NCBI GenBank assembly: GCA_963745015.1
Contig: CAVUVU010000018.1
Location: 13,524 to 77,523, forward strand
DNA length: 64,000 nt
Reading direction: 5' to 3'
DNA from: an uncultured Candidatus Rokubacteria bacterium
GTDB taxonomy: Bacteria > Methylomirabilota > Methylomirabilia > Rokubacteriales > DASRDR01
This document shows positions 1 to 64,000 of this stretch, piece by piece (positions within the stretch are counted from its first letter, which is position 1; every line of letters starts with the position of its first letter). The position numbers were made by a program, and so were the translations under genes. Below the pieces are notes generated by a model. That model was not told where the DNA came from, did no database searches, and saw only the letters and a list, made by a program, of their open reading frames with translations.

Positions 1-318
1 CACGGAATCCGCGTCGGCCTGGCACGTGGCCGACCGGTGGCGCTCGTCGCCGAAGACGCTCATCTCCCCGAACGCCTCGCCCGGCTCGAGCCGGGCGAGC
101 ACCTGCTCGACCCGCCCCGTGACCGGCTTGGAGACGACGATGCTGCCCTCCTTGAGGATGAAGAGCTCCTCGCCCGGGTCCCCGGTGCGGAAGAGCACGT
201 CGCCCTTCCGGAGACGCCGCTCGCGGAAGGCGTACCAGAGCTCGCGCAGGACGGACTCCTCGGCGCCGTGGAAGAGCGGGACCTGGCGGAGGAACTCGAT
301 CTCCGGGAGGCGCTCCAT
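1..318 (-). CDS. cyclic-nucleotide-binding (Crp/Fnr effector-type) domain protein, N-terminal part; the gene runs off the left edge
   Basis: Own minus-strand translation from ATG at 318: MERLPEIEFLRQVPLFHGAEESVLRELWYAFRERRLRKGDVLFRTGDPGEELFILKEGSIVV...EPGEAFGEMSVFGDERHRSATCQA. It has cNMP-binding beta-roll signatures (GD.G..LFIL..G, FGE). It is absent from the ORF track because no stop lies inside the window. Confidence 0.7.
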   Translation of the reverse strand, partial: MERLPEIEFLRQVPLFHGAEESVLRELWYAFRERRLRKGDVLFRTGDPGEELFILKEGSIVVSKPVTGRVEQVLARLEPGEAFGEMSVFGDERHRSATCQADADSV

Positions 319-378
319 CAGGGCCGACCCGCGCGCGGGCGCCGGCGCCGCCAATCAGGCCGCCCGGGCCCGGGCGCG

Positions 379-600
379 TCACGTGGCCCATCGCTTCAGC
401 ACGGCGCTCTGGAGCGCGTGCGCGCGCTCGTCCTCCGAGACGTGCGCCCCGCGTCCGAGGGCCTCCATGATGACCGTCCGCTCCTCGGCGCTGAGCTCGT
501 AGCCCGCGAGGATGACGTCGGGGTCCCGGGCGAGCTGGACAAGGAACTCCCTGTCGATCATCACCCGGCCGACGAGGTCCTGAATCGCTTTGCCCGTCAT
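379..600 (-). CDS. small (73 aa) helical hypothetical protein
   Basis: ORF track. Strong G/C third-position bias. DREFLVQLARDPDVILAGYELSAEERTVI resembles short NHLP/LigA-like helical proteins, but the family is not certain. Confidence 0.5.
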   Translation of the reverse strand: MTGKAIQDLVGRVMIDREFLVQLARDPDVILAGYELSAEERTVIMEALGRGAHVSEDERAHALQSAVLKRWAT

Positions 601-975
601 GACACGTCACACAACTCCGCGGCATTCCTGCCTGTCCGGATCGATCCGCAGAAGAGAAATTTAACAGGAAAGTCGGCTCCCGTGAAGCCTGGAGCCTCCC
701 GGCCAGGGAACGCCGCGCTCCGCGGGGTCAGCGCACGCAGGGGCGGGCAAGAGGCCGCCTCGCCGCCGCATCCAGCCGTCGTCGTGCTGGCACGACCGGC
801 ACCGCCGCTCCCGGCACTCGTGGAATGGGGGAGGGCTCGTCGGATTGGGGCCTCGGCCCCGGCGTCCCTCGGAACCGGCCGGGAGCTCGGCTCGGATCGC
901 CGAGGGCCGCGAGGTCGGCTACTATCGGGTGGCGACCCGGCGCCGCCCCCGGCCCGGGAAGGAGGATGAGCCGCC

Positions 976-1386
976 ATGGCGTACTGGCTGCTGAAGTCCG
1001 AGCCCGACGACTGGCCGTGGGCGCAGCAGGCCGCGAAGGGCCGCGAGGGCGCGGAGTGGACCGGCATCCGCAACCACTCCGCCCAGGGCCACCTGCGCGC
1101 CATGAAGAAGGGCGAGCAGGCGTTCTTCTACCACACGGGCAAGGAGCGCGCGATCGTCGGCATCGTCAAGGTGATCGCGGAGGCGCACCCCGATTCGACC
1201 GACCCCGCGTGGCAGGCCATCGACGTCGCCGCGGTCGAGCCGCTCCCGACGCCGGTCAGCCTCGACCGGATCAAGGCGGAGAAGCGCCTCGCCGGCATGC
1301 CCCTCGTCCGGCTGCCCCGGCTGTCGGTCCAGCCAGTGACCGACGCCGAGTGGCGCCTCATCAGGAAGATGGGGGGTCGGAGCTAG
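976..1386 (+). CDS. EVE (DUF55, PUA-like) domain protein
   Basis: MAYWLLKSEPDDWPW...WTGIRNHSAQGHLRAMKKGEQAFFYHTGKERAIVGIVKV is the typical EVE-domain N-terminus. GGAGG lies upstream of the ATG. Confidence 0.85.
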   Translation: MAYWLLKSEPDDWPWAQQAAKGREGAEWTGIRNHSAQGHLRAMKKGEQAFFYHTGKERAIVGIVKVIAEAHPDSTDPAWQAIDVAAVEPLPTPVSLDRIKAEKRLAGMPLVRLPRLSVQPVTDAEWRLIRKMGGRS

Positions 1387-1576
1387 ACGACCCCGGCCGG
1401 GGCGCGCGTCTACGTCAGCAGCGACTGCAGCGAGCTCGAGGCTCTCACCTCCCGACGTTCCCTCGGGTCCCAGGAGCCGCGGCGGCGTGCGCCGTCAGGC
1501 CCGCACCCAGAGCTCCCGGCCCCGGCACGACGGTGATCAGGCAACGGGCCGCCTCCTAAGGGCCGGGATCCGTCCG

Positions 1577-1852
1577 CTACCCCCAGCGGAAGATGCTGAG
1601 CGCGGCCGCCAGCGAGACCGCCGTGGCGCCCCAGAGCGGCGGCCCCATCAGCGCGAGCCAGATCAGGTGGATGTACGCCGCCAGGAGGAGCGAGATGAAC
1701 AGGCGGTCCCCGCGCGTCGTGCTGAACCTCAGCATGCCGCGCCGGGGCGCGCCGCCCGGCGAGACCCGCTCCCAGACGCTCATCCCGACGAGGAGCAGCC
1801 CGATGAACGCGAAGAACACCGCGGTCTGCCACGTCCACGCCATCCAGCTCAT
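1577..1852 (-). CDS. DUF2160-type small integral membrane protein (accessory to the sugar/glycerol ABC importer)
   Basis: 91 aa with 2-3 TM segments. The motif TTRGDRLFISLL..YIHLIWLAL is as I recall for DUF2160. It is the last gene of the ABC operon. Confidence 0.7.
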   Translation of the reverse strand: MSWMAWTWQTAVFFAFIGLLLVGMSVWERVSPGGAPRRGMLRFSTTRGDRLFISLLLAAYIHLIWLALMGPPLWGATAVSLAAALSIFRWG

Positions 1853-1923
1853 CGCCGGCTGCCCCGTCGGCCGCCCGCCCGCCGATCCGCCCCGTGCTCA
1901 TCGCGCCCGATCCGGCTCGCCGG

Positions 1924-2725
1924 TCACACCCGGCCGAGCGAGAATCCCTTCGCGATGTAGTTCCGCACGAAGTAGATCACGAACGCCCCCGGCACGATCG
2001 TCAGGGCGCCCGCCGCCGCCAGGAGGCCCAGCTCGTAGCCGGACGTGCTCGCCGTGCGCGTCATCGTCGCCGCGATGGGCTTCGCGTCGACCGAGGTCAG
2101 GGTCTTCGCGAGGAGCAGCTCGACCCACGAGAACATGAAGCAGAAGAACGCCGCCACGCCGATGCCGGAGGCGATCCCCGGCAGGAGGAACTTCCGGAAG
2201 AACTGCGGTGAACGAGTAGCCGTCGATGAAGGCCAGCTCGTCGAGCTCCCTCGGCACGCCCGACATGAACCCCTCGAGGATCCACACGGCGAGCGGGACG
2301 TTGAACAGGCAGTGCGCCAGCGCCACCGCGATGTGCGTGTCGAAGAGCCCCACCGCCGAGTACAGCTGGAAGAAGGGCAGCGCGAACACCGCCGCCGGCG
2401 CCATCCGGTTGCTCAGGAGCCAGAAGAAGAGGTGCTTGTCGCCGAGGAACCGGTAGCGGGAGAACGCGTAGGCGGCCGGGAGCGCGACCGCGATCGAGAG
2501 CGCCGTGTTGATCACGACGTAGATCAGCGAGTTGACGTAGCCCATGTACCACGTCGGGTCGGTGAAGATCTTCCGGTAGTTCTCGAGCGTGAAGTTCCGC
2601 GGCCAGAGCGTGAGGCCGCCCAGGATCTCGTTGGTGTTCTTGAAGGACATCGAGAGGAGCCAGTAGATGGGGAGCATCAGGAACACGATGTAGAGCGCGG
2701 GCACCAGCCACTTGACGCGTCTCAT
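1924..2725 (-). CDS. carbohydrate ABC transporter permease (second permease); reading frame broken once
   Basis: The N-terminal part (MRRVKWLVPALYIVFLMLPIYWLL...ELAFIDGYS) lies in the 1898..3559 frame. The C-terminal part (FFRKFLLPGIASGIGVAAFFCFMFSWVELLLAKTL...) lies in the 1924..2157 frame. The switch is near 2203-2209. The ATGA overlap with the upstream permease is at 2722-2725. Confidence 0.8.
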
Positions 2726-3591
2726 CCCTGCTCCTCGTCCCGCGTCATCACCCGGTAGAAGATCCACGACAGGAGCAGGATGATCAGGAAGTAGATCAGC
2801 GACATGGCCGCCGCCGGGCCGAGGTCGAACTGCCCCAGCGCGACCTTGACCAGGTCGATCGACAGGAAGGTCGTCGCGTTGCCCGGTCCCCCGCCCGTCA
2901 GCACGATCGCCTCGGTGTAGATCATGAAGCTGTCCATGAACCGGAGCAGGATCGCGATCGTGAGCACGTGCTTCATCTTCGGCAGCTGCACGTGGCGGAA
3001 GACCGCCCAGGCCGACGCCCCGTCGATCTTCGCCGCCCGGTAGTAGGCGTCGGGGATGGCGCTCAGGCCGGCGTAGGCGAGGAGCGCCACCAGGGACGTC
3101 CAGTGCCAGACGTCCATGGCGACCAGGGTCGCCCACGCGGCGATCGGCTGCCGGGTGAAGTTGTAGTCGAGCCCCATCGCGTTCAGGGACCAGCCGAGGA
3201 GCCCGATGTCCGGGAGCGCGAAGATGTTCCAGATCGCGCCGACCACGTTCCACGGGATCAGGAGCGGCATCGACATCAGGACGAGGCACAGGGAGGCCCA
3301 GGCGCCCCGGCGCGGCATCGCGAGGGCGATCGCCATGCCGAGCGGCACCTCGATCAGGAGGACGATGGCGGTGAAGAGCAGCTGGCGCCGGAGCGCCCCG
3401 TAGAAGCGGGGCGAGTGGACCACCTCGTCGAACCACTTGACGCCCTCGAAGAAGAACCGGTTGTTGCCGAACGTCTCCTGCACCGAGTAGTTGACGACCG
3501 CCATGAGCGGCACGATGGCGTTGAACCCGACCAGGATCACGACCGGCAGCACGAGCCACCAGGCCTTCTGGTTGACCGTCTTCGGGCTCAC
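2722..3591 (-). CDS. carbohydrate ABC transporter permease (first permease)
   Basis: 289 aa with 6 TM segments. It has an EAA-like loop (AKIDGASAWAVFRHVQLP). Confidence 0.85.
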   Translation of the reverse strand: MSPKTVNQKAWWLVLPVVILVGFNAIVPLMAVVNYSVQETFGNNRFFFEGVKWFDEVVHSPRFYGALRRQLLFTAIVLLIEVPLGMAIALAMPRRGAWASLCLVLMSMPLLIPWNVVGAIWNIFALPDIGLLGWSLNAMGLDYNFTRQPIAAWATLVAMDVWHWTSLVALLAYAGLSAIPDAYYRAAKIDGASAWAVFRHVQLPKMKHVLTIAILLRFMDSFMIYTEAIVLTGGGPGNATTFLSIDLVKVALGQFDLGPAAAMSLIYFLIILLLSWIFYRVMTRDEEQG

Positions 3592-3598
3592 GCGTCCC

Positions 3599-4666
3599 TC
3601 ACGCCGCGAGCCACCCGTCGACGTAGAGCCGGGTGAACTCGGCGTCGAAGCTCACGTGGGCGGCCCCCGGCGGCACCTGATCGCGCTCGTCGATCAGGAG
3701 CCGGATCACGGCGTCGTCGTGCCGGGCCTCCACGATCTGGTGGCGTCCCGCGTCGCTGACCCGGACGACCCGCACGGGGATCCCGCTCGGGGCGAACCGC
3801 ACGAACTCCGGCCGGACGCCGATCTCCGTCCGGGCGCCCGCCGGCGGCCGGGCCCCGGCGTTCGCGGTCCGGACCGGCTGGCCGGCGAAGCGGGCGACGC
3901 CGTCCGCCACCTCGCACGGCAGGATGTTCATGCCCGGCGAGCCGATGAAGTGCCCGACGAAGGTGTGACGCGGGCGCTCGAAGAGCTCCACCGGCGTCCC
4001 GGTCTGCACGACGGTGCCCTCGTGCATCACGACGACCTGGTCGGCGAAGGTCATCGCCTCCGTCTGGTCGTGGGTCACGTAGACCATGGTGAGGCCGACC
4101 CGCTGGTGAAGCTCCTTCAGCTTCGAGCGGAGCCGCCACTTGAGGTGGGGGTCGATCACCGTCAGCGGCTCGTCGAGCATGATCACGTTCACGTCCGGGC
4201 GCACCAGGCCCCGGCCGAGCGAGATCTTCTGCTTGCCGTCGGCGGTCAGGCCCGAGGCGCGCGACCGGAGCATCGGTCCCAGGTCGAGCAGCTCCGCGAT
4301 CTCGCGCACGCGGGCGTCGACGCTCCGCTCGCCCACCCCGCGGTTCCGCAGCGGGAACGCGAGGTTGTCGTACACGGTCATCGTGTCGTAGACGACCGGG
4401 AACTGGAACACCTGCGCGATGTTGCGCTGGTCCGGCGGCCTGTCCGTCACGTCCGCGTCGCCGAAGAGGACCCGCCCCGCCGTCGGCCTGAGGAGGCCCG
4501 ACACGATGTTCAGGAGCGTCGTCTTGCCGCAGCCGGAGGGGCCCAGGAGGGCGTACGCGCCGCCGTCCGCCAGCTGGAGGTCGATGCGCTTCAGCGCCCA
4601 GTCGGCGTCGCCGGCCGCGCTCGCCGCGTAGCTGTGCCGCAGGTCCTCGAGGCCGATGCGGGCCAT
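3599..4666 (-). CDS. ABC transporter ATP-binding protein
   Basis: Walker A GPSGCGKTT, a signature-like LTADGKQKISLGRGL, Walker B VIMLDEPL, and a C-terminal MalK-like regulatory domain. Confidence 0.85.
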   Translation of the reverse strand: MARIGLEDLRHSYAASAAGDADWALKRIDLQLADGGAYALLGPSGCGKTTLLNIVSGLLRPTAGRVLFGDADVTDRPPDQRNIAQVFQFPVVYDTMTVYDNLAFPLRNRGVGERSVDARVREIAELLDLGPMLRSRASGLTADGKQKISLGRGLVRPDVNVIMLDEPLTVIDPHLKWRLRSKLKELHQRVGLTMVYVTHDQTEAMTFADQVVVMHEGTVVQTGTPVELFERPRHTFVGHFIGSPGMNILPCEVADGVARFAGQPVRTANAGARPPAGARTEIGVRPEFVRFAPSGIPVRVVRVSDAGRHQIVEARHDDAVIRLLIDERDQVPPGAAHVSFDAEFTRLYVDGWLAA

Positions 4667-4689
4667 CTACCGCGCCGCCGGTGGAGCGG

Positions 4690-5758
4690 TCACGCCGCGG
4701 CCCGGGTCCCGTCCGGGCGGAAGTAGAGGCACCGCCCGACGTCCAGCTCGAACCGCGCCGTCTCGCCCACCTTGAAGGCGCGCACGCCATGCGACAGGGA
4801 CACCCACGTGAGCCCGCCGAGGTCGAAGTGGATCACGCTCTCCGACCCGCTGATCTCCGCGATCAGCACGCGGCACTCGACCTCGACGCCCTGGCCCCGG
4901 CCCGGCGCGGGCAGCACGTGATGCGGCCGGAGGCCGATCGTGTAGGGGCCGTCGGGCAGCCGCCGGAGGCTCTCGCCGGCGGTCCAGCTCACCCGTTCCG
5001 GCAGGCTGATCCGGTCCCCCTGCTTGACGACGTCGGCCGTGTTGATCGGCGGATCGGAGAAGACCCGCGCCGTCGTGAGGTCGACCGGGCTCCGGTAGAC
5101 GGCGCCGTTCGGCCCGTACTGCGTGACGCGGCCCTGGTGGACGGTCGCCGTGTGCCCGCCGAGCAGGAGCGCCTCCGAGGGCTCGCCCGTCGCGTACACG
5201 ACGGTGGAGGCGCGGCCCGCGAACAGCCGGGGCAGCTCGTCCCGCAGGCCCTCGCGGAGCTTGTAGTCCAGGTTCGCGAGCGGCTCGTCGAGCAGCACCA
5301 GATCGGCGTCCTTGACCAGCGCCCGCGCGAGGGCCGTGCGCTGCTGCTGCCCGCCGGAGAGCTCGAGCGGCCGGCGCTCGAGGAAGGGCCCGAGCTGGAG
5401 GAGCTCGGCCACCCCCCCGACCCGCTTGCGGACCGTCGGCTCGTCGACCCGCGCGACCCGCAGCGGCGACGCGATGTTCTCGTAGACCGAGAGGTTCGGG
5501 TAGTTGATGAACTGCTGGAAGACCATCGCCACGTTGCGCTTCTGGACCGGCACGCCCGTGACGTTCTTGCCGCCGAACCAGACCTCGCCGGAGGTCGGCT
5601 GGACCAGGCCCGCCATCAGCTGCATGAGCGTGGTCTTGCCCGCCAGCGTGGTGCCGAGGAGCGTGTTGAACCCGCCGGGCGCGAGCTCGAGGCTCGTCTC
5701 GTGGATGTGCGTCTCCGCGCCGACGCGGCGGACGACGCTCTTCAGGGCGAGCGTCACG
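4690..5758 (-). CDS. ABC transporter ATP-binding protein (second ATPase); start chosen at GTG 5758
   Basis: Walker A GTTLAGKTT, signature LSGGQQQRTALARAL, Walker B LVLLDEPL. The 40-aa extension back to the ATG at 5877 looks non-coding. The GTG at 5758 is preceded by GAGGG. Confidence 0.8.
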
Positions 5759-5974
5759 ACTCGGGGCCCTCGGGGTAATCGTTCGCGGCAACCGATGGTG
5801 CTGGAGGCCGGCGTCACGGTCCAGGGCCCACGAAGAGGACGGACTGCCGAGGCCGACGGGCTGGAGGCCGGCGTCACGGCCCGAACCCCGCGGAGAGGGC
5901 CGGGTCCCGGCCGCCGCCGGGGATGCGGACGGGGAGCCCGGGGCTCCCCGTCCGATCGCTCGTGATCGACTCCC

Positions 5975-7730
<1,756 letters not shown>

Positions 7731-7949
7731 GTGCGCTCCTCCTCTTTGGGGAACGTGGAACGGCAGCGGAACGGCACGGCCATCCTATGAGCGAAAAGAA
7801 ACGAATGTCAATACGGATAAACCGCTTGCTTCATCGAGGCAGAAACGAAATAATACGAAACCGATCGCCCAGGGCCGGTGGCGCCGTCCGGTTGTGAAGG
7901 GATGGCGGCCGGGCGGCGGACCGATACGGGTGATCGGGGGACGGACGCC

Positions 7950-8753
7950 ATGCCGCTACTCACCCCGCGCCAGGCGGACATCATCGCGCTGGCCCGCGAC
8001 ACGGGCCGGCTCGACGTGGACTCCCTCGCCGCGCACTTCGGCGTGACGCCGCAGACCATCCGGAAGGACCTGAACCAGCTCTGCGAGCAGGGGCTCCTCC
8101 AGCGCTACCACGGCGGCGCCATGCTGCCCTCCGGGGTCGCCAACCTCGCCTACGAGGCGCGCCGGCAGCTCGCGACCGACGCCAAGCGCCGGATCGGCCT
8201 CCGGGCCGCCCGCCTGATCCCGAACGACTGCTCGCTCCTGATCAACATCGGCACGACCACGGAGCAGGTTGCCACGGCGCTCCGCGCCCACACCGGGCTG
8301 ATGGTGATCACGAACAACATCAACGTGGTCAACATCCTGCAGGGCTACACCGGCATCGAGGTGATCGTGGTGGGCGGCGTGGTCCGCCATGCCGACGGCG
8401 GCATCGTGGGCGAGGCCGCCGTCGACTTCATCCGCCAGTTCAAGGTCGACTACGCGGTCGTCGGCGCCTCCGCGATCGACGAGGACGGCACCCTGCTGGA
8501 CTACGACTACCGCGAGGTCAAGGTCTCGCGCATGATCGTCGAGGAGAGCCGCCGCGTCATCCTGGTCGCCGACAGCTCGAAGTACGGCCGCTCCGCCCCG
8601 GTCCGCATCGGGCACATCTCGGAGATCCACCACTTCGTGACGGACGCGCCGCCGCCGCCGCGCCTCCGGCGCCTCTGCGAGGAGCACGGCGTCGTGCTGG
8701 ACATCGCGGGGGAGGACGGCGCGGAGGGGCGGTCCTCCAAGGCCTCGGGCTGA
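7950..8753 (+). CDS. DeoR/GlpR-family transcriptional repressor
   Basis: N-terminal HTH (RQADIIALARDTGRLDVDSLAAHFGVTPQTIRKDLNQLCEQGLL) plus a DeoR C-terminal sugar-phosphate sensor domain. It is divergent from the ABC operon. Start taken at ATG 7950. Confidence 0.85.
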   Translation: MPLLTPRQADIIALARDTGRLDVDSLAAHFGVTPQTIRKDLNQLCEQGLLQRYHGGAMLPSGVANLAYEARRQLATDAKRRIGLRAARLIPNDCSLLINIGTTTEQVATALRAHTGLMVITNNINVVNILQGYTGIEVIVVGGVVRHADGGIVGEAAVDFIRQFKVDYAVVGASAIDEDGTLLDYDYREVKVSRMIVEESRRVILVADSSKYGRSAPVRIGHISEIHHFVTDAPPPPRLRRLCEEHGVVLDIAGEDGAEGRSSKASG

Positions 8754-8790
8754 CGGGAAGCAGATCCAGGGGCGCCCATCGCGCGGTGGA

Positions 8791-8820
8791 GGCGCCCGGC
8801 CCGCCGGTGAGCCGGGCGCC
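8791..8820. terminator. GC-rich hairpin between the convergent DeoR and nirK genes
   Basis: GGCGCCCGGC (8791-8800) pairs with GCCGGGCGCC (8811-8820): a 10-bp perfect stem with a 10-nt loop. There is no U-tract. Confidence 0.4.
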
Positions 8821-8897
8821 TCGGTCGACCAAGCCCCTTCACGCGTCAGTCACCCGGCATCCCGTGCCCGTGAAGGGCTCGCCGCCGCCGCCTGCCG

Positions 8898-10390
8898 TCA
8901 GTGGCCGAGCATGCTGGCGGGCCCGTCGCTGTGGAAGACCGCCGGGTTGGCGTCGCCCTCGACGACGAGAAAGCCGGCGAGCCCGCGCTCGAGCCGCGAC
9001 AGCGAGTGGTCGACCAGGATGTAGCGGCCCGGCACGTCGAGCTTGAACTCGACGATCGCGGCGCCCCCCGCCGGGACCATCGTCGTCTGCACGTTCGTGG
9101 CCGGCGGCGACCCCACGGCCGCCTCCTTGTACACGCGGTCGAAGATCTCGCCGATCACGTGGAAGGACGAGGTCGCGTTGGGCCCGCCCACCCCGAAGAA
9201 GATGCGGACGGTCTCCCCGACCTTGGCCTTCATCGGGTGCTCGGTGGTGAGCGCGCCGACGGCGCCGTTGAAGACGAAGTACTCGGCCCGCTCGCGAGGA
9301 GCTTCTCCACGCTGAACTCGTCGTGGCCCCGCTGCCCGAAGGGCCGGTCCGTGTACAGCTCCCCCTGCATCACGTAGTACTCGCGGTCGACCTTCGGCAG
9401 CCCGCCCGGCGGCTCGACCAGGATGAGCCCGTACATCCCGCTCGTGATGTGGTTGGCCACCATCGGCGTCGCGCAGTGGTAGACGTACAGCCCGGGGTTG
9501 AGCGCCTTGAAGCGCAGCGTCTTCGTCTCGCCCGGGGGGGTCTGGGTCGCCACCGCGCCGCCGCCGGGCCCCGTCGTCGCGTGGAAGTCCACCGAGTGGA
9601 TCATCCGGCTGTCCTTCCGGTTCTTGAAGGTCAGCTCGACCGTGTCCCCCACCCGCACGCGCAGGAACGGCCCCGGCACCTTGCTGTTGAAGGTCCAGTA
9701 GTTGTACGTCGTCTCGTTGGCCAGCCGGCCGACGAGCTCCACGGCCTCGAGCTCGACCTGGAACGTGCGCGGCGGGCCGGCCGCCAGCGGCCCCGGCAGG
9801 TCGACCGGGTCGCGCGCGATGCTCACCGACGGCGGCAGGGCCGCCACCGGCCCCTTGCCGGTCCCCACGATGAGCTTGCCTTCCATCCCCGCCGGCCGGT
9901 GGCCGGGCAGCGAGCAGAAGTACGCGAACTCGCCGCTCTTGTCGGCGCGGAACACGGTGACGCTGCTGGCGCCCTTCCGCGCGACCTTGTCGGTGCCGGC
10001 GCCGAAGTCGGGGAACACGACGTCGTGCTCGACGCCGTCGTTGTTGATGAGGGTGATCTGCACGACGTCGCCCTCGGCGACGCGGAGCGGCGGATTGACG
10101 ATGCCCTCGATGGAGCCGCCCACGCCGACGAAGGCCATCTTGCCGTCCGCCAGCTCCGTGCGGAGACGGAAGCGCACGGTCGGCGTGTACTCGGCGGCCG
10201 GGCTCTTCTTCGCCACCTTGGGCGCGCTGGGCGCGGCGCCTTGGGGGCTGGCGCCGCCGGCTTCGTCTGCGCCATGTGCCGGTGGCCCGCGACTGCCCGG
10301 ATCGGCGGCCTCGCCGGGCCCGTGCATCGCCGCCGTCACGACGAACGCCAGCCACGCAAGGACTACCAGGACCCGATCGCCTCGTCTCAT
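8898..10390 (-). CDS. nirK: copper-containing nitrite reductase with an extra N-terminal cupredoxin domain; reading frame broken once
   Basis: NirK Cu-ligand motifs: HSVDFHATTG, YVYHCATPMVANHITSGMYG, SFHVIGEIFD. The N-terminal domain carries blue-copper ligands (GVEHDVVF...YFCSLPGHRPAGMEG). A signal-like N-terminus is present. The frame breaks near 9289-9297 (...FSVEKLLA / ERAEYFVFNGAVG...). Confidence 0.85.
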
Positions 10391-10439
10391 TGATCTTCCC
10401 TCCTCGATGCCAGTGTGAGCCCGTGTGTCCCAGGTCGGG

Positions 10440-10455
10440 TATGACGCCGATCACA
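10440..10455. promoter_or_regulatory. FNR/Dnr-type box TATGA-N6-TCACA upstream of nirK
   Basis: TATGACGCCGATCACA is centred about 57 nt upstream of the nirK ATG (10390). It is related to the boxes at 26723-26740 and 31519-31536. Confidence 0.5.
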
Positions 10456-10563
10456 CACGACGAGTGGCGGTCGCCGGGGCGGGCCACCCGATCGGCCCCT
10501 CGTGGAACGCTGGATCCACCCGCAGGCAGCTCAGCGGTGGTGAGGCATGCGGTGTCGCATCGC

Positions 10564-11004
10564 TCAGCCGAGGAAGAGCTCCGCCAGGGCGCCGGGTTCC
10601 GCCTGGCCTCGCACCGTCTCGAGCACATCCCGTTCGGTCAACAGGCCGACGACGCGACCCTCCTCCGTGACGGGCAAGCTCCCGATGCGACGCTCGAACA
10701 TGAGGAACGCCGAGCGCTCGACCTCCGCGTCCGGGCCGACCGTCACGACCGACGAGGTCATGATGTCCCGCACGCGGGGTGGCCGGAGTCGCCGTGCGTC
10801 CGATGGAAGATGCTGGGCCATCATCGGCAGGAACGCCGCGTGCCGCACGTCTCGGTCCGTGAGCACCCCGAGCAGATGCTCCTCCTCGTCCGTGACCAGA
10901 ACATGGCGGACCGCGCGGAGCCGCATCGTCTCCGCCGCCGCTTGAATCGAGGCGTCGGGAACGATCGTCACCAGCGCACGATGCATGATGTCCCGCACCT
11001 TCAT
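10564..11004 (-). CDS. CBS-pair domain protein
   Basis: MKVRDIMHRALVTIVPDASIQAAAETM...LLGVLTDRDV...VRDIMTSSVVTVGPDAEV...IGSLPVTEEGRVVGLLTERDVL. Start taken at the internal ATG 11004. Confidence 0.8.
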   Translation of the reverse strand: MKVRDIMHRALVTIVPDASIQAAAETMRLRAVRHVLVTDEEEHLLGVLTDRDVRHAAFLPMMAQHLPSDARRLRPPRVRDIMTSSVVTVGPDAEVERSAFLMFERRIGSLPVTEEGRVVGLLTERDVLETVRGQAEPGALAELFLG

Positions 11005-11378
11005 CGTCCGCGCTCCTTCCAGAACTCGGTCGGCCCACCCTCCGGCGGGTGAATCTCCCCCGGCGTCGCGGGCAGGGACCAATCGCCCTCGCGCGGGAGC
11101 GTAGCAAGGGCAACGCCAACGTGGTTCGGGGCCTTACCGCGGCCACCGGTCGACCAACCGGCCGGGCAGCTGAGGCGCGCCCTCCCCAAGTGGGGTGGCG
11201 ACGGGACAGGCACCGCCCGCGAACTGAAGGCAGGCCGACTGGCGTGGTAGCCGTCTGGCCCGCGAGCCTCCGCAGCTTGACGCCGGGCCGGGGCGACGAT
11301 CTCGGCGGCCGGGCCGCCTGCGACGTCACCGCGAGTCGACACAAGCGTACCGGTCGGTTCCGGCATGCCGAATTCGCT

Positions 11379-13754
11379 TCAGGCGGGAGACCACTTCCAC
11401 TCTCGCACCTCCGGGCGGTCGTCCCCGTGCTCGACGATGTACGCCTTGTGCTCGCTCCGCCGGTCGCGCATGAGCTGCCGGATGTGCCCGGCCCGCGCGG
11501 CGAGCCCTGGCACCCGGTCGATCACGTCCATCACCAGGTGATAGCGATCCAGGTCGTTCAGGACGACCATGTCGAACGGCGTCGTGGTGGTCCCCTCCTC
11601 CTTGTACCCGCGCACGTGGAGGTTCTCGTGGTTGGTCCGCCGATAGGTCAGCCGGTGGATCAGCCAGGGATAGCCGTGGTAGGCGAAGATGATCGGCCGG
11701 TCCGTGGTGAACAGCGTGTCGAACTCGGCGTGCGACAGGCCGTGCGGGTGCTCCTCGCGTGGCTGGAGCCGCATGAGGTCGACGACGTTGACGACCCGGA
11801 CCTTGACCTCCGGAAGATGCTCGCGGAGCAGCGCGACTGCCGCGAGGATCTCGAGCGTCGGCACGTCGCCGGCGCAGGCCATGACCACGTCGGGCTCCGC
11901 CCCCCGATCGTTACTCGCCCACCCCCAGATGCCGATCCCCGCGGCGCAGTGCGCGGCCGCCGCGTCGATGTCGAGGTACTGGAGGGCCGGCTGCTTGCCG
12001 GCCACGATCACGTTGACGTAGTTCCGGCTGCGGAGGCAGTGGTCCGCCACCGAGAGCAGCGTGTTGGCGTCCGGCGGCAGGTAGACGCGGATCACCTCCG
12101 CCTTCTTGTTGACCACGTGGTCGATGAATCCGGGATCCTGGTGCGAGAACCCGTTGTGATCCTGGCGCCAGACGTGGGAGGTCAGGAGGTAGTTCAGGGA
12201 CGCGATCGGCACGCGCCACGGGATCTCCCGCGTCACCTTCAGCCACTTGGCGTGCTGGTTGAACATCGAGTCGACGATGTGGATGAAGGCCTCGTAGCTC
12301 GAGAAGAGGCCGTGGCGGCCCGTGAGCAGGTAGCCCTCGAGCCAGCCCTGGCAGGTGTGCTCGCTCAGGATCTCCATGACGCGCCCGTCGGGGCCGAGGT
12401 GCTCGTCCTCCGGGCGCCGCTCGGCCATCCAGGCGCGCTCGGTCGTCTCGAACAAGGCGCCGAGCCTGTTCGAGGCCGTCTCGTCGGGTCCGAACACGCG
12501 GAAGTTGCGCTGCTCCTGGTTGAGCTTCATGACGTCCCGCAGGAAGCCGCCCAGGACGCGCGTCGCCTCCGCGATGACCGTCCCGGGCGCCGGTACGTCC
12601 ACCCCGTAGTGTCGAAAGTCGGGCAGGCGCAGATCCTCGAGCAGGAGTCCCCCGTTGGCGCGCGGGTTGGCCCCCATGCGACGGGCGCCGGCCGGCGCCA
12701 GCGCCGCCAGCTCGTCGCGGAGCCGACCCGCGTCGTCGAACAGCTCCTCCGGGCGGTAGCTCCGCAGCCAGCTTTCCAGCTGCCGGCGGTGCTGGGGGTT
12801 GGTCGCCGTGCTGGCGAGCGGCACCTGGTGAGAGCGCCAGGACCCCTCGGTCTTCTTGCCGTCCACTGTCTCGGGGCCGGTCCAGCCCTTCGGAGTCACG
12901 AGCACGAGCATGGGCCACCGGGGCCGCGTCGGCCGCTGGCTCTCGCGGGCTTCGCGCTGGATCGCCCGGATCTCCTCGACGATCGTGTCCAGGGTCGCCG
13001 CCATCGCCTGGTGCATGGGCGCGGGGTCGTCGCCCTCCACCACATAGGGACGATACCCGTAGCCGGTCAGGAGACTCTCGAGCTCGGCGCGGCCGATCCG
13101 GGCCAGGATGGTCGGGTTCGCGATCTTGTAGCCATTCAGATGGAGGATCGGCAGCACCGCCCCGTCCGTCACCGGATTGAGGAACTTGTTCGAGTGCCAC
13201 GCCGCCGCGAGCGGCCCCGTCTCGGCTTCGCCGTCCCCGATCACGCACGCGACAACCAGGTCCGGGTTGTCGAACGCGGCGCCGTAGGCGTGGGCCAGGG
13301 CATACCCAAGCTCCCCCCCCTCGTGGATGGAGCCGGGCGTCTCGGGAGCCGCGTGGCTCGGAATCCCGCCGGGGAACGAGAACTGCCGGAAGAGGCGGCG
13401 AAGACCGGCGGTGTCCCGGGAGACGTGCGGGTAGCGCTCGCTGTACGTGCCTTCGAGGTAGGTGTTCGCGACCATGGCCGGACCGCCGTGGCCGGGCCCG
13501 CAGACGTAGATCATGTCGAGGTCGAACTTCCGAATGACCCGGTTCAGGTGCGCGTAGACGAAGTTCAGCCCGGGACTCGTGCCCCAGTGGCCGAGCAAGC
13601 GCGTCTTGATGTGCTCCGCCTCCAGCGGCTCGTGCAGGAGGGGGTTCTCGCGGAGGTAGATCTGGCCCACGGAAAGGTAGTTGGCCGCCCGCCAATAGGC
13701 GTCGACGAACACCAGCTCCTTCTCGGACAACACGCTCACCATCCCGCCTCCCAT
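11379..13754 (-). CDS. xfp: xylulose-5-phosphate/fructose-6-phosphate phosphoketolase
   Basis: 791 aa, intact. [63 protein letters not shown] and [18 protein letters not shown] are hallmark phosphoketolase segments. Confidence 0.9.
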
Positions 13755-13989
13755 TCGGACTCGGTCAGACGAGCCCGGACGCCATTCCCCGGCTCTTCAT
13801 GCATCATCCACGCGGCCCCGCCAGCCGTCGAGGTCGCGACCCCGCCTCGCCCGAGGGCGGCTCCGACATTCGCCGGCGGGCTAAACGCGAGAAGGCCGTC
13901 GAGCAAAGTCTCTGCCAGCCGGCCGTGGCGCCGCCGTGGATACCTCGAGTCGCGCGCATCCCGGAATCGGTGGACGGTGAGGCGATCTT

Positions 13990-14014
13990 GCCTCAAGTGT
14001 CCCACACTTGGGGC
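13990..14014. promoter_or_regulatory. 25-nt palindrome in the xfp / USP divergent intergenic region
   Basis: GCCTCAAGTGT-CCC-ACACTTGGGGC: 11-nt arms with one mismatch. The core CAAGTGT/ACACTTG pairs perfectly. Confidence 0.35.
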
Positions 14015-14211
14015 AGTGCAGCTCCGATGACACGTGCCGCGCCATTCCAGATCTGGCCGATCGAAGTGGGAACCTCGCGCCTGCCGAAACGGCGAGCCAC
14101 ACGCGCCGGCCTCATCCGACCCGGGCCGCCTGCGGCACCATCGTTGCAGAACCACCGGGTGCCTGAGCGGGTAGACCGAGGGTTCCGGATGAGGGCCACG
14201 GCACGGCCGGC

Positions 14212-15165
14212 GTGAGGAGCGCAATGACGACGATCCATCGGCTTCTGTACGCCACAGACCTTTCGCCCGCCTCGGAGCCCGCCTGGGACGAGGTCCGGCT
14301 GCTCGGGCGGTTGTTCGGCGCCGAGATCGTGCTCCTCCACGTGCTCGCACCGCCGCCGGTCGTCCCCGTCGACGCGTACCTTCCGCCGCAGGTGTACGAG
14401 GACCTTGTCGAGGGCGCGCGTCGGGACGCTCAGGAGCGGCTCGATCACGTGCTCGGCAGCGTGGCGGGCTCGGGCCTCAAGATCCGCCTCCGCCTCGAGC
14501 ACGGGCGGCCGGCCCATCGAATCCTCGAGGTCGCGAGCCAGGAAGCGCCGGACCTTCTGGTCGTCGGCACCCACGGCCGCGTCGGGATCGAGCGCCTCGT
14601 CCTCGGCAGCGTCGCCGACCGGATGGTGCGCCAGGCGACCTGTCCGGTCCTGACGGTCCGGTCCACGCCCGGGAGCGGGTCCCCGCGTGAGATCCGCCGG
14701 ATCTGCTACGCCACCGACTTCTCGCCCACCGCCCGCGCCGCCTGGCCCTGGGTCGTCGCCATCGCCAATGCGGCGGCGGCCGAGGTGGACCTCCTCCACG
14801 TGACGTTCGAGCCAGTGCCCGACCGCCACCTGTCCGCGGAGGCGATGGGACGGATGGCGCACACGTTTCACGACCAGGGTCGCGTCGAAGCCGAGCGATT
14901 CCTCGAGAGATCCACCTTGCCTCGTGAGCGAGTTCGGGTGCGCCTGGACCAGGGTGCCCCGGGAGAACAGATCGTGCGGCAGGCCCAGGACTCCGACCTC
15001 GTCGTCATGGGCACTCATGGGTGGTCGGGCGTCGTCCGGTGGATGCTCGGGTCCGTCGCGCACCACGTCATCCAGACGGCCCCCTGCCCGGTGCTCACGA
15101 TTGGCCCGGCCAGCGTGCCGGAGGCAGGTCGCTCTGGGGCGCCGTCGGACGGACCTCGGGCGTGA
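14212..15165 (+). CDS. tandem universal stress protein (two UspA domains)
   Basis: The USP ends VVGTHGRVGIERLVLGSVADRMVRQATCPVLTV and VMGTHGWSGVVRWMLGSVAHHVIQTAPCPVLTI both appear in one ORF. Confidence 0.85.
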   Translation: MRSAMTTIHRLLYATDLSPASEPAWDEVRLLGRLFGAEIVLLHVLAPPPVVPVDAYLPPQVYEDLVEGARRDAQERLDHVLGSVAGSGLKIRLRLEHGRPAHRILEVASQEAPDLLVVGTHGRVGIERLVLGSVADRMVRQATCPVLTVRSTPGSGSPREIRRICYATDFSPTARAAWPWVVAIANAAAAEVDLLHVTFEPVPDRHLSAEAMGRMAHTFHDQGRVEAERFLERSTLPRERVRVRLDQGAPGEQIVRQAQDSDLVVMGTHGWSGVVRWMLGSVAHHVIQTAPCPVLTIGPASVPEAGRSGAPSDGPRA

Positions 15166-15189
15166 GGCCCCTGCCTCACCGGCATGCGG

Positions 15190-15500
15190 TCCGGCCCGCC
15201 GGGGAGCCGGGCGCCACGCGTCGGTGCAGGCTGACGGCTTGCCCGCTTCTCGCACCGCATCGCTCAGACCCCAATGGCGCTGCCCACCGGATGTGGACCC
15301 GGAAGATCGGCGCTCTCATCGTCGTCAATCGCCGCGGGGCGCCCATCGGGGTCGTGACGGATCGGGACATCGCGGTGAAGGTCGTCGCCCAGGGTGCCGA
15401 CCCCGCCTCCGTTCGCCTGGGGACCCCGCTCCGGTCGTCTGGGCGCTCGAGGCTCGGGGATTCACGGTTCGGGAGGCTGGCGACGGTGATGGGGGCGCCT
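15190..15500 (+). pseudogene. CBS-domain gene remnant, apparently spread over several frames
   Basis: One clear CBS segment, AAHRMWTRKIGALIVVNRRGAPIGVVTDRDIAVKVVAQGADP, lies in the 15021 frame. Flanking CBS-like pieces appear only in other frames. There is no clean start or stop. Confidence 0.3.
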
Positions 15501-15501
15501 C

Positions 15502-15944
15502 ATGGTCGCAGGCCTCGCCGTGGTCTCGCTGAAAGCCCTGGAGCTCGCGGAGGTCTCCGACGCACTCCGCTCCTGTTGCGGGCGGCCGAGGCCAGGACGC
15601 TGCACGGCGCCGATCCCACCGAGGCCCAGGTCACGGTGGTGAGCAAAGCAAAGACCTACCTTGCCCCAATCCGGAAGCGGCTGACCCGTCGGGACCGCGT
15701 CACGGTCGACACGGCGGTCTGGTACGGGCCCGCCGCTCATGCGATCGTGGAGGCGGTGCGGATCCGGAAGGTCGACCAGATCGTGATGACCACCCATGGC
15801 CGGAGCGGCTTGCGGCGACTCCTCCTCGGAAGCGTGGCGGAGTCCGTCCGGCGCGGCACCACCACGCCCCTCCTGCTCCTCCGCACGGAAGGTGCCGCTG
15901 GCCAAACGCCGAGCGGTGCAGCCAAGCCCTGGGAGGCGCCATGA
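15502..15944 (+). CDS. universal stress protein, probable frame break near 15570
   Basis: The C-terminal two thirds are clear (…VWYGPAAHAIVEAVRIRKVDQIVMTTHGRSGLRRLLLGSVAESVRRGTTTPLLLLR). A plausible N-terminus, MVAGLAVVSLKALELAEVS, lies in another frame. The ATGA overlap with the next USP is at 15941-15944. Confidence 0.45.
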
Positions 15945-16387
15945 AAGTGTTCCGACGCATCCTCCACGCAACCGACTTCTCCAGCGCGTCGCGCCCGGCG
16001 CTCGCCCGGGCGATTGCGCTCGCCCGGCAGAACCGGGCCCCGCTGTCGATCGCTCACGCGCTGCCGCCGCCGACCATGATCGTCGGGGATGGCTTCGTCC
16101 CCCCGGGGACCTACGAGATGATCGACCGCACCACCCGCCAGCACGCCCGGAAGCAGCTCACCGCGCTCGTCGGACGCGTGAGAAAGGCCGGCGTGCGCGC
16201 GACGGGCCTCCTGCTCCACGGCGCACCGCACGACCAGATCCTCCGTGCCGTCCGGCGCGCGCGCGCGGACCTGATCGTGATCGGGACTCACGGCCGGAGC
16301 GGCCTTTCCAAGGTTCTGCTCGGGAGCGTCGCCGAGCGTGTCGTCCGCCTCGCCCCCTGTCCGGTCCTGACCGTCCGGGGTCGCTGA
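15941..16387 (+). CDS. universal stress protein
   Basis: MKVFRRILHATDFSSAS...LIVIGTHGRSGLSKVLLGSVAERVVRLAPCPVLTV. Confidence 0.85.
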   Translation: MKVFRRILHATDFSSASRPALARAIALARQNRAPLSIAHALPPPTMIVGDGFVPPGTYEMIDRTTRQHARKQLTALVGRVRKAGVRATGLLLHGAPHDQILRAVRRARADLIVIGTHGRSGLSKVLLGSVAERVVRLAPCPVLTVRGR

Positions 16388-16400
16388 AGGGAGGCGAGCG

Positions 16401-16604
16401 ATGCCACGCCAAGGACCCCCCATCCGGCCGTCCCGCTCGAAGAAGGCTGGCCAGCCACCCCAGCCGGTCGCCGTCGCGCCGCGGGTGCGGCGCCGCCAGA
16501 AGACGGCGCAGGCCGCGGTCCGGAAGGACACGACCCTGTTCCAGTCGCCCGCCGACCCGCGCGCGCGCTGGCCGGCCTCGAAGCCCAAGTTTCCGAAGCG
16601 GTAG
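16401..16604 (+). CDS. small basic Pro/Arg/Lys-rich hypothetical protein (67 aa)
   Basis: AAGGGAGG lies 7 nt upstream of the ATG. G/C third positions hold throughout. No family recognised. Confidence 0.4.
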   Translation: MPRQGPPIRPSRSKKAGQPPQPVAVAPRVRRRQKTAQAAVRKDTTLFQSPADPRARWPASKPKFPKR

Positions 16605-16623
16605 GCGAGACTCCGTTCGGGCC

Positions 16624-17850
16624 GTGGTCGTCCTGGCGCTCAACTGCGGGAGCTCATCCCTCAAGTTCCAGCTGTTCGCCAGCGACGATCCTGGCGGCGC
16701 TCGCGCCCGGCGAGTGGCTCGGGGCCTGGTCGAGCGTATCGGGAGCCAGGCGACCCTCGCGTTCCGGACCGAGGACGGAGCGGCACTCCGGCGGCACGAG
16801 TCCGTCCCGGACCACGAAGCGGCGGTGGGTCGGGTGCTCGCGTGGCTGGCCGAGACCTGCGCGATCGGGCGGGACGCGGGCCGGCGGATCGACGGGGTCG
16901 GACACCGCGTGGTCCACGGCGGCGAGCGGTTCACGCAGCCCGTCCTGATCGACACCGAGGTCGTGGGCGCGATCGAGGAGCTCGAGACGCTCGCGCCTCT
17001 CCACAATGCGCCGAGCCTCGCGGGCATCCGGGCGGCCAGGGCGACGCTTGGCTCCGAGGTCCCCATGGTCGGCATGTTCGACACCGCGTTCCACGCGGAG
17101 ATGCCCGAGCACGCGTACCGCTACGCCATCCCTCACGAGCTCGCCGTGAAGCACGGCATCCGACGCTACGGCTTCCACGGGCTCGCCTACCGCTCCGTCC
17201 TCGCCCGGTATGCCGAGCTGGTGGGGACACCGATCGACCGCGCGACCCTCGTCGCGCTTCACCTCGGGAATGGCTGTTCGGCGGCGGCCATCAAGGGCGG
17301 CCGATCGGTCGACACGTCGATGGGGCTCACGCCGCTCGAGGGCCTGGTGATGGGCACCCGGTCAGGCGACGTCGATCCCGCCCTCGTCGGCCACCTCACG
17401 CGCACGGAGCACGTGCCCGTTCAGCAGGTCGAGCGGTGGCTCAACGAGCGCGCCGGGCTGCTCGGGCTCTCCGGCCGGAGCCAGGACATGCGGGACCTGC
17501 TCGCGCACGAGCGGGAGGACCCCCGAGCGCGGCTGGCAGTGGACGTCTTCTGCTACCGGGCTCGCAAGTACCTCGGCGCCTACCTGGCCGTCCTGGGGGG
17601 AGCCGACGCGGTCGTGTTCAGCGGCGGCATCGGCGAGCACGCTCCCGAAGTGCGGGCGCGCATCTGCGCCGGCATGGAATGGATCGGCCTCGTGCTGGAC
17701 CCCGCGCGCAACGCCGCGGCCCGGGGCGGCGAAGGCCGGCTCAGCCCCGATGGCGCCCGCCTGTCCGTCTTCGTGATCCCGGCCGACGAGGAGCGGGTGA
17801 TCGCGCAGGACACGATGGACTGGCTCACGCGGACCGGCCGTGCCCGCTGA
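16624..17850 (+). CDS. ackA: acetate kinase
   Basis: (M)VVLALNCGSSSLKF, GHRVVHGG, MFDTAFH, YGFHGLAY, HLGNGCSA, VFSGGIGEH. GTG start at 16624. The upstream part of the long 15796 ORF is not coding. Confidence 0.9.
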   Translation: MVVLALNCGSSSLKFQLFASDDPGGARARRVARGLVERIGSQATLAFRTEDGAALRRHESVPDHEAAVGRVLAWLAETCAIGRDAGRRIDGVGHRVVHGGERFTQPVLIDTEVVGAIEELETLAPLHNAPSLAGIRAARATLGSEVPMVGMFDTAFHAEMPEHAYRYAIPHELAVKHGIRRYGFHGLAYRSVLARYAELVGTPIDRATLVALHLGNGCSAAAIKGGRSVDTSMGLTPLEGLVMGTRSGDVDPALVGHLTRTEHVPVQQVERWLNERAGLLGLSGRSQDMRDLLAHEREDPRARLAVDVFCYRARKYLGAYLAVLGGADAVVFSGGIGEHAPEVRARICAGMEWIGLVLDPARNAAARGGEGRLSPDGARLSVFVIPADEERVIAQDTMDWLTRTGRAR

Positions 17851-17990
17851 CATCCCCGTCGACCCAAGTAGCGGAAGCGACCCTCGCCCTGCGGACGGCG
17901 GTGGACCAGTCCGCCCGCCGGCATGACGCTTGCCCTGTCCAGGTGAGGCTCGGCCGCGCAACGGCAGGCCGGCCTGAACCAGGGGGACCG

Positions 17991-18476
17991 TTGAGCACTC
18001 TGAGGGCCGGCGTTCGCTATTTCGCGGTCGTCTTCGGGGCCGGCTTCATCCTGGGGCCCATCCGTCTGCTGTGGGCCGCCCCGCGGTTCGGCCCGAGAGT
18101 GGCGGAGCTGGGAGAGATGCCGATCATGCTCGCGGTGATCGTCGTCGCGGCGCGATGGGTGGTCCGGGGCTTGGCCGTGCCCCCGACGCCGACTCGCCGG
18201 CTCGGCATCGGTAGCGTCGCGCTCGCCCTCTTGCTTATCGGGGAGCTCACGCTGGTGCTGGGCCTCCGAGGCCTCTCCATTCGCGACTACCTGGCCAACC
18301 GGGACCCCGTGGCGGGCACGGTTTACCTCGCGATGCTGGGAGCGTTTGCCGTGATGCCGTGGCTCGTGGCGGGACAGCGAGCCCGCCCCTCAGTTTCCCC
18401 CGTCTTGGAGAGAGCACTCGGGCGAGGCAACGCTGGAACGACCGCACCCCGCTCGATGCCCGGTGATCACTCGTGA
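17991..18476 (+). CDS. hypothetical membrane protein (about 4 TM)
   Basis: TTG start after GGGGGA. Hydrophobic segments include FAVVFGAGFILGPI and MPIMLAVIVVAARWVV. The GTGA overlap with the next gene is at 18473-18476. Confidence 0.5.
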   Translation: MSTLRAGVRYFAVVFGAGFILGPIRLLWAAPRFGPRVAELGEMPIMLAVIVVAARWVVRGLAVPPTPTRRLGIGSVALALLLIGELTLVLGLRGLSIRDYLANRDPVAGTVYLAMLGAFAVMPWLVAGQRARPSVSPVLERALGRGNAGTTAPRSMPGDHS

Positions 18477-19168
18477 CCACAACGCTGGGCTTGGGCCTGT
18501 CCGTGACCGAGGTCGACGTGACCTTCCTGATCGCGGACCTCGCGGGCTTCACGGCGCTCACGGAAATCCACGGCAGCGTCCACGCCGCCTGGGTCGTCAC
18601 ACGGTACGTGGACATCGCCCGGGCCGCCCTTCACCCGGGCGCCCGGCTCGCGGAGAGAGTCGGGGACGCCGTCCTCATCGTCGCCCCGGGCGCGCCGAGC
18701 GCCGTGAGGACGGCCATCGACCTGCGTGAGGCGACTGAGCGTGAGCCGCTGTTTCCGCTGCTGCGGCTCGGGGTCCACGGCGGTCGGGTCGTCGAGCTCA
18801 ATGGGAGCTACTTCGGGACGCCGCTCAACCTGACGGCACGGCTCGCCGCCCACGCGATGCCCCGCCAGATCCTCTGCACCGAGACGGTCGCCGTGGCTTG
18901 CTCGGGCCTCGAGGGCGTGGAGTTCCGGAGCCTCGGGCCGGTGTCACTCAAGAACCTCCTCGCGCCGGTCTCGGTCTTCGAGGTTCTCGCCGCGAACCGG
19001 AAGGAGGAGACGCAATCGATCGACCCCGTCTGCCAGATGCGGGTCGACCCGGCAACCGCCGTGTCACAGCTGACCCACGCGGGCCGGATCTTCCACTTCT
19101 GCTCGCTCGTGTGCGCCCGCACGTTCGCGACCGAGGCCCAGCGACCGGGCGGCTCGACGTGGACGTAG
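18473..19168 (+). CDS. class III nucleotidyl-cyclase homology domain fused to a C-terminal YHS/TRASH-type domain
   Basis: Cyclase motifs: TFLIADLAGFTALTE, GDAVLIV, RLGVHGGRVVE..G.YFGTPLNLTARL. C-terminal segment: DPVCQMRVDPA...HAGRIFHFCSLVCARTF (YHS-like). Confidence 0.7.
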   Translation: MTTTLGLGLSVTEVDVTFLIADLAGFTALTEIHGSVHAAWVVTRYVDIARAALHPGARLAERVGDAVLIVAPGAPSAVRTAIDLREATEREPLFPLLRLGVHGGRVVELNGSYFGTPLNLTARLAAHAMPRQILCTETVAVACSGLEGVEFRSLGPVSLKNLLAPVSVFEVLAANRKEETQSIDPVCQMRVDPATAVSQLTHAGRIFHFCSLVCARTFATEAQRPGGSTWT

Positions 19169-20507
19169 CCACGCCACCGCCGGTCCCGGAGCGGGACCGG
19201 CCCCGGCCCCGGCGCTGCGGCGGACGCTCCGGCTCTGGCAGGTCTCTCTGTCCGGGATCGGCGTCATCCTCGGGGCGGGGGTCTACGCCCTGATCGGCCC
19301 GGCCGCGGGGCTCGCAGGCAACGCGCTCTGGCTCGCCTTTCTCCTGGCCGGCATCGCCGGCGGCTTGACCGCCTATTCGTACGCCCGCCTCGGCACGATG
19401 CGGCCGAAGGACTCGCCGGAGTTCCAGTACACCGCGCTGGCCTTCGGGCCGCGGATCGGCTTCCTGGCGGGGTGGCTGATGCTGGCCGCCGACCTGCTCG
19501 CCGTGGCCGCCGTCGCCCTCGGGTTCGGCGGCTACCTCGCTCACCTCGCGGGAACGCCCGCCGTGGGGAACGCGCTCGCGCTCCTGGCGGTGACGCTCGT
19601 CGTCCTCCTGGTCGGCATCGGTGAGTCCGTCGGGCTGGCAGTCCTGCTCACCGGGGTCGAGGCGGCCGGCTTGCTGTTCGTGATCGCGATCGGCCTGCCC
19701 GATTGGGGCCGCGTCAGCTACCTGGAGGCGCCCCACGGCGTCGCGGGCCTGTCCGGGGCCGCCGCGCTGATCTTCTTCGCGTACCTGGGATTCGACGAGA
19801 TCGGGAACTTCGCCGAGGAGATGCATCAGCCGGAGAGGAACCTTCCGCGCGCGTTGTTCTTCTCGATGGCCGGCGCCACTCTGATCTACCTGCTGGTGGC
19901 CCTGTCGGTGACGGCAGCGGTCAGCTGGCAGGATCTCAGCGCGTCGACGGCCCCCCTGGCGCTGGTGGCCCGGCGGGCGCTGGGGCCAACGGCGGAGACC
20001 GCGATCAGCGTGATCGCCCTGGCCGCCACTGCGAACACGGTGTTGCTGCTCCTGGTGGCGGCCGCGCGCTCGGTGTACGGGATGGCCGCGGGCGGTGTGC
20101 TGCCCCGTCGGCTCGGCGCCGTCGGGGGCCGGGGCATTCCCGTCCGCGCGACCCTTCTCGTGACCGGCGTCACGGGGTCCCTGGTCCTCCTGGGTGACCT
20201 CGCGCAGGTGGCGGCCCTGACCGACGCGGCGGTGCTCCTGAGCTTCATGCTCGTCAACCTCAGCTTGCCGTGGCTGGCGCGCCGTGGAGCGACGGGCCCC
20301 GGATTCATCCGCCGGACACTCGACGTCGGCCTGCCCGTCCTGGCGCTGCTCATGTGCGGGTGGCTGCTCGTGCACACCGGGTGGGTCAGCCTCGCAGCGG
20401 CCGCCGGCCTGGCGGTCCTCGGACTGGCGGTGGGGCGCCGGCGCCCGGAGCGGGGCACGGACGCCCCACCGCCGGTCACGGATCGAGATGCCCGGCCGAT
20501 CGCCTGA
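19159..20507 (+). CDS. APC-superfamily amino acid permease; start uncertain (probable frame break at about 19195-19215)
   Basis: The conserved N-terminal LRRTLRLWQVSLSGIGVILGAGVYALIG lies upstream of the track ATG (19365). That frame is open from 19074 but has no ATG, GTG or TTG. A GTG at 19159 lies in another frame just upstream of a CCCCGGCCCCGG run. Confidence 0.7.
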
Positions 20508-20656
20508 GCCCACGAAATCGGCCGTTTCCACGCGGCCAGCTCGGGGCACCGGGGTTGCACGATCACGCGACGGTATCACGCGGTGCAGAAGCGGACGTCG
20601 CCAAGGGGCTCGGCATCCCGCTCAGCGACCTCGATCGCTGAGCTCGACGGAGAAGC

Positions 20657-21124
20657 ATGAAGATCGACATCGGCATCGAGGCAGCCAAACGAAAGGAGAT
20701 CGCGAACGGTCTCGCGCACGCGCTGGCCGATACGTACACGCTCTATCTCAAGACCCACAACTTCCACTGGAACGTGACGGGTCCCATGTTCCAGACGCTC
20801 CACTTGATGTTCGAAGCGCACTACAACGAGCTCGCGCTCGCGGTAGACCTCCTTGCCGAGCGGATCCGCGCGCTCGGCTTCCCTGCTCCGGGCACGTACA
20901 AGCACTTCGGCGAGCTCTCGGCCATCAAAGAAGAGGACGGCGTGCCAAAAGCGCAGGACTTGATCAGGAAGCTCGTCCAGGGCCACGAGACCGTCGCGCG
21001 TACCGCGCGCCTGGTCTTCAAGACCGCCGAGAGCGTGAGCGATCAGCCGACGTGCGACCTGCTGACGCAGCGGATGCAGGTCCACGAAAAGACAGCCTGG
21101 ATGCTCCGGAGCTTGCTGGAGTAG
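20657..21124 (+). CDS. dps: Dps-family DNA-protection/ferritin-like protein
   Basis: [46 protein letters not shown] are ferroxidase-site residues typical of Dps. Confidence 0.9.
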
Positions 21125-21135
21125 CGAGGGGCTCC

Positions 21136-21606
21136 GTGTACAAGCGCCTGCTGGTTCCCCTCGATGGCTCCGAGCTGGCCGAGGCCATCCTGCCCTTCGC
21201 CGAGCAGGTGGCTGGACCGCTCGATGCGGAGCTCGTCCTTCTTCAGGTGGTCGAGCTGATGTCCCCGATCGAGGCGATAGCCTCGGCCGGCGTCGTCACG
21301 CCGGACACCCTCGCCCTCCGCGAGATGGACGCGAAGCGGTACCTCGTCGCGATCGAGCAGCGGCTGTCGAAGAAGGGCCTTCGCGTTCACACACGGGTGG
21401 CGCTCGGCCCGCCGGCGGAGGCGATCCTCGCCGGCGTCCGGGCCACCGGCGCCGATCTCGTCGCCATGGCGACGCATGGCCGGTCCGGCCTCGGCCGCGT
21501 ACTGCTCGGGTCCGTGGCCGACGCCGTCCTCCGAGCCTCACCGGTCCCCGTGCTCCTGATCCGGATGACGGCCAAGAGCGTCGCGGCGACCGGGCACAGG
21601 GTCTAA
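21136..21606 (+). CDS. universal stress protein
   Basis: GTG start after GAGGGG. YKRLLVPLDGSELAEAILPFAEQVA...LVAMATHGRSGLGRVLLGSVADAVLRASPVPVLLI. Confidence 0.8.
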   Translation: MYKRLLVPLDGSELAEAILPFAEQVAGPLDAELVLLQVVELMSPIEAIASAGVVTPDTLALREMDAKRYLVAIEQRLSKKGLRVHTRVALGPPAEAILAGVRATGADLVAMATHGRSGLGRVLLGSVADAVLRASPVPVLLIRMTAKSVAATGHRV

Positions 21607-21609
21607 CGC

Positions 21610-22031
21610 ATGCGAGTCAGCGAGCTCATGAGCCGGGACGTCGTGACGATCGGTGACACCGACACGTGCCACGAGGCGGTTGAGCAGATGTGCCGCCGGA
21701 AGGTCCGCACCTGCCGGTGCTGGATCGCGCGGGCACGCTCGTCGGTATCGTCACCGATCGCGATGTCCGGCACCGCTTGTTCGCTCCCGACGTCTACCGG
21801 CAGATCGGAACGGTTCCGCAGAAGGCCGGCGGGGGCCGCCGCCACGATCGCGCGCGAGATCGCCGTGCGCGAGCGGCTCGGGCGCGGGGCGCGCCGACTC
21901 CGGTGCCGGCTGACCCCCTACGGGCAGCGGCGAAAGCAGTGCCTCGCCCGGTCCCACTTGTCGCTGAAGCGTGCGCCGGATGGCGTGTTCCGGGTTCGAG
22001 TGCCACGGCTCTGACGGAGTTGCGCGCATGA
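21610..22031 (+). CDS. CBS-pair domain protein with at least two frame breaks
   Basis: MRVSELMSRDVVTIGDTDTCHEAVEQMCRRKVR is in one frame. HLPVLDRAGTLVGIVTDRDVRHRLFAPDVYRQIG is in a second frame, with the first switch near 21700. The second half is only patchily CBS-like across frames. The ATGA overlap with the globin gene is at 22028-22031. Confidence 0.5.
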
Positions 22032-22567
22032 ACACGCCACCGGCGAGCGGGACCGAGCCGAACAAGCGCGATGTCGAACTGTTCAACGACAGTCTGGAGC
22101 GATGCACCAGCGGCCACCGCTTTCTCGATCGCTTCTACGAGCTATTCGTCACCTCCTCGGCGGAGGTGGCCGCCAAGTTTGCGCACACGGACTTCCGTAT
22201 CCAGAAGGCCGCCGTGAAAGCCTCCCTCTACATGATCATGTCGAGCGTCGAACAGAAACCGGAGGGGAACGCTCATCTGGAACGCATCGCCGCCCGGCAC
22301 AGCCGGAACGCGCTGGATATCGGGCCCCACCTCTACGATCAGTGGCTCGAATGTCTCGTCCAGGCCGTTCGAGAGTGCGACCCCCTGTTCGGCAAGGAGG
22401 TCGAACAGGCCTGGCGCAGGGTCATGCGAGTGGGCATCGAGTTCCTGAAATCAAAGTACTCGAGCGACGGTCGCCCGCATCCAACGGGTCGGTCGGAAGG
22501 AGCGGGATCCTCGGATCCGGCGGCCGGCGGTGGCGCCGGCTCGCCCCCGGCCTACCGGGGCGGCTGA
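22028..22567 (+). CDS. single-domain globin-family protein (sensor-globin/protoglobin-like)
   Basis: FLDRFYELFVTSSAEVAAKFAHTDFRIQKAAVKASL...LERIAARHSRNALDIGPHLYDQWLECLVQAV shows a globin-fold helix pattern with a candidate proximal His. The C-terminal tail is low-complexity. Confidence 0.55.
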   Translation: MNTPPASGTEPNKRDVELFNDSLERCTSGHRFLDRFYELFVTSSAEVAAKFAHTDFRIQKAAVKASLYMIMSSVEQKPEGNAHLERIAARHSRNALDIGPHLYDQWLECLVQAVRECDPLFGKEVEQAWRRVMRVGIEFLKSKYSSDGRPHPTGRSEGAGSSDPAAGGGAGSPPAYRGG

Positions 22568-22998
22568 GGTGGCGAGACGCCTCCGGGCATGCGGACGCGC
22601 GTCCACATGTTGACGACGAAGGCCAGGGCGGCCGCCAGCTGCCCCAGTCCGCCGAGGGCGGCGAGCCAGGAGCCGCGGGTGCCCGCGGCGGCCGCGACCA
22701 GCTCACCAAGCACGCGCACGACCGTCGACGCGGTGAGCAGCCAGTAGACGAGCCAGGCGAGCGCGGGCCGATAGCGTGCATCATCCCGCGCTGGCCTGGG
22801 GAACATCCAGGTCGCCACCCCGAAGACCAGCGTGAGCATGAACCCGACCAGCACCAGGTGCACATGCGCGGTGATGAGTGGCCAGGGCACCGCGCGGCCG
22901 GCCAGGTTCACCACGACGGTGATGTACCCGCCGAGGACCAGCCCGAGGAGCAGGAACACGAAGCTCGTCTTGATGTACAGGCGGACCAGCGGCGTCAT
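22552..22998 (-). CDS. small 4-TM membrane protein with an H-x-H-L motif; last gene of the NO-type operon
   Basis: 148 aa. LITAHVHLVLVGFMLTLVFGVATWMFPRP resembles motifs in the NnrS-like and 12-TM proteins upstream. Confidence 0.6.
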   Translation of the reverse strand: MTPLVRLYIKTSFVFLLLGLVLGGYITVVVNLAGRAVPWPLITAHVHLVLVGFMLTLVFGVATWMFPRPARDDARYRPALAWLVYWLLTASTVVRVLGELVAAAAGTRGSWLAALGGLGQLAAALAFVVNMWTRVRMPGGVSPPQPPR

Positions 22999-23126
22999 GG
23001 CGACCTCGCGGTCAGGGCTCCCGATGGTGGCGGGGAATCGGACTCGAGCCGAGACATCAGCTCATGACGGCTCCGACCGCGGCCAGCATAGCACGCCGCC
23101 GGCGGGGGCGACGGCCGCCGGCGGGC

Positions 23127-24539
23127 TCAGGAGACGGCGATGCGCGCCGGCGTCCAGGGCGGGTCGAACGTGAGGGACACGTCGACGTGCTCGACGCCGG
23201 GAATCCCGAGCACCGCGCGCCGCACCCAGTCGAGCATCACCTCGTGAAGCGGGCAGCCCGCCGCCGTGAGCGTCATGGTGATGCGGACGGTGCCTCCCGC
23301 GATCCCGACGTCGTAGATCAGGCCCAGGTCGACGACCGAAAGCGAGAGCTCCGGGTCGAGGACTGATCGCAGGGCGTCGGTGACCTGCTCCGGGGTCACC
23401 GGGACATCGGAGCCGCCCGCCATCGCGACCAGCCCCGTGGGCGCCGTAGGTCCCGGGCCCGGTTGATAGACGCATCCCGGGTCCTCGGCCAGTGGGTCTC
23501 CCGTCGCTGCGTAGGCCCGAGCTCGGCTGCCGCCGCAGTGGGTGCGGTACTCGCAGCGGCCGCAGCGGCCGCCGAGCCGCGCCGGGTCGCGGAGCGCGCG
23601 GAAGAGCGGATCCTCCCGGTAGACGGTGACGAGGTCCTGGTCCCGCACGTTCCCCACCATGAGCGGCAGGAACCCGCTCGGGCAGATCCGGCCGAGGTGG
23701 TCGATGAAGACGAAGCCGTTGCCGTCGGTCACGGCGCGCCGGGGACGCCCGATGGCATCGGGCCGTGGGCGGGCCGCCGTGACGGCACCATCCGCCGCCG
23801 GCGACGCCAGCCGCGCGGCGCGGCGGCGCGTCGCGACGACGCGGAGGTAGTGCGGGGCCTCCGTGGTCTTCACCCCGAACGGGGCGTGCTCGGCGAGTGC
23901 CGCCGCCCAGTGGAGCACGCCCTCGATCTCCTCCGCCCGGAGCGTCTGACTCATCTGTCCGCGCCCCACCGGGATCAGGAAGAAGAGCGCCCAGAGCGTC
24001 GGCTGGATGGCCTCGAGCTCGGGGACGAGGCCGGGGAGCTCGTCCACCGTCTGCCGGCACACCGTGGTGTTGACCTGAAGCGGGATGCCCAGCTTCTTCG
24101 CGCGATCGAGGATGCGCATCGTGAAGCGATGCGAGCCCCGCACGCCCCGGAAGGCGTCGTGGGTCTCGGGCGTGGCCCCGTCGAGACTCACCGCCAGTCG
24201 CGCGAGTCCGGCGTCCCGCAGGGCCCGCAACCGCTCCTCGGTCACCGCCCCGGTCCCGCTCGGCGTCACGGAGACCGACACACCCCGCCGCGATCCGTAG
24301 GCCACGAGGTGCGCGAGGTCGGGGCGCCGGAAGGGATCGCCACCCGTGAGGACCAGGATGGGCGGGGGGCTACCGAATCCGGCCACGCGGTCGATCAGGC
24401 GACGTCCCTCCTCGGTCGTCAGCTCGCCAGAATCGCGATGGGGCGCCGCCTCGGCGCGGCAGTGGACGCAGGCGAGCGCACAGGCCCGGGTCGTCTCCCA
24501 GATGACGATGAAGGGAGCCTGCTCGAACGGACTGGTCAT
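23127..24539 (-). CDS. radical SAM/SPASM-domain enzyme fused to a C-terminal DUF59 (MIP18/SufT-like) domain
   Basis: FIVIWETTRACALACVHCRA (CxxxCxxC), SPASM-type GRCGRCEYRTHCGGSRARAY, and a C-terminal LDPELSLSVVDLGLIYDV...TLTAAGCPLHEVM...FDPPWTP (DUF59). Start at ATG 24539, overlapping the upstream stop (ATGA). Confidence 0.8.
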   Translation of the reverse strand: MTSPFEQAPFIVIWETTRACALACVHCRAEAAPHRDSGELTTEEGRRLIDRVAGFGSPPPILVLTGGDPFRRPDLAHLVAYGSRRGVSVSVTPSGTGAVTEERLRALRDAGLARLAVSLDGATPETHDAFRGVRGSHRFTMRILDRAKKLGIPLQVNTTVCRQTVDELPGLVPELEAIQPTLWALFFLIPVGRGQMSQTLRAEEIEGVLHWAAALAEHAPFGVKTTEAPHYLRVVATRRRAARLASPAADGAVTAARPRPDAIGRPRRAVTDGNGFVFIDHLGRICPSGFLPLMVGNVRDQDLVTVYREDPLFRALRDPARLGGRCGRCEYRTHCGGSRARAYAATGDPLAEDPGCVYQPGPGPTAPTGLVAMAGGSDVPVTPEQVTDALRSVLDPELSLSVVDLGLIYDVGIAGGTVRITMTLTAAGCPLHEVMLDWVRRAVLGIPGVEHVDVSLTFDPPWTPARIAVS

Positions 24540-25840
24540 GGCCGCGCCGGGAGCGCAGGGGCGTCCCGGCCCGCGACGCAGGGGCGCAGGTGCCACAGCG
24601 TGCGCCCAAGGGCCGCGGCGAACGCCAGCGCGCCAATGCCCACGATCGTCCCGGCCACCGCGATGGCCGCAGGCGCGCCAGCAGCCACGGTGGCGGCGAG
24701 GCCAAGGGTCCCGGCGGTGAGCAGCCCGTAGGCGAGCCGCTCGCCGGCCGGCCACGAGAGCTGGGCGACCGTGGGGACCGGCTCACGCCCGGCCCGCGGC
24801 GCGTAGACGCGGTACCAGACCAGGAACGGCACGATCTTGAGCATCATGCCGACGATGGTCAGCGAGGCCCAGCCGCCGAGCGCCAGGACGGCATACGCCA
24901 GCGCCATGCGCGGCCCGGACCCGACGCCGAGCGCGAACACCAGTCCCAGGATTCCCAGCGGCGCGAGGCACGCCGTGCCGGTGAGGACGAATCGTAGTCC
25001 CCAGTCGAGGGTCGGCCGCTTCCGCCGCCGGGCAAAGCCCACGACCCACCACACGTGAACCCCGAGCACCACCGCGACCAGGACGGCGCCCGGCACCACG
25101 AGCGCGGGCCGACCCAGCGCGAGCCCCAGGGCAACGGCGGGCACGCCGAGGCCCAGGCCCCCGAGCTGGACGGAGGCGCCCCAGCCGCCTGGCTCCGGCG
25201 CGAGGAGAAACATCGGATACACGCGCGCCGCGACGGCCACGATCATGGGGGCGATCCAGCCCAGGAGCGCCAGGTGGAAGTGGGCGTGCACGGCCCCGAG
25301 CGGCCCGCCCGGGAACACGTGCGCTCCGTGGGTCATCGCCAGCGTGAGCCCGAACGCGACCGTGAGCGTAAGCCCCCCGAGCGCGAGCGCGATCCCGCGG
25401 GCCGTGAAGGACCAGCGGGCCAGCCCGCGCAGGCTCAGGGCCACGTTGATCACGTGGGCGAGGATCCCGCCTCCCACCAGCGCGGCCGCCCACGAGAGGC
25501 CATCCCAGCTACCGATCCAGAAGTGGCTGACCATCCCGAGGATCCCGGCCGCGAGCCCCGGGAGCTGCCAGAGCGCGAGGCGCTCGCTGTAGAGCGGCCG
25601 CTCGATCACGACGGGGATCAGCTGGTAGCTCGCGCCCATGATGGCCAGCGTGATCCAGCCCAGCGTGACGACGTGCGTGAGGGCCAGGAGGCGCGGATGG
25701 TAGTAGTGCCCGGCCAGCGCCGGGGCCAGCCCGGGGAGCGCGAGGGCAGCCAGGACGAAGGCGGCCGCGGCCGTCACCAGGTAGGCGAGCGGCAGCGTCA
25801 CCGACGGGGCGCGCCCCGAACGCCCGCCCTGCGGGATCAT
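24536..25840 (-). CDS. His-rich polytopic (about 12 TM) membrane protein, distantly haem-copper-oxidase/NnrS-like
   Basis: 434 aa from ATG 25840. Motifs: GHYYHPRLLALTHVVTLGWITLAIMGASYQLIP and GAVHAHFHLALLGWIAPMIVAVAARVYPMF. ATGA overlaps occur at both ends. Confidence 0.65.
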   Translation of the reverse strand: MIPQGGRSGRAPSVTLPLAYLVTAAAAFVLAALALPGLAPALAGHYYHPRLLALTHVVTLGWITLAIMGASYQLIPVVIERPLYSERLALWQLPGLAAGILGMVSHFWIGSWDGLSWAAALVGGGILAHVINVALSLRGLARWSFTARGIALALGGLTLTVAFGLTLAMTHGAHVFPGGPLGAVHAHFHLALLGWIAPMIVAVAARVYPMFLLAPEPGGWGASVQLGGLGLGVPAVALGLALGRPALVVPGAVLVAVVLGVHVWWVVGFARRRKRPTLDWGLRFVLTGTACLAPLGILGLVFALGVGSGPRMALAYAVLALGGWASLTIVGMMLKIVPFLVWYRVYAPRAGREPVPTVAQLSWPAGERLAYGLLTAGTLGLAATVAAGAPAAIAVAGTIVGIGALAFAAALGRTLWHLRPCVAGRDAPALPARP

Positions 25841-26403
25841 GCCGCGGGGCCGCCCCGCCAGATCGCGATCCGGACGAGCCCCGGCTCGGGCTCGTCGGTT
25901 GCGTGCCGGCAGCCGCGCTCCTCGAGCTGCGGGTACAGGAAGAGGGGCCGCCGGTGATGGAGGACCTCGAGGCGCTGGCCAGGCGCCAGGGCCTCGACCG
26001 CCTCGAGGACGCGCACCATCGGCAGCGGCGGCTCGAGTCCCCGCACGTCCAGCCGGACCGGGACCTCGGGCGCCCGCGGGGCGGCCTCGGCCACGCCCCC
26101 CGCCGTCACGTGAGACGGGGACACCCCCGGCGGGTCGGTCGTCGCGTCGTCGCGAAAGAACCACACCCGCCAGTCCGTGGCCTCATCCGATTCCGTCCAG
26201 TGCGCGAAGCCGCGGCGAGCGAGGACGCGGTAGAGCGGGACCGGCTCGAATGGCGCCCGCAGGACCAGCACGCCGTCGGGCTGCAACGCATCGACCGCCG
26301 CCATGATTCGGGCGAACGGCTCGCGACCCTCGCGAAGGTCCTCGCGGACGTCGAGGTAGACGCGTGCCGCCTCGGGGAAACGGACGAGGGCCGCGGGCCT
26401 CAT
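25837..26403 (-). CDS. tandem DUF2249 (TusA-like fold) domain protein
   Basis: LDVREDLREGREPFARIMAAVDALQPDGVLVLRAPFEPVPLYRVLARRG and LDVRGLEPPLPMVRVLEAVEALAPGQRLEVLHHRRPLFLYPQLEERG. Start at ATG 26403. Confidence 0.7.
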   Translation of the reverse strand: MRPAALVRFPEAARVYLDVREDLREGREPFARIMAAVDALQPDGVLVLRAPFEPVPLYRVLARRGFAHWTESDEATDWRVWFFRDDATTDPPGVSPSHVTAGGVAEAAPRAPEVPVRLDVRGLEPPLPMVRVLEAVEALAPGQRLEVLHHRRPLFLYPQLEERGCRHATDEPEPGLVRIAIWRGGPAA

Positions 26404-26675
26404 GTCGCGGAGGGCACCACGAGGGGCTCCAGCGCGCACAGCAGCGTCTTGACTGGAATGCCGGCCGAGGCCGCGGCCTGCGCGAGCGTCAGGTGCCCGC
26501 CGCAACAGGCGTCGATCCCGAAGCGCTGCAGGATCATGAGCCCGTACGCCGACCGGAGCACGGCTTCCGCCACCGTGTCCTCGGGCACCAGGGCGGGCGA
26601 GCGCGCCGTGGTCCCCGCGGCCGGGGGGTTCGACGACGTTCCGTGACGCCATCCACATCCGCAGGACTGACTCAT
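26400..26675 (-). CDS. ScdA_N/DUF542-type domain protein (the N-terminal domain of RIC/YtfE proteins, standing alone)
   Basis: AEAVLRSAYGLMILQRFGIDACCGGHLTLAQAAASAGIPVKTLLCALE matches the GIDFCCGG...L.EA motif as I recall it. Confidence 0.65.
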   Translation of the reverse strand: MSQSCGCGWRHGTSSNPPAAGTTARSPALVPEDTVAEAVLRSAYGLMILQRFGIDACCGGHLTLAQAAASAGIPVKTLLCALEPLVVPSAT

Positions 26676-26722
26676 GGACTGGTCCTCCTCGATTCCAGCC
26701 TAGGGCAGGCGTGCACCCGCAC

Positions 26723-26740
26723 GTATGATCCGCGTCATAC
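26723..26740. promoter_or_regulatory. FNR/Dnr-type box GTATGA-N6-TCATAC
   Basis: GTATGATCCGCGTCATAC overlaps the NnrS-like stop codon. It is centred about 56 nt upstream of the ScdA_N ATG (26675). Confidence 0.5.
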
Positions 26741-28030
26741 AGCCGCCCGGTGGCACATGACGCCAAGGACATTCGCCGCGAGGCACGCCAGTGCGACCCA
26801 CACCAGCAGCCCTGACAGCGGCACAAGCGGCAGGACGGCCTCCGGACCGTAGTCGGCCAGAACCTCCGCCGTCCGAATGAGAACGCCCCCCAGGAGCATC
26901 CAGAACGCCACCCCGCGGAGCCGCGGCCAGGGCAACGGAGAGCCCTCGATGGCCGGAACCAGCCGGAATCCCATGCTCACCACCATCGTGGTGAGCACCC
27001 CCACCGTGACCAGATGTCGCAGCGCGTCAGCAATAAGGCTCAAGGGAGTCCCGGTCCACGCCACGGCAGCCGCGCCGATCGACCCCGCCGCGGCGACGCT
27101 CGCCGCCAGCATCGCCATCCGAAAGAGCCAGGTCTCCGGCCCGCCGCGGGCGGCCATCGGCAGGGCGCCCGGGGCGCCTCGGAAGGCGCCGCCGCGCAAC
27201 GCGACCACCCCCACCGTCGCGAGAACGACCGCCTCCCCGGCCCGCTCGAGCGCCACCCGCGTCCCGCCGGACCACGGCCCGGCGAAGCCCACTCCCGCGA
27301 GGACGACACCCAGGCCAAGTGCCCCCGGAGCCATCCGGGCCAGGGCATCGGGCACTCGCCATCGGGGAACGTGCATCGGCCCGGCCCGGACGACGACGCC
27401 CACGATCCATCCGAGCACGCCCCCGTAGATCGCCATCACGTGCGCCGCCCCCATCCCGCCGGGGTCGGGGCCGCCGCCGAAATCGCCGCTCGCGAGCGCC
27501 CGCGCGCGGAGGCCCGCCTCGACGACGAGGGCGAGGACGAGCCAGGCCGTGGCCGCGGTCAGGTACGTCCGCGTGAGCCGGAGGTGCGGCGCACCGAGGG
27601 CTCGCATCACCCAGACAGCGAAGAGCCCGAAGGCGAGCGCCTGGAGAAGCGCGGCCGCCACGGCGAGCACGGCGACGCCGGCGATGGCGCCGGTGATGCG
27701 CAGCCCGAGCGCGGTGCCGAGCGCGCCCGCGAGCCACGGAGTCAAGGGCGTCGCGGCCACCGGCCGTCCGGCGAACCGCGGGACGAGGTGATGGGCCACG
27801 CCGACGATCAGCGTCCCGAAGAAGCCGAAGGCCTGGAGATGGGCGTGGAGCCAGACGGACTCGGCCGACACCGGGCCGCCGCCCCAGTGGAGCCGCACGA
27901 GCATCCAGGTCCCGAGCGGCGTCCCGACCACGAGCGTGGCCGCCAGGGCGATCAGCCCGAACGGCCGATAGACGGGCGGCTCTCGCACAGACAGGGCCGG
28001 GCCGGACAGCATCGATGCCAGGACGGGCAA
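26735..28030 (-). CDS. NnrS-family-like haem/copper membrane protein
   Basis: 431 aa, about 12 TM. VWLHAHLQAFGFFGTLIVGVAHHLVPRFAGRP parallels the NnrS WH.HEM.FG...GFLLTA.P.WTGRP motif. A later RHLVTVGVLTTMVVSMGFR segment is also present. Confidence 0.7.
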   Translation of the reverse strand: MPVLASMLSGPALSVREPPVYRPFGLIALAATLVVGTPLGTWMLVRLHWGGGPVSAESVWLHAHLQAFGFFGTLIVGVAHHLVPRFAGRPVAATPLTPWLAGALGTALGLRITGAIAGVAVLAVAAALLQALAFGLFAVWVMRALGAPHLRLTRTYLTAATAWLVLALVVEAGLRARALASGDFGGGPDPGGMGAAHVMAIYGGVLGWIVGVVVRAGPMHVPRWRVPDALARMAPGALGLGVVLAGVGFAGPWSGGTRVALERAGEAVVLATVGVVALRGGAFRGAPGALPMAARGGPETWLFRMAMLAASVAAAGSIGAAAVAWTGTPLSLIADALRHLVTVGVLTTMVVSMGFRLVPAIEGSPLPWPRLRGVAFWMLLGGVLIRTAEVLADYGPEAVLPLVPLSGLLVWVALACLAANVLGVMCHRAAV

Positions 28031-28050
28031 CCAGGCGGGGGCGCCCTGGC

Positions 28051-28513
28051 CTACCGCGCCTCGTCGAGCCGGTACAGGGCATGGCAGGCCACACAGCTCC
28101 CCGTCACCCCGGCCAGCCCCCGGATGGCGTCGTCACGCGTGCCCCCGGCCTTGATCCGGTCTGCCAGGTCGTCGAATGCCCGGTGGGCCTGCAACCCGAG
28201 CTCGCGAAAGGCGGGCAAGAGCTGCCGCATCATCGCCGGGTCCATCTCCCGGCCATCGCGGTCCCGGCGGCCCGCGCGGCCTTCTCGACGGCAACCAGGT
28301 CGTTCGCCGCAACGCCGCGGAGAATGCCGTTGACGGACTCGAGCATGTGCCGCATCTCGGCGAGGACCTTGTCGCGAGCCTGCGGCGGCAACGTGAGTCG
28401 CTGTCGCGGGTCTCCCGGGGCCTGGCTGTTGCCGGGGCCCGCCAGCTCAGCATGATGCCGAGGACCACGAGAATCGCCGAGATTGTGCGCGGAGCGACTG
28501 CGCCACGTCGCAT
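28051..28513 (-). CDS. cytochrome c-prime-like four-helix haem protein (C-terminal CxxCH); two frame breaks
   Basis: AAGGAGG lies 5 nt before ATG 28513. Signal peptide: MRRGAVAPRTISAILVVLGIMLS. Middle part, in a second frame: LPPQARDKVLAEMRHMLESVNGILRGVAANDLVAVEKAARAAGTAMAG. End part, in a third frame: MDPAMMRQLLPAFRELGLQAHRAFDDLADRI...GSCVACHALYR. The switches are near 28445 and 28252. Confidence 0.6.
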
Positions 28514-28539
28514 CGCATCCTCCTTGGTCACGCGCTGTG

Positions 28540-29135
28540 TTACCCACCCGCCTTGACGGCCACCTGGAACGGATACATCCGCGGGATGGCGAGCGCGAGC
28601 GCCGTCGCCGCGACGATTCCCAGGATAGTCCCACCAGGAAGAGTGCCCAGGTGCTCGGCCGCATGGCGCCGAGGGCCACGATGGTGAAGAAGATCGGCAA
28701 GTCGAGGAAGTGGGTGAAGGTCGGCAGGTGCTCCCCGCGGGCGCTCTCGAGCTCCGGGGTGGTGGACCCCTGCGCCAGCGCGGCCCGGGTCAGCCGGCGA
28801 AGCCGCATGAAGTAGAGCCGCGTGATCGTGTTCCCTTCGACGAACTCGAACGTGAACAGGGCCACCATCCCGGCCAGCCACGGCATGCCGAGGAACGCCC
28901 AACCGCCGTAGACCGTGACGATCAGCCAGGTGCCGGAGCCCAGCAGGAGGAGGGCCCCGGGCACGACAAGGCCGTCGTAGAACACGGCGATCTGGCGGAT
29001 GCTCTCGGCGAAGAGCGGGAGCTCGCGGACCTGCCGGGAGCGCAGGTCGGCGTACCAGACGCCGATGAGCCCCGCGCCCATCAGTACGAGGCCGAGCAGA
29101 TGGAGGAATCTCAGGATGGGATAGGTGATCGGCAA
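28540..29135 (-). CDS. DUF2269-like integral membrane protein; one frame break
   Basis: TTG start after GGGAGG. MPITYPILRFLHLLGLVLMGAGLIGVWYADL...HFLDLPIFFTIVALGAMRPSTWALFLVG. The end, ILGIVAATALALAIPRMYPFQVAVKAGG, is in another frame. The switch is near 28637-28645. Confidence 0.55.
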
Positions 29136-29183
29136 CGTTCAGCCTCCCTGAGCCGTCGCTGAACGATTCCCACGGTGCAGCAG

Positions 29184-30679
<1,496 letters not shown>

Positions 30680-30725
30680 GCGCCTGTCTCCCTCGGTGCT
30701 CGTTGGGCGGCAGCCGCCCGTCCCG

Positions 30726-31224
30726 TCAGCGGTGCCCCGCCGGGCGCGACGGCCCGCCTCCACGCAAGGCCAGCTCCTGCTGGCTCGAGAGCTCGAGCAG
30801 GAGGACCTGACCCCGGGCTGACCTCCACCTCCGCCACGAGCCGCCGCTCGGGCGGCGACGTCGCGTCGCTCCGCGCGGGCCCGCCGGCCTCTTCCAGCGT
30901 CGCTTCGAGGCGGTGGCGTCCCGGGGGCAGGTCGAGCTCCTCGTACACGAAGGTCGGGCCATCGCCCCGAAGCCCACTTGGCCGGTACGTCTTGTCGAGG
31001 ACGGGCCGGCCGTCCAGCGTCACACGGACCGTCGTGTCACGGCGGCCCCGGCTCTCCCCCTGCTGGCCACCTTCGGGCCGCATGTGCCGCGGAAGCTTCT
31101 CCAGCTCCTCCCGCGAGATCATGGCGAAGAGCACGAGGCACCACGCCAGCGCGATGCTCAGCCACAGCTTCTCGCTCCGGTCGACCTTCTTCCACCACAC
31201 GCCCTTGAGCGCCTGGATGCTCAT
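30726..31224 (-). CDS. membrane-anchored hypothetical protein (N-terminal TM plus a beta-rich domain); probable frame break at the G-run 30811-30814
   Basis: MSIQALKGVWWKKVDRSEKLWLSIALAWCLVLFAMI...TVRVTLDGRPVLDKTYRP...RHRLEATLEE...LVAEVEVSPG, then QVLLLELSSQQELALR in the next frame. Confidence 0.45.
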
Positions 31225-31233
31225 CGCGGCCTC

Positions 31234-31440
31234 CTACTTGGGGAGATCGAAGGGAGGCGCCACCGGGATGCTCGCGATCTCGAGCAGCCCCCAGATCGTG
31301 TAGAACACGACCGGGACCACGAGCCCCAGGACGAGCAGGAGGAAGATGTTGTCGAAGAAGACCTGGGCCAGTGGCACCCTCTCGGCGGTCGCTCCCGTGT
31401 CGGGCGGGGTCCCCGATCCCTCCTGATTGCCGTCGGCCAT
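31234..31440 (-). CDS. small single-TM hypothetical protein (68 aa)
   Basis: VFFDNIFLLLVLGLVVPVVFYTIWGLL. G/C third-position bias. It lies 9 nt upstream of the next gene. Confidence 0.45.
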   Translation of the reverse strand: MADGNQEGSGTPPDTGATAERVPLAQVFFDNIFLLLVLGLVVPVVFYTIWGLLEIASIPVAPPFDLPK

Positions 31441-31518
31441 GACGCACCCTCCTGTTGACCGGTCAGGCGACGCTCGTCGATGCTCGGGCGCGAGCGTACG
31501 CGGGCCCGGCCGGGGCGG

Positions 31519-31536
31519 TTATGATCCTAGTCATAC
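31519..31536. promoter_or_regulatory. FNR/Dnr-type box TATGA-N6-TCATA in a divergent promoter region
   Basis: TTATGATCCTAGTCATAC. 15 of 17 positions are identical to the box at 26723-26740. It lies about 87 nt from ATG 31440 (-) and about 91 nt from GTG 31619 (+). Confidence 0.5.
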
Positions 31537-31618
31537 GGCGCCAGGACCGGACCGCCCACCATGCCCCGTGGACGCGGCGGCATCGAGGTGGAGGACCGGG
31601 CGGAGCGTGGGAGGGAAC

Positions 31619-32430
31619 GTGGCCGAGGAGCGTCCGGTGCCCGGCGAGACCCGAGCCGACCACGCGCCGCGGCGGAACGGGGGGTTCTGGAGCGCCCGCA
31701 CGGTCGCCTGGTACCAACGTGCGCTGGCCCGAAGCGACTACGCGACGCGGATCCTCGGGGCGATCGATCTCCAGCTCGCGGGGATCACCAGCGTCCTCGA
31801 CGTGGGGGCCGGCTGCGGCGCGCTGGCCCTACCCCTCGCGGAGCGGATCCCGCGCGGGACGGCCCTCGAGCCCGCGCAGCCCATGGCCGCCGCCCTCCGC
31901 GCCGAGGCCGAGCGGCGGGGGCTCCGGCGGCTGACCGTCGTGCAGGCGGCGTGGGTGAGGTGGTCCTGCCACCCCACGACCTGGTCCTGTGCGCCCATGT
32001 GGGCGAGCTGACCCGACCGGGAGCGCGCTTCCTGGCGGACGCCGCCCGGTGGGCCCGGCGCTGGGTCGTGGTCGTGCGGGACCGTGAGGCCGAATCGGAC
32101 AAGCTCTTCTTCCGCGAGCTCTACCCGCTGCTCCTCGGCCGGCCGTACGGCGGAGGCTCCGACTACGGGGACATGCTGGCGGGGCTGGCCGACCTTGGTG
32201 TGCGTCCCGAGGTCGTCGCCGTCGACTACCGGTCCGACCAGCCCTTCGCCGACCTGGACGAGGCCTGCGACTTCTACGAGGCGTACCTCGGCGTGTCGGG
32301 CCCGGAGGCGCGCGGCTTCCTCCGGGCCTTCCTGGCCGCCCGGCTGGTGCGAGAGCCGGATGGCTGGGTGGCGCCGTATGCGAAGCGGGCCGTGGTGCTC
32401 CGCTGGCCAGGCGCGGCCGGTGGAGGCTGA
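31619..32430 (+). CDS. class I SAM-dependent methyltransferase; one frame break
   Basis: GTG start after GGGAGGGAA. SAM motif I VLDVGAGCGALALPLA. The switch is near 31953-31957 (…LTVVQAAW / GEVVLPPHDLVLCAHVGEL…). Confidence 0.6.
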
Positions 32431-32486
32431 CAGGCGCGAGTCGCTCGCGCCGGCGACGCCAACGACGCCAACGACGGAGGGACGCG

Positions 32487-33116
32487 ATGGACCTGGACGC
32501 GCTCCTGAGCAACACGGCGGACGGCGTATGCGCCATCGGCGGCGATGGGCGGATCGTGTTCTGGAACCGGTCGGCCGAGCGTCTGCTCGGCTACGCGGCC
32601 CGCGAGGTCGTCGGGAAGCCCTGCTGCGACGTCTTCGTCGGCCGAGACCCGGCCGGCAACCGCCTCTGCTATCAGGGGTGCCACGTGCAGACGCTGGTGA
32701 AGCGGGGAGAGGCCGTCGAGCACTTCCAGATGGCCACGCGCACGAAGGCCGGCCGGCCGGTGTGGCTCGACATCAGCATCCTCGCCGTCCCCGGGGCGCG
32801 CCGGGACGCCGCGACGACGGTCCACCTTTTCCGGGACGTCACGACCGCCCACGAGGTGGAGACGCTCGTGCGGGAGCGCCTCGCCCAGGCTCAGCCGGCC
32901 GCTTCGCCGGACGGGGCGCCGCCGCCGGAGCTGACCCGGCGGGAGATCGAGATCCTGCGGCTGCTGGCCGCGGGCGCCAGCACCCGGGCCATGGCGGAGC
33001 GCCTGCACGTGAGCCCCGCCACCGTCCGGAACCATGTCCAGCACATCCTGGAGAAGCTCGGCGTCCACAGCCGGCTCGAGGCGGCGGCCTACGCGACCCG
33101 CCGCGGGCTAGTCTGA
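32487..33116 (+). CDS. PAS-domain / LuxR-type HTH transcriptional regulator
   Basis: PAS: ADGVCAIGGDGRIVFWNRSAERLLGYAAREVVGKPC...RTKAGRPVWLDISI. LuxR HTH: LTRREIEILRLLAAGASTRAMAERLHVSPATVRNHVQHILEKLGVHSRLEAAAYA. Confidence 0.85.
   Translation: MDLDALLSNTADGVCAIGGDGRIVFWNRSAERLLGYAAREVVGKPCCDVFVGRDPAGNRLCYQGCHVQTLVKRGEAVEHFQMATRTKAGRPVWLDISILAVPGARRDAATTVHLFRDVTTAHEVETLVRERLAQAQPAASPDGAPPPELTRREIEILRLLAAGASTRAMAERLHVSPATVRNHVQHILEKLGVHSRLEAAAYATRRGLV
32953..33016. repeat. 64-nt exact repeat, copy 1 (inside the LuxR HTH coding region)
   Basis: TCCTGCGGCTGCTGGCCGCGGGCGCCAGCACCCGGGCCATGGCGGAGCGCCTGCACGTGAGCCC is identical to 34548-34611. The 23 nt upstream are also similar, with 4 mismatches. 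Confidence 0.85.
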
Positions 33117-33117
33117 C

Positions 33118-33706
33118 TCAACAGCCGGCCACGCAGCGCGCGGTTCCGTCGAACTCCACCGTCCTACCACTGAGCGGCACGTGCACCGGCGCTTTCACCG
33201 CCTTGATGAAGACGTCGGTCTTGGTGCTGGGCCGAACCTTGCCGCCGTCGATCGCCTGCTCGTTCACATGCGTGATGAGAACGGAGTTCGGCTGCACCAA
33301 CTCGTTCATGAGTAAGCGGCTTCCAGTGGACCGTTCATGTTGGGCGCCCCCGACATCATCACGGCCAGGTTCGCGCGGTGAAACCTGCGCACCACCACAT
33401 CCTGCTCGGCCGTGATGCCGGTGTCGCCGGAGAGATAGGCGATGAGTCCGTTGCTGAAGCGCAGCACGAAGCCACCCGCCGGCCCGACGTAAGCGGTGAG
33501 CCCGGCCGCCACGAGCGCCTGCGCCTGCTCCGTCTCCAGGAACGCCGGGACAGCCCGTTGGTGTGCGAGGCGGGCACGCTGGCGACCACCACCTTGCCGA
33601 ACGAGGTGGTGGCGCCGTAGCGCACCAGCCGTACCAGCTTCGCCGGGTCGCCGCCCAGTGCCTTCACCTTCGACTGCAAGAAGAAGTGCATCTCGCCTCC
33701 CGCCAC
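33118..33706 (-). pseudogene. metallo-beta-lactamase-fold hydrolase remnant (C-terminal part only; two frame breaks)
   Basis: The pieces ...VVVASVPASHTNGLS / PAFLETEQAQALVAAGLTAYVGPAGGFVLRFSNGLIAYLSGDTGI / LMNELVQPNSVLITHVNE... lie in three frames. No N-terminal HxHxDH region is present. Confidence 0.5.
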
Positions 33707-33724
33707 GATCGGCGCCTCACGGCG

Positions 33725-34315
33725 ATGCCCGACCTCCTGACGCTCCTGGCTTCACGGACTGCGAGCTTGCTGAATCTCGCCGACGTCGGCCGGGGCATCG
33801 GGCTCCCATATGCCACGCTCCAGCGCTATATGACCCTGCTCCAGACGACGTTTCTCGTCCGGCTGATGCCGGCCTGGGCCACGAATCTCGGCGGCCGGGT
33901 CACGAAGGCCCCGAAGGTCGCCTTCGTCGACACGGGACTCGCGGCGGTGCTCCTCAGGCTGACCGAGGCCCGCCTGCTCACCGAGCGGGTCCTGTGGGGA
34001 GGGCTGCTCGAGAACTTCATCGGGCTCGAGCTGCTCAAGCAGGCGTCCTGGCACCGGATCCTCCGCAGATCTTCCATCTTCGGACACCCAAGGGAGCCGA
34101 GGTCGACCGTCCTCGAGCGGAACGGCCACGTGGTGGGTGTCGAGGTGCGATCCACCCAGACCGCAACGGCCGAGGACTTCAAGGGACTCAAGGCACTGGC
34201 AGCCCTCGCTGGACGCCGGTTCGATCGCGGAATCGTCCTCTATCTCGGGCGGCAGGCGGTAGCTTTCGGTCCGAACCTCCACGCGGTGCCGCTCACAGGG
34301 CTGTGGGAGTGGTAA
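33725..34315 (+). pseudogene. DUF4143-type AAA ATPase remnant (C-terminal half only; two frame breaks)
   Basis: ...LLNLADVGRGIGLPYATLQRYMTLLQTTFLVRLMPAWATNLGGRVTKAPKVAFVDTGL...LLENFIGLELLKQASW, then IFHLRTPKGAEVD in another frame, then ERNGHVVGVEVRS. The AAA N-terminal half is absent. Confidence 0.55.
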
Positions 34316-34524
34316 CCGGGTTGGCTGAAGGCAGACAAGGCGCCGCCGGACTGACGAGAGCGCCCATCGCGGGCCTCGGTGCGCCCCCGACGCCCCATCG
34401 AGGAGGCTCTGGCGGAGGCGTGATGGAGAGCATGGACGGCACAGAGCCTTTCTCGTCATGCTCGAGGACCGCGTCGCGTGCCCGGTGTCCATGTACATCC
34501 ACTTGACGGGCGGCCGCCCGCGGA

Positions 34525-34611
34525 CCTGACCCGGCGCGAGCTCGACGTCCTGCGGCTGCTGGCCGCGGGCGCCAGCACCCGGGCCATGGCGGAGCGCCTG
34601 CACGTGAGCCC
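34525..34611 (+). pseudogene. LuxR-type HTH remnant (third paralogue, truncated on both sides)
   Basis: LTRRELDVLRLLAAGASTRAMAERLHVSP. Homology then stops abruptly. No PAS domain lies upstream. Confidence 0.6.
34548..34611. repeat. 64-nt exact repeat, copy 2
   Basis: Identical to 32953-33016 by direct comparison of the printed sequence. Confidence 0.85.
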
Positions 34612-34884
34612 GCTGGGGCTCCGCCGCCCCAGCGGGACCGTGCCGCCCCCCGGACCAGGTCGCATCGCAAGAACTCGCGGATCCGCAAGATGCGGAGTCC
34701 ATTGCACGAATCGACGGAGGCCTACCTCGAGCCACGGAGGGCCGCTCCAGGGAACGTCACTTGCAAACAATGGACACGGGCCGCACCGCCGCGGCGATGG
34801 CAGGGCGACGGCACAGGGAGGCCGCACGTGCGGGAGTGAGGCGGCCGGCGACGTGACGTTCGCGACCGGAGGAGGGTCAGTCAA

Positions 34885-35310
34885 GTGAACATCGCGAATG
34901 TCTTGGCCAGCAAGGGCGGTCGCGTGGTCACCATCCGTCCCGACCAGACCGTGAGAGAGGCCCTGGAGCGCTTCGCCGAGCGCAATATCGGCGCGCTCGT
35001 GGTGCTAGACGACGCCCAGAGGGCGGTAGGCATGATCACCGAGCGCGGCATCCTCCGTGCGGCGTTGACGAACGAACACGTCCTCAGCGAGACCGTCGGA
35101 GCGGTCATGACCAGGGAGGTCGTCGTCGGACGCCCCAGTGACGACCTGATGTCCGTGGCTCACACCATGACCGAGAAGCGGATCCGCCACCTGCCCGTCA
35201 TGGATCAGGACAGGCTGGTCGGGATCGTATCGCTCGGTGACTTGGTCAGAACGCAGCGGGACCACTACGAGGGGCAGGTCGTGACCCTGGAAACCCTGCT
35301 GTCGGGCTGA
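34885..35310 (+). CDS. CBS-pair domain protein
   Basis: GTG start after GGAGGAGGG. VVTIRPDQTVREALERFAERNIGALVVLDD..AVGMITERGIL...VMTREVVVGRPSDDLMSVAHTMTEKRIRHLPVMDQDRLVGIVSLGDL. Confidence 0.85.
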   Translation: MNIANVLASKGGRVVTIRPDQTVREALERFAERNIGALVVLDDAQRAVGMITERGILRAALTNEHVLSETVGAVMTREVVVGRPSDDLMSVAHTMTEKRIRHLPVMDQDRLVGIVSLGDLVRTQRDHYEGQVVTLETLLSG

Positions 35311-35847
35311 AGACCCGGGCACGGTCTCGCCACTAGGCCGAGTGCCCTGGTGGATGGTGAAGCGGGCGCTGCGACGGGAGCTTCGGGAAGGCTGGACCCA
35401 CAAGGAGCCGGGGTGACGGTGCGCCGTCCCGAGGTCTTCGAGCTCTACGGCGGGGATCCTCGGCGAGGGTTCAGACTTCCCGTCAACGCGGGCTTGCACA
35501 CCCCCTCGACACTCGGTCCCCTCTTGGCGGCTATTCCCTCGTCGCCACACCGCCACCCGCAGTCATGCTACCCCCCCACGCGCCAGGGTGTATCCGCCGC
35601 TTGCTTCATTTCGATGGGGCGTTGAGCTCATCAGGCCGCCACCGACACACTGCACCACGATCACGCACCCGGGCGGGGGGCCGGCGCCGACGGCACCCCG
35701 GACGCGAACGCCTGATCCGATGGTCCCTCGACAGGCTCACGAGCTCGCTCCGCTCCTCCAGACCCTCATCATGACGGCGACGCCGATATGAATCCGCCGT
35801 CGGGGAGGAGGCGCCTACGGCACACGCCCATGGCCAAGCCGATGGGC

Positions 35848-35863
35848 TGATGCAACTGCATCA
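35848..35863. promoter_or_regulatory. 16-nt palindrome upstream of the decahaem gene
   Basis: TGATGCA-AC-TGCATCA: perfect 7-nt arms, about 105-120 nt upstream of ATG 35968. Confidence 0.35.
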
Positions 35864-35967
35864 TTGACCGTGCTCCGCCGCTTGCGCTAAGAAGGGCCGA
35901 CGAAGTTGCCGTATCAGCAGACGCATTCGATGTTGTGCCGCTGCCCCGCAGAAGGGGAGGGCGCCGT

Positions 35968-36936
35968 ATGGCGGGTTCGGCTCTGCGGATACGGGGTGCC
36001 GGGTCGGCACTCGGTGCCATCGTGCTGGCCGGCCTCTTCCTGGGCCTCGCCTCCTGCGGAACATCACCCCGGGCCGCGCGGCCGGCGCAACCGATTCCCG
36101 CCCCGCCCGAGGCCTACGCCGGGAGTGAAGCCTGCCAGCAATGCCACAAGGCGGAATTCGCCAAGTTCGGCACCACGAAGATGGGCCGGCGCTTCCTCCA
36201 CCAGCCTCAGGATCAGCGGGAGGCCCTCGCCTGCGAGAATTGCCACGGCCCGGCCGCGGCGCACGTCGATTCGGGCGGCAAGAAGAACACCCCCGGCCTC
36301 ATCTCCTTCATGAAGGGGGACCGGACACCGGTCGAGCAACGCACGGCCATGTGTCTCTCGTGTCACGAGAAGAACGCGCGGTTCTTCTGGGAGGGCAGCT
36401 CGCACGAGGCGCGCGATGTGACGTGCACGAACTGTCATCACGTGCATGAGAACCTGTCTCCCCGCAACCAGCTCGCCAAGCAGGATGAGATCCAGACGTG
36501 CGGCCAGTGCCACGCGGAGAAGCGCGCCCAGCAGCTGCGGCTCTCGCGCCATCCCCTCCTCGAGGGCAAGATGAGCTGCACCTCGTGCCACAATCCGCAT
36601 GGCACGGTCACGCCCCAGCTCCTCAAGGAGAACTCGGTCAACGAGACCTGCTACACCTGCCACGCCGAGAAGCGGGGTCCCTTCCTCTGGGAGCACGCGC
36701 CGGTCACCGAGAGCTGCACGAACTGCCACCAGCCGCACGGCTCCAACCACGAGGCGATGCTGAAGGTGAGGAAGCCGCGTCTCTGTCAGCAGTGCCACAT
36801 CGAGACCCGCCACCCGACACGCCCCTACGGCAATGACCCCGCATCGAAGAAGTTCGTGCTGGGTCGGGCCTGCAACAGCTGCCACGTGAACATTCACGGC
36901 TCGAACCATCCGTCCGGTTTCGCCTTCACGCGATAG
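35968..36936 (+). CDS. decahaem c-type cytochrome, MtrA/DmsE/PioA/MtoA-like, with a lipoprotein signal
   Basis: Ten CxxCH motifs (CQQCH, CENCH, CLSCH, CTNCH, CGQCH, CTSCH, CYTCH, CTNCH, CQQCH, CNSCH) in 322 aa. N-terminus MAGSALRIRGAGSALGAIVLAGLFLGLASCG has a lipobox (LASC). GAAGGGGAGGG lies upstream of the ATG. Confidence 0.85.
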   Translation: MAGSALRIRGAGSALGAIVLAGLFLGLASCGTSPRAARPAQPIPAPPEAYAGSEACQQCHKAEFAKFGTTKMGRRFLHQPQDQREALACENCHGPAAAHVDSGGKKNTPGLISFMKGDRTPVEQRTAMCLSCHEKNARFFWEGSSHEARDVTCTNCHHVHENLSPRNQLAKQDEIQTCGQCHAEKRAQQLRLSRHPLLEGKMSCTSCHNPHGTVTPQLLKENSVNETCYTCHAEKRGPFLWEHAPVTESCTNCHQPHGSNHEAMLKVRKPRLCQQCHIETRHPTRPYGNDPASKKFVLGRACNSCHVNIHGSNHPSGFAFTR

Positions 36937-36943
36937 GGGACCC

Positions 36944-39174
36944 ATGACGCCGGTAGGCGGGAGGTGGTGGGCAGCGGCGGCTGTGGCATCCCTCACGCTG
37001 GCGCTGGCATATCCCGCCGGAGCGCAGACCCCGCTGTTCGGCTTCAACGTGGAGGGTGAGCTCACTCTCGGCGGGCGGATCTACATCGATCGACCGCCAC
37101 CCGAGGAACGCTCGATCTTCGAGCAATACCGGGATCTGCCGGAGGCACCGTTCGGCGCCTTTAGGTTCCGGCTCTTCCGTCCCGACGAGAGCTACTCGCT
37201 CGATGTCGGAGGCTACAACATCGGGCAAGAGGATCAATCGTACTTCCTGTCGACGGGTCGTCTCGGTCGCTGGAGCTTGGACTTCGAATGGGATCAGATC
37301 CCCCACACCCTATCGACCGACGCCCGGTCGCTCTACACGGAGCCGTCCACGGGCGTGCTCTCCCTGCCCTCCCCGCGTCCGCCCCTCTCCGCGTACAATC
37401 TCGCTCCGTTCCAGGACGTCCGGACGGAGTGGGACGTGGCTCGCTTCTCCGTCACGGTGACGCCCACACTCGATCTCGACCTGAAGGCCGAGTACACGCT
37501 GATTCTCAAGGACGGCAACCGTCCCCTGAGCATGGCGTTCGGAAGCCCCGGAGGCAACTTCGCCGAGTTCATCCAGCCCATCGACCAGACGGTCCACGAC
37601 TTCCGCCTCCGCGCGAGCTATGCCGGTGAGGGCTGGCAGCTTCAGGGCAGCTACGCGCTCTCGATCTTCCAGAACGGGCTGGACTCGCTGACGGCGGCCA
37701 ACCCGTGCTTCGGGCTCCGCGCGCCCGCCCCGCCGGCCGGATGCGGCGCCGACGCCAACGGCGCCCCCGCCACGGGCCGGCTGTCCGTGGCGCCGAACAA
37801 CATGGCGCACACCATCGCGCTCGCGGGGGCAGTGATCCTCCCCCTGCGCACGCGGCTGTCAGCGAACGTCTCGTACAGCCTGCGCCTGCAGGACGACGAT
37901 TTCTTGCCGCATACGAACAATCCGGCGCTGGCCTCGGACCCGTCGCTGGCGCTGCCCAGCTCGAACCTGGACGGGATCGTCCAGACCGTGCTCTTCAACC
38001 TCAACGCGGTGAGCCGGCCGCTGCCGCCCCTGACCCTCACGGCCAAGTACCGGCTCTTCGATCTCATCGACGATTCCAAGGAACTGGTTTCCCGGGCCAC
38101 GTGATCAACGATCGCTCGATCGTCGATGAGCCGCGAGTCAACGGGCAATGGGGCTATCTCAAGCAGAACGCCGAGCTGGACGGCCGCTGGCGGTTCGGCG
38201 AGCCCGTCGCCCTCACCGTGGGCGGCGCCTGGGAGCGCTGGGACAGGGACGAGCATCGCGAGGTGCCCACGAGCAACGAGTACTTCGGCAAGGTGGCGCT
38301 CGACGTGACGCCGGTCGACTGGTTCCTGGGTCGCCTCACGTACATCCCGTCGTTCCGGCGGATTTCGGAGTACAACACCCAGGCTCACCTTCAGCACTCG
38401 GTCGTGGAGGACGATCCGAGCTCTCTGGCCGGCCAGGGCCAGTCGGTCCTCCTGCGCAAGTTCGACGAGAGCGACCGGGACCGCCAGCGCGTCGATCTGA
38501 TGCTGCAGTTCACGCCGGTCGACACGCTCACCATCAGCCCGATCGGCGGGTATCGCTACGACGACTACCTCAACTCCTCGCTCGGCCTGCAGAGCGTGGA
38601 GACGTGGACGGTGGGGGTCGACATCGGCTGGAGCCCGCGCGAGTGGCTCTCGTTCTCCATTGGCTACGAGTACGAGTTCATGGAGTCGCGCCAGCAGTCG
38701 CAGAGCCGGGAGCAGTCGGGCACCACAATCTTCGACTTCCCCGACTTCACCTGGACGTCGAAGAACGTCGACCGGATCCAGACCGTGTACGCCGGCATCC
38801 GCGCCACGCTGATGCCCAAGGTTCTCGAGTGGACGGTGGACCTGGCCTACTCGACCGCGAACGGCCAGGTGAACACCAGCAACCCCACCACGCCGACGAG
38901 CGGGACCCTGGCCCAGCGGACCAACGCGACCGCCAAGCCCTTCCCGGCCGCCGACGACTCGCTGATCCGGCTCGGGACCGCGATCCGGTATGCGTTCGCG
39001 AAGAGATGGACCGCGACGGTCGCCTATGCCTTCGAGAAGTTCGATGGCACGGACTTCAAGACCGATGGGCTCAACCCGTTCGTACCCGGCGTCACCTCGA
39101 TCTGGCTGGGCAGTGACGCACGCGACTACACGGCGCAGTACGTCACTCTCAGCCTCAGCTACCGGTTCGACTAG
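36944..39174 (+). CDS. MtrB/PioB-family-like outer-membrane beta-barrel protein; one frame break
   Basis: Signal peptide with ...LAYPAGAQT. It is long, Gly/Tyr/Asp-rich, with alternating beta-strand patterns, and ends ...AQYVTLSLSYRFD. It starts 7 nt after the decahaem gene. The switch is near 38085-38092 (…DDSKELV / FPGHVINDRS…). Confidence 0.7.
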
Positions 39175-39320
39175 CCTCCCGGAGGGTCGGCCTTCCAACG
39201 GTGGACGCGGGAGCCGAGGCCGAACTCCCCCGTCGTCCCCTGGAGACGAGGACCAGCGCAGGACACTACCGGCTGGGCTCAAGCGAGGCCGTGGTTAAGC
39301 ACGCGGGCCCCTCGCCTAGG

Positions 39321-39950
39321 TCAGAGGAGGCGATGGCGGGTCGCGTACGCCACGACCTCGAGGCGGCTGTGGACACCCAGCTTCCCCAAGATGTGCTGGA
39401 CGTGATTGCGCACCGTGGTCGGGCTCACATGGAGCCGCTGGGCCATCGCCCGGGTGTTCGCTCCGCTCGCGATCAGGCGCAGGATCTCGAACTCACGCGG
39501 GGTCAGCGGCAGCGGAGGGGCCGCTTCCGACGGTGCGGCCGGCGGAGTCTGGGCGAGGCGCTCGCGCACCAGGGCTTCGATCTCCTTCACCGCCGTGACG
39601 TCGTGAAACAGATGCAGGATGCTCGACGCGTCCGGCCGAGCACCAGGAACCTCGAGGATGCTGATCTGGAGCCAGACCGACTTTCCTGCCTTGGTGCGCG
39701 TCGCCATGGCGACGTGCTGGACCGGCTGGCGCAGCGTGACGAGCGTCAGAACGTGACATCCCCGATAGCAGAGCCGGTTTCCCGGGGCGTCGCGCTCTAC
39801 GAAGATTTCGCAGCTCAGGCGGCCCATGACCTCTCGGGCGGAGTAGCCCAGAATGTCCTCCGCGGACTGTGTCCAGAGCGCAATCTTGCCGCTCCCGTTG
39901 ACGCCACAGACCCCGTCGGCCGTCAGCCCGAGCAGTCTGTCCAAGTCCAT
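39321..39950 (-). CDS. PAS-domain / LuxR-type HTH transcriptional regulator (paralogue of 32487-33116)
   Basis: MDLDRLLGLTADGVCGVNGSGKIALWTQSAEDILGYSAREVMGRLSCEIF...GNRLCYRGCHV...LTPREFEILRLIASGANTRAMAQRLHVSPTTVRNHVQHILGKLGVHSRLE. GGAGG lies 5 nt before the ATG. Confidence 0.85.
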   Translation of the reverse strand: MDLDRLLGLTADGVCGVNGSGKIALWTQSAEDILGYSAREVMGRLSCEIFVERDAPGNRLCYRGCHVLTLVTLRQPVQHVAMATRTKAGKSVWLQISILEVPGARPDASSILHLFHDVTAVKEIEALVRERLAQTPPAAPSEAAPPLPLTPREFEILRLIASGANTRAMAQRLHVSPTTVRNHVQHILGKLGVHSRLEVVAYATRHRLL

Positions 39951-40406
39951 CCCGGCCTCCCGACTTCCAGTGGCTTCGGCGATCGGCCACCCTCTCGGGA
40001 ACCCGCTACGTGGCAACGCCCAACGGTCGTGCATCACCCCTGCCACGTGGGCCGGGCCTCGCCCTGAGCCGTTTTCGGGACCGCGATGGAGTGTCGTCTC
40101 GTCTCGACTGTCCCGAGGCTGCCTCACCTGGGGCGCCACGGTCTGACTTGCCGGATCTATTGAGGGAAGGAGCCGCCGGCGGTCCCGAGTCAGTGGGACT
40201 CCGATACCCCAGCGAGGCTGCGGCGCCCCAGCGTCGGACCGTGCCCCTGGGAGCGCTGTGTGCAAGGATGCGGAACCATTGTGCGAATCGACGGCGGTCC
40301 ACCACGGGGCATCGGAACGTGGATTGCACCGCACTGGGCCCGAGCGCCTCATGCGCACGGTTCAACAGCCCAGAGTTGGGCGAGCATTGTCGAAGGGAGG
40401 CAGTGG

Positions 40407-41466
40407 ATGCGAAGCGCGGTAGTGGTCACCGCCTGGCGGAGTGCCGTGGTGGTCCTGGCTCTCGTCCTGTGGGCGATGCCGGCCCTGGCCCAGAAGGCGC
40501 TGGTGAGCATCAAGACGGATCAGGCGCCGACGATCGACGGGACGGTCGACGCCGCGTGGAGAAAGCTCCCGCGTACAAGGTCGCCCTCGACGAGACCCCC
40601 TACAAGCCGGAGGGCTTCAAGGGGCTCACCAAGACCAACGTCACCATGAAGTCCATGTACGACAAGGACAGCATCTATCTCCTGCTCCAGTGGGCCGACC
40701 CGACCCGGAGCGTCGAGCGGAACCCGTGGGTCAAGCAGCCCGACGGCACGTGGAAGCAGCTCAAGGCGGCCGACAGCACGGGGCACGACAACACCTACTA
40801 CGAGGACAAGCTCGGGATCCTCTGGAACATCAACGCCGCGGGCTTCGACAAGAAGGGGTGCGACGTCGCCTGCCACAAGGCGCGGGGCGGCAAGATCGCG
40901 GGCATCGAGGACAAGTCTCCCGGCCGCAAGTACCTGGAGCCGGGCCAGACGGTCGACATGTGGCACTGGAAGGCCGTCCGCACCGGCCCCGTGGGTCAGG
41001 TCGACGACCAGTACATCGACGACACCAAGGACCCGACGAAGAATGCCGACTGGGGTCGCAAGGGCGACGCGAAGACGGGCGGCGGCTACGCCAACAACGT
41101 CAACAAGGACAAGACCGGGCCCGCCTGGATGAACAAGACGCCCAGCGAAGAGAACAAGTACTGGGTCCTCGACGACCAGAAGACGGAGTTCGTCGACACC
41201 TTCAAGCCCGGTGACGTGGTCGGCGGGATCGTCGTCGCGCCCTTCACCGGCTCGCGCGGGGACCTCGACGCCCGGGCCGTGTGGAAGAGCGGCACGTGGA
41301 CGCTCGAGGTGAAGCGCAAGCTCGTCACCACCGGTGAGAACGCCAAGGAGCAGGACGTCCAGTTCGACGATCTCAAGAAACCTACCACTTCGGGCTCTCC
41401 GTGTTCGACAACACCCAGATCAATCACATGTATCACAACGGCGCCCATCGGCTGACCTTCAAGTAA
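40407..41466 (+). CDS. periplasmic haem protein of the cytochrome c552 / ethylbenzene-dehydrogenase-gamma (EB_dh) domain type; two frame breaks
   Basis: GAAGGGAGG RBS. Signal peptide MRSAVVVTAWRSAVVVLALVLWAMPALA. IKTDQAPTIDGTVDAAW / EKAPAYKVAL...SIYLLLQWADPT...GCDVACH...MWHWKAVRT...WTLEVKRKL / YHFGLSVFDNTQINHMYHNGAHRLTFK. The switches are near 40557-40561 and 41378-41383. Confidence 0.6.
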
Positions 41467-41480
41467 CCGGCAACGCTCGG

Positions 41481-41507
41481 GCGCTCCCGCAAGGTCTGCG
41501 GGAGTGC
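41481..41507. terminator. hairpin between the c552/EB_dh gene and the tetrahaem operon
   Basis: GCGCTCCCGCA-AGGTC-TGCGGGAGTGC: an 11-bp stem with one mismatch and a 5-nt loop, followed by GATTCATCC. Confidence 0.45.
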
Positions 41508-41595
41508 CCGATTCATCCACGTAGCTTGACAGCCACAGACCCGCCGAGGAGGCGGAGGGATCAAGGGCGGGGGCTCGCAGCAGTGGCGGTCGACG

Positions 41596-42443
41596 ATGCG
41601 ATGGCTGGGCGTGGCCGCGGTGTCGGCCCTCGGGGTTGCCGGCTCGCAGGCCTCGCTGCCTCCGGAGTTCCAGACGGCGGATGCCCAGGCGCAGACGACC
41701 CCGGCGGCCAAGCCCGAGGTCAAACCGGACGCCCCGCCCGGTGAGGCGAAGCCGGAAGTTCCGAAAAGCGCCAAGCCACGGCCCCAGACCGCCACGGAGG
41801 CCGACGAGGCCCTCGCGAAGCTGATGGCCTCGCGGAAACCCGTCCGCGCCGCGACCGCACGAGGCCAGACGGCCGCCGAGGCGCCCGAGTTCAAGGTCAC
41901 GCCGCGCATGGACCGGATCCGCAACTACCCCTGCACCAAGTGTCACGACAACAAGTTCGTGGACCGCCGCGTGCGGGAGCTCCAGGACGAGCACACGAAG
42001 CTCGTGTTCGAGCACGGCGGCGGGCGGTTCTGGTGCTACGACGCCTGCCACAAGGGCACGGACATGGACAGCCTCATCTCCCTTCGCGGCCGGACGGTCA
42101 GCTACGACGAATCCTACAAGCTCTGCGGGCAGTGTCACTACCAGCGCCTGGACTGGTGCTTCGGCGGTCATGGCAAGCGGCAGGGGGCCTGGGAGAACCA
42201 GCGCGAGATCCCGATGGTCGCCGACGAGCTGAAGGTCGAAGACCGCAATCAGATGGATCGTGGGCAGGCGAGCGCGCGATCCTCAATTGCACCGAATGCC
42301 ACGATGCCCATTCACCGTCGATCAAGCCGTTCGAGCCGAGCCCGCCGCCGAAGGTCCGCGCCGGGCTCCGCCCGCCGGCTACGAAGCCCGAGCCCGAGCG
42401 AAAGATCTGGGAGCGACTGGCCGAACCGAAAGGGAAGCGCTGA
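41596..42443 (+). CDS. periplasmic tetrahaem c-type cytochrome with a Pro/Lys/Ala-rich linker; one frame break
   Basis: Signal peptide MRWLGVAAVSALGVAGSQA. Haem motifs CTKCH, CYDACH (as C-x2-CH: CYDACH reads C..ACH), CGQCH and CTECH. The last one is in the 41940 frame. The switch is near 42240-42260. Confidence 0.7.
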
Positions 42444-42694
42444 TGCCCGAGTCGCGAAGGGATCCCGGTCACGACCCGAACCTCAGCCGTCGCGACTTCC
42501 TGGCGAGGCGACTTCCCGGCTGGACTGCCGGGCTGTTCGGCGGTGGGGCGGCGGCCGCCCCGTCGCCGACGACCGCGGAGGCCGCCCCATCCGGCGGCGC
42601 CGGCTCCTTCGCCCCGCGAGACCTCACGCGGATCAGCCGTGACGGGGTGAAAGCCGCGCTTGCCCGCATCCGGGCGCAGCGAAGGGGACCCTGA
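42443..42694 (+). CDS. small (83 aa) ORF with a twin-arginine motif; looks like a duplicate of the FeS subunit N-terminus
   Basis: MPESRRDPGHDPNLSRRDFLARRLPGW...RDLTRISRDGVKAALARIRAQRRG. TGATG overlaps occur at both ends (42441-42445 and 42692-42696). Confidence 0.45.
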   Translation: MPESRRDPGHDPNLSRRDFLARRLPGWTAGLFGGGAAAAPSPTTAEAAPSGGAGSFAPRDLTRISRDGVKAALARIRAQRRGP

Positions 42695-43650
42695 TGGCGC
42701 CGAGCCCTTCGACGGCACCCGGAGGTCCGACGCTCACGCGTCGTGCCCTGTTCAGGCTCGCCGGCTTCCTGGCGAGCGTCGCCGCGCTCCTCGGCGGCCG
42801 CCGGGCCATCGCCCAGGCCGCGCGGGCGGCGGAAGCGGGCGCCGAATCGCTCGCCGACGCCTGGGGCGCGCTCCTCCAGCAGCAATACACGAGGATGACC
42901 CCCGAGGAAGTCCAGGCCGCCATCGGCCGCATCGAGCGACGGGCGAAACAGCGGCACGGGGCCGACATCAGCGTCGGGACGGAGCCCCCCTGGAGGGTGT
43001 GGTCTTCGGCTACGCCCTGAACATCTCCAAGTGCAAGGGTGTCCGGAAGTGCGTGGAGGCCTGCGTCGCCGAGAACAACCTGAGCCGCGATCCCCAGATC
43101 CAGTACATCCGGGTCCTGGAGATGGACCACGGGGACATGAACCTCCACCAGGCCGATCACTACTACGAGGCAGAGGCCGTGCCTCGGCCCGGCAAGTTCT
43201 ACCTCCCCGTCCAGTGCATCAGTGCGACAACCCACCGTGCGTCAAGGCGTGTCCGGTCGAGGCCACGTGGCAGGAGCGGGACGGCATCACCGTGGTGGAC
43301 TACGACTGGTGCATCGGCTGCCGGTACTGCATGGCGGCCTGCCCCTACTGGGCCCGCCACTTCAACTGGAGCGAGCCGACGATCCCCCCGGGTTCGCTCA
43401 ACACCGACACGCACTACCTCGGCAACCGTCCCGCCCGAGGGGCGTCGTCGAGAAGTGCACCTTCTGCATCCAGCGCACGCGGAAGGGGCGCCAGCCGGCC
43501 TGCCTGGAAGCGTGCCCGACGGGCGCGCGCACGTTCGGCAACCTGCTGGACCCCGAGAGCGACATCCGCTACGTGCTCGAGAACAAGACGGTCTTCCGGC
43601 TGAAGGAAGAGCTCGGCACCGAACCCAAGTTCTGGTACTTCACGGACTGA
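42694..43650 (+). CDS. Tat-exported 4Fe-4S cluster protein (NrfC/PsrB/HybA-like); three frame breaks
   Basis: Tat motif [12 protein letters not shown]. FeS motifs [47 protein letters not shown]...[11 protein letters not shown]. The switches are near 42985-42990 (C-run), 43216-43220 and 43428-43436. Confidence 0.7.
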
Positions 43651-43656
43651 CGGACC

Positions 43657-44889
43657 ATGCGCGCGCTCGCTGCCTTCTTCGCGGACAGGCTGCGACAGGT
43701 GTTCCGGGGCGGCCGCCTCTACTGGACCTGGGTCGCCGGGCTCGGCCTGGTAGTGCTGGTGGGGATCTTCTTCTACTGGCGCCAGCTGGAGCAGGGCCTG
43801 ATCGTCACGGGCATGAGCGACCAGGTGTCGTGGGGCGCGTACATCGCCAACTTCACCTACCTGGTGGGTATCGCCGCTGCCGCGGTCATGCTCGTGATCC
43901 CCGCCTACGTGTTCCACCGGGAGGACGTCAAGCACGTCGTCCTGATCGGCGAAGGCATCGCCGTGGCCGCGGTGATCATGTCCATCCTCTTCGTCGTGGT
44001 GGATCTCGGCCGCCCGGACCGCATCTGGCACATGATCCCCTGGGTCGGGCGCCTCCACTTTCCGGCCTCGCTGCTGGCGTGGGACATCGTCGTCCTGACC
44101 GGCTACCTCGTGCTCAACCTCACGATCCCCTTCTACATGCTCTTCAGCCGGTATCGGGGGCGGGAGCCGAGCGTGCGCCTGTACTTTCCGGCCGTGCTGG
44201 TCTCGATCGCCTGGGCCATCTCGATTCACACGGTCACGGCCTTTCTCTTCTCCTCGAACGTGGCCCGGCCCTTCTGGCACACCGCGGTGCTCGGACCGCG
44301 CTTCCTGGCCTCGGCGTTCACGGCGGGGCCGGCGTTGATCGTGCTCGCATTGCAGATCATCGACCGGAACACGCCGTTCAAGGTCCACTCCTCCGTGATC
44401 GACCTCATGGCGCTGATCACCACGGTGGCGCTCCAGATCAACCTCTTTCTCGTCGGGGCCGAGATCTTCACGGACTTCTACTTCCGCACGGAGGACGTCG
44501 CCGCCGCCACGTATCTGTACCTGGGCCTCGACGGCGCGAACAAGCTCGTACCGTGGATCTGGAGCGCCATCCTCCTGGACCTGGTGGCCGCGATCATGCT
44601 GACCGTCCATCCGCTGCGACGACGCCGGGTGTTCCTCAGCATTGCCTGCGTGCTCGCGATCGTGGGGGTGTGGATCGAGAAGGGGATGGGCCTCGTCGTA
44701 CCGGGATTCGTGCCGACACCGCTCGGCGAGGTGTTCGAGTACTCGCCCCAGTGGGGCGAGGTCTTCGTCTCCGCCGGAATTTGGGCGCTGGGCATGCTGA
44801 TCTTCACCACCCTGGCGAAGGCGGCGATCCCGATCGAGCTCGGCCAGATCCGGCGCCCCACGGCGTCGCCTCCGCCGGCCACACTCTAA
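43657..44889 (+). CDS. NrfD/PsrC-family polytopic membrane subunit (quinone-interacting)
   Basis: 410 aa, intact, about 10 TM. SWGAYIANFTYLVGIAAAAVML...DLGRPDRIWHM...LLAWDIVVLTGY is typical of the NrfD family. It starts 6 nt after the FeS gene. Confidence 0.8.
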   Translation: MRALAAFFADRLRQVFRGGRLYWTWVAGLGLVVLVGIFFYWRQLEQGLIVTGMSDQVSWGAYIANFTYLVGIAAAAVMLVIPAYVFHREDVKHVVLIGEGIAVAAVIMSILFVVVDLGRPDRIWHMIPWVGRLHFPASLLAWDIVVLTGYLVLNLTIPFYMLFSRYRGREPSVRLYFPAVLVSIAWAISIHTVTAFLFSSNVARPFWHTAVLGPRFLASAFTAGPALIVLALQIIDRNTPFKVHSSVIDLMALITTVALQINLFLVGAEIFTDFYFRTEDVAAATYLYLGLDGANKLVPWIWSAILLDLVAAIMLTVHPLRRRRVFLSIACVLAIVGVWIEKGMGLVVPGFVPTPLGEVFEYSPQWGEVFVSAGIWALGMLIFTTLAKAAIPIELGQIRRPTASPPPATL

Positions 44890-44918
44890 CCGCGCCAGCG
44901 ATCGAATCGGGAGCGGCC

Positions 44919-45812
44919 ATGCCGAATCGCCTCCAGCTCAAGCGCATCCTGGTCCCCCTCGACGGCTCGGATCTAGCCGAGGCCATCCTGCCCGTCGTCG
45001 CGCGGCTGGCGCGCGACCACGAGGCCGAAGTCGTCTTGCTCGAGGTCCTGGCGGGCCAGCGGACGCGGGAGGCCGAGCACGAGGTGGAGCGGCAGGCCGG
45101 CGGCTACCTCGAGAAGGCCGGCGCCTCACTCCGGGGCCAGGGCCTCCGGCGGGTCCAGTGGCGCGTCTGGTACGGCGAGGCGGATCAGGCCATCGCGAAC
45201 GCGACCGCGCGCGAGCAGGCGGATCTGGTCGCGATGTCGACCCACGGCCGGAGCGGCCTTGACCGGCTGCGCTTCGGGAGCGTCGCGGAGAGCGTGGTCC
45301 GCCGGGCGCCCGCCCCGGTGCTGCTCGTCCGCGGCGTCGCCGCCTGGGATCGGGGCGGAATCGGACGCATCCTGGTCCCGCTCGACGGGTCCGAGGCCTC
45401 GGAGGAGGTGCTCCCGATCGTCTCGTGCCTGGCTGGCCCCTTCGACATCGAGGTCCTCCTCCTGCACGTCGTCGAGGCCACCCAGTCGCTCCCGGGCTCC
45501 CCGGCCGGGGCGAAGGGTGGCCGCGATTCGGAGACCGAGGCCGGGTACCTCGCGCGGGTGGCCGCGCCTCTCCAGGCCCGCGGCCTGCGCGTCAGCACGA
45601 CCGTGCGGGCGGGGCTTCCCGCCGAGGTGATCCCGGCCGTCACCGCCGAGACGAAGTGTGGCCTGGTCGCGATGTCAACCCACGGCCGATCGGGCCTGGG
45701 CCGGCTATTCCTGGGGAGCGTCGCCGAGCGCGTGCTGAGATCGGTGTCGGTGCCCATGCTGCTGTGGAAGCCGCCCGCGGGCACTCGCGAACTCGGCCCG
45801 ACCGGCCCCTGA
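44919..45812 (+). CDS. tandem universal stress protein
   Basis: LKRILVPLDGSDLAEAILPVVARLA...LVAMSTHGRSGLDRLRFGSVAESVVRRAPAPVLLV and ILVPLDGSEASEEVLPIV...LVAMSTHGRSGLGRLFLGSVAERVLRSVSVPMLLW. Confidence 0.85.
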   Translation: MPNRLQLKRILVPLDGSDLAEAILPVVARLARDHEAEVVLLEVLAGQRTREAEHEVERQAGGYLEKAGASLRGQGLRRVQWRVWYGEADQAIANATAREQADLVAMSTHGRSGLDRLRFGSVAESVVRRAPAPVLLVRGVAAWDRGGIGRILVPLDGSEASEEVLPIVSCLAGPFDIEVLLLHVVEATQSLPGSPAGAKGGRDSETEAGYLARVAAPLQARGLRVSTTVRAGLPAEVIPAVTAETKCGLVAMSTHGRSGLGRLFLGSVAERVLRSVSVPMLLWKPPAGTRELGPTGP

Positions 45813-45879
45813 GCCCGAGACCGCCGTGGCCCGAGCGCCGCACGCGCGAGACGTGCCGGCCGCAACGGAGGAGCCCCCG

Positions 45880-47175
<1,296 letters not shown>

Positions 47176-47252
47176 TCCGATCGGCCAGCTGGCGGCCGAA
47201 GCGCTCGACGAGGCCGGGTTCCTCGGGAGCCGGAAGCCGTAGGGAGGTTCCG

Positions 47253-48698
47253 ATGCCCGCCACACCGTCCGCGAGCTACAGCCTGACCGTTCGCGTCGAG
47301 ATCCGGAACCGCCCCGGGATGCTGGGGAAGGTCACCTCGGCCATCAGCCGGGCCGGAGGGGATATCGGGGCCATCGACCTGATCCAGCCCGGTGGCAAGG
47401 TCCGGACCCGAGACATCACCTTCAACGCCCGGGACGATCGTCACGGGCAGGCGATCGTCGCGGGCCTTGGCAGGATCCGCGGCGTCGGCGTCCTCCACGT
47501 CTCCGACCGGACCTTCCTCATGCACCTCGGCGGCAAGATCGAGGTCCGCGGCAAGGTGCCGGTGAAGACGCGCGACGACCTCTCGATGGCCTACACGCCC
47601 GGCGTCGCCCGCGTCTGCATGGCGATCCACGACGATGCCGAGAAGGCGTACACCCTGACGATCAAGCAGAACTCGGTCGCCGTCGTCACGGACGGCACGG
47701 CGGTGCTCGGGCTGGGCGACATCGGTCCCAAGGCCGCGATGCCGGTGATGGAAGGCAAGGCCCTTCTCTTCAAGGCCTTCGCCGACGTGGACGCGTTCCC
47801 TCTCTGCCTCGACACCAAGGACGCGGACGAGATCGTGAGGATCGTCCGCGCGATCGCGCCGGGGTTCGGCGGCATCAACCTGGAGGACATCGCCGCTCCC
47901 CGCTGCTTCGACATCGAGGAGCGACTGCGGAAAGAGCTCGACATCCCGGTCTTCCACGACGACCAGCACGGGACGGCGGTGGTCGTGCTCGCCGCCCTGC
48001 TGAATGCCCTCAAGGTCGTGAAGAAGAAGATGAGCGATGTCCGCGTCGTCTTCGCGGGCGCCGGCGCCTCGGGCATTGCCACCGCCAGGCTCCTGATGGC
48101 GGTCGGCTGCCGCCACGTCGTCGGGTGCGACCGGGCGGGGATGCTCTACCGCGGCCGGGCCGACCACATGAATCCGGTCAAGGCGTGGTTCGCCGAGCAC
48201 ACGAACCCCCGGCGCCTCCGCGGCAGCCTGGCCGACGCGCTCCGGGGCGCCGATGTCTTCATCGGCCTGTCAGGGCCGGGGGTCGCCACCCGGCGGGACA
48301 TCCGCCGGATGGCTCGGGAGTCCATCGTGTTCGCCATGGCGAACCCGACGCCGGAAGTCATGCCCGAGGAAGTCCGGGGCATCGTCCGCGTCATGGCGAC
48401 CGGGCGCTCCGACTATCCGAATCAGATCAACAACGTGCTCTGCTTCCCGGGGTTCTTCCGCGGGCTCCTCGATGTCCGCGCTCGTGGAGTCAACGACGAG
48501 ATGAAGATCGCGGCCGCCCGGGCGATCGCCGCGATCATCCGGCCGAGCGAGATCACGGAGGACTACGTGATTCCCTCCGTGTTCGATCGCCGGGTGGTGG
48601 AGGCGGTCGCCGCCGGTGTCGCGGAGGCGGCGGGGCGGACCGGTGTCGCCCGCCGCCGTCGTCGCCGCGCGGTCCCGGCCGCCGCGCCCGAGGCGTGA
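47253..48698 (+). CDS. NAD(P)-dependent malic enzyme with an N-terminal ACT domain
   Basis: ACT-like TVRVEIRNRPGMLGKVTSAISRAGGDIGAIDL, then YTPGVARVC, VVTDGTAVLGLGDIGPKAAMPVMEGKALLFK, INLEDIAAPRCF, FHDDQHGTAVV, GAGASGIA, ANPTPE. Confidence 0.9.
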   Translation: MPATPSASYSLTVRVEIRNRPGMLGKVTSAISRAGGDIGAIDLIQPGGKVRTRDITFNARDDRHGQAIVAGLGRIRGVGVLHVSDRTFLMHLGGKIEVRGKVPVKTRDDLSMAYTPGVARVCMAIHDDAEKAYTLTIKQNSVAVVTDGTAVLGLGDIGPKAAMPVMEGKALLFKAFADVDAFPLCLDTKDADEIVRIVRAIAPGFGGINLEDIAAPRCFDIEERLRKELDIPVFHDDQHGTAVVVLAALLNALKVVKKKMSDVRVVFAGAGASGIATARLLMAVGCRHVVGCDRAGMLYRGRADHMNPVKAWFAEHTNPRRLRGSLADALRGADVFIGLSGPGVATRRDIRRMARESIVFAMANPTPEVMPEEVRGIVRVMATGRSDYPNQINNVLCFPGFFRGLLDVRARGVNDEMKIAAARAIAAIIRPSEITEDYVIPSVFDRRVVEAVAAGVAEAAGRTGVARRRRRRAVPAAAPEA

Positions 48699-48965
48699 GG
48701 CTGGACGGCGCGCCGCGGCCGCTCCGGGGAGCCGGTCTCCCCCCTCCCGCCGCGCTGGCCGCCGCCCGCCCGTGGACGTCCACGCCCATGCTGAACTCGC
48801 GCGGCGGACATGCCCGTCGAGGCTCCGGAGTATCCCGGCGCTCCCCTGGACCGCCCCGTCCCTCCTCCCAGAGCCTGCCCGTCCCCACCGGTCTGATTCG
48901 TACCCGCGCCCGGCACGGGCGGGCGTGAAGAACGTGGGCGCCATCGCGGAACGGAGTCTCATGCG

Positions 48966-48989
48966 GGAACTGCCGATCCGGAACTGCCG
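48966..48989. promoter_or_regulatory. tandem direct repeat GGAACTGCCG x2 upstream of the Met-rich protein gene
   Basis: GGAACTGCCG at 48966-48975 and at 48980-48989, a 14-nt period. It is bracketed by the inverted repeat TCATGCG (48959-48965) / CGCATGA (48992-48998). Confidence 0.35.
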
Positions 48990-49025
48990 GAGCGCATGAC
49001 GCTCCGAGCGCAGGAGAGGTGAGCC

Positions 49026-49403
49026 ATGAAGACGGTCCTGACGATCCTCTTGACCATCACGGTCGGAGCATTCCTGGTCGCGCACGCGCAGCAGGCACCA
49101 TCACCCGGTGCGGGACCGATGGGGCCCGGCATGATGGGCGGCATGCACCAGCAGATGATGGGCCTCATGGAGATGGGCGGGATGATGCAGCAGATGGGCG
49201 AGATGATGGCCAGCGGCCAGATGTCGCCCGAGCGGATGAAGCAGATGGGAGACGCGATGAAGCAGATGGGCCAGATGCTGGGCGGCATGGGCGCGCGGGG
49301 CGGCTCGATGGGCCCGATGGCCATGCCCGAGATGTCGAAGATGATGGAGCACATGGCCGAGATGCAGAAGCGCATGTCGGACATGTTGGGCGCGCCGAAG
49401 TGA
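49026..49403 (+). CDS. secreted methionine/glycine/glutamine-rich protein
   Basis: Signal peptide MKTVLTILLTITVGAFLVAHA. By my count, 30 Met follow the initiator in a 125-aa product, in repeated MxxM, MM and QMG units. GGAGAGG RBS. Confidence 0.75.
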   Translation: MKTVLTILLTITVGAFLVAHAQQAPSPGAGPMGPGMMGGMHQQMMGLMEMGGMMQQMGEMMASGQMSPERMKQMGDAMKQMGQMLGGMGARGGSMGPMAMPEMSKMMEHMAEMQKRMSDMLGAPK

Positions 49404-49516
49404 CGCAGATCCACAACGTCGTGCCCCGCGGGAGTCAATGACGGGTCGGCGGCCGGCGCTAGTCGCGCCCGGGCATCCACGCGAGGCCCCGCACCAGGCG
49501 GCCGAGTAGGGCCGCC

Positions 49517-49551
49517 CCCCCGAGCCGCGCGCTCGGCGCGCGGCTCGGGGG
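49517..49551. terminator. perfect 16-bp GC-rich hairpin between convergent genes
   Basis: CCCCCGAGCCGCGCGC-TCG-GCGCGCGGCTCGGGGG. There is no U-tract. Confidence 0.5.
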
Positions 49552-49611
49552 CAGCGGTGCCGCGACCATGGCAAGGAGATGGCGCTGTGCCTCCGGTCGA
49601 GCCACGGGCCC

Positions 49612-50688
49612 TCATGAAGCGACCGGACGGGTCCAGGGCCGCTCTGACTGCGTCGCCCATCCGAGCACGCGTGCCATCGCCTGGACGATCCCCCCCGGGC
49701 AGGCGAAGACCACCACGATCATCAGGACGCCAAGGACGAGGCCGTGGGACAGCGCGAATCGGTTCGCGACGTGCTGGAGGCCGACGAAGACGGCGCCCCC
49801 GACGACCGGCCCGAGGAACCATCGCGTCCCCCCGATGAGGGTGGCGACGACGAGCTTGGTCGAGAAGAGCCAGTGGAGCTGCTCGGGTGTGACCTGGCGG
49901 TCGAGCTGGCCGTAGAGCGCGCCGGCCAGGCCGGTGATCGCTCCGGAGAGGACGAAGGCGCGCCAGCGATAGCGGCGGACAGGGATCCCGACGAACGCGG
50001 CGCGGACGTCGTTGTCCCGGATCGCCCGCAACGCCATCCCGAAGGGCGAGCGGCTGACGCGCCAGAGGGCGCCGAGCGTTAGGAAGAAGGCGAGCAGGAT
50101 GACGTAGTAGAAGGTCGGGATGAACCGCTCGGCCGCGGGGTCGCTGCCGAGGATGGTGAACCGGCGGATGTAGAGGCCGCCGTAGCCCACGAAGAAGAGA
50201 CCCCGGCCATACTTCCCGAGCGGCCGGTAGATGGCGCCGCTGACGAAGACCGCGTGGACCAGCTGGGCGAACGCGAGCGTCAGGATCGTGAAATGGATGC
50301 GGGTCGCGCGGACGCACCAGGCGCCGGCCACCGCAGCGGCCGCGGTCGCCGTAAGGACGCCGAGGACGAGGTACGCCTCCAGGGATTCGAGGTCGGCGAC
50401 GTTGAAGAGGAAGGCTCCGGCGTACGCACCGAGGCCGAAGTACGCGGCGTGGCCGAGGGAGAGGAGCCCCGTCGTGCCGAGCACGAGGTTGAGTCCGAGG
50501 CACGCGATGCCGAGGACCAAGGCGTAACACAGCTCGATGAGAGGGTACGGCGGGAGCACGGTCGGCATGGCGAGCAACGCGAGGGCGACCAGGCCCGTGG
50601 CGAGGGCGCGTCGAGACGGGCCACGGGACGCCCGAGGCCCGGCCCCGGGCCGGGCCTCGGGAGCCGGAGCGGTCCCCTGGCCGGCCAT
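49612..50688 (-). CDS. branched-chain amino acid ABC transporter permease (LivM-like)
   Basis: …LNLVLGTTGLLSLGHAAYFGLGAYAGAFL…FGMALRAIRDNDVRAAFVGIPVRRYRWRAFVLSGAITGLAGALY… Start taken at ATG 50688. Confidence 0.8.
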   Translation of the reverse strand: MAGQGTAPAPEARPGAGPRASRGPSRRALATGLVALALLAMPTVLPPYPLIELCYALVLGIACLGLNLVLGTTGLLSLGHAAYFGLGAYAGAFLFNVADLESLEAYLVLGVLTATAAAAVAGAWCVRATRIHFTILTLAFAQLVHAVFVSGAIYRPLGKYGRGLFFVGYGGLYIRRFTILGSDPAAERFIPTFYYVILLAFFLTLGALWRVSRSPFGMALRAIRDNDVRAAFVGIPVRRYRWRAFVLSGAITGLAGALYGQLDRQVTPEQLHWLFSTKLVVATLIGGTRWFLGPVVGGAVFVGLQHVANRFALSHGLVLGVLMIVVVFACPGGIVQAMARVLGWATQSERPWTRPVAS

Positions 50689-50690
50689 CC

Positions 50691-51731
50691 CTATCCGCCG
50701 GCCCCCGTCGCGAGGACGATCTTGCCTACTACGCCTCCCTTCCCGAGCAACTCGTGCGCGCGTCTTGCCTCGACAAGAAGAAATCGCTGCGCGATCAGCG
50801 GCTTGATCTTCTGCTGCTTTAGGAGGTCGAGCAGGACGATCAAATCCTGTCGAAACCATGCCGGTCTCAGCCGTTTGAGCCACTGGATGCTGTAGGGGAC
50901 CACCCGTTTCCGGCCCGGGAGAAGCCAGCCGCCAGCAATGTACAACCCGAAGATGGCAAGTCCACGATGGCGATGACGACGACCTGGAGCCAATCGTCCC
51001 CCGCGTAGCGAGGACGTCAGGCCATAGGCCACGACCCTCCCGCCAGGACGGAGAGCCTTGCGGGAACGCCAGATATGGGTGCCACCGATGCCGTCAAAGA
51101 CGACGTCCACGCCCTCGCCCGTCAGGCGGCGAACTTCTTCCACGAAGTCGAGATGCTGGTAGTCAATCGGGATCGCGCCCAGGTTGGAGACGGCCGACGC
51201 CCCTCGCGACGAGCACGTACCGTAGATCTCCAGCCCGGCGAGGCGCCCGAGCTGCAAGAGCGCCGAGCCGACCCCGCCGGCCGCGCCGTGAATCAGCGCG
51301 CGCTGGCCCAGCCTGACCTTGGCGGAGCGATGCAGCATCTGATACGCCGTGACGTAGTTCAGCACGAGGCTGACCGCCTCGGCGGCGTCCAGCCCAGGTG
51401 GCACCGGAACCAGTTCACGTTGCGGCAGGCAGACGAACTCCGCGTACGCGCCGCTGATCGGCAGGGCGGCAACCATCTGGCCCGGTTCGATTCCAGAGGT
51501 GCCGGCGCCGAGCCGATCCGCCACGCCGACCAGATCCCACCCCGGCGTGAACGGCACCGGGCGCGTCTCGGGATGAACACCCTCCCGCATCAGCAGGTCG
51601 GGGAGGGAAACGCCTGCGGCCAGCACTCGCACGCGTGCTTCACCGTTCTTCGGCTCGGGGCACTCTTCTTCAACCACCCGAAGTGCGTCCGGCCCGCCGT
51701 AGTGAGTGACGATGACACGCGTGTGTCTCAT
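50691..51731 (-). CDS. medium-chain (zinc-type/quinone) oxidoreductase, MDR superfamily
   Basis: EARVRVLAAGVSLPDLLMREG, ALIHGAAGGVGSALLQLGRLAGLEIYGT (Rossmann), …LLGKGGVVGKIVL. Start at ATG 51731. Confidence 0.8.
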   Translation of the reverse strand: MRHTRVIVTHYGGPDALRVVEEECPEPKNGEARVRVLAAGVSLPDLLMREGVHPETRPVPFTPGWDLVGVADRLGAGTSGIEPGQMVAALPISGAYAEFVCLPQRELVPVPPGLDAAEAVSLVLNYVTAYQMLHRSAKVRLGQRALIHGAAGGVGSALLQLGRLAGLEIYGTCSSRGASAVSNLGAIPIDYQHLDFVEEVRRLTGEGVDVVFDGIGGTHIWRSRKALRPGGRVVAYGLTSSLRGGRLAPGRRHRHRGLAIFGLYIAGGWLLPGRKRVVPYSIQWLKRLRPAWFRQDLIVLLDLLKQQKIKPLIAQRFLLVEARRAHELLGKGGVVGKIVLATGAGG

Positions 51732-51854
51732 GGACCTCTGCTTCCCCTGACGGACACGCGCTCGGGGCGCGCCTGATAGGCGGCGCGCAGAATCTCGGCG
51801 CGCCGTTGCCACTTGCCCGCGATCAGGCGCCCGCTGACCCCGCCCGCGCGCCTC

Positions 51855-52321
51855 CTACAGCTTGAACAGCACGACGGCGTTGTCGTGCAGGAGCTTCCGC
51901 TTGGCCTCGGGCTTGAGGCCGAGCTGCCCCACCTGGTCGAGGCTCTCCCTCCAGGGAAGGCCGTTCGTTCCCCAGAGGCAGCGGTCCTGGCCCATCCGGC
52001 TCCCGATGAACTGGATGACCTCGGGCTTCAGGTACTTCGGCGTCCAGGCGTCGACCCGAGCCAGACGTTCTCCCACTTGTAGCAGACGGAGATCAGCTCC
52101 TCGACCCATGGCCAGCCCGACGAAGCGGTCGGGTAGGCCCGCGTGTACTGGGCCACTTCCTCCACCGTGGTGTCCATGTACATCCACTTGTTCCAGTGCG
52201 ACCACATCTTGGTCTGCGTGATGAACACCCGCTCGACGTTGGCCTCGTCCATCCTCCGGACCATGGCGCCGATCGAGTCGAACGAGGGCAGGCCCCCGAT
52301 CGCGCTCACGTCCCGCGCCAT
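51855..52321 (-). pseudogene. amidohydrolase-2 (TIM-barrel metal hydrolase) remnant with frame breaks and an apparent internal deletion
   Basis: N-terminal about 70 aa: …ERVFITQTKMWSHWNKWMYMDTTVEEVAQYTRAYP/DRFVGLA. It is joined directly to the C-terminal about 85 aa: PWVEELISVCYKWENVWLGST/AWTPKYL…DRCLWGTNGLPW…KLLHDNAVVLF. The central barrel strands are missing. Confidence 0.55.
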
Positions 52322-52500
52322 GGTCCTCTCCTTTGGGTGGCCCGGAGGGCGGCGCCCGCGATGAGGAGCGCGGCACCGACCGCGACCGGCGTCCAGTAGC
52401 GGGGCAGCTCGAAGGTGCGGACCGCGACGACGGCGAGGCCGACCAGGATCACCAGAAGCCCGGCCAGCATCAATCCGGCGGCGATGCCGTCAGTCCTCAT
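52306..52500 (-). CDS. small two-TM hypothetical protein (64 aa)
   Basis: GGAGACGG lies upstream of the ATG. G/C third positions. IAAGLMLAGLLVILVGLAVVAV, WTPVAVGAALLIAGAAL. Confidence 0.4.
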   Translation of the reverse strand: MRTDGIAAGLMLAGLLVILVGLAVVAVRTFELPRYWTPVAVGAALLIAGAALRATQRRGPWRGT

Positions 52501-52519
52501 CGGTCCGTCTCCGGCATCC

Positions 52520-52672
52520 TCAGCACATCGTCAAGCCACCGCTCACCGACAGCGTCTGGCCGGTCATGAAGTCCGCCTCCGGGGAAGCGAAGAAGGCGAC
52601 CGCGCCCGCGATCTCCTCGGGCGTCGCGACCCGGCCGAGCGGGGTCGCGCGGGTCACGGCCTCCAGGATCCT
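52520..52672 (-). pseudogene. short-chain dehydrogenase/reductase remnant (C-terminal about 50 aa only)
   Basis: Own translation: ILEAVTRATPLGRVATPEEIAGAVAFFASPEADFMTGQTLSVSGGLTMC-stop. An in-frame TAG lies immediately upstream at 52673-52675. Confidence 0.6.
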
Positions 52673-52706
52673 CTAGGCCGGTCCGGGGCAACGCTCGGCG
52701 GCTCGC

Positions 52707-53030
52707 CTACCGGACCGCAGTCGGCCGAAGAGGCTTGCCCTCCACCGCGAACTTCGGCAGATCACAGCAGCGCTGGGCGCAGCCGGCTCCCCGAGACCAC
52801 AGGGTGCAGCCCTGCACGCGCAGCAGCGGCCGCCGCCGGAACGCCGCGGTCCACGCCGCGTAGAAGGCGTCGAGACGGACGACGGCCTGCATGTAGGTCT
52901 GGGGGCAGGTGAGCAGCCACAGGCCCCGCAGGCCTCGCAGGCGCAGGTAGGCGCCGCCGGCGACAAGAAGCAGCACGAACAGGACCGCTCCCAGCGCGAG
53001 CCCGAGCAGCAGAGTCCAAGGGTGGGTCAT
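52707..53030 (-). CDS. membrane-anchored Cys-rich hypothetical protein
   Basis: GGAGGA RBS before ATG 53030. MTHPWTLLLGLALGAVLFVLLLVAGG… then LLTCPQT…VQGCTLW…GCAQRCC. Confidence 0.5.
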   Translation of the reverse strand: MTHPWTLLLGLALGAVLFVLLLVAGGAYLRLRGLRGLWLLTCPQTYMQAVVRLDAFYAAWTAAFRRRPLLRVQGCTLWSRGAGCAQRCCDLPKFAVEGKPLRPTAVR

Positions 53031-53761
53031 CCTGTAGTCCTCCATCGCGTCAGTCGCGTTCCGGAGCCGGCATCGAGCCGGACCATGGCGCCGGCCCGTC
53101 CCTCTTGCATTCGAACCCGGCCAGTCGCCGAAGTCCATGAGCCGGCCGCCTCAATTCTCTGATGCACCCGGCCCAGCGCCGGCTCGCGGACCGGCACCGC
53201 CTGGCGGCTCTGGTGCAGTCGCTCCACCACGAAATGAGGCGCCTGCCGGATTCCACGGCCGCGGTGAACGGCGTCCTCGGCCACCGTGACACTGGCCTAT
53301 CCGCGCGCCGCGATTCGCCATCCCCTGGACGCCTGGGGCTTCGTCGTCGCGCCGGCGGGACGGTGCGCGGCGCGCGCCTGCACGTTCTCGAGCGTGAAGT
53401 ATGCCGGACGGGCCCCCGGCGGGCTTCGCGCTCCTCCGTGTCTACCTGGCCAGCGATGACAAGGGGGCGCTCCTCGAGCAGGACGACACCACGCTCGCCT
53501 GCGTCGCTCACGAGGACGTGGCCGCACTCCTCGGTATCACCGCCGCTCCCGTCCTGGCCCGGGTCGCCCGGCACCGCCAGGTCCTCCCGCAGTACGAGGT
53601 CGGCCATGTGGACCGGGTCGCCGTCATCGAAACGAGAGTCGCGCGGCTTCCCGGCCTCGCACTGTGGGGGCGGCCTACCGCGGCGTGGGCATCACGGACA
53701 GCGTTCGCTCGGCAGATGAGGCGGCCGAGCGTGTGCTCGGCACCCGCGCGGCGCCCTGACC

Positions 53762-54901
53762 TCAGCCGCGGAGACCGAGACCGAGCAGGACGACCGCGAG
53801 CGCGACGACGACGTTGATGCGGGCGATCCAGGACGCCCGGATTCGGACGGACGGATCGGCCCCGGGACTGCCCGCGCGCGGCCCGAGCACCCAGTCATGG
53901 CACGCGCTCAAGATCAGGGCGAGGACGACAAGGCCGAGCTTCCAGTGGAACCGCGGGTCGTGGAGCAGGAATGGCTGGAGCCACAGGTTCAGAAGTCCGG
54001 TGACGGCCAGGAGCGCCAGCGCGATCCAGCCAATTGTCCGGAAGCGGTAGCCGCTCTCCTGCATGAGGCGAGTCCGAAGTCGGTCATCGCCGAGCGCGCG
54101 GGCCGTGGGGACGAGGACCAGCGCGATGAACAGCATGCCGCCCACCCAGGTGATCGCCGAGAGGACGTGGATCCAGCGAATGAGCAGAGTCACTACCCGG
54201 CCGTCTCCCTCGGCGAGGCCGCGCAGGGCGTCCCCGTCCCGCACAACCAGCCGGCCACCTCGGTCCTCCACGACCTCGTCCCGCAGCCAGCGGCTCACGA
54301 CGCGGATCGCGGTCTCGACGGTCGTCCCGCACATGTCCGCCAGGCTCTGCCGCGTCAGATGGAAGGGCAGCTCGACCCCGTCCTTGGTGCGGAGCCCCTC
54401 CCGGTCGGCCAGCCGCATGAGCGTCGCGGCCAGGCGCGTCTCGACGGGGTCGACCGATCGGGTGACCGAGTCGTGGGCCGCCCGGAGGCGGCGCCCGATC
54501 AAGAGCGCCATCTCGCGCACGACCGGCGGATGCCGCTCCGAGAGCTCCACGACGACGGCCGCCGGGATCTTCACCACGACGCTCGGCTCCGTGGCCTGGG
54601 CCGCGGCGGGGTATGGCCGCCGCTCGATCACCGCGACGCCGCCGAAGATCTCGCCGGGACCGAGGAGCTCCAGGACCACGTCCTTGCCCGCGCGGGAGTG
54701 CCGGACGATGCGAATGCGCCCGGTCTTGACGAGACACAGCCAGAGCGCCGGGTCGCCCTCGTGGAAGACGTACTCGCGGGCTCGACACGATTCCTCACGG
54801 GCCGTCGCCGCCAGCGACTCGATCTCTCGCGCCGGAAGGCCGGCGAAGACGGGGCTGGTCTGCAGGAACTCGATGACCTCCCTCGGGCCGGGGCGCGACA
54901 T
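53762..54901 (-). CDS. Crp/Fnr-family regulator (cNMP-binding + HTH) read in frame into a 4-TM CopD/HemJ-like membrane domain
   Basis: FLQTSPVFAGLPAREIESLA…GEIFGGVAVIE…HLTRQSLADMCGTTVETAIRVVSRWLRD…LVVRDGDALRGLAEG, then VTLLIRWIHVLSAITWVGGMLFIALVLVP… An internal in-frame GTG lies at 54193. Confidence 0.7.
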   Translation of the reverse strand: MSRPGPREVIEFLQTSPVFAGLPAREIESLAATAREESCRAREYVFHEGDPALWLCLVKTGRIRIVRHSRAGKDVVLELLGPGEIFGGVAVIERRPYPAAAQATEPSVVVKIPAAVVVELSERHPPVVREMALLIGRRLRAAHDSVTRSVDPVETRLAATLMRLADREGLRTKDGVELPFHLTRQSLADMCGTTVETAIRVVSRWLRDEVVEDRGGRLVVRDGDALRGLAEGDGRVVTLLIRWIHVLSAITWVGGMLFIALVLVPTARALGDDRLRTRLMQESGYRFRTIGWIALALLAVTGLLNLWLQPFLLHDPRFHWKLGLVVLALILSACHDWVLGPRAGSPGADPSVRIRASWIARINVVVALAVVLLGLGLRG

Positions 54902-55064
54902 CGGCGGCCAGGATAGCACGCGGTGATGCGGAGGGCCGCCGCCGGGCCGGCACCTCCCCTGCGCCTGGGTCCTCTTCGTCCGCGTCGTCAGTGCGGCCGT
55001 GCGTCGTCGGGCCGGGCGGCGCATGGGTCGCCCGGCCCGAGGATCGGCGGATTGCCTCGCGTGC

Positions 55065-56666
<1,602 letters not shown>

Positions 56667-56884
56667 GCTGTCCCCCGTTCCTGGATCACTCCCGCCGAGC
56701 GTCCATCCTGTGCCGCCACGCGACTCGAACAATGGTTTGACACTCGACGGATTGTGCCAGCCGGGAAGACCAAAAAGCCATACGACCAAGGTCCCATACC
56801 GAGTCGGGTTCCGGGCGACCGTAAACCCGCGGAAACACACGCCTCGATCAGTCGCTCGCCCTGGCGAGAGTGCGTGACCGGCCG

Positions 56885-57523
56885 CTAGCCTCGCTTCGGC
56901 CGGCGGACGGCCCTCACCTTCCCGCTCTCTCCGCCTCCGCAGAAGAACCGATCGCCGCCATCGGACTCGAGCCCCGACACAGCCACTCCGGCCGGCATCT
57001 CGAGCCTCTCGAGGACCTTGCCCGTCCGAGGATCGACCCGCCTCAGCTCGCTCTCGTCGTCTTCCCAGGTGCCGTGCCAGAGCTCTCCGTCGACCCAGGT
57101 GACCCCGGTGACGAAGCGGTTGGACTCGATGGTGCGGAGGATCGCCCCGGTGTCGGGATCGATCTGGTGGATCTTCCGGTCCCGATACTGCCCCACCCAG
57201 AGCGTCCCCTCGGCCCACGTGAGCCCCGAGTCGCCGCCGCCGCCGGGCGCCGGGATCGTGGCGAGCACACGGCCGGTCTTCGGATCGATCTTCTGGATGC
57301 GATCCTCGGCGAGCTGGAACAGGTGCCGGCCGTCGAAGGCCGTGCCGGCATCCGCGGCGACGTCGATCGAGCGCAGCGCCTTCCCGCTCGCCGGATCGAA
57401 GGCGTTCAGCTTGTCCCCAGCGGCGATCCAGACGTTCTGGCCGTCATACGTGACTCCATGCACCTGGTCGACACCCGGAAAGGGCCCGTACTCCCGGACG
57501 ATCTCGGCCGTTATCTTCTTCAT
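56885..57523 (-). CDS. beta-propeller repeat protein (glutamine-cyclotransferase/YncE-like)
   Basis: Repeated …DP.TG.VL..I… blades: FDPASGKALRSI, IDPKTGRVLATI, IDPDTGAILRTI, VDPRTGKVLERL. Confidence 0.55.
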   Translation of the reverse strand: MKKITAEIVREYGPFPGVDQVHGVTYDGQNVWIAAGDKLNAFDPASGKALRSIDVAADAGTAFDGRHLFQLAEDRIQKIDPKTGRVLATIPAPGGGGDSGLTWAEGTLWVGQYRDRKIHQIDPDTGAILRTIESNRFVTGVTWVDGELWHGTWEDDESELRRVDPRTGKVLERLEMPAGVAVSGLESDGGDRFFCGGGESGKVRAVRRPKRG

Positions 57524-57532
57524 GCCTCCATC

Positions 57533-58755
57533 CTAGCCACCCGGCAGAGGGCCGGGGAGTAACAAGATCGTCGTGAACCCGGGCACCGGCGTGGTCATCC
57601 AGCGGCGCGCGCGCCCCCGGCCGAACGACTGCACCCGGCCCGAGGCCGCCAGCCCGTCGAGAGCCCGCTGCACGGTGCGCTGGCTCGTCCCGAGCGCCAG
57701 CGCGAGGGCCGAGCTCGACCACGACTCGCCGTCGGCGAGGAAGGCGAGCACCGCCGCATGCTCCTCCTCGACGGGCCACGCCAGCACGACCACCTCGCGG
57801 GCGCGGCGCGGCGCCAGCGCAAACCCCCGCCTCGTCGCGCTCACGGCGGCCAGCGTCCGCAGCACCGCGCGCAACCGTCCCGACCTCGACTCGCAATCGC
57901 ACGCGATACGATTCATCGGCGACCTTCGATCCGAATGCGCGCGCGATGAGCGTGTCCCGCGCGCACGTCCCCCGGCCACGCTTCGCCCAGCGCGCGCGCG
58001 AGCGCGAACAGCACCGGACGCCTCGCGAGGGAGACCGCCGCGCCTCCTTCACGCACGACGTGACGGCACGCGTCCACGACGAAGGCTCTTGACGCCAGCA
58101 GCGCTTCGACCTCCTCGAGCAGCAGGGCTCGCTCCTCGCCCCTCGCAATCCGGCGCGCGGCGGGCGTGTTCAGGACGAGGACTGCGCTTTCGACCTCCGC
58201 CGTCAGCGCGGGGATGCGTGCCTGGCGCGCGGCGCCCTCGGCCCGAGCGAGCGCCGCGCGCGCCGCCTTCGTCCGGAGGCGCCGCATCGCGATCCCCGCA
58301 ACGACCAGCTCGTGAGTGGTCTTCAATGCCGGAGGCAAGGGCGCGGGGTCGAGCTCGGCAAGCGTACGCTCCGCCTCGTCGATGCGCCCGATCAGGAGGA
58401 GGCGCCGGACCTCGAGATACCGCGCGTACGCGGCGTTGACCCGGTCGCCGTGCTCCTCGAGCGTCGCCCGCGCCGCGGCGAGCGCCTTTGCCGCCCAGCC
58501 CAGGTCGCGCGAGACGAGCGCGACCTCGGCCTCGGCGACGACGCACCTCGCGCGGGCCACGGCCTCTTTCGGACCGAAGGCACGCGCGGCCCGTCGCAGG
58601 AGGGCCCTCGCCCGAGCGAGATCGCCGAGCTGCGCCATCGCGATGCCCCGAAGCGCGAGAGCCGGCGCGTCGTCGCGCAGGGCGACCCGCTTCAAGGCGC
58701 CGAGGGGGTCGCCCGCCGCCAGGGCACGCGCCGCGGCCGTGATCAGCGAGTCCAT
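57533..58755 (-). CDS. regulatory protein: helical/TPR-like N-terminal region plus an OmpR-type winged-helix segment and a second wHTH; two frame breaks
   Basis: …VSLARRPVLFALARALGEAWPGDV / RDTLIARAFGSKVADESYRVRLRVEVG / RLRAVLRTLA…SSSALALALGTSQRTVQRALDGLAASGRV. The switches are near 57958-57968 and 57876-57884. Confidence 0.45.
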
Positions 58756-58973
58756 CGGAATCCCGTCACACTTGTCACTCCCACCGCCCGGATACCCGGC
58801 GGTAAATCTATCCCATGATCAACGACCGCCCAAGCGCGCTGGCGGGGCCGGAAGGAGGCCGGGAGGTTGAGCGAACACGTTACCGACGGGAGCGAACGAT
58901 GAAGGACACGCGCAGGACGAAGACGGACACCCGAAGGAACATGAAAGACACCCCACAGAAGGAGAGAAGAGCG

Positions 58974-59735
58974 ATGACGAAGCACGCGACCGGGACACGC
59001 AAGGAATGGCTCGCAGCGCGGCTCGAGCTGCTCGAGGCCGAGAAGGAGCTCACACGGCGCAGCGACGAGCTGGCGCAGCGGCGGCAGGAGCTGCCGTGGG
59101 TGCGGGTCGACAAGGACTATCGCTTCGAGACCGACGAGGGGAGCGTCTCGCTGCCAGACCTCTTCCGGGGGCGCTCCCAGCTCCTCGTCTATCACTTCAT
59201 GTTCGGGCCCGACTACACGGCAGGGTGCCCGTCCTGCTCGGCGATCGCGGACGGGTTCAACGGCTTCGTCGTCCACCTGGCCAACCACGACGTCACGCTG
59301 TCGGCGGTGTCGCGGGCGCCGCTCGCGAAGCTGCAGGCGTACAAGCGGCGGATGGGGTGGACGTTCCCCTGGGCGTCCTCGGTCAGCAGTGACTTCAACG
59401 CCGACTTCAACGTCCGGTTCACGGAGGAGCAACAGCGCGAGGGGCGCGTCGAATACAACTATCGGCGCGAGGGACGCTGGCAGCTGCGCGGCGCCGAGGG
59501 TCCGGTCGCCGAGATCGCGGCCATGACCGGAACCGACGCGGCCACCTACACGCGCGAGAGACCCGGCGTGAGCGCGTTCGTGCTCGAGGACGGCGTCGTC
59601 TACCACACCTATTCCACCTACGCGCGCGGACTGGACGGCCTCTGGGGCATGTACCAGTGGCTCGACCGCGCGCCCAGGGGGCGCAACGAGACGGGCGTCT
59701 GGTGGCGCCGCCACGACGAGTACGGGAAGGGCTGA
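58974..59735 (+). CDS. DUF899-family thioredoxin-like protein
   Basis: TRKEWLAARLELLEAEKELTRRSDELAQRRQELPWV…LLVYHFMFGPDYTAGCPSCSAIADGF…SRAPLAKLQAYKRRMGWTFPWASS…YHTYSTYARGLD. Confidence 0.8.
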   Translation: MTKHATGTRKEWLAARLELLEAEKELTRRSDELAQRRQELPWVRVDKDYRFETDEGSVSLPDLFRGRSQLLVYHFMFGPDYTAGCPSCSAIADGFNGFVVHLANHDVTLSAVSRAPLAKLQAYKRRMGWTFPWASSVSSDFNADFNVRFTEEQQREGRVEYNYRREGRWQLRGAEGPVAEIAAMTGTDAATYTRERPGVSAFVLEDGVVYHTYSTYARGLDGLWGMYQWLDRAPRGRNETGVWWRRHDEYGKG

Positions 59736-59738
59736 GCG

Positions 59739-60574
59739 ATGTCGTCAATGTCATGGCGCAGCTGCGGGGCCGGGGATCTCGCGATGGCTTCCGAGCGAGC
59801 TCCCCGGCACGCATTCCTTGGCGTCTCGGCGGCGCTCTTCGCCGCCAGCTCGGCGGGCACGATCGCCTGGTGCGCGTCCATGTCGGCGATGGGCGGGATG
59901 CCGATGCCGGGCGGCTGGACGATGTCGATGGCGTGGATGCGGATGCCCGGACAGACGTGGCCCGGCGCCGCCGCGTCGTTCCTCGGCATGTGGGTCGTGA
60001 TGACGGTGGCGATGATGCTGCCGTCCCTGGTCCCCATGCTGGGGCGCTACCGCCAGGCCGCTGGCCGGACGGGCGAGACGCGCCTCGGTCGGCTGACCGC
60101 GCTCGTGGGCCTGGGGTACTTCGTCGTCTGGGCCGTGCTCGGACTGGCCGTCTTTCCGCTGGGCGTCGCGCTGGCGGCGCTCGAGATGCAGCAGCCGGCG
60201 CTGGCCAGCGCCGTACCGCTCGCGGTCGGGGTGGTCGTGCTGATCGCCGGCGCCCTCCAGCTCACCGCGTGGAAGGCGCGGCGCCTTGCCTGCTGCCGGG
60301 AGGCCCCCGGCGCAGCCGTCCGCTACCGGCCGACGCCGGCACGGCCTGGCGGCATGGCCTGCGCCTCGGCCTCCACTGTAGCTACTGCTGTGCCAACCTG
60401 ATGGCGATCCTCCTGGTCACCGGGGTCATGGATCTTCGCGCGATGGCCGTCGTGACGGCGGCCATCACCGTCGAACGCCTCGCACCGGCCGGTGAGCGCG
60501 TCGCGCGAGCCGTCGGGGTCCTCGTCGTCGGGGCCGGGTACTTTCTGATCGCGCGGGCAGTCGGGCTCGGATGA
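59739..60574 (+). CDS. DUF2182-family metal-binding-type membrane protein; one frame break
   Basis: …MGGMPMPGGWTMSMAWMRMPGQTW…FLGMWVVMTVAMMLPS… then AWRHGLRLGLHCSYCCANLMAILLVTGVMDLRAMA… in the 59657 frame. The switch is near 60305-60312 (C-run). Confidence 0.6.
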
Positions 60575-60961
60575 CGCATCCGCATCGCGCACCCGAGCTT
60601 CACCCACCGTGCACGCCCGGGACCTCGGCGAGGCCCGCTCGCGCGGGTCGCGCCCGATCGGGAACGGGCGGGGCTGGTCGGGCGCCGCCCCGACGAGATG
60701 CCCGCAAGGCGCGAGCCGGCGCCGACACCGCCGAGGAAGCGGTAGCCAGGCTGCTCACGCCTTGGTTCCGCCGCTCCTCGCGTCGATCGCCTGGGAACGT
60801 GAAGGGTCGGAGTTCCCGGCCAGATGGGCAGCTCCTCTTGACGATTTCCAGGCTTCGCGTGCGTCACTGCGCCAACTCGAGGTTCGGCAGCTACGCGTCC
60901 GGATCAACTGTCGCGTCACGGCCCTCCCCGGCTTGACGGCGACTTTGACCCTACCATTGCC

Positions 60962-60987
60962 CCGGGCGGCGGGAAAGCGCCGCCCGG
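60962..60987. terminator. hairpin 35 nt downstream of the sulfatase-2 stop
   Basis: CCGGGCGGCG-GGAAAG-CGCCGCCCGG: a 10-bp perfect stem. Confidence 0.45.
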
Positions 60988-61021
60988 CGGTCAGCGGTTC
61001 GGTGGCCGGGCTCGCGTATCC

Positions 61022-63370
61022 CTACTTCACCTCGAGGATGACCTTGTTGATCTTGCCGGTGAATCGCGTCTCCGGGCCGATGCCGATCCCCTCGGCGACC
61101 GGCGTCTGGTTGTCGATGCCGACGTCGGCCGTCTCGTCCGCCGAGAAGACGTTGGGCTGGGTCTTCTCGACACGCCCCTCGGCGACGGGTTTGCCGTTCA
61201 CGGAGAGGGTCGCCTTGCCGCCCTTGCCGACTCCGCCGCCGTCATAGGCGAAGTCGAGGGTGACCGTGGCCGGGCCGGCCGGCAGCGCTTCCGGGGCGGC
61301 CACGGTGTAGCGCGCCAGCCCGAGGAAGTTGTACGTGTAGATCGGCTTGCCGTCCTTCATGTACAGGGACCAGCCGCCAAAGCGCCCGCCCTGCGACAGG
61401 ATCGCGCCGTTGGCGCCGCCGGCCGGAATGTCGAGCTCGGCGGTGATCTTGCTCGACCGGTTCTTCACGTTCATGAAGGTGTTTTCGAGCATGCCCTGCA
61501 TCCCCTCGTAGAGCGTGAGGGACGTGCGAGTCGCCCAGGACGTCCGGCCGGCCCGCGAGGGCCGGGTTCATGCGCTCGATGGTCCGGTCGTCGATCGGCA
61601 GCACGTGGTACTTCTGGGCTTCCTTCATGAACAGGGCCTGCATCTCCTTCAGCTTCGCGGGCTGCTGGGCGGCCAGGTTCCGGGTGAGGCTGAAATCGCT
61701 CCGCACGTCGTAGAGGTCCCAGACATCGGACGTCAGCGGCGGCAGGTTGCTCGTCTGCCAGGGCGCGCGGTGGATGGTCCGGGCGAACCAGCCCTCGTGG
61801 TAGATGGCGCGATTGCCGAACATCTCGAAGTACTGGGTCTTGTGGCGATCCGCCGCCTTCGCGTCGTTGAAGGCGTAGAGCATGCTGGTGCCCTCGATGG
61901 GCGTCTGCACCGTGCCGTTGACGCTCTTGGGCTGCGGCAGGCCGGCGGCCTCCAGGATCGTGGGGGCGACGTCGATGACGTGCGAGAACTGGCTGCGCAG
62001 GCCGCCCTTTTCCTTGATGCCCTTCGGCCAGTGGATGACCGTGCCGTTGCGGGTGCCGCCGAAGTCGGACGCCACCTGCTTGGTCCACGAGAAGGGCGTG
62101 TCGAAGGCCACCGCCCAGCCCGCCGACATGTGCGGGAAGGTCGTCGGGCCGCCCCACTGGTCGATCAAGCGGGATGAGGTCCTCCACCTTCTCGGTCACG
62201 CCGTTGAAGTAGGTCATCTCGTTGTACATGCCGACGAAGCCGCCCTCGGCGCTCGTGCCGTTGTCGCCGGCGATGTAGATGAACAGGGTGTTGTCCAGCT
62301 CGCCGATGTCTTCCAGCGCCTTCCGGAATCGTCCGATCTCGTTGTCGGTGTGCTCCAGGAAGCCCGCGAAGACCTCGGCCTGGCGGGCGAAGAGGCGCCG
62401 CTGGTCCGCCGGCAGCGTGTCCCACGCCACGATGTCCTTGGGCCGGTCGCCGAGCCGGGCGTTCGCGGGGACCACGCCCAGCTTCTTCTGTCGATCGAGC
62501 GTCTCGGTCCGGACCTGGTCCCAGCCCTTGTCGAACTGGCCCTTGTACTTGTCCGCCCACTCCTTCGGCACGTGGTGCGGCGCGTGGACCGCGCCGGTCG
62601 CGTAGTAGACGAAGAACGGCTTGTCCGGTGTCATCGACTGCTGGGCCTTCACCCAGTTGATGGCCTGGTTCGTCATGTCGACGGTGAAGTGGTAGTCCTT
62701 CGTGTGCGGGGGGTCGACCTTGATCACGCCGTCGTAGACGAGCGGGTACCACTGGTCGGTCTCGCCGCCGATGAAGCCGTAGAACTTGTCGAACCCCTGG
62801 TGGGTGGGCCACCGGTCGAAGGGACCCGACACGCTGGTCTCCCAGGCGGCGGTCTCGTGCCACTTGCCGAAGGCGCCGGTGCTGTAGCCGTTCAGCCGGA
62901 GCATCTCCGCCAGGGGCGCCACGCTGTTCGGGACCTGCCCGGTGTTGCCGGGAAAGGCCGTCGAGCTCTCCATGATCGAGCCGGTGTTGGTGGTGTGGTG
63001 GTTCCGTCCGGTCTTGAGCGCGTTGCGCGTCGGCGAGCACAGCGCGGTGGTGTGGAAGTTGTTGAAGCGCAGGCCGGACTGGGCCAGCTGGTCCATCGTC
63101 GGCGTGCGGATGGGGCCGCCGAACGTGCTGGGCCCGCCAAAGCCGATGTCGTCGATCAGCACGATCACGACGTTGGGGGCGCCCGGGGGCGCCTTGACCT
63201 CGAACCGCGCCGGCGGCTTGGCCTTGCGCGCGTCGAGCTCGGTGTAGGTCGGCGGCTTGGGCTCCGCGATCGGCAGGGTCGTGCGATCGAGCTTCCCCTG
63301 CGCCGACGCCGCCGTGGCGGCGATGGTCAGCGCGAGGCCCAGAACGGCGGACACGGTGACTCTGCTTCAA
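61022..63370 (-). CDS. large arylsulfatase with a C-terminal beta-sandwich domain; two or three frame breaks
   Basis: NVVIVLIDDIGFG, ALCSPTRNALKTGRNHH (C-x-P-x-R), GKWH, IAGDNGTSAEG / LIDQWGGPTTFPHMSAGW… / TRTSLTLYEGMQGMLENTFMNVKNRS…GGWSLYMKDGKP… The switches are near 62165-72 and 61528-35. The TTG 63370 after AAAGAGGAGG is in a different frame from the signal peptide (VSAVLGLALTIAATAASA). Confidence 0.75.
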
Positions 63371-63598
63371 GTGCGCCTCCTCTTTCGGATGAGAAGAACG
63401 AGCGCCGATCGCTCACTCACTTCGCCAGCTCGACATCGTCCGACTTCACAGGTTGTCTCGTACCGGAGCATGGGCGGCGCGCAGAGCCGGGGACTCGTGC
63501 TCGATCCCCTGCCCGGAAATGGTCCCGGACCCAGTTCCATTCCTGCCGGGCGTCCCGCGCGGGCATGGGCTTCGTGGTCACGCCCTCGGTCCGGACGG

Positions 63599-64000
63599 CT
63601 ACTTGGGGAACAGGAGCTGGATCTGGACCCGCAGCTGCCACTCGGCCGCGTTGTCCGGCCGCACCACGTTGTAGTAGGCGCTGGCCTGCGCGTTCACGGG
63701 CAGCTTGCCGATCCGGACGATCTTGCCCACGCCGGCGCCGATGGGCACGGTCCACCGGTTGTCGCTCTCCGCTTCCCAGTCGGCCGTGATGATCGGCGCC
63801 GTGACCACGTACCACGCGTCGGGCAGGTTGTAGTTCACGAACGGCTGGATCAGCATCTGGTTCACGTCCCGGCGATCGCTGTCCCCGGCGAACGACCAGA
63901 CGTTGTTGATCAGGGCGCCGAGCACCCACGGCCCGTGCACCGTCAGCGCGACGGCCGTCGGTCCCGCGCCCCACTTGCCCTGGCCCAGCGAGTCGTCCGT
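63599..64000 (-). CDS. outer-membrane beta-barrel-type protein, C-terminal part; the gene runs off the right edge
   Basis: …NVWSFAGDSDRRDVNQMLIQPFVNYNLPDAWYVVTAPIITADWEA…WQLRVQIQLLFPK has a C-terminal aromatic, barrel-like end. The frame stays open to position 64000. Confidence 0.5.
   Translation of the reverse strand, partial: TDDSLGQGKWGAGPTAVALTVHGPWVLGALINNVWSFAGDSDRRDVNQMLIQPFVNYNLPDAWYVVTAPIITADWEAESDNRWTVPIGAGVGKIVRIGKLPVNAQASAYYNVVRPDNAAEWQLRVQIQLLFPK

What the first reader, a model, noticed from the sequence alone, without database searches (positions are those of the whole stretch)
22552..29135. Eight-gene, translationally coupled NO/nitrosative-stress-type operon lacking any canonical NO reductase
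Seen in the sequence: same-strand genes with tiny gaps or ATGA overlaps (26400-26403, 25837-25840, 24536-24539). In order they are a DUF2269-like membrane protein, a cytochrome c-prime-like protein (C-terminal CVACH), an NnrS-like protein, a stand-alone ScdA_N domain, a tandem DUF2249 protein, a His-rich 12-TM protein, a radical-SAM/SPASM-DUF59 fusion, and a 4-TM protein. Established knowledge: cytochrome c-prime binds NO. NnrS is a haem/copper membrane protein of NO-responsive regulons. The ScdA/YtfE N-terminal domain belongs to RIC proteins that repair NO-damaged Fe-S centres. Inference: nirK (8898-10390) makes NO, yet I find no norB/norC, hmp or norVW in the window. The His-rich 12-TM protein has HYYH, THVVTLGW...GASYQLIP and HAHFHLALLGW motifs reminiscent of haem-copper-oxidase helices. 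It may be a novel membrane NO-handling enzyme, possibly matured by the radical-SAM protein. This is a hypothesis only.
Basis: partly seen in the sequence, partly recalled or inferred. Interest (0 to 1): 0.75.

Follow-up and report, generated by a model that had tools for sequence, protein, structure and literature searches.

The report
Oxidase-like membrane haem module beside nirK
A soil Rokubacteria gene cluster encodes three distant, stripped-down relatives of the respiratory oxidase / nitric-oxide-reductase catalytic subunit plus small helper proteins and a haem-synthase-like enzyme, switched on from the same DNA control site as nitrite reductase; it probably helps the cell cope with nitric oxide, but it is not a standard nitric oxide reductase and its chemistry is untested.

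Summary
The eight same-strand genes exist at 29135-22552. Only four are ATGA-coupled (ScdA_N, 2xDUF2249, 12-TM, radical-SAM/DUF59). DUF2269 and the cytochrome c'-like gene carry three 1-nt deletions that intact relatives lack.

The His-rich 12-TM protein has the NorB/CcoN fold (AlphaFold pTM 0.90, Foldseek TM up to 0.76), and a family profile matches cbb3 CcoN helix X (E 2.7e-10). It lacks the TM7 HH and TM10 HxH ligands. Across the wider family only H56 (TM2) and H187 (TM6) are invariant.

The 12-TM protein, the NnrS-like protein and the 4-TM protein are three-, three- and one-repeat relatives of each other. This fits the 'HCO homology' proteins described in silico by Pei et al. 2014.

The core order DUF2249, 12-TM, DUF59 recurs in other lineages. 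The AhbD-like radical-SAM domain was seen only in Rokubacteria.

A palindrome, TATGAC-N4-GTCATA, lies about 57 nt upstream of ScdA_N in 50 of 66 loci. It also precedes nirK and a ba3-like oxidase/NOR operon. That operon is missing from this window, leaving a fusion scar at about 31118.

Verdict: an NO-linked accessory haem module. It is a new variant of a known kind, and its function is unproven.

The parts
28540..29135 (-). DUF2269-like membrane protein gene, broken by a 1-nt deletion near 28629
   Evidence: Pfam PF10027 scores E 7e-25 after joining the two frames. The deletion is seen against intact L013 and L055. The gene is present only in the closest relatives.
28051..28513 (-). Secreted cytochrome c'-like protein (C-terminal CVACH), broken by 1-nt deletions near 28444 and 28249
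   Evidence: It has a signal-peptide-like N-terminus and a C-terminal CxxCH. Pfam Cytochrom_C_2 scores E 3e-4, 22 bits, below the 26.5 cutoff. There is no PDB sequence match. Intact ORFs exist in L013, L055 and L001.
26735..28030 (-). NnrS-like 12-TM protein (431 aa), a three-repeat HCO-homology paralogue
   Evidence: Pfam NnrS scores 25 bits against a cutoff of 28. hhalign to the 12-TM family gives 96.7%. The broad-family HMM scores E 1.4e-15. It was found in L005, L006, L013 and L055 and, at 44-53% identity on the opposite strand, in L047, L053, L054 and L056.
26724..26739 (.). Operator-like palindrome TATGATCCGCGTCATA (consensus TATGAC-N4-GTCATA), centred about 57 nt upstream of the ScdA_N start
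   Evidence: The palindrome is enriched about 29-fold over background. It is present with at most 3 mismatches in 50 of 66 upstream regions, most often 57-59 nt from the start, and 40 copies are perfect. The window copy has 1 mismatch.
26400..26675 (-). Stand-alone ScdA_N (DUF542) domain protein, 91 aa, with the CCGG motif
   Evidence: Pfam PF04405 scores E 1e-10. The RIC equivalogs score far below cutoff because there is no hemerythrin domain. An ATGA overlap joins it to the next gene.
25837..26403 (-). Tandem DUF2249 protein, 188 aa (TusA-like fold)
   Evidence: Pfam PF10006 scores E 1.4e-38 with two stretches. It lies directly upstream of the 12-TM gene in nearly all of the 69 related loci (68 of 69 by tblastn) and in KSB1 and other lineages.
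24536..25840 (-). 12-TM three-repeat HCO-homology protein, 434 aa. Invariant H56 (TM2) and H187 (TM6). The Rokubacteria subfamily also conserves H45, H48, H106, H129, H189 and H262
   Evidence: AlphaFold pLDDT is 87.6 and pTM 0.90. Foldseek hits NorB 4xyd/3o0r and CcoN 3mk7/9g6b, with TM up to 0.76. The profile hits CcoN at E 2.7e-10. Pfam COX1 scores only 25.6 bits against a cutoff of 34.8.
23127..24539 (-). Radical-SAM/SPASM enzyme (AhbD-like, TIGR04053) fused to a C-terminal DUF59 domain, 470 aa
   Evidence: TIGR04053 scores 468 bits against a cutoff of 395. AhbD scores 304 against 500. FeS_assembly_P scores E 5.5e-20 at residues 384-454. More than 100 fused homologues exist, and some sources name them 'AdoMet-dependent heme synthase'. 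An ATGA overlap joins it to the 12-TM gene.
22552..22998 (-). 4-TM single-repeat HCO-homology protein, 148 aa, with an AHVH motif
   Evidence: hhalign to each third of the 12-TM family gives 96.7, 94.7 and 93.6%. Pfam COX1 scores E 1e-7, below cutoff. The listed relatives (top 120) are 76-99% identical. The Foldseek search of its model was uninformative.
10440..10455 (.). Weaker copy of the same palindrome (TATGACGCCGATCACA), about 57 nt upstream of the nirK ATG at 10390
   Evidence: One search found it with 2 mismatches. Palindromes precede nirK in 16 of 29 related loci.
8898..10390 (-). nirK with an N-terminal cupredoxin domain; the reading frame changes near 9300-9340
   Evidence: Pfam finds Cu-oxidase_3, Cu-oxidase_2 and cupredoxin domains. 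tblastn gives two pieces in different frames.
31520..31535 (.). Third copy of the palindrome (TATGATCCTAGTCATA), at the head of the remnant of the oxidase/NOR operon
   Evidence: One search found it with 1 mismatch. The same palindrome lies 214-273 nt upstream of the COX2-like gene in all 10 loci that carry that operon.
30676..31413 (-). Remnant of a B-family-type HCO operon. It comprises a small-protein gene (31413-31237) and then a chimeric ORF: the first 36 aa of a CuA-type subunit II fused near 31118 to the C-terminal part of an unrelated 205-aa protein
   Evidence: tblastn and blastn against L001 show the window lacks about 7.2 kb. The missing stretch carries the rest of COX2, COX1, a COX1-like gene, UbiA, SCO1 and cytB/Fer4 (gene list).
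54200..54883 (-). Crp/FNR-family regulator, the candidate binder of the palindrome
   Evidence: It is 72% identical to the regulator next to the 4-TM gene in L002. Pfam finds cNMP_binding and HTH_Crp_2. Homologues lie beside the module in 47 loci.

Best explanation
This is an accessory module of NirK-type nitrite reduction in Rokubacteria (phylum Methylomirabilota).

1. The central protein. The 12-TM protein is made of three 4-helix repeats and has the fold of the NorB/CcoN catalytic subunit. It has lost the canonical two-haem plus Cu/Fe centre. It keeps one invariant histidine in TM2 (H56) and one in TM6 (H187). Both sit about two turns in from the periplasmic face. I infer that they hold a single b-type haem, as proposed for NnrS-like 'HCO homology' proteins.
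2. Its partners. Two further paralogues are encoded in the cluster: an NnrS-like three-repeat protein and a very conserved one-repeat 4-TM protein. On the cytoplasmic side the 12-TM protein works with small domains that travel with it across lineages: DUF2249 upstream and DUF59 downstream or fused. Here a stand-alone RIC-type ScdA_N domain is added.
3. The radical-SAM domain. In Rokubacteria the DUF59 partner has gained an AhbD-like radical-SAM/SPASM domain. I infer that it makes haem b from coproheme without oxygen, supplying the haem proteins of the cluster during anoxic nitrite reduction.
4. Regulation. A Crp/FNR-type palindrome is shared with nirK and with a ba3-like oxidase/NOR operon. 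I infer that the module is switched on together with NO production.
5. Function. The most likely role is NnrS-like. The membrane haem binds or passes electrons to NO, or to nitrosylated iron species, and protects or restores cytoplasmic iron and Fe-S centres. Bulk NO reduction is less likely.

Shown here: fold, repeat structure, ligand pattern, gene order, operator. Inferred: haem binding, NO as ligand, the haem-synthase role, the regulator-operator pairing.
For: - Fold and homology: AlphaFold pTM 0.90. All significant Foldseek PDB hits are HCO/NOR subunit I. The family profile hits CcoN at E 2.7e-10 and NorB at 7.9e-4. hhalign to COX1 gives 93.5% and 91.6%.
- Repeat structure and paralogy: the 4-TM protein matches each third of the 12-TM family at 93.6-96.7%. 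The NnrS-like protein matches the 12-TM family at 96.7%.
- Ligand pattern: only H56 and H187 are invariant in 108 and in 40 diverse sequences.
- Context: the order ScdA_N, DUF2249, 12-TM, rSAM/DUF59 is conserved across the 69 related loci (DUF2249 directly upstream of the 12-TM gene in 68 of 69).
- The triad DUF2249, 12-TM, DUF59 also occurs in KSB1 and in two further metagenome loci of unidentified, apparently different lineages. DUF59 is fused to either end of the 12-TM protein in some relatives.
- Radical-SAM enzyme: it is a TIGR04053 member with AhbD as the next-best family. Reviews state that an AhbD-like enzyme is the expected anaerobic coproheme decarboxylase (PMC10114771, PMC13564367).
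- Operator.
- Crp-family neighbour.
- Prior description of the class and its DUF2249 link: Pei et al. 2014, as cited in PMC11218638.
Against: - No experiment exists for this family.
- Haem binding by H56 and H187 is inferred from position only.
- The Rokubacteria subfamily conserves six extra histidines, four of them near the periplasmic face. A simple one-haem carrier does not need them, and they could form a second metal site.
- The NnrS analogy rests on distant homology. The Pfam NnrS model does not hit the 12-TM protein.
- No NO-sensor motif was shown in the Crp-family protein. Classical FNR/Dnr boxes are absent.
- The AhbD equivalog cutoff is not met, so the radical-SAM substrate could be something else.
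Confidence: 0.55

Rival explanations
1. One reading: the 12-TM protein, perhaps with the 4-TM protein, is a new kind of NO reductase. It would use a haem plus a re-invented non-haem metal site built from the subfamily-specific histidines, and it would remove the NO made by NirK.
For: - It has the NorB/CcoN fold.
- It shares an operator with nirK and lies near it.
- Eight histidines are conserved in the Rokubacteria subfamily. By helix position, H45, H48, H56, H106, H187 and H189 all lie near the periplasmic face.
- After a one-repeat rotation, H187 and H56 align with the catalytic-haem ligand and the first CuB/FeB histidine (hit 3, probability only 55.6%).
- c-type cytochrome genes often lie upstream.
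- This window lacks any other NOR candidate, and the neighbouring oxidase/NOR operon is missing.
- Murali et al. 2024 (PMC11214002) show that several different HCO active sites can reduce NO.
Against: - The canonical TM7 HH and TM10 HxH ligands are absent.
- Only two histidines are conserved in the wider family.
- Most relatives carry the module together with a ba3-like, Tyr-less HCO operon. That operon is the better NOR candidate.
- The invariable partners are cytoplasmic DUF2249 and DUF59, not a periplasmic electron-donor subunit.
Confidence: 0.15
2. The module is a cofactor maturation or insertion system. The radical-SAM/DUF59 protein makes or modifies a haem or Fe-S cofactor, and the membrane protein hands it to denitrification enzymes such as the neighbouring HCO or c-type cytochromes. 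On this view it is not itself an NO-handling protein.
For: - ATGA coupling joins the 12-TM gene to an AhbD-like enzyme.
- DUF59 belongs to families annotated for Fe-S assembly: SufT, PaaD and SUF-associated models all hit.
- SCO1 and UbiA assembly genes lie in the same regulon in relatives.
- HemW is a precedent for a radical-SAM haem chaperone acting at the membrane (PMC10114771).
Against: - Outside Rokubacteria the module has no radical-SAM enzyme.
- In this window the module persists although the neighbouring HCO operon is gone.
- Three paralogous haem-type membrane proteins seem excessive for a chaperone.
Confidence: 0.12
3. The module is a membrane sensor. The 4-TM protein and/or the 12-TM haem protein senses NO, O2 or redox state and signals to the Crp-family regulator.
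For: - The Crp-family gene and the 4-TM gene stay adjacent even when the pair is inverted relative to the core.
- The 4-TM protein is unusually conserved.
- DUF2249 proteins DrpA and DrpB of Thermus were proposed as nitrate sensors (cited in PMC11218638).
Against: - In this window the regulator lies 30 kb away, while the 4-TM gene follows the radical-SAM gene.
- No signalling domain is present in any of the proteins.
- Crp-family NO and O2 sensors normally sense directly.
Confidence: 0.1
4. In this organism the cluster is a decaying remnant: real frameshifts in two genes, a frameshifted nirK and a deleted oxidase operon. On this view it has no current function.
For: - There are three 1-nt deletions in DUF2269 and the cytochrome c'-like gene.
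- nirK and the carboxylesterase are also read across more than one frame.
- The oxidase/NOR operon is missing, leaving a fusion scar.
Against: - The five genes from the NnrS-like gene to the 4-TM gene are intact. They are 82-93% identical to the closest relatives, with full coverage.
- Frameshifts scattered over unrelated genes are what indel errors in a long-read metagenome assembly look like. The nearest relatives are long-contig MAGs.
Confidence: 0.05

Closest known systems
HCO homology (HCOH) proteins of Pei, Li, Kinch and Grishin 2014 (Protein Sci 23:1220)
   Same: - Three-repeat 12-TM and single-repeat 4-TM relatives of HCO subunit I.
- The repeats most resemble TM9-12.
- About two conserved histidines.
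- Neighbourhoods with DUF2249 and denitrification or NO genes.
My own results reproduce each of these points.
   Different: - I could not read the paper, so I cannot say which of its families this is.
- I know of no description of four features seen here. They are the AhbD-like radical-SAM/DUF59 fusion, the six extra conserved histidines, three paralogues in one cluster, and the TATGAC-N4-GTCATA operator.
NnrS (Pfam PF05940), a haem- and copper-containing membrane protein of NO-responsive regulons (Rhodobacter, Vibrio; from my own knowledge)
   Same: - 12 TM helices.
- Distant homology: hhalign gives 96.7% between the window's NnrS-like protein and the 12-TM family.
- Association with nir and NO genes.
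   Different: - The 12-TM protein does not hit the NnrS model at all, and none of 40 family members does.
- Even the 431-aa NnrS-like protein is below the gathering score.
cNOR NorB and cbb3 oxidase CcoN (PDB 3o0r, 4xyd, 3mk7)
   Same: - The whole-length 12-helix fold, with TM-score 0.66-0.76.
- A helix-X-like H-x-H...GW...P motif.
   Different: - Sequence identity is 11-16%.
- There is no TM7 HH and no TM10 HxH, so no canonical low-spin haem or binuclear centre.
- No NorC or CcoO partner is encoded in the window.
- The Pfam COX1 score is below cutoff.
AhbD haem b synthase and the TIGR04053 radical-SAM/SPASM family
   Same: - A CX3CX2C radical-SAM motif plus a SPASM cysteine cluster.
- TIGR04053 scores above cutoff, and AhbD is the next-best family at 304 bits.
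   Different: - The AhbD equivalog cutoff (500 bits) is not met.
- It has a C-terminal DUF59 fusion.
- It is encoded beside an oxidase-like membrane protein rather than haem-pathway genes.
RIC proteins (YtfE/ScdA/DnrN)
   Same: The N-terminal ScdA_N domain with its CCGG motif is present.
   Different: The di-iron hemerythrin domain is absent. The RIC equivalogs score 20-26 bits against cutoffs of 205-259.
B-family-derived NORs (eNOR, sNOR, gNOR, nNOR) of Murali et al. 2024 (PMC11214002)
   Same: The operon next to this module in relatives has three matching features:
- a CuA-type subunit II;
- a COX1 with all six histidines;
- Gln in place of the cross-linked Tyr, with Thermus ba3 oxidase as its closest solved relative.
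   Different: That operon is not in this window, where only a fused remnant is left. I did not assign it to a named NOR family.

Membership tests
Haem-copper oxidase / NOR catalytic subunit (Pfam COX1) | 12-TM fold with three 4-helix repeats | tested here: met
   AlphaFold pTM is 0.90. Foldseek gives TM 0.66-0.76 to NorB and CcoN. The repeats are shown by hhalign.
Haem-copper oxidase / NOR catalytic subunit (Pfam COX1) | Six canonical histidines (TM2, TM6, TM7 x2, TM10 x2) | tested here: not met
   No conserved His lies in TM7 or TM10. Only the TM2 and TM6 histidines are invariant.
Haem-copper oxidase / NOR catalytic subunit (Pfam COX1) | Score above the Pfam gathering threshold | tested here: not met
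   The score is 25.6 bits against a cutoff of 34.8, and the match runs from repeat 1 to TM9-11 of the model.
cNOR / qNOR | FeB site (three His plus Glu) and a NorC or quinol-binding domain | tested here: not met
   The ligands are absent. No NorC-like gene is in the window.
HCO homology (HCOH) proteins, three-repeat type | Three homologous 4-TM units resembling HCO TM9-12, with about two conserved His | tested here: met
   hhalign gives 93.6-96.7% between the 4-TM protein and each third. H56 aligns to the second His of helix X. Two histidines are invariant.
HCOH proteins, single-repeat type (the 4-TM protein) | A stand-alone 4-TM unit homologous to one HCO repeat | tested here: met
   Supported by hhalign, HMM E 5.7e-11 and a weak Pfam COX1 hit at 1e-7. 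The structural check was inconclusive.
NnrS (PF05940), for the 431-aa protein | Score above the gathering threshold | tested here: not met
   It scores 25 bits against a cutoff of 28, although the match covers the full length.
NnrS (PF05940), haem and copper content | Bound haem b and Cu | not testable with these tools
   This needs protein purification and metal analysis.
TIGR04053 radical SAM/SPASM | Score above the NCBIfam cutoff | tested here: met
   It scores 468 bits against a cutoff of 395.
AhbD haem b synthase (TIGR04545) | Score above the equivalog cutoff; coproheme decarboxylase activity | tested here: not met
   It scores 304 bits against a cutoff of 500. Activity is not testable here.
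RIC (YtfE/ScdA) | ScdA_N domain plus a hemerythrin-like di-iron domain | tested here: not met
   Only the ScdA_N domain is present.
Cytochrome c' (PF01322) | C-terminal CxxCH on a four-helix bundle; score above threshold | tested here: inconclusive
   The CVACH motif is present. The score is 22 bits against a cutoff of 26.5. There is no PDB sequence hit. The fold was not modelled.
Crp/FNR-regulated denitrification regulon | A shared palindromic operator upstream of co-regulated genes, with a Crp-family regulator nearby | tested here: met
   The operator is supported, and the regulator. Binding itself was not tested.

The most novel reading that the evidence does not exclude
In Rokubacteria the His-rich 12-TM protein, together with the 4-TM single-repeat protein, is a previously unrecognised NO-converting membrane metalloenzyme. 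It would have rebuilt a haem/non-haem-metal site in a different position of the oxidase fold. It would be loaded by its own tethered AhbD-like haem synthase. It could substitute for a conventional NO reductase in NirK-bearing genomes such as this one, which has lost the neighbouring oxidase/NOR operon.
Probability: 0.15. Interest if true: 0.8.

Novelty: new variant of a known kind. Interest (0 to 1): 0.5.

Why it matters
Rokubacteria are abundant in soils and groundwater, and many carry nirK. What happens to the NO they make bears on soil NO and N2O budgets.

The module is a conserved, co-regulated companion of nirK. It is built on a stripped-down oxidase/NOR fold whose chemistry nobody has tested.

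The work gives concrete handles for experiments:
- two invariant histidines;
- a set of subfamily-specific histidines;
- fixed protein partners (DUF2249, DUF59);
- a tethered haem-synthase-like enzyme;
- a sharply defined 16-bp operator that marks the regulon.

It also warns against reading 'nirK without nor' from this contig. The relatives' candidate NOR operon is missing here, and several genes carry likely assembly indels.

Tried and rejected
1. Classical FNR/Dnr box (TTGAT-N4-ATCAA). There is nothing near the cluster in the window, and only 1 of 12 hits across all loci lies near an anchor gene. I rejected it in favour of the palindrome found de novo.
2. Sigma-70 promoter and intrinsic terminator scan of 22000-31700. 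It found no promoter-like sites and one terminator-like site inside the radical-SAM gene, which is no more than the shuffled-sequence expectation.
3. PDB sequence search with the narrow Rokubacteria profile gave no hits. The broader profile was needed.
4. AlphaFold plus Foldseek for the 4-TM protein. The model is moderate (pLDDT 74.6), and no hit reached E 0.001. The single-repeat assignment therefore rests on profile comparison alone.
5. PDB sequence search for the cytochrome c'-like protein found nothing meaningful.
6. Transporter hypothesis for the 12-TM protein. I rejected it because no transporter appears among the 50 significant structural matches.
7. The 791-aa ORF at 11379-13754 as a possible qNOR. 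I rejected it because it is a phosphoketolase.
8. Reading Pei et al. 2014 directly: the paper is not held. A literature search for TIGR04053 found nothing.
9. Deciding whether H56 and H187 bind the same haem by pseudo-symmetry arguments. The argument is not decisive without coordinates, so I left it as inference.

Full report
**1. What is in the sequence**

The window is about 70% G+C. Its closest relatives are metagenome-assembled genomes of Candidatus Rokubacteria (phylum Methylomirabilota). The best match is 90% identical at protein level for the 12-TM gene.

Family searches give:
- DUF2269: E 7e-25 after frame repair.
- A cytochrome c'-like protein ending in CVACH: Pfam 22 bits, below the 26.5 cutoff.
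- An NnrS-like 431-aa protein: 25 bits, below the cutoff of 28.
- A stand-alone ScdA_N domain: E 1e-10.
- A tandem DUF2249 protein: E 1e-38.
- The 434-aa 12-TM protein: only a weak COX1 hit, 25.6 bits against 34.8.
- A radical-SAM/SPASM protein with a C-terminal DUF59 domain: TIGR04053 scores 468 bits against a cutoff of 395, and AhbD scores 304 against 500.
- A 148-aa 4-TM protein: weak COX1 and NnrS hits.

The three ATGA overlaps are real, but they link only ScdA_N, DUF2249, the 12-TM protein and the radical-SAM protein. The other junctions are gaps of about 26, 20, 59 and 128 nt.

**2. Sequence quality**

DUF2269 and the cytochrome c'-like gene are each split across frames. Alignment with L013, L055 and L001 shows three single-base deletions in the window, near 28629, 28444 and 28249. 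The cytochrome c'-like gene is a single intact ORF in L013, L055 and L001, and DUF2269 is intact in L013 and L055 (in L001 only a fragment matches).

The upstream carboxylesterase (29184-30597) and nirK (8898-10390) also change frame. The nearest relatives come from long-contig MAG assemblies. I therefore read these as probable assembly indels, but real pseudogenes cannot be excluded.

**3. The 12-TM protein is an oxidase/NOR-fold protein without the canonical active site**

- *Abundance.* The word-indexed search found 978 relatives. Those that carry a name are called 'hypothetical protein' or given weak oxidase subunit I names.
- *Structure.* With 32 relatives as the alignment, AlphaFold gave a confident model (pLDDT 87.6, pTM 0.90, twelve long helices). 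Foldseek against the PDB returned 50 significant hits, and every one is an HCO or NOR subunit I. These include NorB 4xyd and 3o0r (E about 1e-7) and cbb3 CcoN (TM-score up to 0.76), at 11-16% identity. No transporter appears.
- *Sequence.* The narrow profile found nothing in the PDB. A profile of 40 diverse relatives hits CcoN 3mk7 at E 2.7e-10. That match aligns '...THL.TLGW...YQLvPV' to helix X, 'GHVHAGALGW...YHLVPKV'. The same profile hits NorB at 7.9e-4. hhalign against a bona fide six-histidine COX1 gives 93.5% (repeat 1 against TM10-12) and 91.6% (collinear).
- *Missing ligands.* The protein has no conserved histidine in TM7 or TM10.
- *Invariant histidines.* The exhaustive search found 2991 clusters at E below 1e-3. 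Among 108 full-length members (median 29% identity to the window protein) only H56 (TM2) and H187 (TM6) are invariant, and H189 is kept in 70%. A second set of 40 members agrees.
- *Subfamily-specific histidines.* H45, H48, H106, H129, H189 and H262 are conserved only in the Rokubacteria subfamily.
- *Position in the membrane.* This part is inference from helix boundaries and the positive-inside N-terminus. H45, H48, H56, H106, H187 and H189 lie near the periplasmic face. H129 and H262 lie near the cytoplasmic face.

**4. Three paralogues, one repeat unit**

hhalign aligns the 4-TM protein to each third of the 12-TM family at 96.7, 94.7 and 93.6%. It aligns the NnrS-like protein to the 12-TM family at 96.7%. 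HMMs built from each family find exactly these three ORFs in the window and no canonical COX1 or NorB.

This is the picture published by Pei, Li, Kinch and Grishin in 2014. They described three-repeat and single-repeat 'HCO homology' proteins, NnrS included, mostly with two conserved histidines and found in denitrification or NO contexts. I recall this from the abstract. The paper itself is not held. Its existence and its link to DUF2249 are confirmed by citing papers. None of 40 family members hits the Pfam NnrS model, and 31 weakly hit COX1, so no curated family covers it.

A structural check of the 4-TM protein alone was uninformative.

**5. Conserved neighbourhood**

In the 69 related loci the order ScdA_N, 2xDUF2249, 12-TM, radical-SAM/DUF59 is conserved; DUF2249 lies directly upstream of the 12-TM gene in 68 of 69 loci, ScdA_N was not detected in about a quarter, and the radical-SAM gene follows in most loci whose contig extends far enough. 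Around this core:
- The 4-TM gene is nearby in about half of the loci.
- A Crp-family regulator gene is present in 47 loci.
- nirK lies within 10 kb in 21 of the 41 loci that have at least 5 kb of downstream sequence.
- NnrS-like, cytochrome c'-like and DUF2269 genes occur together, in the window's arrangement, only in the nearest relatives. More distant NnrS-like genes lie on the opposite strand in four other loci (L047, L053, L054, L056).

Outside Rokubacteria the triad DUF2249, 12-TM, DUF59 persists without a radical-SAM enzyme. I saw this in one KSB1 locus and two loci from other lineages. DUF59 can also be fused to either end of the 12-TM protein, which places both termini and DUF59 in the cytoplasm.

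More than 100 radical-SAM/DUF59 fusions exist, and some sources label them 'AdoMet-dependent heme synthase'. Reviews say that an AhbD-like enzyme is the expected oxygen-independent coproheme decarboxylase.

**6. A shared operator**

A de novo search of the upstream regions found the palindrome TATGAC-N4-GTCATA, enriched about 29-fold over background. It is present with at most 3 mismatches in 50 of 66 regions, most often 57-59 nt from the ScdA_N start, and 40 copies are perfect.

The same palindrome lies 214-273 nt upstream of a COX2-like gene in all 10 loci that carry that operon. It precedes nirK in 16 of 29 loci.

The window has three copies:
- 26724-26739, with 1 mismatch, upstream of ScdA_N;
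- 10440-10455, with 2 mismatches, about 57 nt upstream of nirK;
- 31520-31535, with 1 mismatch.

Its 5-4-5 geometry matches Crp/FNR-type sites, but the sequence is not the FNR/Dnr consensus. The neighbouring Crp-family protein as seen in the L002 homologue has no N-terminal cysteine cluster (read from the sequence). Pairing this regulator with this operator is inference.

**7. The missing oxidase/NOR operon**

In relatives the third box heads an operon. It encodes:
- a small protein;
- a CuA-type subunit II;
- a 555-aa COX1 with all six histidines but Gln in place of the cross-linked Tyr ('GHSSQQ');
- a second COX1-like protein;
- UbiA and SCO1.

The closest solved relative of this COX1 is Thermus ba3 oxidase, at E about 1e-36. 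That matches the general description of B-family-derived NORs in Murali et al. 2024, but I did not assign it to a named family.

The window keeps the small gene (31413-31237) and the first 36 codons of subunit II. Near 31118 the sequence then continues into the C-terminal part of a 205-aa protein that in L001 lies 7.2 kb further on. This is either a real deletion or an assembly collapse.

Either way, 'no NOR in the window' is true. It should not be read as evidence that the 12-TM protein replaces one, because most relatives have both.

**8. Interpretation**

The best-supported reading is an NO-linked accessory haem module of the NnrS/HCOH kind, co-regulated with nirK. It would work through a single periplasm-proximal haem held by H56 and/or H187. 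Its cytoplasmic partners are DUF2249, DUF59 and ScdA_N. In Rokubacteria it carries a tethered AhbD-like enzyme that supplies haem b under anoxia.

- Shown here: fold, repeats, ligand pattern, synteny and operator.
- Inferred: haem binding, NO as the ligand, the enzyme's substrate, and the regulator-operator pairing.

The subfamily's cluster of periplasm-side histidines could form a second metal site. After a one-repeat rotation, the two invariant histidines align with the catalytic-haem ligand and the first CuB/FeB histidine (hit 3, only 55.6%).

Against it stand three points:
- the canonical ligands are lost;
- only two histidines are invariant family-wide;
- a better NOR candidate co-occurs in relatives.

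**9. Verdict**

The protein class is already described in silico but has not been studied experimentally.

The Rokubacteria version adds new features: the radical-SAM/DUF59 fusion, the extra histidines, three paralogues in one cluster and a well-defined operator. I rate it a new variant of a known kind, with interest 0.5.

Noticed in passing
window 26724-26739, 31520-31535, 10440-10455; related loci L001-L069: A 16-bp palindrome, TATGAC-N4-GTCATA, marks a regulon. It lies upstream of the ScdA_N core, nirK and a ba3-like oxidase/NOR operon, usually at fixed spacing. It is not the FNR/Dnr, NnrR, NsrR or HcpR consensus as I recall them.
   Followed up: yes
window 30676-31413 (junction near 31118): This looks like a fusion scar. 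The first 36 codons of a CuA-type oxidase subunit II are joined to the tail of an unrelated 205-aa protein. Compared with L001, about 7.2 kb is missing. That stretch carries COX1, a COX1-like gene, UbiA, SCO1 and cytB/ferredoxin.
   Followed up: yes
window 28249, 28444, 28629; also 29184-30597 and about 9300-9340: Single-base deletions break DUF2269 and the cytochrome c'-like gene, and the carboxylesterase and nirK also change frame. Relatives are intact, so these are probably assembly indel errors.
   Followed up: partly
window 21971-22567 (+): A single-domain globin gene (Pfam Globin, 30.5 bits) converges on the 4-TM gene, and the two overlap by 16 nt. No homologue appears in any of the 69 related loci (L001-L069).
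   Followed up: partly
loci L023, L025, L039, L043, L049 and others; window 54200-54883: The Crp-family regulator gene and the 4-TM gene stay adjacent as a pair even when inverted relative to the core. In this window they are 30 kb apart.
   Followed up: partly
L002 18680-20110; L001 2759-4225: A second COX1-like gene (476-488 aa) follows the six-histidine COX1 in the neighbouring operon. It appears to have a single His where TM7 normally has HH. Its role is unknown.
   Followed up: no
window 8898-10390: NirK carries an extra N-terminal cupredoxin domain. Some relatives instead have a C-terminal cytochrome c domain (L002).
   Followed up: no
L070 6476-6832; L002 7351-8523: c-type cytochrome genes often sit just upstream of the DUF2249/12-TM genes. 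In KSB1 it is a mono-haem, FixO-like protein, and in L002 a multihaem one. They are possible electron donors.
   Followed up: no
window 20657-21124 and 14212-15165: A Dps-like gene and a tandem universal-stress-protein gene lie between the cluster and nirK.
   Followed up: no

Follow-up and report, generated by a model that had tools for sequence, protein, structure and literature searches.

We have found that genes for an MtrAB-type porin-cytochrome pair form part of a mobile cassette, which in the 64-kb window analysed here (the whole stretch of DNA, from a genome of the Rokubacteria/Methylomirabilota type) adjoins genes for a cytochrome, an FeS protein and an NrfD-family subunit. The locus may best be seen as two separable units side by side, the cassette at 35934-39967 and a five-gene operon at 40407-44889, that would exchange electrons through a soluble haem protein, EB_dh-c; taken as a whole, we regard this reading as evenly balanced. 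The original prediction had linked the quinone pool to the porin-cytochrome conduit through an NrfBCD-like module and a soluble haem carrier. Its family-level identities were right and the chain is reasonable. The claim is weakened because the module is not of the NrfBCD type, precedents have been published and the adjacency of the two units is weakly conserved.

A mobile porin-cytochrome cassette

The first gene, mtrA (35968-36936, plus strand), encodes a decahaem c-type cytochrome of MtrA/MtoA size (322 aa), in which exactly ten CxxCH motifs were counted. It scores 267.9 bits against the DmsE-family decahaem model TIGR03508 (cut-off 192), can be aligned over its whole length with Shewanella baltica MtrA (PDB 6r2q_A, E 2.6e-70) and has a lipobox-like signal, LGLASC, and its assignment as an MtrA/DmsE/PioA/MtoA-like protein is upheld. 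An alternative GTG start lies at 35935. The ATG of mtrB (36944-39174, plus strand) is 7 nt past the MtrA stop. Once a 1-nt deletion at 38089 is repaired, this gene encodes an outer-membrane barrel of the MtrB/PioB family (743 aa) ending ...LSLSYRFD at 39174. Both halves of the split gene match PF11854, the repaired protein scores 296 bits against the MtrB/PioB model TIGR03509 (cut-off 240) and its alignment covers residues 89-694 of MtrB 6r2q_B, so that the barrel claimed for this interval withstood the profile check.

The pair resembles MtoAB of Sideroxydans/Gallionella, PioAB of Rhodopseudomonas palustris and the Shewanella MtrAB core in that the gene for a DmsE/MtrA-family decahaem protein precedes that for an MtrB/PioB barrel, and the alignments of both proteins with the solved MtrA and MtrB structures (6R2Q) cover almost all of their length. 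The locus shares with MtoAB and PioAB the lack of an MtrC/OmcA gene. Unlike those systems, it has no nearby gene for CymA/MtoC, MtoD or PioC, the last as originally stated. The MtrA lacks the N-terminal extension of PioA, and its lipobox, its PAS-LuxR cassette partner and its Rokubacteria/Methylomirabilota host distinguish it from MtoAB, PioAB and MtrAB alike. No MtrC-like, NapC/CymA or further multihaem ORF was found in the 64-kb window, in agreement with the earlier claim that MtrC/OmcA-type and CymA genes are missing from it.

The third gene (39321-39950, minus strand) encodes a PAS-LuxR (GerE) regulator with Pfam PAS and GerE matches; it is convergent with mtrB, as predicted, and divergent from the EB_dh gene. 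Together mtrA, mtrB and luxR behave as a mobile three-gene cassette separable from the neighbouring module. Comparison by blastn with another contig (L011, 8984-13004) places the cassette limits at 35934 and 39967, about 4 kb apart. The PAS-LuxR gene accompanies mtrAB in both L011 and the P0007 contig, and L014 has a PAS-LuxR gene of 47% identity upstream of its mtrA. In L011 and L012 the cassette stands alone at another locus, adjoining rve and IS110 transposases, which argues against coupling. Judged by its sequence, the cassette encodes a conduit of porin and decahaem cytochrome like MtoAB and PioAB.

A predicted quinone oxidoreductase operon

The operon (all plus strand) begins with EB_dh-c (40407-41466; 353 aa, with 1-nt deletions at 40558 and 41380), which matches PF09459 over the whole profile (156.8 bits), as expected of the secreted c552/EB_dh-type haem protein foreseen there. 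Its haem motif is CxxxCH (CDVACH) rather than CxxCH and is invariant in alignments A1 and A3. The fold was read from the AlphaFold model of a 95%-identical homologue (P0241, pLDDT 82), for which Foldseek returned NxrC (7b04_C, E 1.5e-9) and EbdC (2ivf_C, E 2.5e-8); the modelled fold thus matches those of electron-transfer gamma subunits, which counts in favour of coupling. Like these subunits of type II DMSO-reductase-family enzymes, EB_dh-c has the EB_dh fold (by Pfam and Foldseek), one haem per domain and an ascribed role in electron transfer. Unlike them, it is stand-alone and secreted, has an invariant CxxxCH and presumably covalent haem, and is unaccompanied by genes for alpha or beta catalytic subunits.

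The second gene (41596-42443; 1-nt deletion at 42260) encodes a periplasmic tetrahaem cytochrome c with a Pro/Lys/Ala-rich linker and three CxxCH motifs plus one CxxxCH (CTKCH, CYDACH, CGQCH, CTECH). All four motifs and four further histidines are invariant across 32 homologues (alignment A4), and the haem sites are predicted to be of the bis-His type. It has 259 homologues, for which the name, where the source gives one, is 'hypothetical protein' save for two generic labels, and it matches none of the NrfB, NetB and DsrJ models. TGATG overlaps at 42441 and 42691 join a small ORF (42444-42694; 83 aa) to both neighbours. With an SRRDFL motif, a short hydrophobic stretch and no family match in profile searches, its product may be a Tat-like or membrane protein. 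The ORF and both overlaps are kept in four genomes (with L001, L002 and L018 as relatives), where indels are in frame, and gene calling in L176 gives it as 81 aa. The DsrO-like, Tat-exported, four-cluster FeS protein (42694-43650; 319 aa after repair at 42987, 43220 and 43432) falls just short of the DsrO model NF045797 (193.9 bits, cut-off 200) and far from NrfC (115 bits, cut-off 378), and also matches PF13247. The last gene is intact and encodes a DsrP-like, quinone-interacting membrane subunit of the NrfD family (43657-44889; 410 aa, ten TM segments predicted by hydropathy), which passes the DsrP model NF045798 (401.6 bits, cut-off 350), matches PF03916, scores 24 bits against the NrfD model (cut-off 348) and has weak PDB matches to ActC of ACIII.

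The translationally coupled set of tetrahaem protein, small ORF, Tat FeS protein and intact 10-TM protein, with its two TGATG overlaps, is therefore present as described. Its designation as NrfBCD-type does not hold, since the membrane subunit scores above the DsrP cut-off, the FeS protein is nearest DsrO and the cytochrome matches neither NrfB nor NetB. The five genes would instead encode a quinol/quinone oxidoreductase that faces the periplasm and belongs to the 'DsrOh-DsrPh-tetrahaem' type. Such a locus, with a small membrane protein, has already been described in cable bacteria, where it is proposed to carry electrons from quinone to periplasmic cytochromes; it occurs also in other Desulfobulbales and in proteobacteria, and was formerly called 'candidate alternative complex III' (PMC13047784). 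Shared features are DsrO/DsrP homologues outside a dsrMK context, a periplasmic bis-His tetrahaem protein and a small protein that has a single hydrophobic segment, as in TMH1, a likeness to the TMH1-DsrOh-DsrPh-tetrahaem set that was judged from its published description. The window operon differs in starting with an EB_dh-fold haem protein, in adjoining MtrAB and in the twin-arginine-like motif of its small ORF. A second precedent is NetBCD, the Nrf-like inner-membrane partner of MtrCAB in Aeromonas (PMC8805035). In Aeromonas hydrophila this NrfBCD-like quinol dehydrogenase feeds MtrCAB and, as here, a module of cytochrome, FeS and NrfD-family proteins is encoded beside an Mtr conduit and stands in for CymA. 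The window proteins differ from NetBCD in failing the NetB, NrfB, NrfC and NrfD models, in having an unrelated tetrahaem protein as the cytochrome and in the DsrO/DsrP-like nature of the FeS and NrfD proteins. With Rokubacterial PioA/PioB homologues also noted before (PMC10654088), an Nrf-like Mtr partner, the DsrOhPh-tetrahaem locus and Rokubacterial PioAB are all published, and the suggestion that the combination is not a described pathway must be softened to 'not wholly undescribed'.

Distribution of the two units

An independent metagenome contig keeps the order MtrA, MtrB, LuxR (minus strand), EB_dh, cytochrome, FeS, NrfD and continues it through USP, citrate synthase and malic enzyme, with an MtrB only 75% identical, and L001 has the same genes of both units rearranged; both favour coupling. 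Against it, the closest relative (L175), 92% identical in nucleotides from 40170 on and 95% in the amino acids of the cytochrome, has the five-gene module with no MtrAB upstream, and L002 and L176 have the module alone. The conserved neighbourhood that had been anticipated thus recurs in L001 and one metagenome contig and is absent from L175, L002, L176 and L011. The operon is conserved and keeps the same chromosomal backbone among Rokubacterial relatives, with USP, citrate synthase and malic enzyme downstream of it. In L010 fragments of MtrB and of the region upstream of EB_dh remain between CBS and USP, and both units were therefore once present there and lost later, a further point for coupling. 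Further evidence against coupling is that SAR324, Gemmatimonas and Lambdaproteobacteria have the module, or the core of it, without MtrAB, and that just one of 84 MtrB loci (L008, the L001 contig) has the window-type cytochrome. Other partners at these loci are Rieske/cytochrome b (17), NapC/NirT (10) and ACIII-like FeS and NrfD proteins (about 8), the same three kinds with which MtrAB is paired in other Rokubacteria.

The company kept by EB_dh-c also bears on both sides. More distant MtrAB clusters (L013, L017) contain homologues with 48% identity and the same invariant CxxxCH, and a Casimicrobiaceae genome (L056) has one immediately upstream of MtrA-MtrB. A family scan placed EB_dh-c of Photobacterium (L028) beside NrfB/NrfC/NrfD-like and CctA-like genes, and three further loci (L029, L030, L033) match its pattern of haem ORFs. 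In L024 the neighbour of EB_dh-c is an 8-haem/FdnI-type cytochrome b fusion; in Rokubacteria it also adjoins Rieske/cytochrome b. All these cases count for coupling. Counting against it, 56 of 80 EB_dh-c loci have no ORF with at least two CxxCH within 6 kb, about six of them having a nearby FeS and NrfD pair, and no redox partner gene was seen at two loci that were family-scanned (L021, L083).

Alternative explanations and a proposed electron route

Seven frame breaks lie within 5.4 kb (38089, 40558, 41380, 42260, 42987, 43220, 43432), and the genes on the flank, for NrfD, USP, citrate synthase and malic enzyme, are unbroken, a pattern that might be expected of a decaying pseudogene cluster from whose mtrB, EB_dh, cytochrome and FeS genes nothing functional is made. 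However, each break is a 1-nt deletion relative to L001 or L002, with no insertion, larger indel or in-frame stop among the seven, and on either side of each the amino acid identity to intact relatives is 74-91% and GC3 periodicity is retained. Breaks of the same type occur elsewhere in the window in NirK, which yet aligns continuously to 6tfd over the junction, in a carboxylesterase with four junctions inside one Pfam match, and in the genes for a sulfatase and a methyltransferase. Comparable splits are seen in related long-read contigs (EB_dh in L175, truncation of some MtrB homologues). In a genome assembled with frequent single-base deletions, the breaks are probably assembly errors, and the locus is therefore probably not dead; because they span the whole window, they cannot serve as refutation on that ground. 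We consider decay quite unlikely. It is very improbable that the FeS, NrfD and cytochrome genes represent the DsrJOP portion of a DsrMKJOP system for dissimilatory sulfur metabolism, unrelated to extracellular electron transfer. The membrane subunit does pass the DsrP equivalog cut-off, and the Tat-exported, DsrO-like FeS subunit nearly passes that for DsrO, but there is no DsrM or DsrK in the window, no dsrM, dsrK or dsrAB was seen in it or in any related locus inspected, and the cytochrome, with four haem sites of bis-His type, has no DsrJ match and no detected His/Cys-type site as in DsrJ. Moreover, DsrOP homologues with a tetrahaem protein are reported from organisms without sulfur metabolism (PMC13047784).

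A real if lesser possibility is adjacency without coupling, the cassette having recombined next to an unrelated respiratory operon. The partner of MtrAB would then lie elsewhere in the genome and might be ACIII or a Rieske/cytochrome b-NapC cluster such as other Rokubacteria have, and the EB_dh/tetrahaem/DsrOP-like module would serve some other periplasmic redox reaction. This explanation accommodates the exact coincidence of the cassette with the L011 segment beside transposases, the LuxR paralogue fragments and 36-nt direct repeat that bracket the region, the other partners at most MtrB loci and the wide occurrence of the module without MtrAB, including L175, L002 and L176. It accounts less readily for the same gene adjacency at 75% MtrB identity, for the scars of both units in L010, for the presence of EB_dh-c in three other MtrAB cluster types and for the absence of NapC, CymA, Rieske and ACIII genes from the 64-kb window. 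Functional coupling of MtrAB and the five-gene module is plausible, with precedents in NetBCD for MtrCAB and in the DsrOhPh-tetrahaem module that is proposed to feed periplasmic cytochromes.

If the two units are coupled, the quinone pool would exchange electrons with the pair of DsrP-like and DsrO-like proteins, and the next step would be the tetrahaem protein, which would hand them on to soluble EB_dh-c. In strains with the cassette, EB_dh-c could deliver them to MtrA inside MtrB and so to an extracellular donor or acceptor, for which Fe, Mn and humics are candidates. The PAS-LuxR regulator, which has an intergenic region in common with the EB_dh gene, would set expression. Because MtrC is absent and the conduit has an MtoAB-like form, we tentatively give a slight preference to electron uptake or Fe(II) oxidation as the direction of flow. 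The locus thus offers a plausible but unproven route by which a soil Rokubacteria-type organism may exchange electrons with minerals.

The decahaem cytochrome-barrel pair and the frame breaks

All five components listed in the original prediction were found in the sequence. The product of mtrA (35968-36936, ten CxxCH motifs in 322 residues) was correctly recognised as a decahaem protein, passing the DmsE-family profile TIGR03508 with 267.9 bits against a cut-off of 192 and aligning over residues 51-319 with Shewanella baltica MtrA (6r2q_A, E 2.6e-70). The adjoining gene begins 7 nt 3' of mtrA and its product ends LSLSYRFD; once a deletion at 38089 is mended, the resulting 743-residue protein scores 296 bits on TIGR03509 (cut-off 240). 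PF11854 matches both halves of the gene and residues 78-741 align with the solved MtrB barrel 6r2q_B, so that the proposed identity of 36944-39174 as an MtrB/PioB-type barrel stands. A convergent regulatory gene with PAS and GerE domains (PAS-LuxR, 39321-39950 (-)) opposes mtrB, again as described.

The locus shares with MtrAB, MtoAB and PioAB both a decahaem protein of the DmsE/MtrA family and an adjoining MtrB/PioB barrel gene. It differs from the metal-reducing MtrCAB systems in that the extracellular decahaem MtrC/OmcA gene is missing from the cluster; as the prediction had it, no such gene lies in the window, and the 64 kb hold neither a multihaem ORF beyond those of the locus nor a match to the MtrC family. 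It differs from PioABC in that no PioC-type HiPIP was detected in family scans of the window and the N-terminal extension of PioA is missing, MtrA being a 322-residue protein with a short signal peptide whereas its alphaproteobacterial homologues have a long N-terminal extension. The MtrA signal (35968-36060) contains a lipobox-like LGLASC sequence, and this suggests that the protein is lipid-anchored, unlike Shewanella MtrA. Signals of the LGLASC type are common to a subset of Rokubacterial MtrA homologues (loci L011, L013, L016, L017, L098, L112 and L127). MtrAB homologues, with MtrB at 41% identity, also occur in Candidatus Manganitrophus/Manganitrophaceae genomes (L119, L132).

The PAS-LuxR gene, which is divergent from the EB_dh gene, probably controls expression. 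It has a paralogue at 32487-33116 (+), and the PAS domains of the two have in common a C-x13-C-x2-CH motif that may sense metal or redox state. Upstream of a CBS gene lies a 107-nt piece from the paralogue's 3' end (34505-34611).

The window has a G+C content of about 70%, and its closest public relatives are Candidatus Methylomirabilota/Rokubacteria MAGs with 84-92% nucleotide identity over the locus. A GC3 frame plot together with tblastn searches using the intact proteins of the related contig L001 located seven frame changes in the locus genes: one in mtrB (38089), two in the EB_dh gene (40558 and 41380), one in the cytochrome gene (42260) and three in the FeS gene (42987, 43220 and 43432). 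In each case the window lacks one base that L001 or L002 has; none of the seven is an insertion, a larger indel or an in-frame stop, and protein identity of 74-91% is retained either side of every break. Real breaks would mean a dead locus, as the prediction itself pointed out. We rejected locus-specific pseudogenisation because four genes elsewhere in the window are broken in the same way: the nirK product (8900-10220 (-)) aligns unbroken to PDB 6tfd over a frame junction, a single Pfam match to a carboxylesterase (28.6-30.5 kb) spans four junctions (29373-30220), and a sulfatase and a methyltransferase match cross junctions near 62169 and 31957, respectively. The breaks are thus very probably errors in the assembly of a long-read contig that was left unpolished, and not decay of this locus, and a dead locus is improbable. 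Window-wide, frame-breaking single-base deletions mostly lose a G and resemble systematic long-read error.

The tetrahaem-FeS-NrfD module and its EB_dh haem protein

Downstream of the EB_dh gene lie genes for a cytochrome (41596-42443), an 83-residue ORF, an FeS protein (42694-43650) and a membrane subunit (43657-44889), all on the (+) strand. Both of the reported TGATG overlaps exist, and the membrane subunit is intact with ten hydrophobic segments. The assignment of this set as NrfBCD-type holds at the level of the superfamily (PF03916) and fails on the NrfB, NrfC and NrfD models: the membrane subunit reaches 24.4 bits on NrfD (cut-off 347.6) and passes the NCBIfam DsrP equivalog NF045798 (401.6 bits, cut-off 350), while the FeS protein reaches 115 bits on NrfC (cut-off 377.6) and comes nearest to DsrO, at 193.9 bits for a cut-off of 200 (NF045797).

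The cytochrome gave no match to NrfB, NetB or DsrJ in profile searches. Its family numbers 259 proteins, which, two generic labels apart, are called 'hypothetical protein' wherever they are named. Its description as tetrahaem is right as to the four sites, one of which is CxxxCH (CYDACH) and not CxxCH. In the family alignment (A4) all four haem sites are conserved and another four histidines are invariant, implying a bis-His tetrahaem protein. The CxxxCH motif, at haem 2 (42030-42050), is uncommon and invariant in the family. A PDB sequence search with this protein returned chance matches only, and its AlphaFold model (pLDDT 44.6) was unusable. The 83-residue ORF between the cytochrome and FeS genes contains an SRRDFL motif and a single short run of hydrophobic residues; the ORF, both overlaps and the SRRDFL motif, with in-frame indels, are retained in L001 and L002 and also in L018, which is more distant, and a complete genome of 5.6 Mb has the ORF annotated as a gene. 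On the strength of this conservation we regard it as real. The cytochrome-FeS-NrfD core occurs also in SAR324 and Gemmatimonas, and together with EB_dh in Lambdaproteobacteria.

Three known families were considered for the module and set aside. Model scores exclude NrfBCD/NetBCD, whose pentahaem NrfB/NetB cytochrome is replaced here by the four-site protein. DsrMKJOP shares the DsrP subunit with the module but is excluded by the missing trihaem DsrJ and DsrMK; no dsrM or dsrK gene turned up in the window or in related loci, and a Dsr role in sulfur metabolism is unlikely. Alternative complex III is excluded by the missing ActB-like (molybdopterin-like) subunit: the combination of ActB (Mo-like plus FeS) and pentahaem ActA with ActC/ActF is not found here, and the NrfD protein gives weak, partial matches to ActC in the PDB (E 1.9e-14). 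In other loci (L009, L017), true ACIII-like sets are found close to MtrAB.

Compared by published description, the module resembles in architecture a locus of cable bacteria in which DsrO and DsrP homologues encoded separately from dsrMK accompany a periplasmic bis-His tetrahaem cytochrome and a small single-TM protein (PMC13047784). DsrO/DsrP homologues away from dsrMK and a putative periplasmic bis-His tetrahaem are likewise found here, and the 83-residue ORF with its hydrophobic stretch is a candidate counterpart of the small protein. Formerly a 'candidate alternative complex III', the cable-bacteria locus occurs also in organisms without sulfur metabolism and has been proposed to carry quinone electrons to periplasmic cytochromes (PMC13047784).

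The protein at the head of the module, EB_dh-c (40407-41466), is indeed a secreted EB_dh haem protein (PF09459, 156.8 bits, profile positions 2-235 of 236), with the correction that its haem motif is CxxxCH (CDVACH, 40860-40880) and not CxxCH; the motif is uncommon and invariant in the family (alignment A3). A PDB sequence search yielded chance matches only. In Foldseek, the AlphaFold model made for a homologue with 95% identity (pLDDT 82) matches NxrC of Kuenenia nitrite oxidoreductase (7b04_C, E 1.5e-9) and EbdC of ethylbenzene dehydrogenase (2ivf_C, E 2.5e-8), both haem-bearing electron-transfer subunits. Unlike the EB_dh gamma subunits of Mo enzymes, which bind haem b non-covalently, EB_dh-c stands alone with no adjacent alpha (Mo) or beta (FeS) genes, is secreted and has the invariant CxxxCH.

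The EB_dh-c family is large (1,154 matches at E <= 1e-10) and its gene neighbours vary among 80 genomes. In family scans, EB_dh-c of Photobacterium (L028, 9959-13882) heads an operon with genes for an NrfB-like pentahaem protein, NrfC, NrfD and a small CctA-like cytochrome, an analogue of the window operon built on a true Nrf-type module; 5-haem and 3-haem ORFs in the same arrangement lie directly downstream of EB_dh-c in Vibrio (L033), Psychromonas (L030) and another Vibrionaceae genome (L029). In Aestuariirhabdus (L024), again by family scan, it is followed by a fusion of an 8-haem protein with FdnI-type cytochrome b, and a like 8-haem ORF (700-780 residues) holds this position in L020, L023 and L026. 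EB_dh-c also lies upstream of MtrA-MtrB in a Casimicrobiaceae genome and, in Rokubacteria, within a Fer4_5/cytochrome c/multihaem/Rieske/cytochrome b cluster. An ORF with at least two CxxCH motifs lies within 6 kb in 24 of the 80 loci, and about six more have an FeS+NrfD pair close by; no adjoining redox partner gene was seen in the family scans of Amphritea and Ramlibacter. That EB_dh-c always stands beside redox partners is thereby ruled out, and its association with quinone modules is recurrent, not universal.

Mobility of mtrAB-luxR and its pairing with the module

The adjacency of the two units recurs in some relatives: it is found in L001 and one metagenome contig, and is missing in L175, L002 and L176. 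The main rival reading is that the units are simply neighbours, MtrAB having its partner elsewhere in the genome; it is a serious possibility, somewhat short of probable. In its favour, the closest relative, L175 (92% nucleotide identity from window position 40170 on), has the order EB_dh-cytochrome-FeS-NrfD-USP-citrate synthase-malic enzyme and, like L002 and L176, no MtrAB upstream of the module. Window positions 35934-39967 comprise exactly mtrA-mtrB-luxR, which in L011 and L012 stands at another locus with transposase genes on its flanks. In the window, fragments of LuxR paralogues and a direct repeat of 36 nt lie on either side of the region. A scan for MtrB relatives with one protein found three loci only, and an alignment-based scan was needed. 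Among 84 MtrB loci the window-type cytochrome was seen in only one (the L001 contig); others have Rieske/cytochrome b (17), NapC/NirT (10) or ACIII-like FeS+NrfD (about 8). Against simple adjacency stand the identical gene order of the metagenome contig, with no more than 75% identity in MtrB, the presence of the same genes, rearranged, in L001, and EB_dh-c homologues (48% identity) alongside MtrAB in other cluster types. So does L010 (8923-10470), where only a 52-residue MtrB fragment and an EB_dh upstream fragment lie between CBS and USP genes; because fragments of both units are found between the same flanking genes, both must have been present there once and then lost.

We conclude from these comparisons that mtrAB-luxR is a mobile cassette combining with different quinone modules, and that its pairing with this module is lineage-specific. 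The direct repeat (34699-34734 and 40276-40311, 78% identity) flanks the CBS-mtrA-mtrB-luxR segment and may be a recombination scar; a repeat search revealed no clear transposon ends around the cassette. Elsewhere in Rokubacteria, an MtrB homologue (44% identity) without adjacent MtrA (L009, 9980-18025) adjoins a NarL-type two-component system and an ACIII-like set (pentahaem, Mo-like subunit, FeS, NrfD).

Proposed electron route and significance

The reading that we favour, with middling confidence, is a facultative chain linking the quinone pool to the outside through the module and MtrAB. Electrons would pass between the quinone pool, the DsrP-like/DsrO-like pair, the tetrahaem cytochrome, EB_dh-c, MtrA within MtrB and the outside. 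As originally stated, direction is not readable from the sequence; the MtoAB-like form without MtrC, and the company of Rieske/cytochrome b or ACIII in related genomes, slightly favour electron uptake or Fe(II) oxidation.

Other genes of the window include nirK, encoding a copper nitrite reductase with an N-terminal cupredoxin domain, closest to 6tfd, in whose region a frame junction lies at about 9294; should the organism oxidise Fe(II), this enzyme could serve as its electron sink. Genes for phosphoketolase and acetate kinase lie at 11406-13743 (-) and 16623-17827 (+), and several universal stress protein genes are spread through the window. A cluster at 22588-28374 (-) encodes ScdA_N/DUF2249 proteins, a His-rich membrane protein, a radical SAM enzyme, a COX1-like fragment and a small cytochrome with a C-terminal CxxCH (CVACH at 28095), and may relate to NO or haem metabolism.

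The claim that the combination is not a described pathway was too broad. MtrAB/PioAB homologues have been reported in Rokubacteria (PMC10654088), the Nrf-like module NetBCD replaces CymA in Aeromonas (PMC8805035), and the DsrOh-DsrPh-tetrahaem locus is likewise published. What is new is that an EB_dh-c-headed DsrOP-tetrahaem module stands beside an MtoAB-type cassette, that EB_dh-c proteins are repeatedly associated with quinone modules of several kinds, and that there is evidence of mtrAB-luxR moving as a unit. A wider and more speculative proposal, rather unlikely as a whole, is that c-type haem proteins of the EB_dh fold, with CxxxCH, are widespread, unrecognised periplasmic electron carriers plugging into at least four quinone modules (DsrOP-tetrahaem, NrfBCD-like, CbcL-like haem c/b fusions and Rieske/cytochrome b). 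In this Rokubacterium EB_dh-c would then bridge the DsrOP-tetrahaem module to the MtoAB-like conduit, giving CymA-independent extracellular electron uptake or release switchable by the mobile mtrAB-luxR cassette.

Rokubacteria and Methylomirabilota are abundant, uncultured inhabitants of soils and aquifers. Whether they exchange electrons with iron or manganese minerals, and through which inner-membrane partner, bears on how metagenomes are read for iron cycling, and because mtrAB is a small, mobile, regulated cassette, caution is called for in inferring pathways from adjacency alone. The locus offers a testable candidate for what connects MtoAB-type conduits with the quinone pool where CymA is missing, and suggests a role for two large protein families, the DsrOP-associated tetrahaem cytochromes (259 homologues) and EB_dh-c (>1,100).
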